This document shows, in pieces, positions 1 through 64,000 of a DNA stretch of 64,000 nucleotides. The stretch comes from Marsupella aquatica (Eukaryota; Plantae; Marchantiophyta). A program made the position numbers and the translations under genes. A model generated the notes under the pieces. The model ran no database searches. It was not told the DNA's origin and was given only the letters and a program-made list of their open reading frames with translations. The stretch is taken from positions 7,340,234 to 7,404,233 of the forward strand of contig OZ316894.1 of assembly GCA_973895155.1 (NCBI GenBank). Reading direction: 5' to 3'. Position 1 is the first letter of the stretch. Each line of letters begins with the position of its first letter.

Positions 1-3000
1 CTACTCCTGGCTCGGAAAATTCTGAAATTTTGCCAGTAGGTTTTCCTAGGTACAGGCTACACACTAAATAAGTTTCATAGCTTTTAAAGCTCTATAACAC
101 ATTTTGAAAAATAGGGAAAGATGCACTATTCTTAAAACTTAACTAAAAGACTTAGATTCTGCCTCAAGCTTGTTGTCGGATATCTTCTGGTTCGAGTAGC
201 TCCACGAGGGTAACAGTCCGAGCTTGAGTAACTTCCATCAGCTCAGCCTGGCGTGGGGATCCTCGAGAGTAGGGTAGGCATCTCAATTGCCTTTCAGGAT
301 ACATCAGGGGCATTCTTCTCCTTAGATAACATATGTCTATTCGAAGAGCTTCTCTATATATCCCAATCACGTCATAATTATTGCAAGTAGCAGCATATAC
401 TTGGGGATAATGGTATAGAAATTCATCAGAGTTCAGCATCCTGGAATAGAAAGGGTGAAGCCTCCATTTGACATCTCTGAAATACCGATTGAAGTTGGCC
501 AGAGTTTGAGAGGTGACATTGTTCCAGATTCTCTGTTTCTCAGCTAATGAACTGGTTGAAACAAGGGTAACCTTGGGCTCTCGAGGAAGGTAAGCGTTCT
601 GGGGAGAAGTAGATTTCTTACTCTGCATGAGAAAAGAAACCACAAAATCTAGGGCATAAGCTGCCAAATTTCCAAAATATGCCAGAACTAAATCTGAATC
701 CTCCACCTCCACATCTCCTTGAAGTAGCATCACAGCAAGAATGGGTCGGAAATAGAGAGAGTCAGTCCAGAACTCATCGAATTGTGCCATCTCCAGTCTG
801 GAAGTTCCAAAACACCTGAGGTCGAAGATATAACTGGCCTCTGTCTTCTTGAGATAGTAGTATTTCCAAAATTCTCCAACCGGTGGTCTGTTGGCCTGCA
901 TAATCTTACAGGTCTCCACATACCTGTGCACTTGGGACTCGGGATGTCTCGGGTATCTACTCTCGATGGTGGCATTCCGAGGTGTTTGAGTAGATGAAGT
1001 GACAACTGTTACTAAGTTTGGATTGGATCTTAAGGCAGTATCAACATCTTCAAATCCCTGCCTTGGGGATGACTCAAGAGAATTATCATAAGATCTATAA
1101 GTTTCACCATCTGAGGGTGGATCAGAGTCTTCAGGTAGATCTTCTCTGTCAAAAGGGTGCTCATATTGTGACCGATTATAGGTGGGTCCTTCTGTGGGTT
1201 CATAGTTGGAATCAGGGCTGTAAGGTTGTGAACCTGGGCTAGAAGTAGGACTAGCAGTTGGACATTGTTGGACCAAGTTGCGGACCACAGATGCTATCTG
1301 TCGAGGTTCACACTGTAGTAGTTCTAACAAGTCATCCACAATAGCCACACAGCTGATACTATCTGTTACTGGAATGGGCTCACTTGTTTCTAGGGGAGGG
1401 GGGTGTACAGTGACAGGAGTACAGATCACAAACTCCATTGGTGCTGGTTCTCTTGGGGGAGAGGTTATTCTGACAGGGCTTAGCTGATCATGAAATGGTG
1501 ATCCCAAACTAACAGCCTCCATTCTCAAATTATTAACAGCATCATATAGTCCATCATCACTACAACTGAGGAGAGATATCAACTTATCAATAAGCTGCTG
1601 ATTCGACTCTGCCTTCGAAGGAGTGGACCTGGTGGTCTCATGAGGAGCAGCATCAGTTGGTGTAGCATCATCGTCTTGTTGATGAATGCTCCTTACTTCT
1701 TCAGCTTCTAGTGGATCTGCATCCATAGTCCGGCTAGGGAAATTCTCATTACTTATTGATTGGCAAACAACTTCCCTGCTATGCATAGGAGAATGTGTAG
1801 GGATTTCTAATGAAGTATCCTCCATAGGAACATCAGCATTCTCCTCAACGTTCTGATCATTCGAATTCAATGGGGTGACATGTACAATGTCCTCTATAGG
1901 AATTTCTTCTTCAATACCCAAGTCAATCAGGAGTAACCCCCTCTCTGTCTCTTCCTCCAGATATAAACAGTCATGAGTATAATAGAGCTGAGAGAGATAA
2001 TTCTGTAAGCAAGTGGTCCTCCCTGCTTCCAAGCTCCTTACTTGATCCTTCATTACATTAAACAGAAGTAGGGCCCAATTTACTTTTATAGCTCCACTAT
2101 GAGCAGCTACAATGGTGTTAGCCAAGGCCACAGGACAGAGAGTTGGCTTTTTTGGATGAAGAATGGGTACCAGAAATTCCATGAGCACTCTCAATTCAGG
2201 ATAAGTACACTGGGACAAGTTCCAACCATTCTTGGCATTTCGAGTTCCTGAGAAGTATGGAGCAGATAAGTCCTGCTTCTTGGAATATAACGCCTCTCCT
2301 TCTGACGGGCATCCAAAGGTGTAAGCAATTTGCTCAACAGTCCACAGGCTGGGGTGAGCTCGAATCGTTTGCCTGAATTCAATCGGGATGATAGTCCCCT
2401 TCACAAAATCCTGCAAGTAGGAGTCGAGCTCGACATTCCAGGGGATCCTGAGCAAGCGCTCCAATCCTAAGTGCTGTAAAGAGTCTTGTAAATTAGAAAG
2501 ACTATCAGGCGCTCGTGGTATGCGAGCTGCCACTACTTTTGAGACTGCTAGAGCTTCAGTTTGATACTGTTCCTCAGCACCCAGGTTCGCCATAGCTACA
2601 ACAGTGATTTGCTTGCTGCGAAGGTTGCTTTTGAAGAGAAAGAGCAAGTGAATAGGGGTGGTGAAAATACAGGAGTGAGCGCCTGAACTCTGTGCTTGAT
2701 TCCTATCAAGGTATGAAGTCCCCAATCTGTTTCTAAGTCCCGTTGCGAAGTTAGCCGTAGCGCCGTAACGTGAACTTTCCTTAAACGCGTAAGGCGTAAG
2801 CCGTAATCCCGTATTGGCGTAAACTCTTAACAGCGTAAACCCGTAAACCCATAACAACGTAAACCCGTAACGCTCTTACGCGTAAATGCGTAATCCCGTT
2901 ATAAAGTATACCCGTAGTTTACACTTGGCATTTTAACAACAACAGCAGGCTTAAATACTGTAAAAAGTTTAAATTTTTCAGTAATTTCAGGTTTTCGGTA

Positions 3001-3016
3001 TTACGCAATACTCACA
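1..3016 (-). mobile_element. Family E, copy 1: ORF-carrying TG-terminated solo-LTR-like element inserted in the CACTA transposase; runs off the left edge
   Basis: Minus-strand start TGTGAGTATTGCGTAATACCGAAAA (3016) matches the start of the complete copy at 47228 (TGTAAGTAGTGGGTAATTCCAAAA). Sequence 1-163 matches 50785-50950. CACTA coding sequence resumes at 3017 (flank GTAGA). Confidence 0.8.
164..2593 (-). CDS. ~809-aa family-E protein: N-terminal plant-transposon-ORF-like domain, acidic/Pro-Ser-rich linker, conserved C-terminal domain
   Basis: Uninterrupted ORF. ATG at 2593 (MANLGAEE) chosen because the paralog starts MAGLGADE at 47653. Strong protein similarity to 47653-50784. Confidence 0.75.
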   Translation of the reverse strand: MANLGAEEQYQTEALAVSKVVAARIPRAPDSLSNLQDSLQHLGLERLLRIPWNVELDSYLQDFVKGTIIPIEFRQTIRAHPSLWTVEQIAYTFGCPSEGEALYSKKQDLSAPYFSGTRNAKNGWNLSQCTYPELRVLMEFLVPILHPKKPTLCPVALANTIVAAHSGAIKVNWALLLFNVMKDQVRSLEAGRTTCLQNYLSQLYYTHDCLYLEEETERGLLLIDLGIEEEIPIEDIVHVTPLNSNDQNVEENADVPMEDTSLEIPTHSPMHSREVVCQSISNENFPSRTMDADPLEAEEVRSIHQQDDDATPTDAAPHETTRSTPSKAESNQQLIDKLISLLSCSDDGLYDAVNNLRMEAVSLGSPFHDQLSPVRITSPPREPAPMEFVICTPVTVHPPPLETSEPIPVTDSISCVAIVDDLLELLQCEPRQIASVVRNLVQQCPTASPTSSPGSQPYSPDSNYEPTEGPTYNRSQYEHPFDREDLPEDSDPPSDGETYRSYDNSLESSPRQGFEDVDTALRSNPNLVTVVTSSTQTPRNATIESRYPRHPESQVHRYVETCKIMQANRPPVGEFWKYYYLKKTEASYIFDLRCFGTSRLEMAQFDEFWTDSLYFRPILAVMLLQGDVEVEDSDLVLAYFGNLAAYALDFVVSFLMQSKKSTSPQNAYLPREPKVTLVSTSSLAEKQRIWNNVTSQTLANFNRYFRDVKWRLHPFYSRMLNSDEFLYHYPQVYAATCNNYDVIGIYREALRIDICYLRRRMPLMYPERQLRCLPYSRGSPRQAELMEVTQARTVTLVELLEPEDIRQQA

Positions 3017-3413
3017 GTAGACTCTCCTGCCAATCGATTTGTAGAGGGCAGATGGGGTGAGTTCAAAACTGGCCCGCGACATGTTCGACTTGGCTTGGCA
3101 GTAGATGGTATCAGTCCTTTTGCATTAGCAGGTAAAGCTAAGCCATATTCAGTATGGCCTGTAGTTCTCACAAATTACAATATCCCTCCATGGATGGCCA
3201 TGAAGAAAGGTCATCTACTACTCTCAATGATCATCCCTGGTCCTAAGCAAGTAAAAAAGATTGATATTTACTTGCAACCCTTGATTGATGAGCTTTTGAA
3301 ACTTTGGAGAGCGGTGGATTGTTATGACGGACGTGACAACACTGGAGGTTTATCCCTCAAATTTACCACGAAGGCCATTCTTATGTGGACCATGCATGAT
3401 TTGCCAGGTAGGG

Positions 3414-6400
3414 TGTCACGTCGTAGGCTTCGGCCTTAACTCAGACTTCAGCTTAGACGGGCACATCCCTCGTAAATCTGAGGGTTCGGGCAGGAAGGGA
3501 AGCACGTAATGCACCTTATTCTCGTAAACTAGCGCTAAGTGCGCATACTGCTAAATACGGACACCTCCTAGGTATGGTTTGTGTTCCGCCGCCGGAACGT
3601 ACCTTAGTCGATAGCAGGATCGACCCCGGCTTAAGGGCTTCTAAGCCTTCGTGCTGTCCGCCTTCGATCCGGATTCGATGATACAGGTCCTCAACCCGTG
3701 CTCGCAACCACTTACCCGCAGGCTGCACCCTGTGCACGTCTCGGGTAGTGCGTTCGGCCTGGCGCTGCCACCCATATACGAGAAACCCACACACATATGC
3801 GCACACATGCATACAATCTTGATTTACACGAAGGAAAATGATGGGAAAGGATTTTACTACAAAGGGAACATATGCGCACACTTAGTTGACACGACAGCCC
3901 TGGAATGCACAGGTTCAAGGCCGAGGGTGCACACTACAACGGAGCCCGGCTCCGCACTCGCCCGACGAGCTTAGTCCTACCCCCTCCCCTTGGTACTCTG
4001 TCATTCCCAGAGGTCGGGACTCCCCGCATGTCCCGCGGATGTCCGACTCTGAAACTAAAAACCCCCCTGCCTCTACCGAGGGGTGCACTAAATACTAAGA
4101 GCCGAGGAACGGGGTGTCCTCACGTCAAAGATTCGCTGACTAAGGTCCTAACTAAGCTGACAGTCAGGCCGGAAAACGGCTGTGTCTTATTAGAAGATCC
4201 TAATCTACGCAGGCTGGACAGCAGGGCAGCGCTGCTGTACCTAAGGCAGGTGCCTGTCCCAAGAGCCTGACTAAGCCAATCCTAATCCTAATCTATTCCT
4301 ACTCCACCGCTAATGCCTGGCACGCTTGCCAGAGCCGCCCGAATGGGAACGGCCATCCCGCTGCCTTTGAAGCCTGTCATTGTCCGCTTTGAGGAGCTGG
4401 ACCTGGTCCAGCAGAGATTCGTTCTCTCGCCTCGCCGCGTCCGTCTCCTCTGCTGCCTCCTAACATGCCTCCTCCAGCTGCTGGGCGTCGCTCGTCAGTT
4501 TACTCGCCAGCTGGTCCTGCTTCTCGGCCTCGGTTTGGAGCCGCGCCATCTCGGCCTGCAGCGTGGCTATCTCCGTCGCGTCCCACTGGGCTCGCTCCTC
4601 GGCCTCCTCCAGGTCTTTCTGCCAGGTGACAGCTTGTTTCTTCAAACTGTCAATCTGGTTCCGGAGTCGCGTAATCTCGGCCTCGTTCCCAGCTTTGGCC
4701 TGTTCGGCTAGGGCGGTAAGAGCGTACGCCTTTGCTAACAACTCATTGGCGGCTGCAACCTTGGGTCGTAGTTGCAGAAGCTCAGCCTCTTGAGCCGCCA
4801 CTTCGTTCTTTAGGTACACGGACTCCACCCGGTACCGCTCTATCCTCTGAAGGGCCTCCGACTGGGCCCGACCTGCCTTTACGGCGGCAACCAACTCCTG
4901 ATTGAAGAAACAGGCTACCTTCCGGGCCATGAACTCCCCGGTATCCCGGGAAATTTGATGAGAGAAATCTCCCAAAAGCCCGTTCAGAAACATACCCTGT
5001 ACGAAGAGTTCCGGGTGGTCCAAGTTGTGCCTGTCCGGATTTCGGCACGGGCAGACATCAACACGCGCAGGGGCCGGGGCAGTGACGTCCAGCCCTGGGG
5101 ACATAACGTTGGAAGGGGCTGGAGTGTCCTCCTGCAGCGATGTCCGGTTCTCCGGAATTGCCACCGGCGGGTCCTTGGGAGACCCTCGTTCGGGTAAGAC
5201 CTCTGCCGTACCAACTTTTGTGCTTAGCCCGGCTAGTTGGGTCGCATCAACGGTTGCGACGACCGACCCCTCCGGCGCCTCCTCGGTTACGATTACAGCT
5301 ATTTGTGGAGGTGGGGTGGGTGAAGCTGGCGTGTCCACTGGACTTCGGGCCTCGGGTTGGGACCGTCTCTCCAATGCCGGAAAAACCCACCTAGCTGGGA
5401 CCAGCTTTGTAACGTTGATGCGGGGAAGGGTTCGTCGATCAAACCGGGCGTACCACTCAAGAATGATTTCGATATGGCTAGCGAAATATGCCTTCCCGCC
5501 AATGTACAGCGTCTTCCTTCGCCGCTCCATCTCTTCATGGAATTTCTTAGCGAAGTACGACGCCCATTTCCTAGGTCGATAGTTCTCGACCTGGATAACC
5601 TGGGCGGCGGAGATCTCCCCCCGGGGTTCCATCATGTGGAGAGCGTACCTCTGGAACTCCAGCCGCTCAACTATCTCGGGCATGAGGCAGGTCCTCATCA
5701 CGAACCCGTTGTCTACTGATCCCTCTGAGGGAAAACTTGAAGATTGGTACTTGGCCCCCTTGCCCCCGGGAGCCCGTGATTCGACTCGATGGTCACCTTC
5801 GGGTAACCCGAAGATCATCTTGAGCCGTTCTTCTGTGAGGGACATATTCCTTCCCCGCAGCCGAGTCTGTTGACGTACGTCATCATAATTCTTGACGAAT
5901 TCTGTCATGTCCTCCCCGTAGTACCTGCAAGTGTTCCAGGGGAGAGAGGTGAGGTGCTCAAATCCCTGAGTCTTCAGGTACACCGCATGCTTGGGATGGA
6001 GGATGTTGCTATGAACGTTTTCCCCCATGCGATGCATCGTCACCTTGGCTACGGCTACCGTGGCCAACGGTAACCCGGATGCAGTGGCGGATTCCTTCCT
6101 CTTCTTTCCCCGTGACTGACTCGGGGAAGGTGATACTTCCCCATCCTCCCGATCGGGCCTGGGGAGTGCCACTGCGGTTGGTAACGGGCCCGCGGCGGCC
6201 ACGGTCACTATGTTGTCTGCTGGGGCCGCTCCTGGGGTCAGAGCAGGGGGTGGGGACGATATAGTGTCGGCCCCCCGAGCGCTTGTTCCTCTGGGCCGCC
6301 TGGTCAAGGGTGGGGTAGCCTCGTCGTCATCGCTAAGATCCACAGCGTTGATGACGGAGCGTACCTGTGCTGGCTGGGTGATAGGTGGTGGGGTTTGGCT

Positions 6401-7424
6401 AGGCTGCGGCTGAGGCTGAAGCTGAAGCTGAGGTTGAGGCTGGGGTTGCATGGGCACGGGTACGGGTACGGGCCCGGCTGAGTTGGTCATGTTGGTTGAT
6501 GGCTGAGTTCCCATGAAGCTCTGCAGGTGCTGGTAGAAGTTCTCCGAAGCGAGTGCGGACGCCCTTGTCGAACGGTTGGTACTGGACTCGCCGTTAATGA
6601 CAGCCCGAACCTGGGCAGGGATGTGGTCGAAGTGATGTCGCTGCAGGTCGATTGTACCCGGGATATTGAAGACCTCGTCCGGAAGCCGAAGCAATGCTTC
6701 CCAGAACCCGATATATTTGTCTCCATTGAAGAAGTACCCAGATACCTCAGCTGGTCGGTAAAGCTCGCTCTGAGACGGGTAGTCAAAGTTAAGGACGTAG
6801 TGGTGTCGTCCTGCTAGGCGGATGGCTCTCTCGTATTCGCGTTCGATCTCGTATCGGCGCGGGTTGGCGTGTTTCAATGAATCGGCCAAGTGCCTTCCGA
6901 TAGATAGGAACTACGTCCAGAATCGAATGGCCGAGCTGGAGAGGATCGTGTGCGACATTCAGAGGAGATAGTAGTGGCGACCTAGAGAGAACGAGAGAGC
7001 TGGGGTCGAAGCTGGCGCGCGGACTGATGGACTGGTGCACTACAAAGGGTTGGCTCCCCTTTTATACTTTGAGGGCTTGTCGATCCCCGACGTCTCCTCG
7101 ACGCCCATAGGTTGAACCGCTCACGCTTGTGGTGTACCGGCCACTCCGCCGGTCTGAGTCAGCGTGCGTCAGTGGCCGCTTCCTTAAGTTCGTTATACGG
7201 ACCCGAGGGAGGGGCTCCTCCACGCTCGTAACCCGGGTGTGCGAATAGCGACCCGCCGCCAGCCCGAACCTGAAGTCCCTCTTATTGCCTAATGATGTCC
7301 TACCCCTAATGATTACCTAAATATTGTCGTTATGCTAATAATAGCGGCCTAAGACCCACCTAACGCGCATGCCGAGCGCAGTTAGACTGAATCACTCATT
7401 AACCGCCGTACCGGCGGCGTCACA
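3414..7424 (-). mobile_element. Family A: 4011-bp solo-LTR-like element with an internal long ORF, inserted in the CACTA intron
   Basis: Termini TGTCACG...CGTCACA with perfect 5-bp TSD TAGGG (3409-3413, 7425-7429). No terminal direct repeats and no gag/pol motifs seen. Confidence 0.88.
4310..6889 (-). pseudogene. Family-A protein (>=809 aa): plant-transposon-ORF-like central domain, Pro/Gln-rich linkers, C-terminal coiled coil; one premature TAG at 4460
   Basis: 809-aa ORF whose frame reads on past the TAG to a stop at 4310. TATAAAAGGG on the minus strand near 7060. Central block FEHLTSLPWN..EFV..IFGLPEG..NGF resembles families C and E. Confidence 0.7.
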
Positions 7425-9689
7425 TAGGGTATTAAACCCTTATTTCCATTGCTATCTATTTACACCATGCTTATTAATTAATTTTTTTTGGTTGTAATTT
7501 GTATCATTTAACTTATTTTCATTGGCTGGTTGTGTATTGATCAAGCGCAGGGTTTGGATATATCTTTGGATTGCAAACATCAGGCTATAGAGCTTGCCCT
7601 TCGTGCGGACCAGATTTGGAGGGTGTGGCAAGACGCAAGTCAAGTACTTTGCGTAAGATAGTTTACATTGGCCATACCAAATATCTTCCAGAAGACCATC
7701 CTTGGAGGAGTGATCATTTCTTGTATGATAGTGAAGATGGCCAACCCGATACTCGTCCTCAACCTCAGCGAAAGGGTCCAACATATTGGAGAGAGGTATG
7801 GGAAAGAGTTCAAGACCCAGATGATCCATTACAAATTCTCCGATGTGGCATGACCCGTTTGTCTGCATTGTCACAATTGCCATATTGGTCAGAGTTGCCC
7901 ATTAATCACTTGTTAGATCCGATGCACATTGAGGGGAATGTGGGCAGATCATTGATTCGTCATCTATATGGGGAAAAGAACCACAATTGGAGAGAAAGTT
8001 GTGAGGAGATGGGGATGCATGGTCTTCTTGGTTTTTGGCCATCTTTGGACCCCCCTGGTGACCCCCCAACATCCATCCTCCTTGGGTTTTGAGTAGGGCA
8101 GAGCGCACTGAGTTTCGCAGACGTATTGGGTCAATGAGGTTTCCCACAGGTTATGGCGCAAATCTCCGAAAAGCATTTGGGGGGGATGATTCTCCAAAAT
8201 GGCCATCTTACTTGAAAACACATGATTATCATCGGTTACTAGAACATGTCATTCTAGTTGCGATTATTGGATTGGGTAGTGAGGAACTTCGTGATGCCCT
8301 TTGGTCATTGGGAAAGCTTTTGAGATGGGTATGTCGGAAGGAGGTACAGGAGGATGAAACTTCTGCAATGGAGACATTTGGAGTAGAGGTTGTGTGCAAG
8401 TTGGAGAAGGCACTCCCTCCCTCATTTTTTGATGGTCAGGTTCATTTTCTCATACATTTAGTGCGTGAGGTTGCAATTGCAGGCCCAGTGCATTGTCGAT
8501 GGATGTATTGGGTAGAGCGTTATATGGGAGTGATGAAATCGTATGTCTCTAATCGCGCTAGCGTGGAAGGTAGCATTGCAGAGCATCATCTTGGAGCAGA
8601 GAGTATGTTTTATTGTACAAACATAGTTGCCACACTAGATCCAAATGCTCCTAGGGGATGGATAGATGAGGCGGCACGAGAGGCGGGCTACGAGGATGAT
8701 AGACTCACTGGGGCATCAAAAGAGCGTCTCTTAAGCTCAGCGGAGCGTTTGCAACTCACAATATTTATGTTGTACAACTCACCAGAGGTTGTAGGGGAGT
8801 GGACATCGTTTTATGAGGAGAAGCAAAATAGTCGACGACCATGGATATTTCCTAAGTTTCACCCATACATGAAGTCAAAGTTGTTAGAAGTGGATGCCTT
8901 GGTGGGTACAAGGGAGAGTGTATTGCATTATCCAAAGGTGACTGATAAGCTTCGTACCCTTGTTCATGGTCCACTACTTATAGTCACAACTCGGACTGCC
9001 ATGTGGTCCAAGGGAAGACACTTTCGTGTGGAACGACTTGATGAGAAGAGGGCAGCTACACAAGATTGTGGGGTCATGGGTTGGTTCACCCAGGATTCAC
9101 AGAGCAGCACATCGGATAGGAATCCCATTCGGTCCACTATCGCTCATTATGGAAAGATTGAGGAGATCCTAATTGTGAAGTACCATGCACATACTACTTT
9201 GGAAGAAGTGGTATTGAAGTGCAAATGGTTCAAGATGAATCTTGTGGGCCACAATCGTACACGTGAAGATGATGCATGCGGATTTACTCGGTTGAAGACA
9301 AGTGTTATCAGCTCAAATTGGAGGTCTTCAGATCCGTTTGCATTCCCACATCACCTTGAGCAATGTTTTTACCTACCTTATCCGGATGACTCAAATTGGT
9401 CTATTGTGATGCCATATATCCCTCGATCACGATCCATAGTCCAGGATAGACCCAACGTAGTTGTAGTGGAAGATGATGACATCCCCTCCACCACTTAGCT
9501 AGTAAGTAGCAACTATAGCTAGCCCCCTACCATATTTGTGTTTATTTTCCCGACATTATATATTTCTCGGCACTATATTTGTTTCGCAATGTCCACTCTT
9601 GCATAAAACATATTCCATAAAGTATCTCTAATACTTCTCTCAACCCCACTCAACTAAGAACCTCAAGATAACCAGTGTCCAATGGTCTA

Positions 9690-10200
9690 TCCGATGAAAC
9701 TTGCATCGGATATGCATCGGAGCACAAAAGGCTCAATCGCAGCAATTGTCCGATATCGCAACTATCGGAATACTCACATCCGATATTGGACACATCGGAC
9801 CCCTCGTCCAATGTTCCAACAAAGGGGTCCGATATTGACCGCTTCAAAAATGTTTCCGATTCTTTACCTTACGCAATTTATGTCCGTAGTATTCTATTAC
9901 GAAAACCATGTCCATTTTAATAAACATCGGAAAACATCCGATGTTGTCTCTAACGCACATTGTATCCGATAACTTGAAGATCGGACCCTTGACAATACTT
10001 TTCCGGTCAAATGTCCGATTCATTTAGTTTTGGAAATGTTCCGATGTAACCGATATGGGATATTGGTTGCGTTAGGGAACACATCGGACTAACTGAATCC
10101 GATGAGGTGCACATCGGACATTACGAAGGTATTTGTATCGGACAATGTCCGATACTCTCGGGTTCGGACATCACAAAATAGTCGCATTTTGAGTATCGGA
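9690..10200. repeat. Array of spaced palindromes TCCGAT-N9-ATCGGA
   Basis: Copies start near 9690, 9749, 9779, 9965, 10098 and 10148 (variant), plus half sites. The array ends 12 nt before the ATG at 10213. Confidence 0.85.
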
Positions 10201-10212
10201 AAGTCGTCAAAA

Positions 10213-13200
10213 ATGGCGTCTTCAGGTGATGAGTCTATTTATAGTTCTGATGCATCTTCGCCAGATGTTGTTCGCAAATTCATTCCATCTCGTTTGATGA
10301 AGGAGCTTCCAGTCTCACAAAGAGTTTTGCCAGAGATGTCATTTTCATCAGATTTAGAGAGTTCACGATCTGATTCCGAGTGTGGGAGAAGTGTTGTTGG
10401 AGCTCCAACATCTTATTATGTTTCTCCAAGCAAACCGCTTAAACGATGTTTGCTTGGGAGAAAGTCCACTGTCATACCCTTAGGTCAGACTAGTTCACCG
10501 CGAACCCCTCCAGATGTACCCAAGCGTCGGCCTCGGTTTCTAATGCCAAGAACAATGTTGCCATGTAGGCCCGCCAAGAGATCTCCTCTGGTTTTCCCAA
10601 TGTCGCATCCTCCTGGAGTCCAGATAGCTTTGTCTAGTGTGCAATCGCAGTTTGAGCGAATGAGAAGTTTGACGGTGCTAGAAGTGCCAGCCGCACGAAG
10701 AATACCCAGAGGGATCCCTACTCAAAGTTTGCGGAATGGAGAGCGTGAATTGCCAATTTCATCTCCTTTGCTACCAAATTCCATTAGTGGAATACCAAGT
10801 GGGATCCGTGGATCCCATTTGGTATTCCCTCTTGGAATTTTGCCAAATGGCGAGCCAGAATTGCAAATCGGGCAACCTTTGCCTACTGATTTGGTGGGAG
10901 GAATGCAAAATGGGATCCGTGGATCCCATTTGGTATCCCCTCCTGGAATTTTACCAAATGGTGAGCCCAAAATGCGAAGCGGACAACCATTGCCTGCTGA
11001 TTCGGGGAGAGGAATGCAGAAGGGGATCTGCGGATCCCACTTGGTATCCCCTCCTGGAATTTTACCAAATGTTGAGCCCAAATTGCAAAGCGGACAAACT
11101 TGTTAGTCGCTTTGGGTGGAGGAATGAGACAGGGGATCCGTGGATCCCACTTTGTTTTACACAATGGTCAATTGTCAAGCGCTGCCATAGAACCACAAGT
11201 GGGGCAGCTGTCACTTCGAAGTCCAAGTGGACGAATACGAGTTGGGATCCATGGATCCCATTCCGTGTTCCCATCGGTGATTTTGCCTAGTGGTCAATCA
11301 AACGTCAACTTTGGGCTTTGGAGCCCTTTGGCTCGAATGCAGTGTGAGGTTGCTGGATCTTTGGTAGGACGACCATTTCAAAAGGGAGGAAGGAGATCAA
11401 GTGTCACAAATGCTGCAGGTGTCCATCAAATGCCTCACAGATTGTTGCGAAGTGCGTTGCCACAAACTTGCCCCAAAAATTCAAGGCTAGAAGGAAAATT
11501 GAAGGTTGTTCAAAGACTATTCAATGGTCAGGATGATCCCTCTAGTCGAGATGAGACACCAAGGCAAGGATCACACTTTCAGAGACAAGTGGGGGATACT
11601 CCGATAGAAGCAAGGAATATTGGTAGAAGATTTCAGACAAGAAATCTTCGGGTACCAATTGCTTTTCCAGAAGAATCTGAAGAAGAATCGGAGGTACCAG
11701 CCGATGTCGTAGAGGATGCCATAGGGACTGTTGAAATCTCAAATATTGTTAAAGAGATCCTTGGTCGCGAGAGTGCTCATGAACCAGTCTTAGAAAATGT
11801 AGAGAGTGAAAGTAATACCGGAGAAAATCAAGATACTTTTGTTTTAAGTTCAATGAGTCCCATGGAAACTAGTGGAGGAGTGAATTCTCCCGACACAATA
11901 CATGATAGAATAGAGGTGAGAAGACCAAGCAAAAAAATTAGAGACCAGATGATTCGAAAACATAGGCTTATCAATGCGAACTTGAAAAAACAAAAAATTA
12001 AAGATATTTTTAAGTATTCTTGTTGTGACAAGTTTTGCTTGAGGTCTTTAGGTCTAGAAGAATGTTGGAAACAACGTAAGTATTATTTTGGTCTCTCACA
12101 CTCACAAAAAAACATTCTTTTGCGAGGATGTATTATGAGTAATTATAATACTTCCCGTGGATATAGTGTGAATGGACAAACTATTTGTAGAGGAGGTTTC
12201 AAGAAATTATATTCCATAGGGAATAATAGGTTGGCTACAATCCATGCAAACATGTTCACCAGGATTGAACGAGATACATTCTATAAGGAAGACTCACCTT
12301 CATTTCTCAACTTGGTGGAATGGTTGAAAGATTTCTTTCAAAGAAACATGGATAGTCTTCCTCATAAAGAAATTCATCACTTGCCAGACAATTGGACAAA
12401 GCAAGAGATTCATGAAATCTTTCTTGCCGAAACAATCTTGCAGGAAGAGCAATATGTTACATATTCTTATTTCTTGCGCGTTTGGAAGAAGAAGTTTTCA
12501 AATGTGCGGATTCCCAAAAGGAGTCGTTTTTCCACTTGTGGTCCATGTACCGAATTCAAGGCTCTTCAAGACAAAGCAACGACAGAAGAAGATAAAAGTA
12601 AGTTCATTGTAACCTCACATTTGTGTCTAAGTAAGATAGTGATAAGTTAGACACAATGATGAATAGATAATTTATTGATTACGCATGATTGTATTATTGC
12701 AGGAAAGTATATCAACGCTCTTATGGAGCATCGAAGAGTACAATCACTCGAGAGAATGAAGTTGGCAAAGCATCGAAAGAAATGCTATGATGAACCCAAC
12801 AAGTATTTGGGTATTTGTATTGACGGTATGGATCAAAAGAAAACTGAGCTGCCACATTTTATTCGTTGTCCAAAGAACATGGATGAGAAATATTTCATCC
12901 CTATCCATGTTGTGGGTTGTCTTATCATTAATAGAAAGCTTGCGGCAAAAGTTTTTCTGACCTACCCCAACATCCACAATGATGCAAATCTCACCATTCA
13001 TGTTATTCAAAATATTTTGAATACATGGGATGGGATACTGCCATGGGTATTATATCTTCAATTGGATAATACCACTAGGGAGAACAAGAATAAATTCTTG
13101 ATGGCTTATCTACACATATTGGTAGATTTAAAGGTTTTTGACAAGATAAAAGTTGGTTTTTTGTTGGTTGGTCATACGCATGACCAAATAGATCAGATGT

Positions 13201-14300
13201 TTAGCAAGTTCTCATCTAGATTAAACAAGCATAAAGCATTTCGCTGAGATACTCTTGTGGATATTATACAACGGGCATATTTTCCTCAAGCAGATGTAAT
13301 TTTTGTGGATGAAGTTGCGAACTTCAGAAAATTTGTGAATGAGACCGACCAACCAAATGACAACGGAGTTTCAGGTCGAGTTTTGAGAGATCTCAACCTC
13401 ATAACTTTTCAAAGGAAATTTAGATTCAAGCGAGGCATTGTAGATGATAACGAAGTGACCATGTTTCATGGGAAACATCTATCTACAACCTCTGATTGGG
13501 GAGACGTGGTAGCATTTGTCAACTACATCCCCACTTCAAGAATGTGGGTTGCAGCACAGATGTCACTAAAGTCAGCAAAAGGTGTTGAACGAGATGATGA
13601 TCTGATGGACTCAAATGGTGCATTATCCATTCTGGTGAAATATCAAAAAGCAATTCAAGAGGGATTCAATTACTTTGACGATGAAGATAAACTATGGTGG
13701 ATGTCATTCTTTGAGAAGCAAAATGATGTTATCAAAAACCACTTAGAGGAGGATGAGTGGTTATTTGAATGGGTTTGGCCACAGCAAAATGAAAGGCATG
13801 GACTTGGTGGTGTGTCAACAAATCAGATTTTGATGTCCGAAGATGTTGACCCAACTCTAGTTGATAAAGTTGCAGGACCACAGAGGATTATGTACTCAGG
13901 TCCTCGGTGAAAGCAACCTGAACTTGGGGATTTCAAAGATATGGAAGTGAACAACAAATGGTCAATGATATGCGTAGTAGCACACAAAGATCCAGAAGGC
14001 AAGTTATTTTGGATGGCAAAGGTGTCAAAGATTTTGACAAAAAGAGAAGACATTCCGGAAAGAATCAAAATCACGTGGTACACAACTGAGGCAAGTGCTG
14101 AGACTGCAATTGATGGAAAATATTTTCCAGAAAAAGATAATGTATCTAATAGACTTCGTCAAGATGAACTAGTTTTGTCGTCAACAACGATATATGCATA
14201 CAATTTTGCACTTTTGACAAATAACCAAATAGCAGCAAAAACAAAGAAGATTATAGAGGCTGCTATTTTAGAGCGAGGTTCTGTATCTTCAGAAGATTGA
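10213..14300 (+). pseudogene. Sola1-like (DUF7869-type) DDD transposase, copy 1; intron 12598-12702; frameshift near 11100; in-frame TGA at 13245 and 13908
   Basis: Cys cluster CCDKFC, PKRSRFSTCGPC, catalytic-type motifs IDGMDQ, LQLDNTTRENKN, FLLVGHTHDQIDQMFS. Same intron position as the paralog at 54078. Confidence 0.8.
10735..11290 (+). repeat. 111-bp (37-aa) coding tandem repeat, ~5 units, each with the palindrome GGGATCCGTGGATCCC or a close variant
   Basis: GIRGSH peptide and palindrome recur at about 10801, 10912, 11023, 11133 and 11244. Confidence 0.9.
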
Positions 14301-14319
14301 GTTTCATTTACTAATTAAA

Positions 14320-15249
14320 CTAGGTTGATACATGCATTAATTTCATAACTCTATCTCTGATCACCTTTCGCAGATGACATGCTTGTGTGGGATTGTACCA
14401 ATCTCTTGTAAATAAAGACTTTGCGGGTACAGATTTTGAATTATTCCATTGAACTCTAATTTCATCCATGTTGTGCAGGACAAATAAACCACAATCTGTG
14501 GTATTTGGTTGTTGTGGCACCTAATAAAAAACATGGTGTATTTTAGTACAGTTTATAGATATGTTTTTGAACCCAAAAATAATTAAAAATGAAAAAAATT
14601 ACATACCTTTGGATTCCACATCTCCATAACACCCAATGGCACTTTTCCAAAAAATAGTTCCCATTCTATTGTGAAATATCTGCAAGTCATTGAAAGTGAT
14701 TCCTTAGTTAAAGTAGCATTTATAATCTCATTTGAAAAACAAATAGTACTAGAAGATAAAGTTAAGTCTTTCACCTTTTAGTGCCGATTCAATTACATGA
14801 GTTTCATGTAGACCAGCAAGTGAGTCTAGATGATACATTTGGATCAAAGATTGAGCTTGATCCAAACATATGACAACCAAACTCCAATGGCCACTCATGT
14901 GAATTGGCATAAGAATAACCTCAATCTTGGAAAATGGTGGCTTGTAATAACCTCGCATTTTCTGTAAAGATTCTTTAAGGGATTCATGTGTTGGTTCTTT
15001 TTCAATCCTTGATGCCATCCAAGGATAAAAAAAGGAGGATAACGTGTTTACCATTGGAGCAAGATCTCCTTGTTCTTCTGTTTGGGACTCTAGGTAAAAT
15101 TCCATAATTTCGTCACCCAAATATTGGTCGGGTTCAAGTTGTTCCAATGTTTCTTGATTGAGGAGATGACCAACAAAAGGATTGTGCAAAAATCTATGAA
15201 GAACACTTTTCAATTCAGTAACCTCCTTTGGTGGATCCTGCAAGGACAT
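14320..15249 (-). pseudogene. Ulp1/SENP-like cysteine protease (peptidase C48), 3 exons (about 15249-14775, 14679-14607, 14520-14320)
   Basis: YLGDEIMEFY, PIHMSGHWSLVVI, HLDSL and VPQQPNTTDCGLFV give the His-Asp-Cys triad and oxyanion Gln. GT-AG introns present. The exon 1/2 junction appears 1 nt out of phase. Confidence 0.85.
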
Positions 15250-16524
15250 TATTGTCACATAAGAACATATAAATCTCTTGGAATATTTCCAGAAGTTCAT
15301 ATACAATTTGGGGAAATCTCATTTGCAACAATCTAATCTCAAAATAATCTCTACACCTCGAGGAATGAGCCAAGATCTAATGTCGGAGCTTCTGCTTCCT
15401 CTTCCTCCTACTCCTTGTCTTCATCTACATCATCATTATTCTCAGCCGTGGTTGTAATGATGCAAGGTCCGGTGGTGAGAGTGCTTGTCATACCACCAAT
15501 CGGTGGTTGTATCTCAAAACTCATCGGCCCTGTACCCTCCTCAATTGCTTCCTCATTCAAGTCCCATGATTCATCCAGCGTGACTAGTCGAGTCTGGATA
15601 CAGTCTATCTGTTGAGCACTCAACTCCACAGCTGTAACATGTCGCTTTGCCAGCAAAGCCCCACACGAAGTGGACCCACTTCCGGCGCATAAATTAGCAA
15701 TCCAATTTCCTTCTTCACTAAAATGCTTGATGAACCAGTCTGCGAGGGCTATCGGCTTCTGATACGGATTCACTACTTCCCCTAAGGGTGTTACACATTT
15801 TTTGGTAACACAAGGAACCTTGATGATGTTGATTCTTTTCTCATCATGCTCAAAATTGTACATTTCCCTGGTCCTCATACCACCTTCATTCATACCACCT
15901 TCATTATAATATCCAATGGACCAGTTCTCAAACGCCCAAGCTAGCCTATTCCCGGAGGGGTGTGCATGTACATTTGGCTTCTCCCAAATTTCTGCCTCAA
16001 CTCCAGCATTGCAAGTCTTTCCCAAAGCATTCAAAACGGAGACACTTTGTTGCAGTGAATGAATAACAACAAACCTCCACATAGGTGAAGTAGTCACCTC
16101 AGCAAAAAATTTCACCATATCAATAATATCTTTCTCTGAAAATGGAACTTCATCATTCTCAGAGCCGATGGCATTGAATCCATAAGGAATGTCGGCGATT
16201 GCAAGTGTGTAAGGCCGTTTCTCCAAGAACCTATCAAGCACCCGGACATCTCCATAGTGGAGAGTGTAGTTGATAAAATTTCCATCAGAATTTTTCCAAC
16301 GGTGGTCGCTTGATTCCGCTTGAACAGTATCGATACCAATCCGACGATTATAATTCTCAATAGCTTCCTGAACCATGTTCTTAAAACCAGGGGGGATAAC
16401 ATCGGAACTAAGCTCCTCCTCAACAGTCTCCTTGCCATCATTTGACACTTGAACCATTTTGTTCTTCTTCTTCGAGAAGGCTTTCAACTATAAAACATCA
16501 AGGCACCAGAGTTAAATATGCACT

Positions 16525-16915
16525 GAATACCAAGAGGGATACCGAGTCTCCCATTCGGTATTCGACTACATAAATCCGGTGAATCATGCTTCTAACCCTC
16601 AAACTCCAACTTGAATCCCAAATGGGATACGGGGTATCCCATTTGGGATTCCACCTAGGGAAACTCAAAGGAACAACGCATACACAGCCAAAACCCGGGG
16701 TTGAATGCCAAACGGGATACGGGGTATCCCATTTCGGATTCTACCTAGGGAAAATCAAAGGAACAACACTAACATGGAGAAAACTGGGGTCAAATCCGAA
16801 ATGAGATACGGGGTATCCCATTTCGGATTCCACCCAGACAAAAAGAAAGAAACAACTTGAATGGAGCCAAAATCGATTGTGAATCCCAAATGGGATACGC
16901 GTATCTAGTTTTGAA
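16525..16915. repeat. ~90-bp tandem units with long hairpins (core GGGATAC-N3-GTATCCC) inside the MTase-gene intron
   Basis: Perfect 18-bp stem GAATCCCAAATGGGATAC-ggg-GTATCCCATTTGGGATTC at 16613-16651; further copies near 16536, 16715, 16804 and 16892. Confidence 0.9.
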
Positions 16916-17816
16916 TTCAACCTTTGAAAACACAAAATCAACTTACCACATCCGAGAGTTTTCCACTCCATCTTTTGAGCTCCGCAGACTGCGTCTCTTT
17001 GGGAAACATCTGTTTACAAGTCGCCCAGTCTGGTTGGCCAGACAATTGCATAAATAGTTTACTGATCTTCACAAGCTTCTTGTAACTTTTGGCCTCTTTG
17101 GCCTTTTGCTCTAGACTGATCATTCAATCCTTGACTCGAAGGAGAAGGGATTCCCAAAACCGGTCTTGCTCAATCCCTTGGATCGCTCTCCAAGGTGTCA
17201 ACGCTAGCCCATTTGCTAGCTTGTTCAAAGGTTTCACGATGGGCACGGCCTTTCGCTTGGACCCTTTCTTCACTATCTTCACATGGGATTTTTGTTTGGT
17301 CTGCCCCTTGATCTCAAATCTGTTCCACATGTCAAAGATCTGGTCTTGGAGGTCCCAAACTTTTCCTGATCTAAATGATATCTGGAAAAGTGGTTCGTGC
17401 TTCTTCAATGTTTTCCCAACCCCTGGAATGAAGCCATCAAGACACACCTCCGATGCACACGCCTCTCTAGTCTCTTTTGTTTTTTGCATACCTCTCGCAA
17501 TGAAGACCTTATGCATCGTTCGGATTTGACCAATATTGTTCATCTTTTTCCGATACTCCTGGTCAATATTGTGTTGGATACTGAGTTTCTGGACATCGGC
17601 CCTTGTAAGCCCTGCATAGACCCAGGCTTGAAGTTCGTTGAAGATTTCCCGACCATAGGCCTCAAACAATTCTCTCTTGGCTCGCGCTCCATGATTACCT
17701 CCAATTACCCGGTACCTCCAGGTCAATGCCTTGGTCGGGTCCCAGTCTTCAACGGACGGACAATCTTTAGGGATAACAAACAGCACAAATGGCGTCGTGA
17801 AATTTGTTGGATTGAG

Positions 17817-20229
17817 TGTGACGCCAATGACATGGTCCTTATTTTGTAATCTGATTAAGTAGGTTGCTGTATGCAAGGAGTAGCTATTGATATTGCATAA
17901 CAATTAGCAAGATGGCAAGAATAAGGGCAATCATGGCGTTAAGAGTAGGGAAATAAAAGCTATGTCGCGGGTGGTCGGTGACCATATCTCTTTCAATATA
18001 TCATCAAATCCGGATCTATAAAGAGCATTGGAAAGATCTGGTCAAGGCGAGTAAAATCGATATAAAACACTTGGGGAACGGAGGTGTATTAAGGAAGATA
18101 CGGCCCGATTAGTGTGACGGGTTAACTTGTGGCCGGAATTAGCGGATTCAGCTTCAGTTTCGGGTTAACCCAAGCTCGGCCACGGCTTAGCTTAGGTGAG
18201 AACGGCTTCAGCTTAGCTCAGGTGAGAACGGCTTCAGCTTAGCTCAGGTAAGCACGGCTTCAGCTTAGGCTTAACCCGGGTTCGGACTAGATTGATCCCG
18301 GGTTAGACTTAACTCGGGTTAGCCTAAACTCGGGCTCAGGTTAGCATAGGTAAGCTCGGGTTCGGGCTCAGCTTAGGCTAGGTTAGCGGATAGCGGATAG
18401 CGGCCTAACCCGAGACCACGGGTTAGCTCTACTCGGGTTAGATAGGATAGCTAGGTTAGCCGAACTCGGGTTAGCTATGTAACTCGGGTTAGCGCAGCAG
18501 TGAGTACCCCCTCTCGGTTGCGGGGGCATAACTCTCTGTGTATTTGACCAAATCCGCTATAATTGACCTCGTTGGAAAGAGGAGCTCAAGCCGCTTCCAA
18601 GGCTGCTATCCACGCAGCAAATGGTTGAATAGAGAAATCGGGAGAGGAGACGCAAGCTCGCGAAAACCATGGAGGAGGGCCAAATCCGAAGTACATAGCC
18701 AATTCGAGATAGAAATAAAGCTGCGAGTTAGGGTTCAGTAGTTAGAGATAGTGGCGGCTCTGTTAGGGCTGGGATGGGGCAGCGTAGCATCCACCCATTT
18801 GGGCTCAATGAGAGAGTATATAGAGCAGCCCCCCGGTAGAGGCAAGGGGGGAACTTCAGTTGTGTGATCTCACGTAGATTGAGCAGCAGGGAGGAGCTCT
18901 GTGCAAGGAAGGTTGGGCTTGGAAGCTGTGTGTTGGGGAGAGCTTGGTTGTGCTATTACTCAGGGAGTAATCAGCCACGCTTCACAGCAACAGTTGGCCA
19001 GGTTTGCAAGCTGGATTGTGGCTCTTTCTAGTAGGCAACACAACTGGGTTCTTTTCCCCCGATACAGAGCCTTGGTGAAGGTGATGTGTTGGTGATTGTA
19101 AACTGTGGGGAGGATTTCAATGTGATTTGTGGTGAGCACATTAGGGAGGCTGAGATACTGATTGAGGGGCAGCAAGAGGAGCATTTACAGTTTAGTCTGG
19201 CAAGGCTACGTGATCCATGGGGAGTCCCGGCCTTTGTCTGGTGGAGAGCACTAAGGGATTTATGGCCAGAGTTGAGCTTGCAGGGCAAGCATGAGGCCAG
19301 GCCTCATTGTAGTCTGGGGTAGATCGCCGTTAGGCCTGGTACTAGCTTTGAAGTCGAGTCAACTGTGCATGTGTAACTTGACATTCTGAAATGGAGGTGT
19401 GAGATCTGTACGTGTCCTCAAGAATGAAGTGCAATGAAGGAGGTTGAGTTCAGGATTGAGTTTGCAAGGCAAGTACGGGATTGGTTCGAGTCCAATCTGC
19501 CGTCGCAATCTGGAGTGAGCCGGGCTCAGGTTCAGGATTGAGCTTGCATGGCAAGCACGGGGCTTGCGGGGCAAGCACGTCGCAATCTGGAGGAGACAGC
19601 CTTCGGGCCTAGTGTTCGGATCAAGTGTTCTCAGTGAACTATTGTGCACATCTTTGAATCTAATTGAGTTTTCCTCTCAGGCCTCATTTCTCTCATGGAT
19701 GTGTGTGTGTGTGAGGCAATCTGAGTGTATGATGAGACTAGCAGCGCCACTAAGAGGTGTACCGGGTGCATTGAAGTGGGTTGGGTGAGGGCTATCACAG
19801 CTCTGATTGCTGAGAGTGGAATGGCAGAGTGGTGGGGCAATGGCTTAGAAGTCCCTAAGCCAGGAATCAGTCAGGAGTCACTGGTTTATGGGTACATTCC
19901 GGCGGCGGAATAGAAACATACCTATGACAGTACGCATACGTATAGACCTATGCGCACCGTAGTGCTGGGCCCTGTGTGTACGGGCCCGATATGACGACCC
20001 CTTCTCACCAGAACTATCATGAGCACAGGATCTTATTCCCAACCTTGGTTCCTAGGAATTGAGCTTGGGTGATGTGTGACAGAGTCTTGCTATGATAGTC
20101 TGGTGTTAAGGGTATAACTGGTGTTTACCGGCCTTCACAACATCCCTTCGTGATCCTCAGGTACAAGGAGATGGTTTTGGCACCCATAGTGACGGTTTTG
20201 GTGTTAAGACCCATGTCAATCACGTGACA
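17817..20229 (+). mobile_element. Element B: 2.4-kb solo-LTR-like element related to family A, no long ORF; second internal TGTGACG start at 18113
   Basis: TGTGACG...CGTGACA termini with perfect TSD TTGAG (17812-17816, 20230-20234). 3' end resembles the family-A end. GGTTAGC/CTCGGG-rich short repeats at 18130-18500. Confidence 0.88.
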
Positions 20230-21739
20230 TTGAGCTTCATCAAAGTTTTGATATTTTTGACGTGCAAACGATCAACAGTCCAAACCAACGTGGAGTTCTC
20301 ATCCTTCATGTCATCGACCAGGAGGAGGTTTGTTGTTTTCAGAATGACTGTGGTCTTCTGAACTCTTTTTGTCTCCATTAATCAAGACACTTCTTCCCTT
20401 AGAACTGACGTCTCCTCACGTTGCAGGGCTGTAGTCAGTTCATTCGTTGAATCTTCCTTACTCTCAACAATCATCGGACCCTTCCCCTTCGATGCAACGG
20501 ATGGCCCACCTTGTGAAGTTGGAGGAATCTCACCTACCAATCTCAAAGGCAAAGGGGGAGCTGTTGACACTACTCTCTTTTGGATTTCTCGTCGATCCAA
20601 CTTAGTCTTCTTTTTCAGAGGATCTTCGGAGACAGGGCACCTGATCCTTCCCCAGATTTTCCAACAGATGTTGCTGGTGCTTTCTTCTTGTTGTTTGGCT
20701 CGGAAACTGCCTGCTCTTTTGCTGTGGTTGTCTCCGAACCCTCCACTATCCTAGACGGATTAGTTGGCCTATGTATCTTCAACTTCAATGGAGTTCTTTC
20801 GGGACCCTTAAAGTCTTCTCCAACCACTGAGCGATACGCAATGTTGGTGAAGTCCCGCACCACCTTCCACGACGTGAAGACATAATTCAAGCACCAAAAA
20901 AAAAATGCATCCACATCAGGCGCCTCCGCCACAAGCTGAGTGATCGGGTCTTCCAGAAATGTATTCATGGAGACTCGATCAAGTTTCTCATACTTGAGAA
21001 CCAACACAGAGAAGGTCTTGTCAACACCAATGCAAAGAAACATTGGTACCCTCTTAACGTTTCTTGGTTTTTGTATCAACGATCTTAGTCCGATCTCTAA
21101 GACTGGTCTCTTTACCTGCCTTCTCCAAAATCTCCCTAGCATCCAAAGGTAAAGGAATTGCTGCTGGTCTCACTTTCTTCTCCACTGTTTTGTACTTGGT
21201 GTTGACCTCAACAAATTGAGACAACTCGCCATACAGCTCATGATTGATTTCCATATGAGCTTTCCCCTCTGAAAGACCTTCAATTATTTCTTTCAAAGAC
21301 ACTTCTACTCCTTCTTCATCTAGAAGGCCTTCAATCTCTTCACTTTCCTCTAGCAATCCATGTATTTGCATAGTATCCTCAATCCTTGCAATTTTCTTTT
21401 TGAATTTTTTAGTAGCTTCACACACTTTCACATAAGAAATTCGACAATGCAAGCTTTCACCTTCAAATGAGCTTGCCAACAAACTATTCATATTCCAAGT
21501 CACCAGCGGGTCATTGGCGATGGCGCCCCGCCTTCCCGCATTGCTTAACGAGACGCCTTCCGGAAATCCTCATTTCCCTCCTTGGGTTCAGGTTCTCTCA
21601 ACTCCTTCCGATTCCTCCAATGTCCAGGTTTCACTACAAGAAATTGGATAACCCGCAATTCATCCCGACTCCTTACCTTTGCCATATGAGTGCCATCTGG
21701 TAGGACCTTGTACTCCATTCGAGCTTGAGTAATATAAGG

Positions 21740-22195
21740 CTACCCTAGAATGAGATCATAGGGCAAACTATCATGCACAAAGATGTTAGTTGGTTCTATC
21801 ACATGGCCAACCTTCACTGATACTCCAGGGCATCCTCCCCAAAGCATATTCTTTGAACGATTGATTGAGTTGACAGACCATTGAGTATCACAATCAATCA
21901 TCCATTGTCCAAGATCATAGATGCTTCTTGACATTAGATTCACCTCAGATCCTGTGTCAATCAATGCTCGAGCTTTGCTCTCCATTCCTACAAGCTCTAC
22001 CTCCACAATTGAGCAAGTTCTTGCCCAAAATGGCTCCAAGATGGACTCCTTGTCGTCTCCTGAATCAGGATTCTTCATAGCTGAAGCACACATGACCCAC
22101 ACACTTTGTGAGGCCTTGAGCACCTCTTCACGACTAATTTTTGCCATATCCTGGGTCATTGCAAATCCTGTTGTTGCTTTCGCCAATGGTTCCAC
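21740..22195 (-). pseudogene. Retropepsin aspartic protease fragment
   Basis: ALIDTGSEVNLM and YDLILG motifs, followed by an in-frame stop. Confidence 0.88.
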
Positions 22196-22592
22196 CTCTC
22201 CAATACCTCAACTCCTGACATCTTTGGTTCAAGAACTTCCTTTGTTGAAGACCCTAGCATCTGTGGTCTAGGGATCTTCTCCGCATTCACTTGATACACT
22301 TCACACTCCACACTGGCTTGAGAAACAATTGAACCTTCTCCATCTTCATCAACATCAGAAAAAGCCTCCATTCCCAAGGCATGAGGTCCTTCCTTGTAAA
22401 ATTGTTTTCGTTTCACCTTTGCAAGTAATGCATCTTGAGCCTTGGAGTTCATGCAAGCAAAAAACTCCTCATTGGTGACTCCGCTCACCTCTGCTTTCCA
22501 AAACTTCTCAGCAACTTGATCATACGCAATGTGCTGCTCAACATCTCTTCCAAGGACCCAACCAGGTCCTTTCTTTTCCACCTTCTCTTTTT

Positions 22593-24146
22593 TTACCACT
22601 TCCATCTCCTTTGAGGATGAAGGAGTCGAAGTAGGCTCCTTTGTTGTACTTCCTCTATCTTCAAATCGAACACTCCTCCTTGTTGGGACTCTTGATGATG
22701 GCTGCAAAATAGAGGGTCCAGGCTCAACCTTTTGTTTTCCTTTGGCACGTTCTTCCAAAGGTTCCAACGACTTCGTTTCTCCTCTACAATAGAATCCCAT
22801 AGAGATCCCACTTCTGCAGTGAAAGAAGAGATCAACACTGGATCACTCCAACCTGACTTCCTCCTTACAAACTCTGCTAGTCTCTTCTTGTCTATCTCTG
22901 TTGACGAAGAACTTCCAAAGAGGGTGTAAACATCTGCTTCATGCTCATCCTGATCTCCAAAAGCTGCTTCAATGGCTGAAGTATGATGTTCAGTCATTCT
23001 TCTCTCCACCAACACCTTCATACCGCCCTTGTTTGTGTTTACTGGAATAAGCTCTCCTGAATCATGATAAGCAAGCTTTCTTATGCCATCATGATCAATG
23101 AACTTGACTATTCTCTCTCTCAGAGCAAGAGAAAGCTCCCCACATTCACGCCTTGAGTGCTCCTTACTATCACACCAAATACAATTCCAACTCCTTGCTC
23201 CGCCAATGGAACTCCTGGCTCCTGGACCACCTCTTGACGCTGATCTTGATGCACCTCCCCCCATCTGCTCGAAGGCTTGGATGACAAGAATGGTAAGATT
23301 TTTCATGAGTTCAGACAACTCATCCATTTTGTCCATGCTTTTCTCACCCCTACCAGTTGTTGACTCTATTTTCTCCATTCTCCTCATAGAAGTCACAGGT
23401 GCAACCGCATGTAGAGCACCTTCATGACTCAGCTTCTTTCTTCTATGCTTTTGGCTGACCCTAAGCACAACAATCTCAATCTCTTCCCAAGTTGGTGGAC
23501 TGGCTCCATGACTTGGGTTCATCAATTCCAGAGCAAGCTCCAACTCGTCTTGAAGCTTCTCATCAGCAGCTCGGATAAGTAAAGTAGCCTTTTGTACCTT
23601 GATAACTCCAGAACCAATCTCAGGAAGCTGATTGAACTTCTTCGTAAACTCCCTTATCAGTTCTTGAGGTTCCAACTTCTTGCTTCTATCGGCCACCCAA
23701 TCAAGGAAAGATGCTTGAGTAACCCGATATGGATCTTCAAGCTGAAATTCTTCTTTCATCTTCAACTCAAAGACCTTCCATGCTTTCTCCCCAGTAGCTC
23801 CATCTATCAAGGTAGTAACAATTCCCTTGAGTTCAGGTTCTACTAAAGATACAAACTCCTTGACTGCAACTTTTGCATCAATCTTATGAATTGTAGCCTC
23901 CGTCCAGTACCCCTTGAGATACTTGGTTACATTTCGCCCATCAAATTCTCCTTGCTTGGTAAGAACCGAGTGTAGGTACTTCGTGGTCCTACCAAGCAAC
24001 TCCTTCTTCTTGTTCTCCTCCATCTCCTTCTCCTTCATTTCATGTAAGTAAGCAGCAATCAAGGATGAAAACCTCTCCATGTTAGTTGGATTCATCTCAG
24101 TTCCCATGATTGCAATTCCTCCCTCTTGACTTAATAATATAAACAA
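22593..24146 (-). CDS. gag: Gag with CCHC zinc knuckle (frameshifted into the gag-protease linker)
   Basis: FDGRNVTKYL N-terminal motif and CIWCDSKEHSRREC (Cx2Cx4Hx4C). Confidence 0.85.
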   Translation of the reverse strand: MFILLSQEGGIAIMGTEMNPTNMERFSSLIAAYLHEMKEKEMEENKKKELLGRTTKYLHSVLTKQGEFDGRNVTKYLKGYWTEATIHKIDAKVAVKEFVSLVEPELKGIVTTLIDGATGEKAWKVFELKMKEEFQLEDPYRVTQASFLDWVADRSKKLEPQELIREFTKKFNQLPEIGSGVIKVQKATLLIRAADEKLQDELELALELMNPSHGASPPTWEEIEIVVLRVSQKHRRKKLSHEGALHAVAPVTSMRRMEKIESTTGRGEKSMDKMDELSELMKNLTILVIQAFEQMGGGASRSASRGGPGARSSIGGARSWNCIWCDSKEHSRRECGELSLALRERIVKFIDHDGIRKLAYHDSGELIPVNTNKGGMKVLVERRMTEHHTSAIEAAFGDQDEHEADVYTLFGSSSSTEIDKKRLAEFVRRKSGWSDPVLISSFTAEVGSLWDSIVEEKRSRWNLWKNVPKENKRLSLDPLFCSHHQESQQGGVFDLKIEEVQQRSLLRLLHPQRRWKW

Positions 24147-24231
24147 GTTAAGAACTCAAAGTTCCAAAACCATATCTCTCTTCATCCATTAGAACTCAAA
24201 CATGCACAAGCTAACTTCCAAATCCAGCGGT

Positions 24232-24249
24232 TCCCCAGTATGTTCGCCA
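24232..24249 (-). other. Primer-binding site TGGCGAACATACTGGGGA
   Basis: Begins TGG, 4 nt downstream of the LTR-terminal CA and upstream of gag. The priming tRNA was not identified. Confidence 0.65.
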
Positions 24250-24253
24250 CTTA

Positions 24254-25508
24254 TGTCCAGGTGACCGTGTTTTCTGGCAAGAGCATGTTGGCTCTTTTGA
24301 AGTTAACCTTGCATGCTCATAAGTTCTACACTAAAATCAAAATGATAATTCTAGTAACAAGGGTAGTGGGTATTAAGAAAGGTTCAGGTGAAACTAAAAT
24401 ACTGTTAAACCCTACTTCACCATACTTGCGGACCAATACATCACAAAAATTAGTTTTCTTACGACATATGATCCTAATATCTCCAAGAGAAAATGAAACA
24501 GGGATATCATCCGGACTCCTATTCAAATCCATGACTTCAATAAAGGACAAAGATGATGCACTCCTACTCCTCTCGGTACGACACCACTGGGTATATTATT
24601 GGCTCGTTAGAAACCATAATAGCAGTTGCAAACTGAGCTCCAAAATGATAGGTTAGATGTTGCCTCATAGATGGTTTGTCTAAAAGATGGACTCTAATCA
24701 AAAACGGATTACGAAGGGGAAGATCAGTGATAACTCTCTCTCCTGGATTCATGATGGCTCTCCTATTCCTTTGCTATCCGGGCCAAAGGATGCCTCACCC
24801 CTATATTCCCAAAGAAACCTTATTCCCTAAGGTCCCATCTATAAGTCTACCACTCATTTCTTTGCTATCCGGGCCAAAGGACGCCCACTACTATGTTCAA
24901 GGCACAAAAGAGCTTCACAACCTTGAATGATAAACACTGCGGAATGAGGGGAGAGTGCCCCTCATCACTTTATTTATAGTGCACACCAAGAGGGCATGGA
25001 TCAAGCCCAAGCACTTGGATGAAGGCCAAGTGTCAAACATCTAATACCTAAGAGTGTGCTAGTACTGTTCATAGTTGGTGAAACTACTTTTAGTAGGTAG
25101 AACTACTATGCGTTGGTGGACCTACTATGCGTTGGTGGATCTACTGTGCGTTGGTAGATCTACTGTACGTTGGTAGAACTACTGTAGTTGGTAGAACTAC
25201 TATGCGCTGGTGGACCTACTGTGCGTTGGTAGAACTACTATGTTTTGGTGAATATTATTGTAGTTTGGTGGAACTACTCATATGCATTGGTGGAACTACT
25301 ATAGTCCGTTAATATAGCTAAAGAAGTTTAATAAAATCTAAATTTAATAATCTAACTACTAAATTACTTATATAATCTATAGCATATTAAAACAAACAAT
25401 TTTTTATAACTTAAAAGAAAATCACGACAACATGAGAGATGAGAAATGAACGTAACTTTTGGGGGAGGCACTCTTATTTATACTTTCTCCTGGGTCCACT
25501 ATGTAACA
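24254..25508 (-). repeat. 5' LTR (~1255 bp) with internal ~20-bp tandem repeats (GTTGGTRGAACTACT, about 25070-25300)
   Basis: TG/CA termini, adjacent PBS, TATAAATA on the minus strand near 24975. Confidence 0.75.
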
Positions 25509-25805
25509 AGGCAATTAGTTCCTCGAAATAGTCGCTTGAAATACTCCCGGCAAATCTAGTATGCGGTTTAGGGTTTGAAGAATGTTTTATGGAAAATATA
25601 GTGGAGTAATCCGATATGGGATACCCTCATTTGGATGCTATTGGCAACAAGAAACTAAAGGTCTGGAAGCCGCCAGGGTAAAATATTGACAATCTGAGTT
25701 TGATCCAAAGATGTGCCACAAAAGATAGTAAATATTGATTCATGAAAAACATTTTTACAAGTAGCTCACCATGAGCACACCTAAACATGAATGATAGATC
25801 ATTAA

Positions 25806-26240
25806 TCAAGTTTGTCCATATATTTCCACTAGTTTGGCTTGCTGATCTTTCTCTAGATTTAGCCAGTCCCCTTGAAATTGACTTAGTTCTGATGTCGAAA
25901 ACAAACCAAGGAAATCGATTGGGGGAAGATTCAAAGTTTCCATCCTAAAAAAGTTTGCGAGATGAACATTCTGAAGTGGGTCTCCATGGGGAACGCTATC
26001 AAGCAATTCATTCAATCCCTCAAACTGGCTTCGTGCTAGTCGAAGGAGACCCCATACTCGTGTACAAACTACAAGCTGGTTCCATTTTTTTGAGGAGGAT
26101 CCCAGCCAAACCATTTCTTTTAATCGGCTGAGTCTTTCTTCAGCCGAGATCTTGGAAGAATCAAATTTGTCCTCGATGCAAGAAACTTTCAAAATGGGCC
26201 ATATGAACGTTTCAACAATCTCATCAGGAAGTCCATCCAA
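25806..26240 (-). CDS. F-box-like small ORF, probable transposon cargo
   Basis: LDGLPDEIVETFIWPIL...SSKKWNQLV resembles the F-box pattern. No ATG start in the ORF, so possibly degenerate. Confidence 0.45.
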   Translation of the reverse strand: MDGLPDEIVETFIWPILKVSCIEDKFDSSKISAEERLSRLKEMVWLGSSSKKWNQLVVCTRVWGLLRLARSQFEGLNELLDSVPHGDPLQNVHLANFFRMETLNLPPIDFLGLFSTSELSQFQGDWLNLEKDQQAKLVEIYGQT

Positions 26241-27052
26241 AAGTAGTCTAGATTCCCTTCGGCTCCGTTTCTGCTCAATTTATTTCTTCTTCTCGTTCTC
26301 AAATATGGTCGCTAACCTTGCAAAGACAAGGTTTTGAGGGACGGCCATTCCAAACCAGTTTGACACGAAAAAAGGAATACCTTGAGTGATAGAGAAAATG
26401 GAGAAGTTCTCTGTTTGAAGAACCTATAAAATAAGGATCAAAACAATTACTTTATTTCTTTGATCAAAAGAAAAACATCATGTCTAAATATTTGAGAGCC
26501 AAGAATATTGAACAAAACTCCAAATATTTGTGACCCTAGAATCAAGTAGATTCAATGGGAAGAGTTAACCCAAGGATCTTCGTTCCAAATTCGACAACAC
26601 AAGTATGCCAATCGATGATACTTGTTTTCATCATCACGATAATAATTACACGAAGAATCAACAGAATGCAGACAACCGTTCAAAAAAATTCTTGACCGAC
26701 TCGGAACTCCTTGCTCATTCTTTCCGCAAAACTCAATTCGAAGCGGATTGAGACTATCTTGAGGATCTACGCCTCCCATCCAAATTGCTCCTAATCCAGC
26801 AGGAAGCACCTTTGAGTTCAACTAATCTCTTATACAATCGACGAGCACGTTTATCTCGGTTTTGAATCTGGACCGTCATTGAACTCACTTGAGAAAATGT
26901 TAGTCTCAAAGAAAGCTAAAGCTTTAATAGTTTGTCACTCCAAAATGGCGGGCTCGCAGGAAGCAAGAGCTTCTGTCAAAGTTGATCAGAACCTAGCCTG
27001 CAAAACAATCGCCAATACTTAAGATATCTTTCGCCATCACAAATAGCTATTG

Positions 27053-27712
27053 TTGAATACCCGAAGGGATACGCCGTATCCCACTTAGCATTCAAACTTT
27101 GCCTTTTGGACCTAACCTGATTGATATTCAGAGGTTGAATACCATATGGGATACCGGGGTATCCCACTTTGCATTCAACTTCCAAATTTCCTGCATTTTT
27201 CAACCAGACCTTCTTATGTAGAGGTTGGATGCGAATTGGGATACCCGGTATCCCACTTCGCATCCAACCTCTTTTTCTCATGTTTCGTCATGCCAAAACT
27301 GGATTTTTGAAGATTGAATCCCAAACCGGATACGCCGTATCCCATTTGGGATTCATCCTCGTGATTTTCAAAAATATATATTTCTCACATGTTTTTGTAG
27401 TCTGACTTGGGGGATACGAATATGCATACAGATTGTGGATTCGTCGGGAGCAAGCGAATGCGGGAGCGAGAAGAAATGAGCCAAAAATTTTGAGTCGTCG
27501 CTCTCCTATTTATAGTTTCCCCCCGACCATGGTCAGTTTCTAACCATAGTTTCATCGTAGTCGATTAAAAGTGACCGTTAAAAGGAATCCTCTAGGAATA
27601 TTCTTGATGGGTAAACCATCCTCGCCCCTTTTACTGCGTTTGTTGATTTTGTTTTTTTGAAAACTGCGGTGGGATCCGAAATGGGATACGCCGTATCCCT
27701 GCTTCGGATTCA
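27053..27712. repeat. Second array of GGGATAC-N3-GTATCCC hairpins (~80-90 bp spacing)
   Basis: Cores near 27067, 27148, 27238, 27328 and 27684; same motif as the 16.5-16.9 kb array. Confidence 0.88.
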
Positions 27713-28283
27713 AGTCATTTTTTCCTGTTTTAAAAATATAAAATCTGGGTTATTACATGGAATACTAATTCCGTATCCAACACTTTTTTGCCTTAGAATT
27801 TTTTTAGCCGCGGGAAAAACGAGAAGTGTGGTCACACTTCTCATTTCGTCCGTCACTATGTCCTATGTCAATTAGTTTGGAATTAGACATGTCAGAGTGA
27901 GGGAGTCTATGTCAATTAGTTTGGAATCAAACATGTCTTTAGTACTTACTGTTGGTTAGTACTAAGTAGTATATCTATTTAAGTAACTAATTATAATAAT
28001 ATTTTGGGATACTAGTTTGAATAGGTGGAGGTAATTGGACTTGGATACCTTTATAATTACTTTAATTATTTATTATATCAATACAGACTATATATTACAT
28101 GAAGTCTTAATATCCATGATAGGATGTGACTGCCTCTTACTAGGAAACCTTAGTTTCAACTCGAGTTGCTTAGAATGTAACAAATTACTTGTCTGAATGG
28201 ATAGTAAGCCAGGTATCATTCAAATTTAATATATTAAATGCTCTCAATTAGTAACTAAGTAGAAGGTTAATTTAGCTAGCTAA

Positions 28284-28382
28284 GGGTAGAGATCATATTG
28301 AAGCTTTACTCATTATATGGGTAGAGATCATATTGAAGCTTTACTAGTTATATGGGTAGAGATCATATTGAGGCTTTACTAG
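28284..28382. repeat. Three ~35-bp tandem units GGGTAGAGATCATATTGAAGCTTTACT
   Basis: Directly visible triple repeat. Confidence 0.85.
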
Positions 28383-28674
28383 ACAGTTATATTCTCTTAG
28401 TCAGATTGAATCAATGTAAGTAAGTTCTACTTCTTATCCAACATATTTTAAATTATTATCACCCAAATGTTTTTCTTTAGAATCCAAATTAATATTTCAT
28501 TTTCTCCTATGTACAATCTTGATCCCCCAAATGTACAACATCTGGTGCCCAAATGTACAACTCCCACTGCCCAATTTATGTACAATTCTTGTGCCCAAAT
28601 ATATATTTTTTGGTGCCTAAATGTCCAAAGATCAAAGAATTTTCCAGTTTTAATGAATAGACTGATTTTTGCAG

Positions 28675-28802
28675 ATCCTCGTGTTCACATTTTTGAGAGT
28701 GACAATGATCCCAGTGTTGTTTTGCTCATTGAAGATGTAGACCCCTCTAGCTGTGAAGAAGCTATGGCCTCTCCAGAGAAGGATAAGTGGATGGAGGTGA
28801 TG
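28675..28802 (+). pseudogene. Small Ty1/Copia pol remnant (pre-RT region)
   Basis: DPSSCEEAMASPEKDKWMEVM matches the Copia EPxSxxEA...W..AM pattern. Confidence 0.6.
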
Positions 28803-29580
28803 TCACTCCCGGTTTAGTTAGTTTGGCCTCACTAAGTTTAGTTAACCTTGGATTACATTATGATAAGATCCGCTTAGTTTAGGCCCACATATCTTGGCCC
28901 CCTTGGGGGGTATAGATTGGAGGGAGAGCACTCTCTCTTTCATTCTTCACATGTATTCTCATTTGCTATGGAGCCTTCAGGAGTTTCTTCACTCGGGGTG
29001 TCTCGTTGGTGTAGCGTCTGATTGAGTGTCTCTCACATGATTGTTTTCACAGTGCTGTCTAGTCTGGAGGTGACGGTTTCTTACAAGAGGAGGGAACAAG
29101 TGGGCTCAAAGGCCTCATTTTAAATAAGGTGGGTCCCATACTAGGACAACATTTTTGTATTATAGGCACCTAAAAACAGTTTTATAGTACTTTTATCCTA
29201 TCTTTTTGGAGGATTTCATGAAGTGCTATAAAACTATTTTCATTGAAATGCTGAAAGTTGGATTAAAATACCCCTAATATTCTATCACAAAAAGTTAGAA
29301 ATTTTCCACTAAACTCAATAAAAAATCCCCATAGTTATGTGTGAATGTTCTGAAGAAAGTAAGACAATGAATACCAGGTTGGTGTGGAGTATGATGGAGG
29401 AGGAGCTCAAAGCATAATAGTGTTGGGGTGGAAGCTAGGGCCAAATTCATGGGAGGGGGAGGGAAAGGGAAGAGGGAAAGTTAGGACAATTTCAAGAAAG
29501 AACGAGAGAACAGCAAATTGGCAAGGAGAGGGGGACTTGAAAAGGAAAATAATTAAAGGGATCTTGTAAAACAGGATTTA

Positions 29581-29724
<144 letters not shown>

Positions 29725-31798
29725 TTATTACTGTAATGAAAAAAGAAAATATCGAATAATCTTGCTAGTACCAGGCTTGGTAAAAAAATCAGATTTATTA
29801 ACTGAAAAATCATACTATTGGTAAATAAATTATACACTTTCGAATCTCGAAGTGATATTATTGGTCTCAAGCATTGGTAATTCAAAAGATCTTTGATTCT
29901 ATACCAATAAGAAAATGACCAAAGCTAGATTATCTAAGGGAGTGAGAAAGGGCAGTGAATTGGATTTTTCCTGGCCAGCAACCTTACCTTTTCCCTCTCT
30001 TTCCAAGTATGATTAAAACCTTTCCCTAAACTTTGTTTCTACTTTTAATTATCAAAATGTAAACACCATTTAAAAACCTCAAAATCCTTGCAGCCATGGC
30101 AAGTCCTTCCCACATTCTTTTCCTGGTCTGTAATTGCTCCATGTCATTTATTTCTACCCCAAGCCCATATGTGTTTGTTTGGAGTTGCGATAAACACACC
30201 CGTTTGTGTTTGGGGGCAACCCTGGCAAAAATGCTCATGCCCAGTGCCCATAAAAAATTGAAACACCTAAGAAGTCAATGCAATCTGACTTTATTAGACT
30301 ACATCAATTGAAGATGATGTGATATGATAAATGGATATAAAGCTATTATGTTCAGAAATTAGCCTTGGACAAAAGTAAGCCCCGTCCCTCATATTGTCAC
30401 ATTTTTTGGTGTAAGTGTGGGTTCGTCCTAACCAAGCATCAATCAATCATATTAATATTTTTCCTTGGACTTAGTATTGGGGGTCAAATGGGTACGCTCT
30501 GTCCACACGCACGTTTTTGTGTCTCAAATGGTCTAAGTTCACACTTTTGTACGACTCATTCTAGATACGAATATTGTCTACCGTTTGGGTCTCTTGTCAA
30601 ACGTAATTCCATCAGACTTCAACGTCTCGTCAATGATGAAATCAGAAGTAGGTGAGGGCAACGAAGGCACGAATCCCCCTACTTTCTTCATGGAGGTGGC
30701 AGCGTATGTAATATGACTCGGGCCCTCTAGCGCTTTAACCTGCTCCCTTTCGTCTCAACCTAGAGCGCCCCCCGCCCCCCGCCCCCCATCTCTAGGGCTT
30801 GCTCCTCGGTCAAGTGGAGACAACTGGAGTACGTGGAGAATGAATTATTGATAGGAAGTTGCCGACGATCCATCTTCGTCGCTTTCACTGAAGACGTGCC
30901 TCTCGGGAAACTCAATTAGATTTCCGTGTCCGATTGAATTTTGAAATTAGAGCCTCAGTCAGAAATAAGATCGTCATTGTATTAATCGCTCCCTGATCTT
31001 GGAGATGCATGACACGTACATCTCAAAAACGTTTTTCTTGAACAATCTACTTCAATAAATTGCAAATTTGGCGTCTAACTCGCCATAGTACATGGCATGC
31101 ACTGAGCCCGTGAGCGTTTGCAAGATCAAAGCACACTCTATTGGACGGGTAGGAACGACCAGATTATGAGAATTCAGATTTACAATAGAGCGTTTGCAAG
31201 ATCAATGCTACGGGCCAATTTCTATTGGAGCCTCAACCTTCTGTCAAAGTGTACAGCCCTCACCCATGATGTTCACCGTTCTACAGGAGATAATCATCTG
31301 ACTGTCCTTTGTCTGTGCTTGCTACTCTGCTCAGAAAGGGAGCCAGTGAGAGTGGATGATGATCGTAAGAAATCATGCCCCGCGATGTCAAATTGGTACA
31401 GATTCAAGGCCATTGACAGATATCTCCCCTATCGTCTACCTCAATTTCCCATTTTGGACAACTTACGGAAGCTCACTCAATCACTCAACTAGCCGCTAGA
31501 CAAGTTGCCCACAATCCAAACTCTCGCTCTCGACGAGATTACTATACACGGACAAATATCAACAACATTTCTCTCCGTATGGGCGATTGAATTCATGGGA
31601 TAATGATGATCGTCCATAAATTGCCCGGGCAGATTCTACGTTTCTGATGGTGCACTTCGATCAAGATTTCATTTAGTCTAGAGTGTGGGAAACTTGTCTA
31701 GTGCCTGGCCGAGTGAATGAGTGAACTTGAGTAGACCCATTATGCATCCCAAGAAACTTGAATAATGAATCGAATGTCAAGAATTTGTGCTGTTTGAT

Positions 31799-32669
31799 TT
31801 ATCGAGAAAATTTATACAGGGACGTGTAATTCGAATCGACGACATCTCCTTCCTTAGCCGGACAGTCCGCAGATGGGGCTAGCCCGTGTTGTGTGAATAG
31901 CCGTTGAACATAAGTGGTGACACCGAAGAATGTCCTATAATCCAAAAGTCGTGCAACGTCAGTCTCCAAAATAATCCGTGTGGCAATTGTTGAACAGTGT
32001 TCAACCAGTGTAAATGGGTTTCATGCATGATGTAGACAATCACTTAGACTATCTGAAAATCACAATGTAAATGGGTTTCATGCATGATTACTGTACACAT
32101 CAATTAGAAACTCTATTATCAGTTGAGAACACGTACACAATCCTTGAGCATATTGACGAACGCAGATGCAGCAATCATTCAATGGTAAAATATGCGATAA
32201 TGCTTCACTGGTGTCTAGTGTACTGTATGCCGTGCACTTACTTGCCGATGTTGCTGGTGGCTTGTACTAGCAACCAATCGATCGAATCGTTCTGCATTTG
32301 GAAAGATTCGAGAGTCTGACCCGTGATACGAGTGTAAGGATGGAATGTCTCCCAAGAAGCCTGCCCGCCATTGATGTCCTTCTCGCCGAGGAAGAAATGG
32401 TGTCCAACTTTGATCCCCTTGAAGTTGTACAGGTCTGCACTCACGTTATTGAGGTTCCAAGCCGTGCCGTTGTACAAGTAGATCTGGACCCCCTTTGCAA
32501 ATAGTACCTGCTGCACCTCGTTACCTTCCGGTACTTCCAAGATCGATGGGATGATTTCATCAATCGTTGAGAGTGCAGAACCATGGGAGTTGGCTGGCGC
32601 CGAGTCTGCGGTCACGAAGACCAGGCACAGTAGGAGGCAGACTACCGAATTCGCTCGTGTCCTTCCCAT
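31799..32669 (-). CDS. Secreted DUF3455-family protein, 187 aa, 2 exons (32669-32242, 31934-31799)
   Basis: Hydrophobic signal peptide; AKGVQIY..W..ADL..VGHHFF..W..IDWLL in exon 1. A GTAAGT..TATAG phase-2 intron joins to TTYVQRLFTQHGLAP..C..YTSLYKFSR*. Frame intact. Confidence 0.85.
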
Positions 32670-33299
32670 CGTTGGACGAAATCTGAGTGTTACGTTCGAA
32701 TTAATGCAAACGAGTCGAGTTCAGGTCGATTTAGAATGGTCAAAGATATACACTTTTGTGCTCTTCCAACGTTCAGTATGAATATGTAATCGTCGATGTC
32801 ACAAAGTCTCCGGAGAGCAAAATAGCCCTTAATCCTCCTCTGTGCGCTTTCGAACTCAGAAACAAAGCTCAAAGGCTAAAAGTAGTTCCACCGTACGAGT
32901 GCAAGCGTGCGTCTCACTGAAACTCGGATCGTTTAGCTCGTTCAAGTATGTGAAGCGAAATGATCGAAGTGCTGTGTTGATGAGAACATGAGGGCTGGGT
33001 CTGTACATATAGCTCAGTTTCTTCGCCTGCTGCTGCATCGGCCTCACCCGACGACCTTTTCTTTCTCCATAATTTCAGGGATACCAGGGTGGTGGCAATA
33101 AAACGCGTGCGCGTCCGCTTTTTTATTTAGGACTTCCGCTTTCTGTTTCAGGATACCAGATTGGCGGCTTCGCATGGAGGCCACAAACGTGCTCTCGCGA
33201 ACGAGTCCGCTTTCGTATTTAGGACTGATCCACTACAATACGTGTGGACCATTATGGGCAGCCTTCTGGGCAGCTTTACAACAACTACGCAGCACAAAA

Positions 33300-34160
33300 C
33301 TAAATCACAGTTGGGGTCTAAGATTCTAAGTGATCTTCTAGACATCTAGTAGACCTTATGTCTAAGCTTTCAAAAGTGACGCCTCCAGACACCTAAAAAT
33401 TGTATAACTTATTGCAGACGTGAAGCCTCTAGACATTGAAATTTGTATGACTTTTTGCAACCAGAAACTAGAGTTGGGGTCTAGTATCCTAAAGTGAAGC
33501 TTTCTAGACCATGACTGTAGAGTTTCATCAAAATTTATGGAGCCTCACACATTGAAATTTGTATAATTAGCTATTTGCAACCAGAAACTAAAGTTGGGGT
33601 CTAGTATTCTAAAGTGAAGCTTTCTAGACCATGACTCTAGTTTCATCAAAATTTATGGAGCCTCAGACATTGAAATTTGTATAACTATTTGCAACCAGAA
33701 ACAAGAGTTGGGGTCTAGTATTCTAAAGTGAAGCTTTCTAGACCATGACTCTAGAGTTTCATCAAAATTTATGGAGCTTCAATGAAGTCTCTAGACCATG
33801 ACTCTAGAGTTTCATCCTAATTTATGAAACCTCTAGACCCTCAAATCTATAAAACTAATGGTGATGAAGAACTAGAGTGGGGGTCTAGGCCTTTACATTG
33901 AAACCTATAGACGTGACGCTAGAGTCCCTTCAAAATTTATGAAACCTCTAGACCATGAAATCTATATAACTAATGGTGATGTGAAACTATAATTGGGGTT
34001 CTATGCTTCTACAGTGAAGTTAGAATCCCATCAGAATTTATGAAATCTATAGACGTACCATGAAATCTTTATAAGTAATGGTGATGAGAAACTAGAGTTG
34101 TGGTCTAGGCTTGTAAAGTGAAGACTCTAGACTGCAACCTAGAGCCTCACCAAAATTTAT
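33300..34160. repeat. ~115-120-bp tandem repeat, ~7 diverging units
   Basis: AACTAGAGTTGGGGTCTAG...CTAGACCATGACTCTAGAGTTTCATCAAAATTTATG recurs near 33465, 33586, 33700, 33870, 33985 and 34090. Confidence 0.9.
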
Positions 34161-34319
34161 ATGCATGGAGAGAAGGACGGAATCTTATGTGTGTCAAAAT
34201 GATGATTTGGGTCATCATTGTTATTCATATTCAAAGAATGTGCATTCCCTTCACCAATTCCAAACGTGAGTCAGTTGCATAAACTTAGTTTAAAATGCCT
34301 AACTCAAATTGACATCTAC

Positions 34320-34610
34320 ATTATAAGGGGGCTCTACAAGAACTAGGCTACACAAATGTTCACCCAACTGAGGTCAAATTCATACACTAAAATTAAAATG
34401 CCTGGGCCAAAATGACATGTGATATTAGCGGGGCTTTACGAAAACTAAGCTGCACAAATGCTCACCAAGTTGCAAAGGTGACGTGAATTGCACACACTAA
34501 AGTTAGCATGCGTGACCCAAAAATGAAAAGTAATATTATAGGGGGGGTTAGGTGAACTAGAGGCACAAATGTTGACTGATTGCAAAGGAGAGGACAATTG
34601 CATACGCATG
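34320..34610. repeat. Degenerate ~105-120-bp direct repeats
   Basis: GGGG..AACTA..CACAAATG recurs near 34340, 34443 and 34555. Confidence 0.55.
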
Positions 34611-37600
34611 GCTGAGCAAAAATAAGTAAGTCTCATTCAAGCAAAGTTAAAGTAGATGCAAGACCCTGATCGATTAGAATTGCACCCCTCCCCCCCCCCC
34701 CAATTCCCCCAAATGGTCCATCCATTTTTGTACAGAAGCACGGAGACATCAGCAAAAGAAGGACCCACATTGTCAAGGGGACCACTGGCTAGGATGGGTA
34801 ATGGTTTGGTCTGATTGTGCCCTGGCCAAGTTTATGTAACGTGAAGTCTGACCTGCTTGCACATTTAAATCGCTAAGATTGCATCTCAGGCAGAGGCGCT
34901 GCTGACTCCTAGTTGCACTACCCTGTTCACCATAATTGTCTTATTCCTAATTAAAGTTTGCCTTTAATTCCCTTGGTCACCTTAATAATCTTCTGAGAGT
35001 GGAACCAGCTTCAACAGAAAATAACACAATTATATTCGGTAAGTTACTTCCCTGACAAAGAGTAATTCCCATCATTCTGTCAAGTCCAACCATTGCTCCA
35101 CAATCACGATCGATACTCCTGTTCTCTCCTGCAGTTTGAGATCTTGCTCATGATGTACATGCAAGCAAGGGGCCTGGTCATCTTTGAAATGGAATCAATT
35201 CATGATGCACATTCAATTGCTCATGATGCACATTCAATTGCTCATGATGCACATGCAAGCATGAATCGATTCCATGTTGATTCGGGCCCATGTTACGCTC
35301 CAAATGTTGAATTGTAAACCTTGCAAATATATAGGTAGGCACAAATGGAAGTAGTATTAGTACCCCAACGTTACTTAATAGACCACTATTAGACAATCAT
35401 GTTAGTCCTTAATTAGGATTGGTAACTATTTGAAGCTTAACATCAAAAACAGTACGCTATATAAAAAAATGTTAGCAAGACCAATTACAATGAACAGTGT
35501 AGGTGTGAGATCATTCTCTCCTTTTCCTCCTTTCTAGGGTTCTGGGTTAATTTTCCCTCTTCTTTTGAGTTTGGGGTTTGTCTTCTCTCCACCTCTTTTG
35601 CTTTCTTTGGCCCTTTTTTAGTAAATTGATCCTTTTTGGAAGAAAATTGAGCTTAGGACTGTCTTTCATTTTCCTAGGGCACTAATAGGGACGAAGCAGC
35701 TGGCACATAGGGAATTAATGACCACTTGACAGACACTTGATCCCTTACCTTACAATAGCCCAAATACGGGGGCTCATGCACAGGAAGGGCTGCCAGTACC
35801 GTGCATGGCTCCCAGTACCCTCGCCAGTAACCCAGACTCCCATGCCTGTCCTCACCTGCCCGTTAACCTGCATAGTCTAAATATGAAAAATCAGAGAAAT
35901 TTGGCCTATGGCTTAACTCATTCTAGCGAGTAGGTATGACAGTAGACTTCCGTTGCAAATTGGTAAATCGAAGGTTCTCCCTTAGTTTTCCTCCGTTGCA
36001 TGTAATGAATATTGAAGGGTGGGGGTGCGTTGGGGGAGGAGGTTGGGCTGCTTTAATTGGAAAATGGGACAAAGTGTGGTACGATGAGGGAGGAAGCAAA
36101 TTATTGGGGTTTTGGTCCTCTTTTCCTGCCCAGCATCCTTCCTACCTGCCCCCTTGTCTCTGTTAGCCTCAGCTCTAGCCCGACTCACCATATCCATTGT
36201 TTCTTCTGTCAATCTTTTGCATCAACCTTTGCATCATATAGTAACACTATTTTTGTACAATTATGATAACACTTAGTGCACTGTGGCACTGACATGAGTT
36301 TGTGGGAAATTGTGGGATAAATTAAAGTGTGGATGTGGGTGGATAATGCATAGAAGGCCCATAATGAGCCATCAACTGGATAGGGTTTCTTTTGCTTGGA
36401 GATGATTTCTAAGCTTGAATGAAATCTAATTATCAAAGGCTACATACACAACTATGCACTACATGGGTATAGTAAAAAGATACTAATTAAATAGAGATTT
36501 TTTCCATATCTAGGACACATTTGTTCTACTATGATTCATTTATTTAGGCCTGAAGTGCATTGCACTATTGTTAATGTGGCCATGTTGTCGGTAATGCAGT
36601 AATGTTTATGCATTGCACAGTAATGTGGAGGTGAGGCAAAGAAGTGCATGTGATGCAAAGATGTATTGTTGTTGGTTAGGCTGTTGGTGCTGCAAAAAGG
36701 TTGTCATACTTGAGAGGGCCAGAGTGTGGGAGGGTCCAAGGGAACACAAGACAGGTGACAACAGCCAGGGCCTGGGGTTTTCATTTCCGATACATAAATT
36801 GAAACTTCATGTGCAACAAAATATAGGATCAACATCCCAGGTGATGAGGAGACCTTCATATAGTGAGACCCCTCATGCCAGGGCATTGTGGGGGCCAGGC
36901 ATAATTGCGCTGTGCTATGTGGAAGGATTATTTTTCCCCTTTATTCACGCCCTTCCTGGCCCCCTATCATATTTTCCCTCCCCAGGCCTTGGCTCCCTTT
37001 CTCTCCTTCTGCTTAATTTGCTCCGTCAATCCCTTGTCAGTCTCTCCTGGGCCCAGCCTCCCAGCCTCCCTTCTCCGCTTTTTCTTCCCTCCAGCACAAT
37101 TATTAAAAAAAGAAAAGAGTAACCAGGGAGAAAAAAACACCGAAATTAAACCAAAGAAAAAAGAAAATTCATTTCCAACATAGCAAAAAGCCGTACCAGT
37201 TGAAGCTCCTAATATGGGGGTTCTCATATAAAATATTTCCCATGTAGTGGCCGGGGTAGTGGCTACATCTAAAAAAGTACTCTTTGTAGCAGATAGTAGA
37301 GCCAGCACATGGATCTCGTATCTACTTTAGAAGCAGGTATATGCCTTAGGCACCCCCTTTCACCCAATCCAATATTTTTCCAGTTTGTAAACAAACACTC
37401 CTTTTTGACCCCTTCGGGGAATCCCTTATTATAGTAGTTGAACATTCTTGGGGGAATCCCTAATTATAGTGGTTGATGATGTGTCCCACCTGTATGTGTC
37501 AAAATTACGATAAAGTCAGACAGCTACACAACTAGACATTCTCCTTAGTGACATGCACATGGACTGATTCAGTTTGGGTCGGATCAAAGTCAATCAGGTA

Positions 37601-40600
37601 CAAGTCTTCACATGGGTTCTCTATTGGTAGATATTAGGATTGTTGTAGGTGGTGCGTTGTATTACCTAGTGTTTGTGAGGAGCTTTACCAGCAAGTGCGT
37701 TTGACTCGTGTGGGGAAGATGCTGAAAAAAATTGAACCCTAGATGGACCTCCAATTTTGCCAAAACTACTGCAACCAGGATGGACACAGGCATCTTCACA
37801 AATATGACAGAAAACAATAGAGTCATCGTTGTAGCTATGCTGATTCTTTATATAAGTTGGAGATATTAGACTCATTCGAAAGATCTTTCCAAACAGCTTC
37901 TAATGAACCGAAGAACAGCCAAATCAGTTGGATATAGAGGGATTATCAGAAGGTTGAGGTTGAGGTCAAAGTTTGAGAAAGTCAATTATGATCAGCAAAC
38001 TAATTTCCCCGATCGTGCCTGGAAGAATGTCAATCCAGGATCGACTGAGCTTGTCCGCAGGCAGAGCATTGTTGAATGTAGGAAAGTCCATCATTAGTCC
38101 GCGTACTGGGCGGCTGCACACAGAGAATGACATTTCTCTCTTCGAGCTGCCCTATAGGGAATGGCATTGCTTTCAATATACTGTACGTACGTCAATTGGG
38201 AACGGCGTTGATGTCTGTAGGCAACTTTACACTAGTCCAATCGCCTACCGTTCTTGTAGCATTGGTTAAATAATGTGTTATTACATTTCTCACGGGGCCG
38301 AAGAATTGCAATTCCTTCTCAGGCAGTTATGCAGAGTTTCAATACATGGCGACGAATCACCGATTGTCTTGCTAGCAGACAACAAGATATTTGGTCGCGA
38401 GATAATGAGCTACGTTAACTGACAACTCCACATGTCCGCACGTCAAGGGATCCCACCCTGAAATTAGCAGCAAGGTTTGTGAGAGGCTCTGGACGCATGC
38501 CTGTCTGTTGACTGTTTCAGTGTGATTGTGTGGTGGAGGGTCTCGTGTTACAGGTCCAGATTGTCCACCGTCGTAAGTACTTGGACTTAGACTTGGTATG
38601 GACAGGAAATTGCTGCTTTCTTACATTCTTGGCTTACGGATACAGATGAAAGCATTAACGTCGTATGAACTCTTCATTCAACTAAACGGTGAACAGGTCT
38701 AAGGTTGCTGGCCCGTCTCCGGATGGCAACGACAATTTCTTGTGTGCTTAGTTCATTGCGGCGGGGAGACTGAGGTGGATCTCCGAAACCCTGTACGTTA
38801 ACGTTCAATCCCTTCAGTGCTAAGCCAAGGAGGAAGCTTCAAGAAATAGTCTTCGTGACTAGACAATACAGCGACAATCATGTTCGGTGTTGATTGAATT
38901 GCCTGGTTATTTTTCGATAGGTTGAAATCATAACTAGATTATCAAACAAAGTTGTTATAACATACCAATCTCAACTTACTCTTCTCTTCTTGATTTCTTA
39001 AGAAATCAAATTGAAAATTCATTCTTGATTTCTTACAAGAAATTAATGTCTGAATTTAATTACTGAGAGTATATACGACCCAAATCTTATCTCATTTTCT
39101 CAAATGGACCACCATGTTGGACAGAGTGCTCTGGTGGTCCATGTGAATTTTGGACTTATAACTTAAGTGATTATGAGTCTTAAAATTACGACTCCACATG
39201 ATTCCAGATGAATGAAATCAATCTAAAGAAGTTAACCCTCCACATTCCATGATGAATGACTCAACCAAAATGGCCAGAAATTCACTGTCCAACTTGACAC
39301 TATCATATAGTTATTATTAATTATGTACAAAAATACAATAATAAATAGTAGGATGGCTTATTACTAGGTCTAAGGGAGTAGTTGTGTAAGCTAGCCATCT
39401 TACCACTTAAAATAACTTGGATTGGGGTAAGTTCAATTCTCTTAGCCGTGGATCATCCACGAGTTTCAATAAAAGGTTAAAACGATAGACATGCCCCGAT
39501 CAAGGCCCCGATACGTGCCACCTAAATGGTGCAGTACTTCTCTATACAAATTGACTCCGGAGGACAACGATGTGATAATGTGGAAGAATTGTAGGTACAG
39601 AAACTTCATTAATTGGATAGTTGATCCTGTTATGCAGGCTAGGTGATTGAGGAAAAAACGCCACAACAGGAAATGACAATCTCGGGTGCAATTGATGATT
39701 GAAATAGTCTTTCGGCGGAGTGAAGCTAAGTAATGGGACCCCAAAATACTCCAGGAATATCAGAGGATAGGGCAATCGAGTAGCGAGACAAATAAAATAC
39801 GGTAAGAGGGACGGAGGGAAGTTCTTTACAGCACGAGACAAACTGGACTCTGGAGAGGTCTCCGACCCCTTAGTCACGGACCCGGTCTGCATTAATTGTT
39901 GTGACTGCAGAACTAGTGACCTGCACTGGATTGGTGTCCGAAAAAAGTCTTGAGAGGGGGGCCATACAAATTGCATTTTTGGCTGCCGATATTGATGATC
40001 CATATGAAAACTGCCACAACGCAGTGTGACTTCAACCTGATAGTCGGAATCTTGGAACCTGAAAGGTGAGTCGGAGCACACTCGCGGCAAAGACGGAGAT
40101 TAGGAATTTCGGTAGCATTGCATTTGTTTCAGGTAGAAAAGAAAAAGAGTATTTGCTTAGATGATGTAATCCATTTCAATGAACTTCTCAAAAACTATGC
40201 TAGAATTTCGTCCTTATTTTGTTTCCAAGTAATAAGTTAAGTAGAATAATTATGAAGCTCAGGATAATTACCTATAGGACTTTCTTACCATCGGAACACA
40301 GGGATCAAGAAGTCTTGCTTCTCAGCAGTCAGGGATCAAGAAGTCTTGCTCCTCAGCAGGGATCAAGCCTGTGCTCGGGCTAGATTACTCCATGACATTG
40401 TTAAACAGCTGAGCTGGACTCGTCCATGTCCCAGGTCTTCACCAAAGGAGCCGTGTCAAATTGCAATTCTGTGAAAGATCATGAACACTAGACACCTATA
40501 ATTACTTAGTGTCTCAGATTACGAGATGAGCTGCAGATTACGAGATGAGCTGGACGAGATGAACCAAATAACACGTTGACTTCAGTAAATGAAAGGGCTA

Positions 40601-43050
40601 GCCTTCGATCGTTGCTGACCATGTACGTGATCTCCTGACAATTTCAGCATGAAAATTGTTACCCTTAGCTAGCTGTATGTGCTGCTGCAGTTGATAACTA
40701 AGACTGAACCGTTCACGAAATGGACAATGAATGATCCTAAACATGCACTGAGCTGTGAGCCTGTGACCCTACGGCTCCCATTGGATTCTAGCTGATTGAG
40801 CTAGTCACGATCGGCCACATGCCGTCCCAGTGACACTTACGGGAGTGAAGAGTACTTGGCATGCAACTTGCTTGTACGTGGACAGTTCTGGACTTCTGGG
40901 GAAGTAGTCTGCCGTAGTGGTGGTGGACTGTGTCTGTTTGCCTGAAACCATCAGAACAATAAGACCTTTTCGTTCGTCGTCACAAATGGGGACCAAATTC
41001 AACACAAGAGACAGAGATTGCGTGAACACCAAAGTAGCAGTCAAAAGATCAAGACGATGCGTCCGGGCGTGGTCCAAATCATCCAAGGATCCAAATCCCT
41101 CAGGCAAGAATCGCAGCACAATTTGAACGACAATTGCTAGCTAGTACTGATGCAGCGCGCAAACTGTTAGAAAATGGTATACCGTCCAGTTTAGTGCATG
41201 GTCTAAATTAGACCATCAGGTGAACTATTTAGCAGGTAGGAGCAAGATGCCAACGTCTCTAGTAGATAGGTGCCCATCATCTCTAATAGGTATGAGTGAA
41301 TTGAGTAATTCTAGTATGACTTGACCAGGAACCCACCCCATGCATAAGGTCTCATGATCGTTCTCAATGTTACACATTTTTGAGTTCGTGCATTGGATAG
41401 GAAGGGACGCCGCTTCAAAGCAAGAGATAACTTGGAGGTCTCACCTTAGAGGAACGAATAAATTTCCTTACCATCGGAGTACATGGACCTGCCCTGACAC
41501 TAAGCCGACGGAGAAATCCTTAGGTCAAAGAATAGAAGGACGGACAGTCTTCACTGTCGGGATGAATTCGAGATAAGGCAGAGATCACCCAGTGTCATGA
41601 TTGCACAATTGTTGTTATGGGTATGTGAGCATTCCAGCTATGTTGTTGTTGGTGTGGCAACGCTTGTGCATTGAGCAGAACATCAAATCAGGTAAAGTGC
41701 ATTGCCTGTCAAAGTGAGGCAAAGTGGTGAAGCTAGTGAGGAATTAAGTGTTGTTGTTTTGACAGCTTACGACCAGAACATAAACCAAGACACTTCAAAT
41801 CACTTTGTTTGTGGATCATAAATATAATGTTTATGTTTTGGCATACCAAACCCATTAATTAACTTGACGGAGACTTACCATGAAGTGTTGTTTTGGTTTG
41901 TGTAGTTTTGTTTGACAGTGTTGCTTGTATAGTCATGTAGTGGTTGCACATTTCTCTGGCATTTTGATCAATAGTGCTGTGGCAAAAGGAAGGATGGGGG
42001 GAGAGCAAGACGGGATGAGGCTCCTAGGCACAGTTGTGCGATGTAACGTGGAGGGAGAATGTGTTCTCGTTTTTTTTATTCCCTCTCACATGCTCTTCCC
42101 CCCTGCCCTTCCCTCTTCCTGCTCTCCCCCTCCCTCTTGCTCCCTGGACGTATGAGAGCAATGCCCATGCATTGCATAGCTGCCATTGTGGCCATGTTGT
42201 TGTTCTGAAAGTGTCACTTGTCATTGCTGCCTCTATTGTTGGTGCAATTGCGTAGTTCTTGTGGAAGTCGTTATCATTGCAATGTCCAAAAAAGTTGGCA
42301 TTGCATGAAATGTGGTGTATGGTAAGATTGTGGGGTACCACAGGAAGCAAAACAACAGTACCTTGATCAAAGCTGAGATATCTGAAAAAGGGCAAAGATA
42401 TCAGTAAAATTTAGTTGAGCAAACTTAGTCCAAAAAGGCTTGGCCACTTTCAAAATGATTATTTGGGACTTTCAAAAAGTTTGGACCTAACCTTTCAATC
42501 TCAATCAAACAGCCTGCATCCCAGGTATGAAATGTTTGGTATTTTTTATCCTCTAGTGGTTTATTTCTAAGGAATTATATGGATATTCTTTGAGTACCCT
42601 TCAAGCTTGTTATCTGCCATGTGTGTTATTAAATGTTGTCAAAGGCGATGCAAAAAGAGATCATGCAAGATGCAAAATAATGTGTTAGAAGAGTTGGGAT
42701 AACATGTTTAGGCTGATGTTTTTCATGAAGTCAAAGTGTCATGCCAAAAGACAATGATAATCACCTTTTCCTTGCCCCCTTCTTGTCTTTTCCCAAACTT
42801 ATCCTGTTTTAATTTTCATTTGCCCTACTGGTTTCTCTTTTGTCATTTCTGTTTTGTTTTCTCTACCCCCTTTTATTTCCCCTCCTGGCATACCGGCGGG
42901 CCTTCAGTACTACTGGAGGAGTATGTGCGCACAAGTCCAATTTAGGATTCAGGAAATGATACAAGTCCCTGGAATGTCATAAATATCCTCCACTATTTTG
43001 AATCAATGGCTTGTTTGATTCACAATCTTTTAGAAGCCAAACTGGCTTAG

Positions 43051-43120
43051 GTCAGTTGGCCTGGCAGTTGGCTAGGGGATTAGCCTGGAACTTAAAGGTC
43101 CCAGGTTCAATCCACCCTCC
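43051..43120 (+). mobile_element. Possible tRNA-derived SINE head
   Basis: A-box-like TGGCCTGGCAGTTGG followed by B-box-like GGTCCCAGGTTCAATCC at tRNA-like spacing. No complete cloverleaf. Confidence 0.4.
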
Positions 43121-43304
43121 ACACACAAGGGTGTGGCTTGTGTGTGGGGGGGGGGATGGGTTTTGTGGGTAGTAGATGGGAGTCCTAATCATCAACTTGG
43201 CCCCTGGTTGTCCACTTTGTCGCCTTGCTTTCATCCTCTCTCCCTTCTAGTGCAAGAGAGTGCTTGTCAGATCCATGGGGGCTCACGCTGAACTGTCACT
43301 ATTA

Positions 43305-44092
43305 GGATGGGGAGAGTCTACTAAATGTTCTTCCTCATTTCCGTTCGATCACAATGAATGTACGTCCTAAAATGTAAGAAAAAATATTTATTTATTAGCC
43401 TATAAAGTTAGAATATTCTTGGAATATTCCAAAATTTTGATTAAAATAATGTTCTTATGATTCTCAAAAATCAATTTACAAGACCCTACTGTTCTTTAGA
43501 GAAAATTATTAAGTTTTCCTCTAGAATCAATAAAACCACCCTATCCTTCGCCCCACATGATATTTCATTTTAGTAGAAGTGAAACCCCCAAGGGTGGGGA
43601 GAGTCTACTAAATGTTCTTCCTCATTTCCTTTTGATCACACTCACCCTTAAATGGGATCCCTACAATGATTGTATGTCACTATTGGGGTGAGGAGATTAA
43701 GAATGAAAGGCAAGATTGAGGCCGGGATCGAGGCTAATCAAGGCTAATATTCAATGTGATTAGCATTGATTAGCCCCGTACGTGACTGCCCACTGCCCAG
43801 TATTTCTGACGTGAGTATGTGGGTAAATACCTAGAGCGAATCAGTCTGGACACCAACTGCCCCAAGGCTGGATGGTAGAGCAGCAAGTGCGGGCAGCGGG
43901 CGAAGAAATCGTACGGGAGGCTCATTATGAGCCTCGATCTTGTCTTTTGTGGTGAATGTGAGGAGAGTCTATTGAGTGTTCTTCCTCATAAATTTAAGTT
44001 AGATCATGCTCACCCTTAAATGGGATCCCTACAATGAATGTATGTCCTATTGGGGTGGAGACTGAGTCTATTAAGTGTTCTTCCTCATTTCA
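43305..44092. repeat. Local imperfect repeats, with a small inverted-repeat-bounded insert (43706-43947)
   Basis: GAGAGTCTACTAAATGTTCTTCCTCAT-like x4 and CTCACCCTTAAATGGGATCCCTACAATG x2. AAAGGCAAGATTGAGGC / GCCTCGATCTTGTCTTT form an inverted pair. Confidence 0.65.
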
Positions 44093-44663
44093 GTTCAAGA
44101 CAAAGAAGCCAAATGTTGTCTATTGGAAAATGACATATGGGGACAAATTGGGGGCAACACTTTGCAATGCCATAAGCAATGAGGAGAGTACAGAGATACA
44201 AGTCACCAAAAACTTATGAATTATTGTGTTAAGGTGGTTCATAGAAAATTAATCTCAAGTCTAAACAAAATGATAATTCATTATTCTTCTTCACATTGGA
44301 ATCTTTGTTAGGGGGAAACACTACAAGACAAGCAACTTTTTGTGTCTTTATTGTGATGAATCCTTGCACCTGTAGGTATCTTAAAAAATGTGTTTTGATG
44401 ATTTATCTATATGGCATGTTCATCCTAATACATGCCTATTTTGATTTATCCAAAAAAAATTGAAACAACTATTATAAGAGTTCATGTGAGGAGACATGTT
44501 AATTTGACTAGTTTATGAAAATGACGTATTGAAGTAATGATTACATAAAAGTTAATGGAAAACCTGCACACATTTTAAAAAGTGAGAGAAGTGCAATATC
44601 TTATGGGTGAGACAAGTACATTAATTTGAGGGTACTAGTCAATGTACCTATACAGGTAGGTAC

Positions 44664-45013
44664 TGTTAGATATTGCTCTAGTCTTGTGACTTATGAGTTA
44701 ACTACAGTTAGGCTAACTCGGGTTAGGACTTAGCTAATTAATGTTAGTGGTGTAGTGTTGTTGTGCATATAGCCAAGGCTGATGCCAGACCCTGGTGGAA
44801 CTTAGGCTCATTGTTACGGAGCTAGTTGAGAGATAGGGAGAGCTTGTGCTGTGGATGCTTGGTATGGCCGGTCGGCCTAGAGTGTAGTAAAGCTCTTGTG
44901 TGTTCCCGTGGACGTAGCCTCATGTGGAGGTGAACCACGTATCTCTCTGTGTTGACTATTGTGTGTTGGATGGTTCATGGGCTTGCCGTTGCAAATGTCG
45001 TCTATGCTCAACA
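44664..45013 (+). mobile_element. Copia-type solo LTR, 350 bp
   Basis: TGTTAG...CTCAACA with TSD GGTAC on both sides; contains CCCGTGGACGTAG...GAACCACGTA, typical of plant Copia LTRs. Confidence 0.88.
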
Positions 45014-47652
45014 GGTACTTCATGATTCAAAGAAGAGTGTGTTAACTTTTTTTTCAGATTTTCTCCTCTATTTGGTGGGGTTCTTTAGGTGACACATGGT
45101 GATCAATAAACCATGAACATTGTAAACTTTATCATCAATGCCATGTAAGCTGCACTCCATGAATCAACAGAGGAGCCTACCCCTCCTCTGCAAGCAAGGA
45201 AAAATGCAGTAAAATATAGGGAACTTAATGAAAACTAACTGAATGAAAAAATTTTAAGGGGCTACCAAAAATGAATAAATTCTAAATGTACATGGCTAAA
45301 GCATATATTAAGCATGATTAACATAAAAATACATTGTAACCAATTTGAATTAGACAAACATAGCCAAAGAGTGTCCCACCATATAGCAGCCTCACAATGT
45401 TTTTTTGATAATTCATCTTAATACCAGAGTCAAGACCAAAGTCTTCAAGGCTTTTTTAATCCTTTCATTGGGGGAGGTTGCTTAAGTTGGAGCAACCTTA
45501 CAGTGGGTAATGATTTATCACATTGCTTTGATCAATTGCTTATGCGTGGCGAGATGCGTGGGGTCCTGCGTGGGGTTATTTTGGAATCCCGAACAGCTAA
45601 TAGCTCCTTAAAAGTGAGAACTATTGTTTATTGATGAACTGAAATGGTAACTTAATTTTGTGTTTACTTTATACAACTTCTTTCCATTGTTATATATAAT
45701 TTTAATATAATAAAAATATTTAATAAATTAATAATATGCATTTGGGAATTTCTGGAAACAAAAAGTCACACTATTACCCAAATAGGTGTTTAATTGAGCT
45801 TCATTTCTTCTTCTGTCGGTTAGCAAACCCTTTCTGGAGTTTTGGTCAGTCTATAAATTAAGCTGAAGAAACATTAAATTATGGTCCAAAAACAAGTGTA
45901 GTGCAATATGATGCCTAGCCATACTTGCCCATCTAAAACCCACTCTGCTATATGACAAGTGCACACAGGTCAGGTGGACTTCACATATCACTATAAACCC
46001 AGGTATGCTTGATAAAACCCCTAGCAAATCATTTTTAGGTCATGGGCCCCTATAAAACTTTTGTTACCTACTAGGACTCCTGGGAAATGTTTTGTACCTA
46101 CTTCAATCCCTCTTAATGAGCAATACATGATGTTCTTCTGAATGGAGGAACTACACAATTTTTGGCCTCAGCTTACCACATTGTTGTGCAGATTTGTTCT
46201 ATAATTTACCAAGTTGCTTTGAATGTGGTCAGGGTCGCCCTTTGCAATTTCCTACAGTTTACTAACAAAGTCTTTTGCTGTCTTTAATTTGGTGAAGACA
46301 TTATGGTTTGATATGTTCACAAATCAATTAGGGTTCAATAGTGGCACTTCCATCTTGTTGGTGTTAGGGGCCATCATTGTCTTGTCATGGATTTCTTGAC
46401 AAATTAAAGCAGGTTTGTTGGGCTCTCCATGCTATAGGGACTTCCCCTACATCTCAATCAATTTAATGCATTTTGAAAAAGTTCCAAATGATAATAGCAG
46501 GGATTATAGAAGCTTTGCATTGTGATGCCTTGCCAGGATCACGGAGTACTAGTTAAGCCTAAAATAATGGCTAAATAAAGGTCAGTTAGATAGTATAAGG
46601 TAGAAATAAGACTGAAGCCGATTACAACGTGTTAAGGGGGAGTAATGCGATCGGGAAGGATCCAACGGTCAAGATCAGGTGGGATTAGGGTTATGACCTA
46701 ATCCAGGCCTGATCATGCAAGCCATTAGAAGGCGGCTTCGCGGGGAGGGGACCAACACTCCGTCTACTCGCTCATTTTTCATGTACAACCGGGACCTTGG
46801 GAGGCGGAAGCAGCTGACAGTCGATCGAAGGAGGTGGGTGAGGAATTGCTCGAGCTCCTCTTTATTTTGGTGGAATGACCACGGTGAATCAAGCGACCAA
46901 GTTTTGGGGCTGTTTGCTGGAAGAAGCATGGCAGCTCATACCAACTTACAAAGACGTCAAGCCGGAACGCTCAGCAAGGGAACGGGCGGAGCTTGCGCGG
47001 TTATGGGGAATTCATAAGACGGCTTTTGTGGGAACTGAGGAGGTGCTAGAGAAATTCTTATGGATTCCCACCAGTGCCGAGCTTGACGAGTTGCTGATCA
47101 AGGAGAATTGTGTCGTTGGAATTTGGGAGGCGATCAAGAACGCTGGGCAGCCAGTGTGGGAGTTGAAGGATCACACTTCGGCTTGGACCAAGGAAGCCAT
47201 TCTTGGAGAGTCTTCAGGGACAGAAGATGTAAGTAGTGGGTAATTCCAAAAGTAGGAAGAAACTGAAAATTTTTAAATTTTCTATGGTGTTTAAACTATA
47301 ATTATTGCTAACATAGCGGAGATAGCATTATGTCTACAAGTTATGGGTTCCCAATTCTAAGTTACGAGTAAACTCCTGTTTACAAGTTTACTAGTTACTA
47401 GTTAATAGTATCCTGGGTTACTAGTTTACTAGTTAAGGCTTTACGAGTTGTGCCTTGCGAGTTGGCGACCGATGATCGCGACGTCTCATGGCTACCTTCA
47501 ACGGGACTTAGCAACGGGATGGCAAGCGCGTATTGAAGTAAAGGCAAGCTAGGTAGACCTCGGGCGCTCACTCCTGACTAAATCCCTGCCTCCTCCATTG
47601 ATTCTCTCGGCCTCCCCATTTCTTTGCGCTACTACAAGAAACAATTTGAGCT

Positions 47653-50600
47653 ATGGCTGGCCTGGGAGCTGATGAACAGTACCGAGTTGACGCATTGGCA
47701 ATTCCTAAGAGCGTAGTCGCTCGAATTCCACAAGCGCCCGATAGTTATGCAAATTTACAGACTTCATTACAACAGCTAGGTCTGGGGCATCTACTTGTCG
47801 TTCCTTGGGACGTAGAACTCGACTCATACTTGCAGGATTTTGTGAAGGGGTCGCTGCTTGCTCCTGAATTTTGACAGACCATTCAAGCTCGGCCAAGTCT
47901 ATGGACTGTGGAGCAAATTGCTCGTGCCTTCCGCTGCCCTTCAGAAGGAGAAGGATTGTATTCAAAGAAGAAAGATTTGTCTACTCCCTACTTCTCTGGG
48001 ATTCGCAATCTCACAAATGGCTGGAATCTAACACAGTGTACTTATCCAGATTTGAGAGTGCTTCTGGAATTTCTAGTGCCAATTTTACACCCGAAAAAGC
48101 CAACCATTTGCCCAGTGGCTTTGGTGAACACAATTGTAGCTGCACACAGTGGAGCCATCCAGGTGAATTGGGCCTTGTTAATTTTCAATGTGATGAAGGA
48201 TCAGGTGAGGAGCATGAAGGCAGGTAGACCTACCTATCTGCAGGTATATCTGTCTCAACTCTATCAGGCTTATGATTGTTTACATCCAGAGGAGAGAACA
48301 GAAAGAGGATTACTCCTGATTGAACTAGGCATTGAAGAAGAAATTGGTGTGGAAGAACCAGTGGATGCTATTCCCCTGGATTCTAATGATCAGAATATGG
48401 ATGTTGATATGGATTTGGAAGATGCCTCTATGGGTGAACTTGAAGTTTCACCAGTTACAATATGGAGTTGGTTCGACATCCTCTGGTTAACTTGGTGTAT
48501 TCAAGAGAAGTCAACGTAGAAAATCAACCTGGAGCTGAAAAAGCTGAGGACGTTCTTGAGCAACACGAAGCTGTTGTTGACCCGACCACTGCTGTCATCC
48601 TGAGGGTTGATCCGACTACTTCTTCAAAGGCAGAGTTCAACCAGCAACTTATTGATAAGTTAATTGCTCTTTTCGGTTGTGATGATGTGGAACTCTATGA
48701 TGTTGTCTGTAATTTAAGATCAGAGGTAGACAGCTTATCACCTTGGGCCCTCACTCTTACTATATAAAGTGAACCCCCCTGAGAACAAACACCCCCCATG
48801 TACCCCTTCTTAATATTTTTGTTCACAAAAAAAATCCCCTTGTTAATGTAAAAATATTAACTTTTCCTATTAAATTTTATCCTTTTGTAAATTATAATAT
48901 AGTTTTTCAAGGAATTGAAAACATCCTTGAATTTTTAAAATTGCAAATATCATACTGAAATAGATAAGACTTTATTTTGCATAGGGGACTTGTATGTTAC
49001 GCCCTTTGTTTAGGGTACATATTTTATATAGTTAAACAAAATTAGTATTAGAGAATTATAGTTCTTCCTGTAGTATACAGACAAGCATGGCTGCACTATC
49101 CTCTCAGTGTTCCTAAAGCCCACGAAACCAAACTTGCCTTATGACGACAAATAATTAAATGTCTGATTTACTATATGAACATGTGTGCAAGTGAAGTGAT
49201 GACATGTGTGCCAACCATATAGTGACGCGTGTACTTGGCATTTTGGGTACCCTTGCATAAGATTAATGTGACATGTATTTGATAAGAGCCTTATTACTAA
49301 TATTGTGCTGAATATATATACAAGGATGTTGCCTACTTTAAAAACTATTATAAAAATTAGTTTGCATTACATTAAAAATACCCTTGCGATGTTCGCACGT
49401 CCTCCCTATATTAGTAACGCTTAGGGCCCAGGGGCTTATCATCCCCATTTCCAGATCAATTAACTCCTGTCAGGACCACCTCTCCTATTGTGGGATCAGC
49501 CTTAGAAGAATTCGTTGCTCTCAATCTTGTTGCACCACCAAACCTGCCTGTAGAGCCAAGTGAACCTGTTCCTGTGACAGAGGATGTAAATTATGCTGCC
49601 ATTGTAAACGACTTACTGGACATGCTACAGTGTGAGCCACAGGAGATATATTATGTCCGTTGTTAGCCACTTAACTCAGAAATCTCTAGTTATTAAAATT
49701 CCCTATCATCCAGATCCTTACTCATACAGTCCTGATTCCAACTATGAACCCACTGATGGACCCATCTTCACTCGGGGTTGCTCTGAAGATCCTTATGTTA
49801 GACGGGATCTCTCTGATGACTCTGACCCGCCTTCGGATAATGACACTTATAGATCTTATGACAATTCCCTTGAGTCATCGCCAAGGCAGGGGTTTGAAGA
49901 TGTTGATACAGCTTTGAGGTCAAACCCAAACCTAGTAGCAGTGGTTACGTCCTCTACTCAGACTCCCAGGAATGCTACTATTGAGAAGAAGTATCCCAGG
50001 CTTCCCCAGGCTCAAGTACAGAAGTATGTAGACATTTGTAAGGTTATGCATGCCAACATGCCACCAGTTGGAGAATTCTGGAGATACTATTACTTAAAGA
50101 AAACTGAGGCGAGCTACATTTTTGACCTGAAGTATCATGGGACTTCTCGATTGGAAATGGCCCAGTTTGATGAGCACTGGACTGACTCTGTCTACTTCCG
50201 ACCTATTCTGGCAATGATGTTGCTGCAAGGTGATGTAGAAGTGGAGGATCCTGACCTAGTCCTGGCCTACTTTGGGAATTTTGCAGCTTATGTTCTGGAC
50301 TTCGTGCTTACTTTTCTCATGCAGAGTAAGAAAATCAACTTCTTGGCAGAACAACTACATCCCTAAGGAACCTAAGGTTATGCTGGTTTCAACCAGCACA
50401 TTGGCTGATAAGCAGAGAATCTGGGATAATGTCACCACTCACACTCTGGGCAAGTTCAACCGGTACTTAAAGGATGTTTGCTGGAGACTTCGACCTTTCT
50501 ACTCAAAGATGATGAGAACTGAGGATTTCATGGCCTATTATCCCCAAGTTCATGCTGCTACCTGCAATCACTATGATGTGATTGGAATTTATAGGGAGGC

Positions 50601-50784
50601 ACTCCGAATAGACTCTTGTTATTTGATGAGGAGAATGCCTGTGATGTATCTAGATAAGCAACTGAGATGTTTGCCCTATTCTTGAGGTTCACCACGACAG
50701 GTTGAGCTCATGGAGGTTGTCCAATCAGGCACTGTTGCTTTTGTGGAGCTTCTCGAAATCAACGACATTCGACACCGAGACTAA
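47653..50784 (+). pseudogene. Family-E protein pseudogene (paralog of 164-2593)
   Basis: Collinear similarity to the 809-aa ORF. TGA at Arg positions (47872, 50683), several frameshifts, and a MITE insertion. Confidence 0.88.
48741..49433. mobile_element. 693-bp non-autonomous TIR element (MITE-like) with 8-bp TSD
   Basis: TIR CCTTGGGCCCT / AGGGCCCAGGG (imperfect to ~25 bp); TSD GCTTATCA at 48733-48740 and 49434-49441. Removal restores SLSSPFPDQLTPVR, matching the paralog. AT-rich interior. Confidence 0.88.
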
Positions 50785-53588
50785 GGCAGAAGTCCTAAGT
50801 GTTTTTAGTTAGTTTAGAGTAGTGCATCTTGTCCGATTTTTAGAAATGTGCTCTAGAGCTTTAAAAGTCATGAAACCTTTTTAGGATGTAGTTTGTACTT
50901 AGGAAAGCCTTCTGGAAAAATTTGAGGCTTTTCTGAGCTACGAGTAGGAAGTTAAAAATAGTTGAATTTGCCAAGTTTTTACTTTTGTTGCAATTACGAG
51001 TTACGACTTAGTTAGATTTTTACGAGTTTAAGAGTTTACTAGTTCACAACTTTTACTAGTTTACGAGTTTCCACTTAGCCAGTTTTCTAGCTTTTCACTT
51101 ACTGAATCGCCATTTTAACTTTTTGAGAGTTATGAAGAGGCATGTCTCTTCGACCTTGTGACCTCTCACTCGATAGATTTTTACTATAAGATAGCTCTAC
51201 CACTAGTGTAGTTGATGGTTAAGTTGTTGATTCTAAACCTATGAGTTCTAACTTCATAAATGGTTAAGTTAACCATATGTGTTCTATTGATTCTAAACCT
51301 ATGAGTTCTAAATCAGGCTTAATAACAGGAGAGACTTACCTCCTTCTTGTGTTTCTACACTTATCATAAACACAAGAAGTAAAATTGCATTTGTAAGAAA
51401 TCTTTGGATCTTGTGATGACAGATTCCTCCTTGGTGACTCATTACAAATTCCTAAGTTCTTAAAGTTAACTAATTGAGTTTATGTCTTAATGAATTTGAT
51501 GGATTTTCTTTCATGATACTTAGTACCATCTAAATGTTGAAGTAGCTACCTTTTAGATTTTATCTGAGTACCACTTAGAAAGAAAGGATAAGACATGTTG
51601 ATGACATTTTAAAAGGTACTCTAGTAAGCAGTTTAGATATGAAAAGCAAATATGGATTTGAATCCTTAAGTCTTTTCATTTTGACTTATGTCTAAGGAGC
51701 AACCTTGGTCAATTCCAGACTCCCTTAGCATACTTTAAGATATTTTCCCTTGTGTTTTGTTAATCATTCCCTTTTCATTAATTTATGGTTATACAATGCT
51801 GAGTTACCATTAAAAACTACTCACCGCTCTGGAGCGATCTTCAAAATACCTTAGTAAAGTAATCAAACTTGATTACTATGTGTGGAAAACATTTTAAGTC
51901 TATTATTGTTGTTTAAATCTATCAAACCAACCCCATCTTATTCTTTATGGGAACGAATACCGAGTTGGAAGACCATAAAGTGTGCTTTTTGGTTTTCCCT
52001 GGCAAACTACAGAAGAGATGAAGCGGAAGGGTAGTTTGGCATCTGCCACACTAGCTAAGCGGACCCGGTCTGAAAGGCAGGTCAAGGTCAAAGCCGTGCC
52101 AGTCCGGGATAGGGCAGTAGAGGACAAGTTTATGGCAGGTTGGGCGGACAGGTTACCTGCCAATTTACAACTGTAGTTTGCACGAGAAAAAGATGAGGTC
52201 TTCTGTGCTATCCAGGATAACAAGTATTTTGGATACATGAACAACACCGGCTTAGAGGATTCATCCGGTTGCCGTGGCGGTTAGTTGATATACCAGACGA
52301 AGATCTATTAGACTTTGTGGGATGCTGGGAGGCTTCTTCTAGCACGATGCTGATGTATGGGAGGGTGGTGGAATTAATGCCAGCACTGATCGAAGCCATC
52401 TTTGCTCTTTCACAAGGGAATAAGACTAAGGTGGAGCAGCGAAAGACGTTGCCGGATAGCCAATTTTGATCGTTTCCAGGGCCCTCCACTAAGAATGGGT
52501 TCTTTAGAAATCAATGCACTAATCCACATGTGAGGCAGTTGATTGATTTCTTAAGAGTCACACTACACGGTACATTGCCAAGAGCAGAGATCGGCAAGGC
52601 CCAAGTATTTTTGGTGGAGAATATCGATTCAAGCCGTGACTACAATGGCTATCTTTTAATGCATTTAAAGAAAGCATTGAATGAAGAGAAGCAGAGCATT
52701 GGGGAAGGAGCGGTATCCAGACTAGGGTACCATCTGCAATTACTTTGCCGGTATGCAAGAAGCAAGTCTTTTGCACCAGTGTTGCCTCTACAAGAGCGGA
52801 TGCCGATCCCAGCACCGATCGATGGTAGAGGACGAGGAGCCCCCAAACAAACGACAACAAGAGAAGAGGCCGGAAACATAGCAACAAGAGAATTCCCCTC
52901 TCAAGGAACCAAAGGTAGTAACACTTGATGTGGTGAGAAATCTGTTGCGGCGGCCTACAACACGATTTCGGACCGAACGAGAACTATTTCCTCTAAACGA
53001 GAAGTGTATTTTCATTTTCCGCCAAATCTCGCAAAATCGGCAGTTTTTTTCATCAAAACACGTTTTTGGGGAAATAATGTAATTCATATCGGAGTTCGGA
53101 TTGAAACAGCAAATTTAATAATGATCAAAACCAATGAAATTCATGCTAACAAACATTCATATTATCAAGGAACAATTAGATCCAAAAAACTTTCTCCTCA
53201 ACCTCATATTCACGCTCTCCGAAGATATATGAAAGGTCTTATCTATAAATCCATATCCACATTTCGAGCCAAGTGCGATAACTGTATTGGACTCCGGATT
53301 TGAGTCACGAAAGCTCCGACCCAATCTCAGTTTTCTCAGTTTTTGGGTATTTACCAGAAATATTTTACATCACAGTCGATAAGAATTACTGCACGGTTCG
53401 TCAAACTTACCTTGCAGTTACCTCCGCAATTGACCAATTACCTCCGCAAGTGACCATAGTCAACATGCCATTCTTTCAACAGCAATGCGCAGTCCGATAA
53501 AATTATCGCAAAAACTACGGGCGACAAAAATACTAGTCGACAATACTAAGATCCTTCGGTTCATCGGTTAAATTTCAAAATTCCTATC

Positions 53589-53792
53589 CATATGAAGAAA
53601 ACTCTTCGCAATACCAACATCAGATAAATTTATCGCTTCAATTTCAAAATTGCAACTTCCATATGAAGGAACCACTTTTGCAATACCAACATCAGATAAA
53701 TTTATCGCTTCAATTTCAAATTGCAACTTCCATATGAAGGAACCACTTTTGCAATACCAACATCAGATAAATTTATCGCTTCAATTTCAAAA
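53589..53792. repeat. 71-bp tandem repeat x3 containing the palindrome GATAAATTTATC
   Basis: CATATGAAG units start at 53589, 53660 and 53731. Confidence 0.9.
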
Positions 53793-54077
53793 CTATACAA
53801 TTTTGCCACGATGCACGTGTGAGAATGAAATTAGAAATCCAAGAAATATACCATTTTCTGCTATTTTGTCGTTTAGGGTGACAGCCAATCAAAAGTGGAC
53901 ACGTGGGCCAACCCCTCAACATACACTATAAAAGGGCCACCGCCGATAAGTTTTTGGCGTCATTATCAAGAGTAGAGTTTTGGGAGTTGTGTTCTTGGAG
54001 CAACATTCTGTCCGTTGAGACTTTCGTTTTCCCTGATTGTGGGAGGAATGCAAAGCCCCATAGTGTCTCGGATAGCC

Positions 54078-56362
54078 ATGTCTCAATCAGACACAGATTC
54101 ACCTTCCAGTTTAGTTGAATCCTCTCCTAATCTTGTCGCTCGCTGTTTGCCAAGTCGCATACTTAAAGCTCTACCTCTCTCACAGCAAATAGTGCCCGAA
54201 ATCTCTGACTCAAATTCTGATGCAAGTTCTAGTCCTGAGCCCAGTGCTTACTATGTGTCACCTAGTAAACCTGAGAAGCGTCGTCTCTTGAGCGTTCCAT
54301 CGCCAAGAAATGAGAAACTTTCAATCCCAAGTTTAGGTCCGAGACGTCGCTTCAGGCCATCCATCCCGGGTTATGGAGAGGGTATCCGGCGACCGATACA
54401 CGTATCGCAGTCGGCATTCAAGTCGCCACATTCAACACAAGTTCAACGACGGATCTTTCAGTCTCCGGGTGAGAATCGGGACACAGAAATACAAAGACCG
54501 ATACAGCGATCGGTCTTTGCATTGCCTGGACTGGATGTGCGAGCAAGCGAGGGAATCGGACTACGAAGTCCAGACTCGGCCCTTTCTCGAATGGTCCGTG
54601 GGAATCATGGTGAACAAGTGCTCAATTTTCCAGCAGCTCGGGGAGTCGTTGGGACTGCACGTGCGAATCCAGAATCTCCAAGTTCTCAAGGGCGGACGGT
54701 CATTGGTTCCAGGCTCCAAGTATTGAGGAGAGGTCTTAGTGGCGTTTGGGTTATGTATAGAGAGCCATGGAGTCCAATTGTGTTTTCAGATGAGTCGAGT
54801 GCATCGGAAGACGAAGATGAGGAAGGAGATAGAGAATCCGATATAATAGCACAAGTTGTGTCTGAATGTTTAGAAGGAGCTGTTGAAGAGAATAGTTATA
54901 GTCGTCTATTCAGTGCCCCTCTAAATGCGTCAAGGAGATCTATAGAGGATGGTAGCTCAACAGAGAGTGATGCATCTATTCGTGAGGCACCTGAAGGACC
55001 CAAAAATGCCAATGTTATGAACGGATTTCAGGTTGTAGAGAAGTCAAATGAGCCTAGTAAAAAAGATAGGGACCGAATTACTAGGAAAGACAATGTGATA
55101 AATGACAAATTGAATAGAAACAAAATGAGAGAAATTCATAAGTATTTGTGTTGTGATAATTACTGTCTGAGGAATTTGGGTCTGCTAGCCGTGACAAAAC
55201 AACGCACTTATTACTATGGGCTATCCTACCCAGAAAAGAACGTCCTTCTAAGAGGATGTGTGAAGGGTGGGCATGCTGGTGCAAGTGGTTACTCAGTTAG
55301 CGGTAGATCCTTTTGTCGGAGTGGTTTTAAGAAATTATTTTCACTAGGAAATAATCGTCTCCAAAAAATCTCGCAGAACATGTTTTCTCGGATACAGATC
55401 GGTATAGTTTATCGAGAAAAATCACCCGCACATCTTGGTCTCGTCCAATGGCTGGATGATTTTTTTCCACAAATGTCAAGAGTCTCCCCAACAAGGATAT
55501 CTTTCATTTACCTGACAATTGGACAAAAACAGAAGTTTTTGATGCCTTCCAGTCCGAAACTCTAATGCGCCAAGAACAAGGCATGACATATTCGTGGTTT
55601 GTTCGCATTTGGAACAAGGAGTTTCCTCGCGTGTGCATCCCCAAAAGGAGCCGTTTCTCCACCTACGCCCCGTGTACTGAATTCAAAGCACTCCGTGACA
55701 AGGCAACACTCGAAGCAGAAAAGAGTAAGTTTCTAAACCTGTGTGTTACTCCCGATAATTTTATCGGGTTGAGTATTCATGTGCTTCTTCTTTGGCCATG
55801 TGAGTGAATATATCGTTTGAACAGTTTGAATACTGAACCTGATAAATTTATCGTTGTCACAGTTTTTCATTACGGTCTTGTGTTTGAATACTGAACCCGA
55901 TAAATTTATCGTTGTCAGGGTTTATCATTACGGTCTCGTGTTTGAATACTGAACCCGATAAATTTATCGCTGTCAGGGTTCAACATTGCGGTTATCATGT
56001 TTTGTCCTAAATATTTTTATTATTGTAGGAAAATTCTCAACATTGCTAAATGAGCATCGGAAGGCACAAGCAGTCGAGAGGGAGAGGTTAGCAAAGCACC
56101 GGAGCAAATGTTACAAGAGTCCGGAGAAATATTTGTGCATCTCTATTGATGGAATGGATCAAAAGAAGACAGAGTTACCTCATTTCATTCGGTGTCCGAA
56201 GAATATGGATGAAAAGTATTTCATCCCCGTACACGTAGTGGGTTGTTTGATCTTCAACAAACAATTAAGTTCAAATGTTTTTTTGAACTATCCAAATATT
56301 CACAATGATAGCAACCTGACCATCCACGTTATCCAGCATATTCTGAATACCTGGGAAGGTCT
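54078..56362 (+). pseudogene. Sola1-like (DUF7869-type) transposase, copy 2; intron 55725-56028; frameshift near 55465; cut by element C copy 2
   Basis: CCDNYC, PKRSRFST, IDGMDQKKTELPHFIRCPKNMDEKYFIP nearly identical to copy 1. Ends at NTWEG where TGTGATGCC begins. Confidence 0.82.
55825..55980. repeat. 58-bp intronic tandem repeat (~2.7 units) containing GATAAATTTATC
   Basis: TTTGAATACTGAACC units start at 55825, 55883 and 55941. Confidence 0.9.
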
Positions 56363-59300
56363 TGTGATGCCTAGCCAGGAATCACTCGGCCAGTTAAGTG
56401 GGTAAAGCAGAAGTGCACCCTAGAAACACCTTAGTATAGGGACAAAACAAGGAAAATATAAACAATTAGGGGCGACTATGAAACCCGGGCCGAGGCCGGA
56501 GGTAAGGACGCTGGGGGTGAAAACTCGATTAGGGTTAGGGCGCGCTAAGCATCGGCGGCTAGGAAGGATCAACGGGAGGAAGGACCGGAAGAGGAGAGGG
56601 GTAAGGAGCGCTTGCAGGAGATGGTGGCTCATTTGCGAGCACGAACTAGGCAGACGACTACGGGAGGCCAACTACTGTCAGCTGCTTAGGCAAGCACTCG
56701 AGGAGAGAGTAGATACCGACGATCGACCTAAGGAGGGTATGAGCAACGTCAATCAAGCGGCACATTTCTGGGGATGCCTATTCGAACGGGCAACTGAGTA
56801 CATCAAGACTTACGAGGACGAAGAATCAAAAAGGGCAGCTCGAGAACGACAGGAGCTTGCTCGATTGTGGGAGCTGCAGAAGACGGCTTTCTTAGGAGGC
56901 GAACTCATCAAGGCCGAGTTCTTGTGGACTCCTACTTCCAATCAGCTCGACGATCTTCTGTTTTGCGAAGACAGAATCATCGGCATTCGAGAGGTCATCA
57001 AGAACTGCAATGACATACACTGGGAATTGAAGGGTAGCACGGAAAGGTGGACCCAGGCAACGGTGCTAGGAGAAACCTCCACGACAGCAGAGATGAAGAG
57101 GAAGGGAGCCGTCAACGATGAAGCCACCCCGGCAAAAAGAACAAGGTCGGCGGCACCAAAGAAGCCAGCCGAGCAGGAGGCAGGGAGAAGCCGAAGAGGA
57201 GGTGCAACTACATTTTGCACGGGAGGAGGATGCATGCTTTACGGCCATGCAGACCAAGAAGTACCAAGGCTTCATGGCCGGATCCGGCTTAGAGGCCTTT
57301 GTAAGATTACCATGGCTGAAGCCGGAGGTGCCGGATTCAGACCTATTAGAATTTGTGGGGTCATGGGAACCCGAGACCAATTGCACGAGGATATATGGGA
57401 AGGATTTCTATCTTACTCCCAAGGTGATTGCCGAAGTGTTTGGCTTGCCGATAGGCCATAAGACCAAGGTTGATACCAGGAAGACCTTGCCTGACAAAGA
57501 GTTCCGGTCGTTCCCCGGGCCATCAACAAAGAATGGCTTCTTCCGGAACACCTGCACCAACCCGCACATAGGAGAGATGATCGACTTCTTGCGGGTGACC
57601 ATGCATTGTAACTTGCCGAGGGCAGATATCGGCAAGGCACAGGTCTATCTGGCAGAGAGGCCAGACCCAAGCCGGGACTACAACGGGTACCTCCTCAACC
57701 AATTGAAGAAAATCTTAAAGGAGGAGCAGCAGGTAATCGGCATGGGGAGCGTGTCGCGGCTTGGCTATCACATGCCGCTGTTGTGCCGGTATGCCAGAGG
57801 TCAGACCTTTGCCCCAGTACTTCCCCTGCAGGTAAGGGTACCCGAGGAAGCTCCAGCACCGAGGCCGGTAGCAGAGAAGCCTCAACCACCTGTTAGCCCT
57901 ACGATTGAGCAGGTGTTTAGGCCAAGGAAGGAAGACTTGCCAATGCAGCAACCAAGCATGCAGAATCTGCTGAAAATGCTGGAGAAGGAAAAGACAGCAC
58001 CGGCACCGGCTTCGGCAGCGGCACCAATACAGGACACTGCCCCAGAGGTCAACCTAAGCAGACTTAGAAGGGAAAACTCCTTTACCGAAAATAAGGAGAG
58101 AATCAGGCCAGAATCCAAGCCGGGTGTTCGAATGTACGTGGGAGTCTCAAGCTCTGAATCTGAGGCAGAATTGCCTGAAGCTCCTACCGACAAAGAAGAG
58201 AGGGAGAAGCCGGAAGTCCAAGAAGTAGAGGAGGCAGTGGAGGACAGCAGCCATGATAACTCCGGCTATGGGTCGGACCATCACGTCCCAGGAGTAAGGA
58301 CCTGTGGCCGGTTTATCCCCACACTTCCAAGGGTAGTACGAGGGGACCCCAACCAGCAGAGTAGCCCTGAGTCTCCCCCACCAGATGTTGCTCCCCCGAG
58401 CTTTGACGGCATAAAACAGATGGCGCAAGAATTTCAGGAGCGGATCAGGCAGGAAGAGGAGGCAGCCCTGGCTAGGGAAAAGGATTTTCCAGGAGGAGAT
58501 TGGTCGGAGGACATCAGGCGGCTAGCCAAAAAAGGAAGCAAACCTCTAGCCACGATTGAAGAGATCCGCAAGATGGCTTGGGAGCAGAGGCCGCGATGGG
58601 CGATGCCGATCACTTCTACTTATTCCACCTACGCTAAGAATAGAGCCATGGAGTATGGTGAGATGTGTGGGGAACTTGCGCTCGGCATCTTTGGGGAGGA
58701 GTTGGAGGTAGGACCCTTTTTCCATAGGGAGCAGTTGGAGAAGAACCAATTAGAAGAAGCGGTGGCTTTAGAGAGAAGCAAGAAGGACGAGGTCATCCGG
58801 CGGCTTAGGAGGATGGAAGCCGAGATTGAAGATCTAAGGGCGGCCAAGAAAGCCCAAGATGAACTGCGGATTAAGCGGCATGAGCTGAACATCATGCAGG
58901 GGCAGTTGGACACCACGCAGGCTGATAATCAGATTATCAAGGATAAACTGACTCAGACCCCGGGAGAATTGGCCGACGCAATCAAGGACAGGGAGAAATG
59001 GACGAAGGAGCTGAGAGACGCAGAGGAGACCCATATAGCAGTCAACAACCGGGTCACGGCGGAGACTCAGAGAAGGGAGAGGGCGCTGAAGGGAGAGCTC
59101 GAGGTCATCCGCAGAGCCCTTGAGCAGAAGGAGGCCGAGTTAGGGAAATCCTATCAAGGGATTATTGCGCTACAGTAGGAGCTTGCGTCCCTGACGGCCA
59201 GCTTCAAGGCCGACCTGCAGGAGAAGGACGCCTAGCTCGACCAGACTTATGCCAAGATGAATAACATGGAGTCTGAGGTCATAGCGGAGCTCGACAAGGA

Positions 59301-59508
59301 GCTAAGAGCAACCCAGGAGGAGAGGGCTACCACCAAGAAGGAATTGGAGGAAGCCCACAGGGAATTGGAGGAAGCCAAAAACGAGCTGGAGGAGGCACGT
59401 AAGGACCTGGATGAGACCCAGGAGGAGTTGGAGGAAATCATGAGGAAGATGGAGAACCTACAGCGGCGGGCCGACAACCAAACAGAGCGGCTGAAGAAAC
59501 CATATTAA
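56363..59508 (+). mobile_element. Family C, copy 2: LTR-like element with a long ORF; right end not in view
   Basis: Starts TGTGATGCCTAGCCAGGA and interrupts the transposase; left flank GGTCT is the predicted TSD. Confidence 0.78.
56478..59508 (+). pseudogene. Family-C protein (~900-1000 aa): N-terminal domain, plant-transposon-ORF-like domain, linker, long coiled coil; one frameshift (~57150-57200) and TAGs at 59176 and 59233
   Basis: The 327-aa and 686-aa ORFs form a single frame in copy C1. LEAFVRLPWL..EFV..VFGLPIG..KNGF..C..IDFL block. Heptad E/K/L-rich C-terminus. Confidence 0.72.
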
Positions 59509-59839
59509 GCATGCAATCACAACCATATTTTAGTTATCTTAGGAAATACAAAGTCATGAACTAACCCCAAAATTGTAGTTGCGAAGAAGGAACTTGCAAG
59601 AGGCCGGGTAACATATACACAATATGCCATCCCGTTCACGGTGTTACTAAAAAAGCCGGATATATTCAAAACGACCACAAAAAAGTGACTACAACCCTCC
59701 CTTCTATTACCCCACCCAATTACTTAATTCCATGCTCCACATACAAACCCAAACACCCAAACTAAACCCAAAGTAAATAGATTTGACCTATTTTGGTCCT
59801 ATGGGACCAAAACATGGAATCCGTTATAGCTGATCGAGG

Positions 59840-60050
59840 GGTCCGATACTAAAACAAATGGAAGCAGCATCGTAAAAGCAGGAGAAAGAAAAGCAAGGAG
59901 GGGTCCGAAGCAAAACGCATCGGAAGGTCCGATTGTAGGTCCGATTCTTTTGGCTTCGGACATTGCGTTTCATAAAGTATCGGAAACAACAGACCTGTTT
60001 TCAAAAAATAAGTCCCGATGCGGATGCAAAGATCCGGGCATCGGGCCAAG
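59840..60050. repeat. TCCGAW-N9-WTCGGA palindromes and GGTCCGAT half sites
   Basis: TCCGAA-gcaaaacgc-ATCGGA (~59904) and TCCGAT-tcttttggc-TTCGGA (~59940); same motif as 9690-10200. Confidence 0.7.
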
Positions 60051-60119
60051 TTTCGCATTCCGTGGTTTGCGAGGCCGGGAGGCTCAGGTAGACGTCGGTG
60101 GGCAAGCTAGGAGAGAGAC

Positions 60120-61001
60120 ATGGTGGGAGGAGGATCAGGTGGTGGGGACGGGGCTGGACCCTCTCGGCCCTATGATGAGATTATGAGGGAGATTTTTATG
60201 AGTAGGGCAAGGCTAAGTGCTGAGGATGCAGAGAGAGTTGTGCCACTTCTTCAGACCTTGATTGATGGATCCAGGATTGAGGCAAAGAAAGCTGCGGCTG
60301 CAACCATTGCTGCAGAGAAAGCTGCAAAGAAGAAGCAAAAGGAGGCAAAGAGAGGCAGGGAAGATGGTGAGGAATCCCTCTCTCCCCGAAAAAGAGAGAG
60401 GAAGCTTCGCAAGGCAGCTAAGGAGGCTGAGAAGAAGAGAGTGGAGGAGTTAAAGCGAAAGGAAGCCAAGAGAGCTCTGAGGCCTGAGCTAGCCCTAAAC
60501 TCAGGTGGCTCCCCAATGCCGAGAGGATACAATCTCTTCCGCAGCCAGTTCAAGCAAGTGGTGAAGGCCAATTTGGGGCCATTAGATTACTGGGGAAGGA
60601 AGACTGAGGAGGTGAAAGGTCGAATTCGAGAGCAAGTGAAGGAGCGATTCAGGAATGGGGCCTCCCTTGATGACAGGTTCTTGAATAAGAGGATATCAGC
60701 TTCACTTTCAGACATGTGAAATCATCAGAGAGAGAAGTTCAGGAAGTACCTTGCTGATTTTCCAATTGATTCAGAGGTGGTCAGGGAGCAAGGCTGTCCA
60801 GATGTGCTCTCCCCAGATGAGTGGGCAGCTTGGCTTGAGGAGGAATTAGCAATCCGAGCCTGGCAAAAAAAGAGACAATGGGACCACGAAATCAGCTTGG
60901 CAGAGGAGAAGCGGAAGGCTGGGGAGGAAATTGACATCCTCCCCCTCCAACAGAACCTACGACAGTGGGGAGCTCAAGGGAGGAATCCTCATGTTTTGTG
61001 A
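60120..61001 (+). pseudogene. Probable CACTA second-gene (TnpA/Ptta-like) 5' fragment; in-frame TGA at 60717
   Basis: Basic NLS-like stretch, then W..KTEEVKGRIREQVKERF...EKFRKYL...CPDVLSPDEWAAWL, a pattern like En/Spm ORF2 proteins. Confidence 0.45.
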
Positions 61002-63119
61002 AGGAAGTTGAAACCTATTTTGCTTCTAACTTGGGCAAGTTGACTTGACTTGAGCTAACTTGACCAAGGTGAAGGAGGAAGTAGAGTTATGAGGGTCAAG
61101 GTAGGGATGAGGTCGAGCCTACCCACCCTTGTTACTATTGTGGGGTATGTTTTTCATCTGTGACCAGCGATTAAGTTATCATTTGGCGGATTGGCGGAAT
61201 GGAGGTTGCTTGCTCAACAAGCAAGGTATTTAGGGTTTTGGCAACATGGTGACCAGGTTCATTGAATACATGGAGGAGGTGACCAGGTTCAAGGCATGTA
61301 AGAGGGTTTGGTCCAAGTGCATCAGTTTTGTGAGATTTGGACCAGATTCAGATTTTTGTGTTAAATGGACCAGATTCAATGTATCTACTTCAACGGTGGA
61401 TCTTGGTTTTGGTTAATGGATGGTTTGGATTGAAGGTGGAGATGTGAGTTAGGGCTTGGTGGAGGTCGTGGCTTTTTCAAAAAGGTCGAAGCTCATTTGG
61501 TTTACAAGTTACTAAGGAGGGGTTTTTTTGGCTCATTTTTGGCCGTTTGATCTAATTGGTGTGAGATTGAGGGCTGTGATTCAACGAGGATTAAAACCAT
61601 AAGTGGAGGGGCTTGTGGGTGCCCTGGGCCTTCCCACGTGGGCACTAAAGGAGGAAGTTCGAGTGGCCAAGGGTTCGGAGGTTAGATGCTGCTGAAGTGC
61701 TGCCGTTTTTCCCATTTTGGAGTGTTAAGTCCCATTTTTAGTTGTAGGAGCGAACCTCTTGAGGGGAGCTCGAGCATGAGGCATGAGTGAAGGGGGAGCC
61801 CTCCTCCTTGGCCATGGCCTTAGGATTTTGAGGGTAGGAGATGTAGAGGCAATTTTGTGAAGAGATAGATGGAGTAGAAGCTTTGAATGTGAAGAGATTG
61901 AGTTTTGTGACGGTTTTTCTAGGGATTTGGAGAGAGGTTTCGAATGTAGGAGAGGCTGACTCGAAGCCTTAGGAAGGAGGTAGGATGTGAGTAGGAAGTA
62001 TAAGGGGCTTGCATGAGAGATTGCCCACAAGAAGGCATACTCGAATGTAGGTTTGTTGCTTCAAGTTTTGAGGAGAATGGACTTGTAGGAGATTTTCGAA
62101 AGCTTAGAGGAGATGAGACCTAATCTTGTTGAAGTTTGGGAGTCTTGCATTAGAGATGGCTCACTAAGAAGGCCTACTCTCTTGTAAACTCCTTGACTTG
62201 AAGCTTCGAAAGTAGATTTGGTTGATAGAAGGAAGTATGAGAGAAGGAGACTAGGGTTTTGAAGCTTGGATAGGCTATGGAGGGATTTTGAATGCTTGGT
62301 TGATGATTAGACTTGGTGATGATTCATTTTTGCTAGGAGGGTCTTGCTTGTGACCCATGTTTTTACTTGGAGGCCATGATGCTACATGTGCCTTCTTGCT
62401 ATGCATTTAGAGGAGAGGTATCCTCGTTTTTGAGATGTGTGTTGATGCCTTGCTTTGGCTATGAGTGATGGAATGGTTAGAATGAATGTCTTCATGCCAT
62501 TTTCGAATGTTGTTGTGAGCTTGAAGGTGTTTTTGAAAGTAGATGGGTTGGATGAAGGTACTTTTGAAAGTAGTTATTATGCATGAGGGAAGTTGCAAGA
62601 GTAAAGAGTGAAGACATTTTCGATTGATGGAATGGGTTGTTTGTGGATTGTACTTGGTGGTTCTACTAGAGGAAGGGACTAAGGTCAATTCCATGTTTGT
62701 TAAGGAGTTTGTTGACCAACCCTAGGTCACTTTTCGAAAGTAGTTTTCCATGTTTCAACAGTTGGATGTTTGAATGGTGCATACAGATGCCTTGCATACC
62801 TTTGGATGTCCCACTTGTCTTAGCCACAACCAAGAGTGACCCTTAACTTGACCACATTGATGTAAGCTTGAACTTGTGTACCTTAGAGGGTTGCAAGGGA
62901 TTGTGTGCAATCAAGTGTTGGAAAAGGAATGGTGACCAATTAAATGTTGGGCTTAGACTTGTGAGGATTACATTGGGAAGCTTGAACTAGTTATTTTGAT
63001 TGTGATTGGATATGAGTATGTAAATGGCTTGAGTTTCGAAAGCATGCTTGCTTGCTTGTGATGATGTAGATGAAAGGTTAGGGTAAATACTTTGTCTTGT
63101 TTGCAACCGTTTCCTATCT

Positions 63120-64000
63120 CAAGCAGCCATACACCCTGCGTGTCCCTTGAGGACCTTTCCCACCTCTTTGCTTATCCTCAGGACAGCGTTGGGGGCGTCC
63201 ATTGAGGATCCACCACCGGTGTCGTGACGGTGCAAGGGCGCCGTTCCTTTTAGGAAGGGCGGACGTGGAGGTAGGAGGTGTGAGTGGGCAGGGCGGGCGC
63301 TGATCTCCAAGTTTAGGATTAGGATCAGGACCAGGAGCGACCCTGACACTTAGCTTAGTGGGATTGCGGTTCCACTGGTAGGAGCAACACTTGTGCTCCT
63401 GCCTTGCTGTACATAGGTAGATCCGGCAGGTAGATTACTGTTAGGTAGATTAGGCTTACGCTGCAAAGAATTAGGCGGATCCACTACCAGGATAAGTACC
63501 TGGGCAGCGGGGAGCTCAAGGCCTCTTCTTTAGCAAGTTTTTAGTTTGCACCAGCCGGGCTGGGATCGAGTAGTAAGAGAAGCTCTCGGTTAGTCATACC
63601 GTGACCTTGTGTATATTCATGTTTCCTCATGCCTAAGAGCTGAATAGAGTTGGCCTCACGGATTAGTTCGCAGAGCTTGTGTATGAGATGTACTGTTTGT
63701 ATGGCAAGTGCATGGTATGACTCAGTCAGAAGGAGTCATTTTGCTATTTGTGTGTCGCATTAACTTGTGTGAAGAGTGCCCACATCAACCAACAAAGGAA
63801 GGAAAGTAAGCAGGGGAGTGAGAGTTGGATGTGTCGAGCTAAGAGAGGTCTTAGCGGCTTAACCAAGCCTATTGGGGATCATTCCGGCGGCGGAATCCAA
63901 ACATACCTAACCAGAAGGAGAGGAAGACAAGGGAAGGCCTAGATTAGGCCGACTACGTATCTCATGACCCGATGAAGGATCTATCCAGTATATGTGTGTA
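63120..64000 (+). mobile_element. 3' portion of an A/B/C-type LTR-like element running off the right edge
   Basis: Contains TTCCGGCGGCGGAA..ACATACC (63882-63907), found ~170-320 bp before the 3' CA in elements A and B. Confidence 0.6.

Follow-up and report, generated by a model that had tools for sequence, protein, structure and literature searches.

ParB-like and DNA amino-methyltransferase fusion genes as cargo of plant DNA transposons, and the palindrome arrays that accompany them

What is a gene that joins a ParB-like domain to a DNA methyltransferase (MTase), a pairing typical of phages, doing among the transposons of a liverwort? The gene lies on the minus strand of the window, a 64,000-nucleotide stretch of the Marsupella aquatica assembly (contig OZ316894.1), with a ParB-like region N-terminal to a beta-class amino-MTase. 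Taken by itself, the pairing would suit a bacterial contaminant, or a host gene, that happens to sit among transposons. For the clade of the window gene this explanation is largely refuted, and we consider it very improbable: the gene has a conserved spliceosomal intron, the contigs that match it are numerous and divergent at each site (run X2 has 17 at position 15991), its arrangement with a transposase is fixed in three further contigs, near-identical copies occur with different flanks, and the closest prokaryotic matches reach 30-36% over motif I. An initial sequence-only reading had taken the intron as an argument against contamination, and that view holds.

The same reading had assembled the gene from four open reading frame fragments, and the reconstruction is sound, the frame being restored once an insertion (element B) and a phase-0 intron are excised. 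All parts lie on the minus strand. A probable N-terminal remnant (20618..21043) has weak similarity to the N-terminal ORF of related locus L006 (E 4e-4) and to L003 (E 3.0). Then come a low-complexity linker with the start of the ParB-like domain (20230..20750; 39-46% to L003, L004 and L006 in tblastn), an exon holding the ParB/Srx-like core and a helical region (16947..17811, placed by alignment with P0001 and by the fold of P0009), the GT-AG intron (16488..16946), and an exon for the beta-class amino-MTase and an acidic tail (15351..16487, placed by profiles and by the fold of a homolog). The motifs fall at 17705-17691 (IGGNH), 16193-16182 (DIPY), 15764-15753 (YQKP) and 15695-15669 (NLCAGSGST). 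Both donor and acceptor of the intron (16946-16488) recur in position in L003-L006, and the acceptor alone in L002. The Logan protein P0001 (45% identity across 414 aa) is a single chain that spans the element B site and the intron site; with its GT..AG borders, phase 0 and kept position, the proposed intron is real. A T>C variant at 15707 sits 4 codons upstream of the motif I Asn.

Judged by its sequence, the window copy is dead, with two or three stops, a frameshift and a cut 5' end. A TGA at 20384-20382 takes the place of an Arg codon that most other contigs keep in all 4 runs, a second premature TGA (17126-17124) lies inside the ParB/Srx-like exon, and the acidic tail has a TAG (15410-15408) that is possibly the true gene end. 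Inactivation had been proposed from a few point stops, which was right in outcome but understated the damage, for there is also the frameshift near 20620 and the loss of the 5' end. Position 21043, previously taken as the gene start, is probably wrong: a Gypsy-like element cuts the gene at about 21080, and the true 5' end was probably lost to this insertion. The truncated retroelement (21054..25040, minus strand), recognised by ORFs, sequence and depth pattern, has an LTR and gag-like and protease-like ORFs; it gave no Pfam match, and its motifs are what mark it as Gypsy-like. Element B (17817..20229; TG..CA; 2,413 bp) had been described with the target site duplication TTGAG, and this is borne out by the 5-bp duplication CTCAA (TTGAG on the plus strand) at 17812-17816 and 20230-20234 and by empty-site joints (17810>20229) in contigs of 3 of the 4 runs. 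Its summed depth is far above that of the gene, and it is likely a solo LTR.

The MTase domain is predicted to be a beta-class DNA amino-methyltransferase that methylates DNA. PF01555 matches the window exon at E 3.6e-5 and 24.3 bits, below the cut-off of 26.7 that is passed by the homologs P0002 (30.5), P0009 (39.9) and P0011 (65.7), and phrog_498 matches at E 1.4e-12. Motif IV (DIPY, 16193) precedes motif I (NLCAGSGST, 15695) on the minus strand, the circular permutation of the beta class, as the earlier reading had it and as the alignment agrees. Since a single-sequence model of the window MTase was unusable (pLDDT 38), the fold rests on the model of homolog P0009 (pLDDT 74.5), residues 524-770 of which match CcrM (Z 23.4) and M.BceJIV (Z 22.8). 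The CcrM match, together with the PF01555 score of the window exon, supports the MTase fold that had been claimed. Motif IV in the family is mostly D-[IVAFL]-P-Y, not DPPY, with the variants DIPH in a Ginkgo-like clade and DLPR in others.

The ParB/Srx-like domain that had been proposed around IGGNH stands as a predicted fold, in the model of P0009. The exon has no Pfam or PHROG match and no ParB match in NCBIfam, and the ParB call rests on the homolog's predicted fold; a profile of the region retrieved 0 PDB chains, and the ESM Atlas lists ParB_N (0.90) and DUF3723 (0.92) for the window exon. Residues 100-239 of the P0009 model superpose on PadC (Z 9.2; 96 residues aligned at rmsd 2.8), and also on the serine kinase SerK (Z 8.0), sulfiredoxin (Z 7.6 and 6.6) and SbnI (Z 6.7). 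These values are middling, and several members of one fold agree in predicting a ParB/sulfiredoxin fold. Loose structural alignment runs into KorB (rmsd 9.6) and Pnob8 ParB (rmsd 5.3). The CTP-binding box of ParB is arginine-rich (GxxRxxA); the family alignment reads GG(N/S/G)H(S/G/T), the arginines being missing. A homodimer prediction for the N-terminal half scored 0.00 and gave no answer.

Which base would such an enzyme modify? According to the available text of one study, SPPY versus DPPY separates N4-cytosine from N6-adenine enzymes (PMC8885841). Motif IV begins with D in 57 of 60 relatives and with S in one, a misaligned row, and SPP[YFW] is absent among the 150 matches listed. The family profile finds N6A enzymes at E 2e-17 to 9e-11, N4CMT at 7e-5 and M.PvuII at 2e-4, so that the N4C enzymes trail the best N6A enzymes by about 12 orders of magnitude. 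We infer from motif and profile that the written mark would be 6mA. The sequence-only reading had suggested 4mC instead, with kinship to Marchantia DN4MT1 and rotifer N4CMT; given D-x-P-Y/H in the family against (T)SPPY, and a profile that favours N6A, this is not the reading we favour. That the enzyme writes 4mC and is a source or sister of liverwort DN4MT1 would be in keeping with the permuted beta-class fold common to both (N4CMT matches the P0009 model at Z 19.6), with the family member in Riccia sorocarpa and with the fact that some D-motif enzymes methylate cytosine N4, but the TSPPY of DN4MT1 and the N4C profile scores leave it improbable. Marchantia DN4MT1a/b and N4CMT are likewise beta-class amino-MTases of prokaryotic origin in eukaryotes; they differ in having (T)SPPY, writing 4mC and being host genes, N4CMT with a chromodomain, and no ParB fusion is seen in the accessible portions of the sources (10.1101/2021.02.12.428880, PMC8885841, PMC10406627).

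Linkage and flanks identify the ParB-MTase gene, at the level of sequence, as transposon cargo, in agreement with the earlier proposal. Convergent with it in the window is a DUF7869 transposase-like gene (10214..14300, plus strand; Pfam E 8e-40) that has premature stops at 13245 and 13908 and is 55% identical to an open 672-aa ORF of L012. The MTase gene stands tail-to-tail with a DUF7869 transposase in the window and in L002, L004 and L012, three contigs that all come from one metagenome (323-476 bp apart in those three). A broken, intron-containing Ulp1/Peptidase_C48 gene (14320..15246, minus strand; Pfam E 1.6e-13) separates the two in the window; it is absent between them in L002, L004 and L012. 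By its motifs the DUF7869 transposon would be Sola1-like. The window MTase has Ulp1, DUF7869 and tnp2 as neighbours, and no phage terminase context. The CACTA tnp2 gene (7541-9498) was set aside as carrier because its depth is unlike that of the MTase gene and the closest relatives pair with DUF7869. At L053 the MTase gene is tail-to-tail with a DUF4218/tnp2 gene.

A further clade is marked by a hairpin end. L018 and L019 (99.3%), like L010 and L011 (99%), part directly after a common hairpin end, and so are near-identical copies with differing flanks. This end is present in 11 of the clade's 29 loci, where the hairpin lies about 15 nt from a terminus reading GTG and then mostly TT (the Helitron CTRR was compared); of the 9 loci that extend 1.5 kb further, 4 are without the downstream hairpin. 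The short contigs of the clade showed neither RepHel nor a transposase. In the window, a hairpin at 27821..27860 (plus strand) is a candidate right element end, with depth dropping after about 27877; it has no convincing left partner, and a search for a TIR pair of the window element found none.

The family is old and, by its substitution pattern, under purifying selection, dN lying far below dS in the MTase exon of L004/L005 (dN 0.05 / dS 0.86) and in the ParB exons (dN 0.04 / dS 0.93-1.36). Its named relatives include proteins of the alga Chara and of Riccia, Adiantum and Ginkgo. Trees of 95 and 58 rows were built after removal of partial or redundant rows, with P0017, P0032 and P0102 (cadherin-like false matches) excluded before alignment; in the smaller tree the 48 rows of the eukaryotic family stand apart from the 10 prokaryotic or phage rows as a separate clade (SH-aLRT 100). 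A ParB profile, built partly from the scored loci but not from the scored proteins, finds the domain ahead of the MTase in 10 of the 13 proteins and 25 of the 32 loci with room for it. Six of the seven loci without the region are bacterial-like and the other, L018, is a deletion copy; relatives do link the two domains, both being present in 25 of the 26 eukaryote-like loci that reach far enough upstream.

The palindrome arrays in the introns and flanks of ParB-MTase elements are new. GGATAC-N3-GTATCC has 8 matches in the 64-kb window at up to 1 mismatch, against 0.10 expected; one array lies in the MTase gene's intron and a second upstream of the gene (27053..27700). Palindrome search also found a GGGATCC-N2-GGATCCC array in the 5' part of the transposase gene (10789..11260) and a CCGAT..ATCGG array upstream of it (9688..10150). 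The core GATAC-N3-GTATC of the window recurs in a clade whose proteins are about 35% identical to the window's. Across the family, 14 of 40 eukaryote-like loci hold at least 4 copies of one spaced inverted pentamer, where shuffling gave a maximum of 1-2; 4 of 20 prokaryotic control loci, GC-rich and 10-20 kb long, reach 4 copies as well. Recurrent palindromes with 5-bp arms can arise from any tandem repeat (the control stretch 28000-46000 gave 6 copies), so weight is placed on arms of 6-10 bp and on dispersed sites, such as the 15 of L006 and the 9 of L029, whose flanks vary. No arrays were found in the Ginkgo-like clade (L031, L033, L038, L040, L050, L053). As family-specific arrays in introns and flanks, they are reminiscent of parS or of VANC target sites.

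Tentatively, and with nearly even credence, we propose that intact copies bind the family-specific palindromes of their own element and would write N6-methyladenine there. The protein would work as a dimer whose N-terminal halves recognise two-fold symmetric sites, as ParB does parS, and the MTase half would then methylate adenines of the element that encodes it. Either this mark or the protein at its sites might aid escape from host 5mC silencing or tag the element for transposition, in VANC-like fashion. Self-marking had been suggested in the earlier reading, and the arrays, which that reading does not mention, support it indirectly. The palindromes could instead be sites of the transposase, or of a different protein of the element, with the MTase as active cargo that acts on element ends, transposition intermediates or a short genome-wide motif. 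We regard this as rather unlikely, though one window array does lie within the transposase 5' region, transposases/TnpA are sequence-specific regulators in plants according to the available part of one report (10.64898/2026.08.24.746577), and a second, truncated DUF7869 element in the window, with no visible MTase, has 8 GATAA-N2-TTATC sites and the same outer GAATAC motif. Against it, the hairpin-end clade has its arrays immediately before the main ParB exon, apparently in the first intron, with no DUF7869 downstream, and the distant L029 and L035/L047 have arrays and no transposase match, all on short contigs.

Self-methylation by the MTase also has to be weighed against a protein that is catalytically weak or dead, a DNA-binding scaffold that protects or activates its element by occupying sites, as VANC might, and leaves no mark. 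The non-canonical motif IV of the family, with its DIPH and DLPR clades, would suit such a scaffold, as would two precedents in the portions of the literature available: DIRS-borne MTases are considered inactive (PMC4738411), and proteins of DAM-carrying transposable elements (DAM-TEs) gave no methylation in E. coli (10.64898/2026.05.21.726589). We nevertheless think it improbable, as Chara and land plants alike retain the D, P and Y of motif IV, QKP and the glycine loop that binds SAM, and the MTase exon is under strong purifying selection.

Methylation by the element itself would invite comparison with other epigenetic accessory genes on transposons. The DAM-carrying DIRS/LTR retrotransposons likewise bear a prokaryote-type adenine MTase, proposed to help the element; they have Dam with NPP on retrotransposons, whereas the plant family has a permuted beta-class, PF01555-type enzyme with DxPY, linked to a DDE-type transposase. 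The available DAM-TE text states that DAM-LTRs are absent from Streptophyta and that streptophytes are without abundant 6mA, and it mentions neither ParB, CACTA nor land plants (10.64898/2026.05.21.726589). The plant family is a separate acquisition, made by DNA transposons in algae and land plants; its MTase is joined to a predicted ParB-fold domain and has candidate sites at the same locus, and self-written 6mA, if true, would be a private epigenetic mark in such lineages. VANC of VANDAL elements (PMC5735166) and the TET/JBP genes of fungal DNA transposons (PMC12730594) are likewise epigenetic accessory genes on DNA transposons. VANC targets are tandem motifs in noncoding DNA that vary among related families, and the plant family likewise has family-specific arrays in noncoding element parts, its candidate sites being palindromic; VANC removes methylation (PMC5735166) and TET oxidises 5mC, whereas the predicted action of the plant protein is to add a mark of prokaryote type, and no homology was seen. 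The family may represent a new route by which transposons counter silencing. It offers a concrete enzyme and sites for the disputed question of genuine 6mA in land plants, or of 4mC outside Marchantia sperm. Its pairs of enzyme and palindrome, which vary from family to family, could become orthogonal site-specific DNA marking tools.

Before the split of Chara from land plants, a phage-derived, ParB/parS-like system of self-recognition may have entered plant DNA transposons, its dimers writing private 6mA at palindromes and the cassette moving between DUF7869, CACTA and hairpin-ended elements; we hold this history possible but doubtful. No description of a ParB-MTase plant transposon family was found in the literature searched. 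Viral contigs yielded one weak match to the MTase, and the ParB part, transposase and hairpin had no counterpart there. The nearest known architecture is that of the phage ParB-MTase fusions of ParB-terminase loci (PMC4738411, in its accessible part; PV036460.1 XPP58267.1; the bacterial-like L049), which have the same order of ParB followed by a beta-class N6/N4 MTase. Structural alignment with the plant family covers both domains, the viral models aligning with P0009 over about 700 columns. Compared with these fusions, the plant genes are spliced and roughly double the length; they have a large helical insert, an extra N-terminal region and a divergent ParB motif that Pfam ParB_N misses, and they reside in eukaryotic DNA transposons with no terminase.

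The four minus-strand ORF pieces at 15351-21043 are one gene, as the sequence-only reading had proposed, and the frame is restored once element B is taken out. This 2,413-bp insertion (17817-20229) has TG..CA ends and a flanking 5-bp duplication, and its empty site is represented by joined contigs in three of four public runs. Element B is extremely abundant in the runs examined and contains CTAACC-rich telomere-like repeats at about 18150-18490. The phase-0 GT-AG intron also held up: it is 459 bp long, an intron sits at that codon in relatives L003-L006 (metagenome contig loci) too, and the alignment to a homologous protein, P0001, crosses both the element B junction and the intron junction (45% identity over 414 residues). 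Upstream of the ParB exon, L003:403-1779 and L006:138-1235 share a conserved N-terminal domain; it spans ~200 aa at 38% identity, matches nothing in Pfam and is a candidate DNA-recognition module of the closest relatives.

The window copy is dead, in keeping with the inactivation suspected earlier. Stop codons interrupt it at 20384, 17126 and 15410, the frame shifts near 20620, and the 5' end carries an insertion of a truncated Gypsy-like element; where the window reads the stop at 20384, most other contigs encode Arg. The neighboring DUF7869 and Ulp1 genes are likewise broken. Across the family, the coding sequence is under purifying selection, with dN/dS of 0.05/0.86, 0.04/0.93 and 0.04/1.36 in unsaturated pairs and 0.25/1.17 in the Ginkgo-like clade, dS being saturated in most other pairs.

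The C-terminal exon matches PF01555 at E 3.6e-5, under the cut-off, PHROG MTase families at a best E of 1.4e-12, and ESM Atlas MTase clusters at 0.96-0.97. An AlphaFold2 model of a full-length homolog, P0009 (pLDDT 74.5), agreed with both predicted folds in structure searches: its C-terminal part matched CcrM (Z 23.4), M.BceJIV (22.8) and M.MboIIA (21.5), while residues of about 100-240 matched PadC (9.2), SerK (8.0) and sulfiredoxin (7.6). Viral ParB-MTase models align with it over both domains. By sequence alone, the ParB part was undetected in Pfam, PHROGs and a PDB profile search. The ESM Atlas placed the ParB-like exon (17127-17813) near fungal DUF3723 proteins (0.92), which are Starship cargo; a literature search found no paper pairing DUF3723 with ParB. 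Counting only those with enough room, both domains are present in 10 of the 13 proteins and in 25 of the 32 loci, and the loci without the ParB-like domain are six bacterial-like ones and one deletion copy. One Chara prediction of 1,825 aa (P0006, GBG86584.1) holds two ParB-MTase units, which suggests tandem copies.

A homolog search over 1.84 billion representatives gave 243 matches, the best 150 of which were listed. Named relatives, 8 among 30 proteins looked up, are all streptophytes: Chara braunii (4), Adiantum nelumboides (2), Ginkgo biloba (1) and Riccia sorocarpa (1), the Chara and Riccia proteins being labeled N-4/N-6 methylase domain proteins in UniRef. Together with a DUF3455-like neighbor (E 0.035), these relatives point to a land-plant host, probably one outside the seed plants. 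In a quick IQ-TREE tree that included 10 prokaryotic or phage rows, the 48 family rows form a single clade (SH-aLRT 100); because row choice followed resemblance to the query and prokaryotes are thinly sampled, the tree shows the distinctness of the family, not its donor. Phage matches reach about 25-29% identity in the MTase region only, and one of the matched proteins fuses ParB to an MTase and is encoded close to a terminase gene.

The family is undescribed in our full-text literature search, though paper supplements, the journal version of the DN4MT1 study and subscription literature could list it. Other eukaryotic N6A-MTase clades include phage ParB-terminase-derived and ParB-HTH-fused ones, and no clade matching the family is among those in the accessible part of that source (PMC4738411). 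Transposon-borne DNA-modifying enzymes are a known kind. TET-carrying DNA transposons have been treated (PMC12730594), and DAM-carrying retrotransposons, as far as the available part of a 2026 preprint describes them, differ from the present family in both MTase class and element class.

The gene had been read as a possible 4mC or 6mA writer and potential kin of Marchantia DN4MT1. The first residue of motif IV is D in 57 of the 60 matches aligned, and SPP[YFW] is absent from all 150 matches listed of the 243. Most N4C enzymes have SPPY, whereas N6A enzymes have DPPY (PMC8885841, in the part available), and the excerpted DN4MT1 motif is TSPPY (10.1101/2021.02.12.428880), so that kinship with DN4MT1 is not favored. 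A family-profile search ranked M1.HpyAVI first (2e-17), with M.MboIIA, CcrM, M.BceJIV and M.RsrI also above the N4C enzymes N4CMT (7e-5) and M.PvuII (2e-4). On these grounds 6mA would be a good deal likelier as the product than 4mC. Counting against activity, the first proline of motif IV is usually substituted, and some clades have DIPH or DLPR.

The fusion gene and its linkage to a transposon are near certain. A metagenome scan gave 80 loci, the six closest of which (L002-L006 and L012) come from one metagenome; L002 DNA is 70-81% identical to L004 and L012. Three of the six have a DUF7869 transposase tail-to-tail with the MTase gene, 323-476 bp off, and in the other three the contig ends 305-463 bp past the MTase exon. 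The window has the same tail-to-tail order with a Ulp1 gene between, and L012 encodes its transposase in an uninterrupted frame of 672 aa that shares 55% identity with the one in the window. We take DUF7869 to be Sola1-like, judging by motifs. In a second clade, 11 of 29 loci have a common end made up of a hairpin and the next 15 or so bases, which are conserved; past this shared end, flanks differ even among 99% identical copies. Among the nine hairpin-clade loci that leave 1.5 kb of room, five show the hairpin downstream; the contigs of this clade showed no transposase. In the third, Ginkgo-like clade, the MTase of L053 faces a DUF4218/tnp2 gene. Given these DUF7869, hairpin-end and tnp2 contexts, the cassette appears to be associated with two kinds of DNA element at the least and possibly with three. 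Within the hairpin-end clade, L064:83-216 and L018:4578-7895 are deletion derivatives, and in L064 about 45 bp separate the end of one copy from the apparent promoter of the following copy, which suggests a tandem arrangement. For the window element, a hairpin and a depth drop suggest a right end near 27860, for which no partner TIR was found.

Palindrome arrays accompany many of these genes. GGATAC-N3-GTATCC has eight window sites at no more than one mismatch (0.10 expected), all within the MTase intron or 27053-27700, and further related arrays lie at 10789-11260 and 9688-10150. The counterparts are GAGCGAGAC-N2-GTCTCGCTC in L002-L005 and L012, CCGAT-N6-ATCGG in L006 (15 sites), TCGATAC-N3-GTATCGA in 9 of 109 loci, all of the hairpin clade, GTATAGATCTATAC in L029 (nine sites) and CAATCTGCAGATTG in L035 and L047; the Ginkgo-like clade is without arrays. 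They are almost entirely intronic or flanking, with cores kept and surroundings varied, and an outer GAAT..ATTC pair is common to several in symmetrised profiles whose cores were pattern-selected. At least four copies occur in 14 of 40 eukaryote-like loci against a shuffle maximum of 1-2; 4 of 20 prokaryotic controls reach four.

ParB dimers bind palindromic parS sites. CTP-binding ParBs carry arginines in their motif; the ParB-like motif here is without them, so the comparison with ParB does not imply a sliding clamp. The active form of beta-class MTases is a dimer, according to the part consulted of PMC10406627. Intact proteins might recognize the palindromes of their own family and methylate adenines within or near them, which could aid the element against 5mC silencing or mark it for transposition, much as VANC proteins, in the available text of PMC5735166, target tandemly arranged noncoding motifs within VANDAL elements. 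The whole chain, from palindrome recognition through adenine methylation to element benefit, is a tentative proposal to which we give slightly less than an even chance. The transposase stays a candidate palindrome binder in place of the ParB-MTase, because a second DUF7869 element (53976-56405, plus strand; 73% DNA identity in the core, truncated by another insertion) has eight GATAA-N2-TTATC palindromes, located upstream and within an intron.

Between a Gypsy-like LTR and the palindrome array lies a 157-aa frame (25806-26279, minus strand) with no Pfam match and a start that we take to be an F-box-like pattern; it is possibly further cargo, since its contig depth resembles that of the MTase gene. 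Long ORFs at 164-2875 (-), 47649-50947 (+), 4460-6910 (-) and 57097-59178 (+) (903, 816 and 693 aa), also without Pfam matches, are probably accessory genes of repeats; the first has an inverted copy at 47.6-50.9 kb, 72-80% identical. Pieces of a CACTA tnp2 transposase (Transposase_21, DUF4218 and DUF4216) lie at 7541-9498 and 2918-3439 on the plus strand, apparently split by a ~4 kb insertion.
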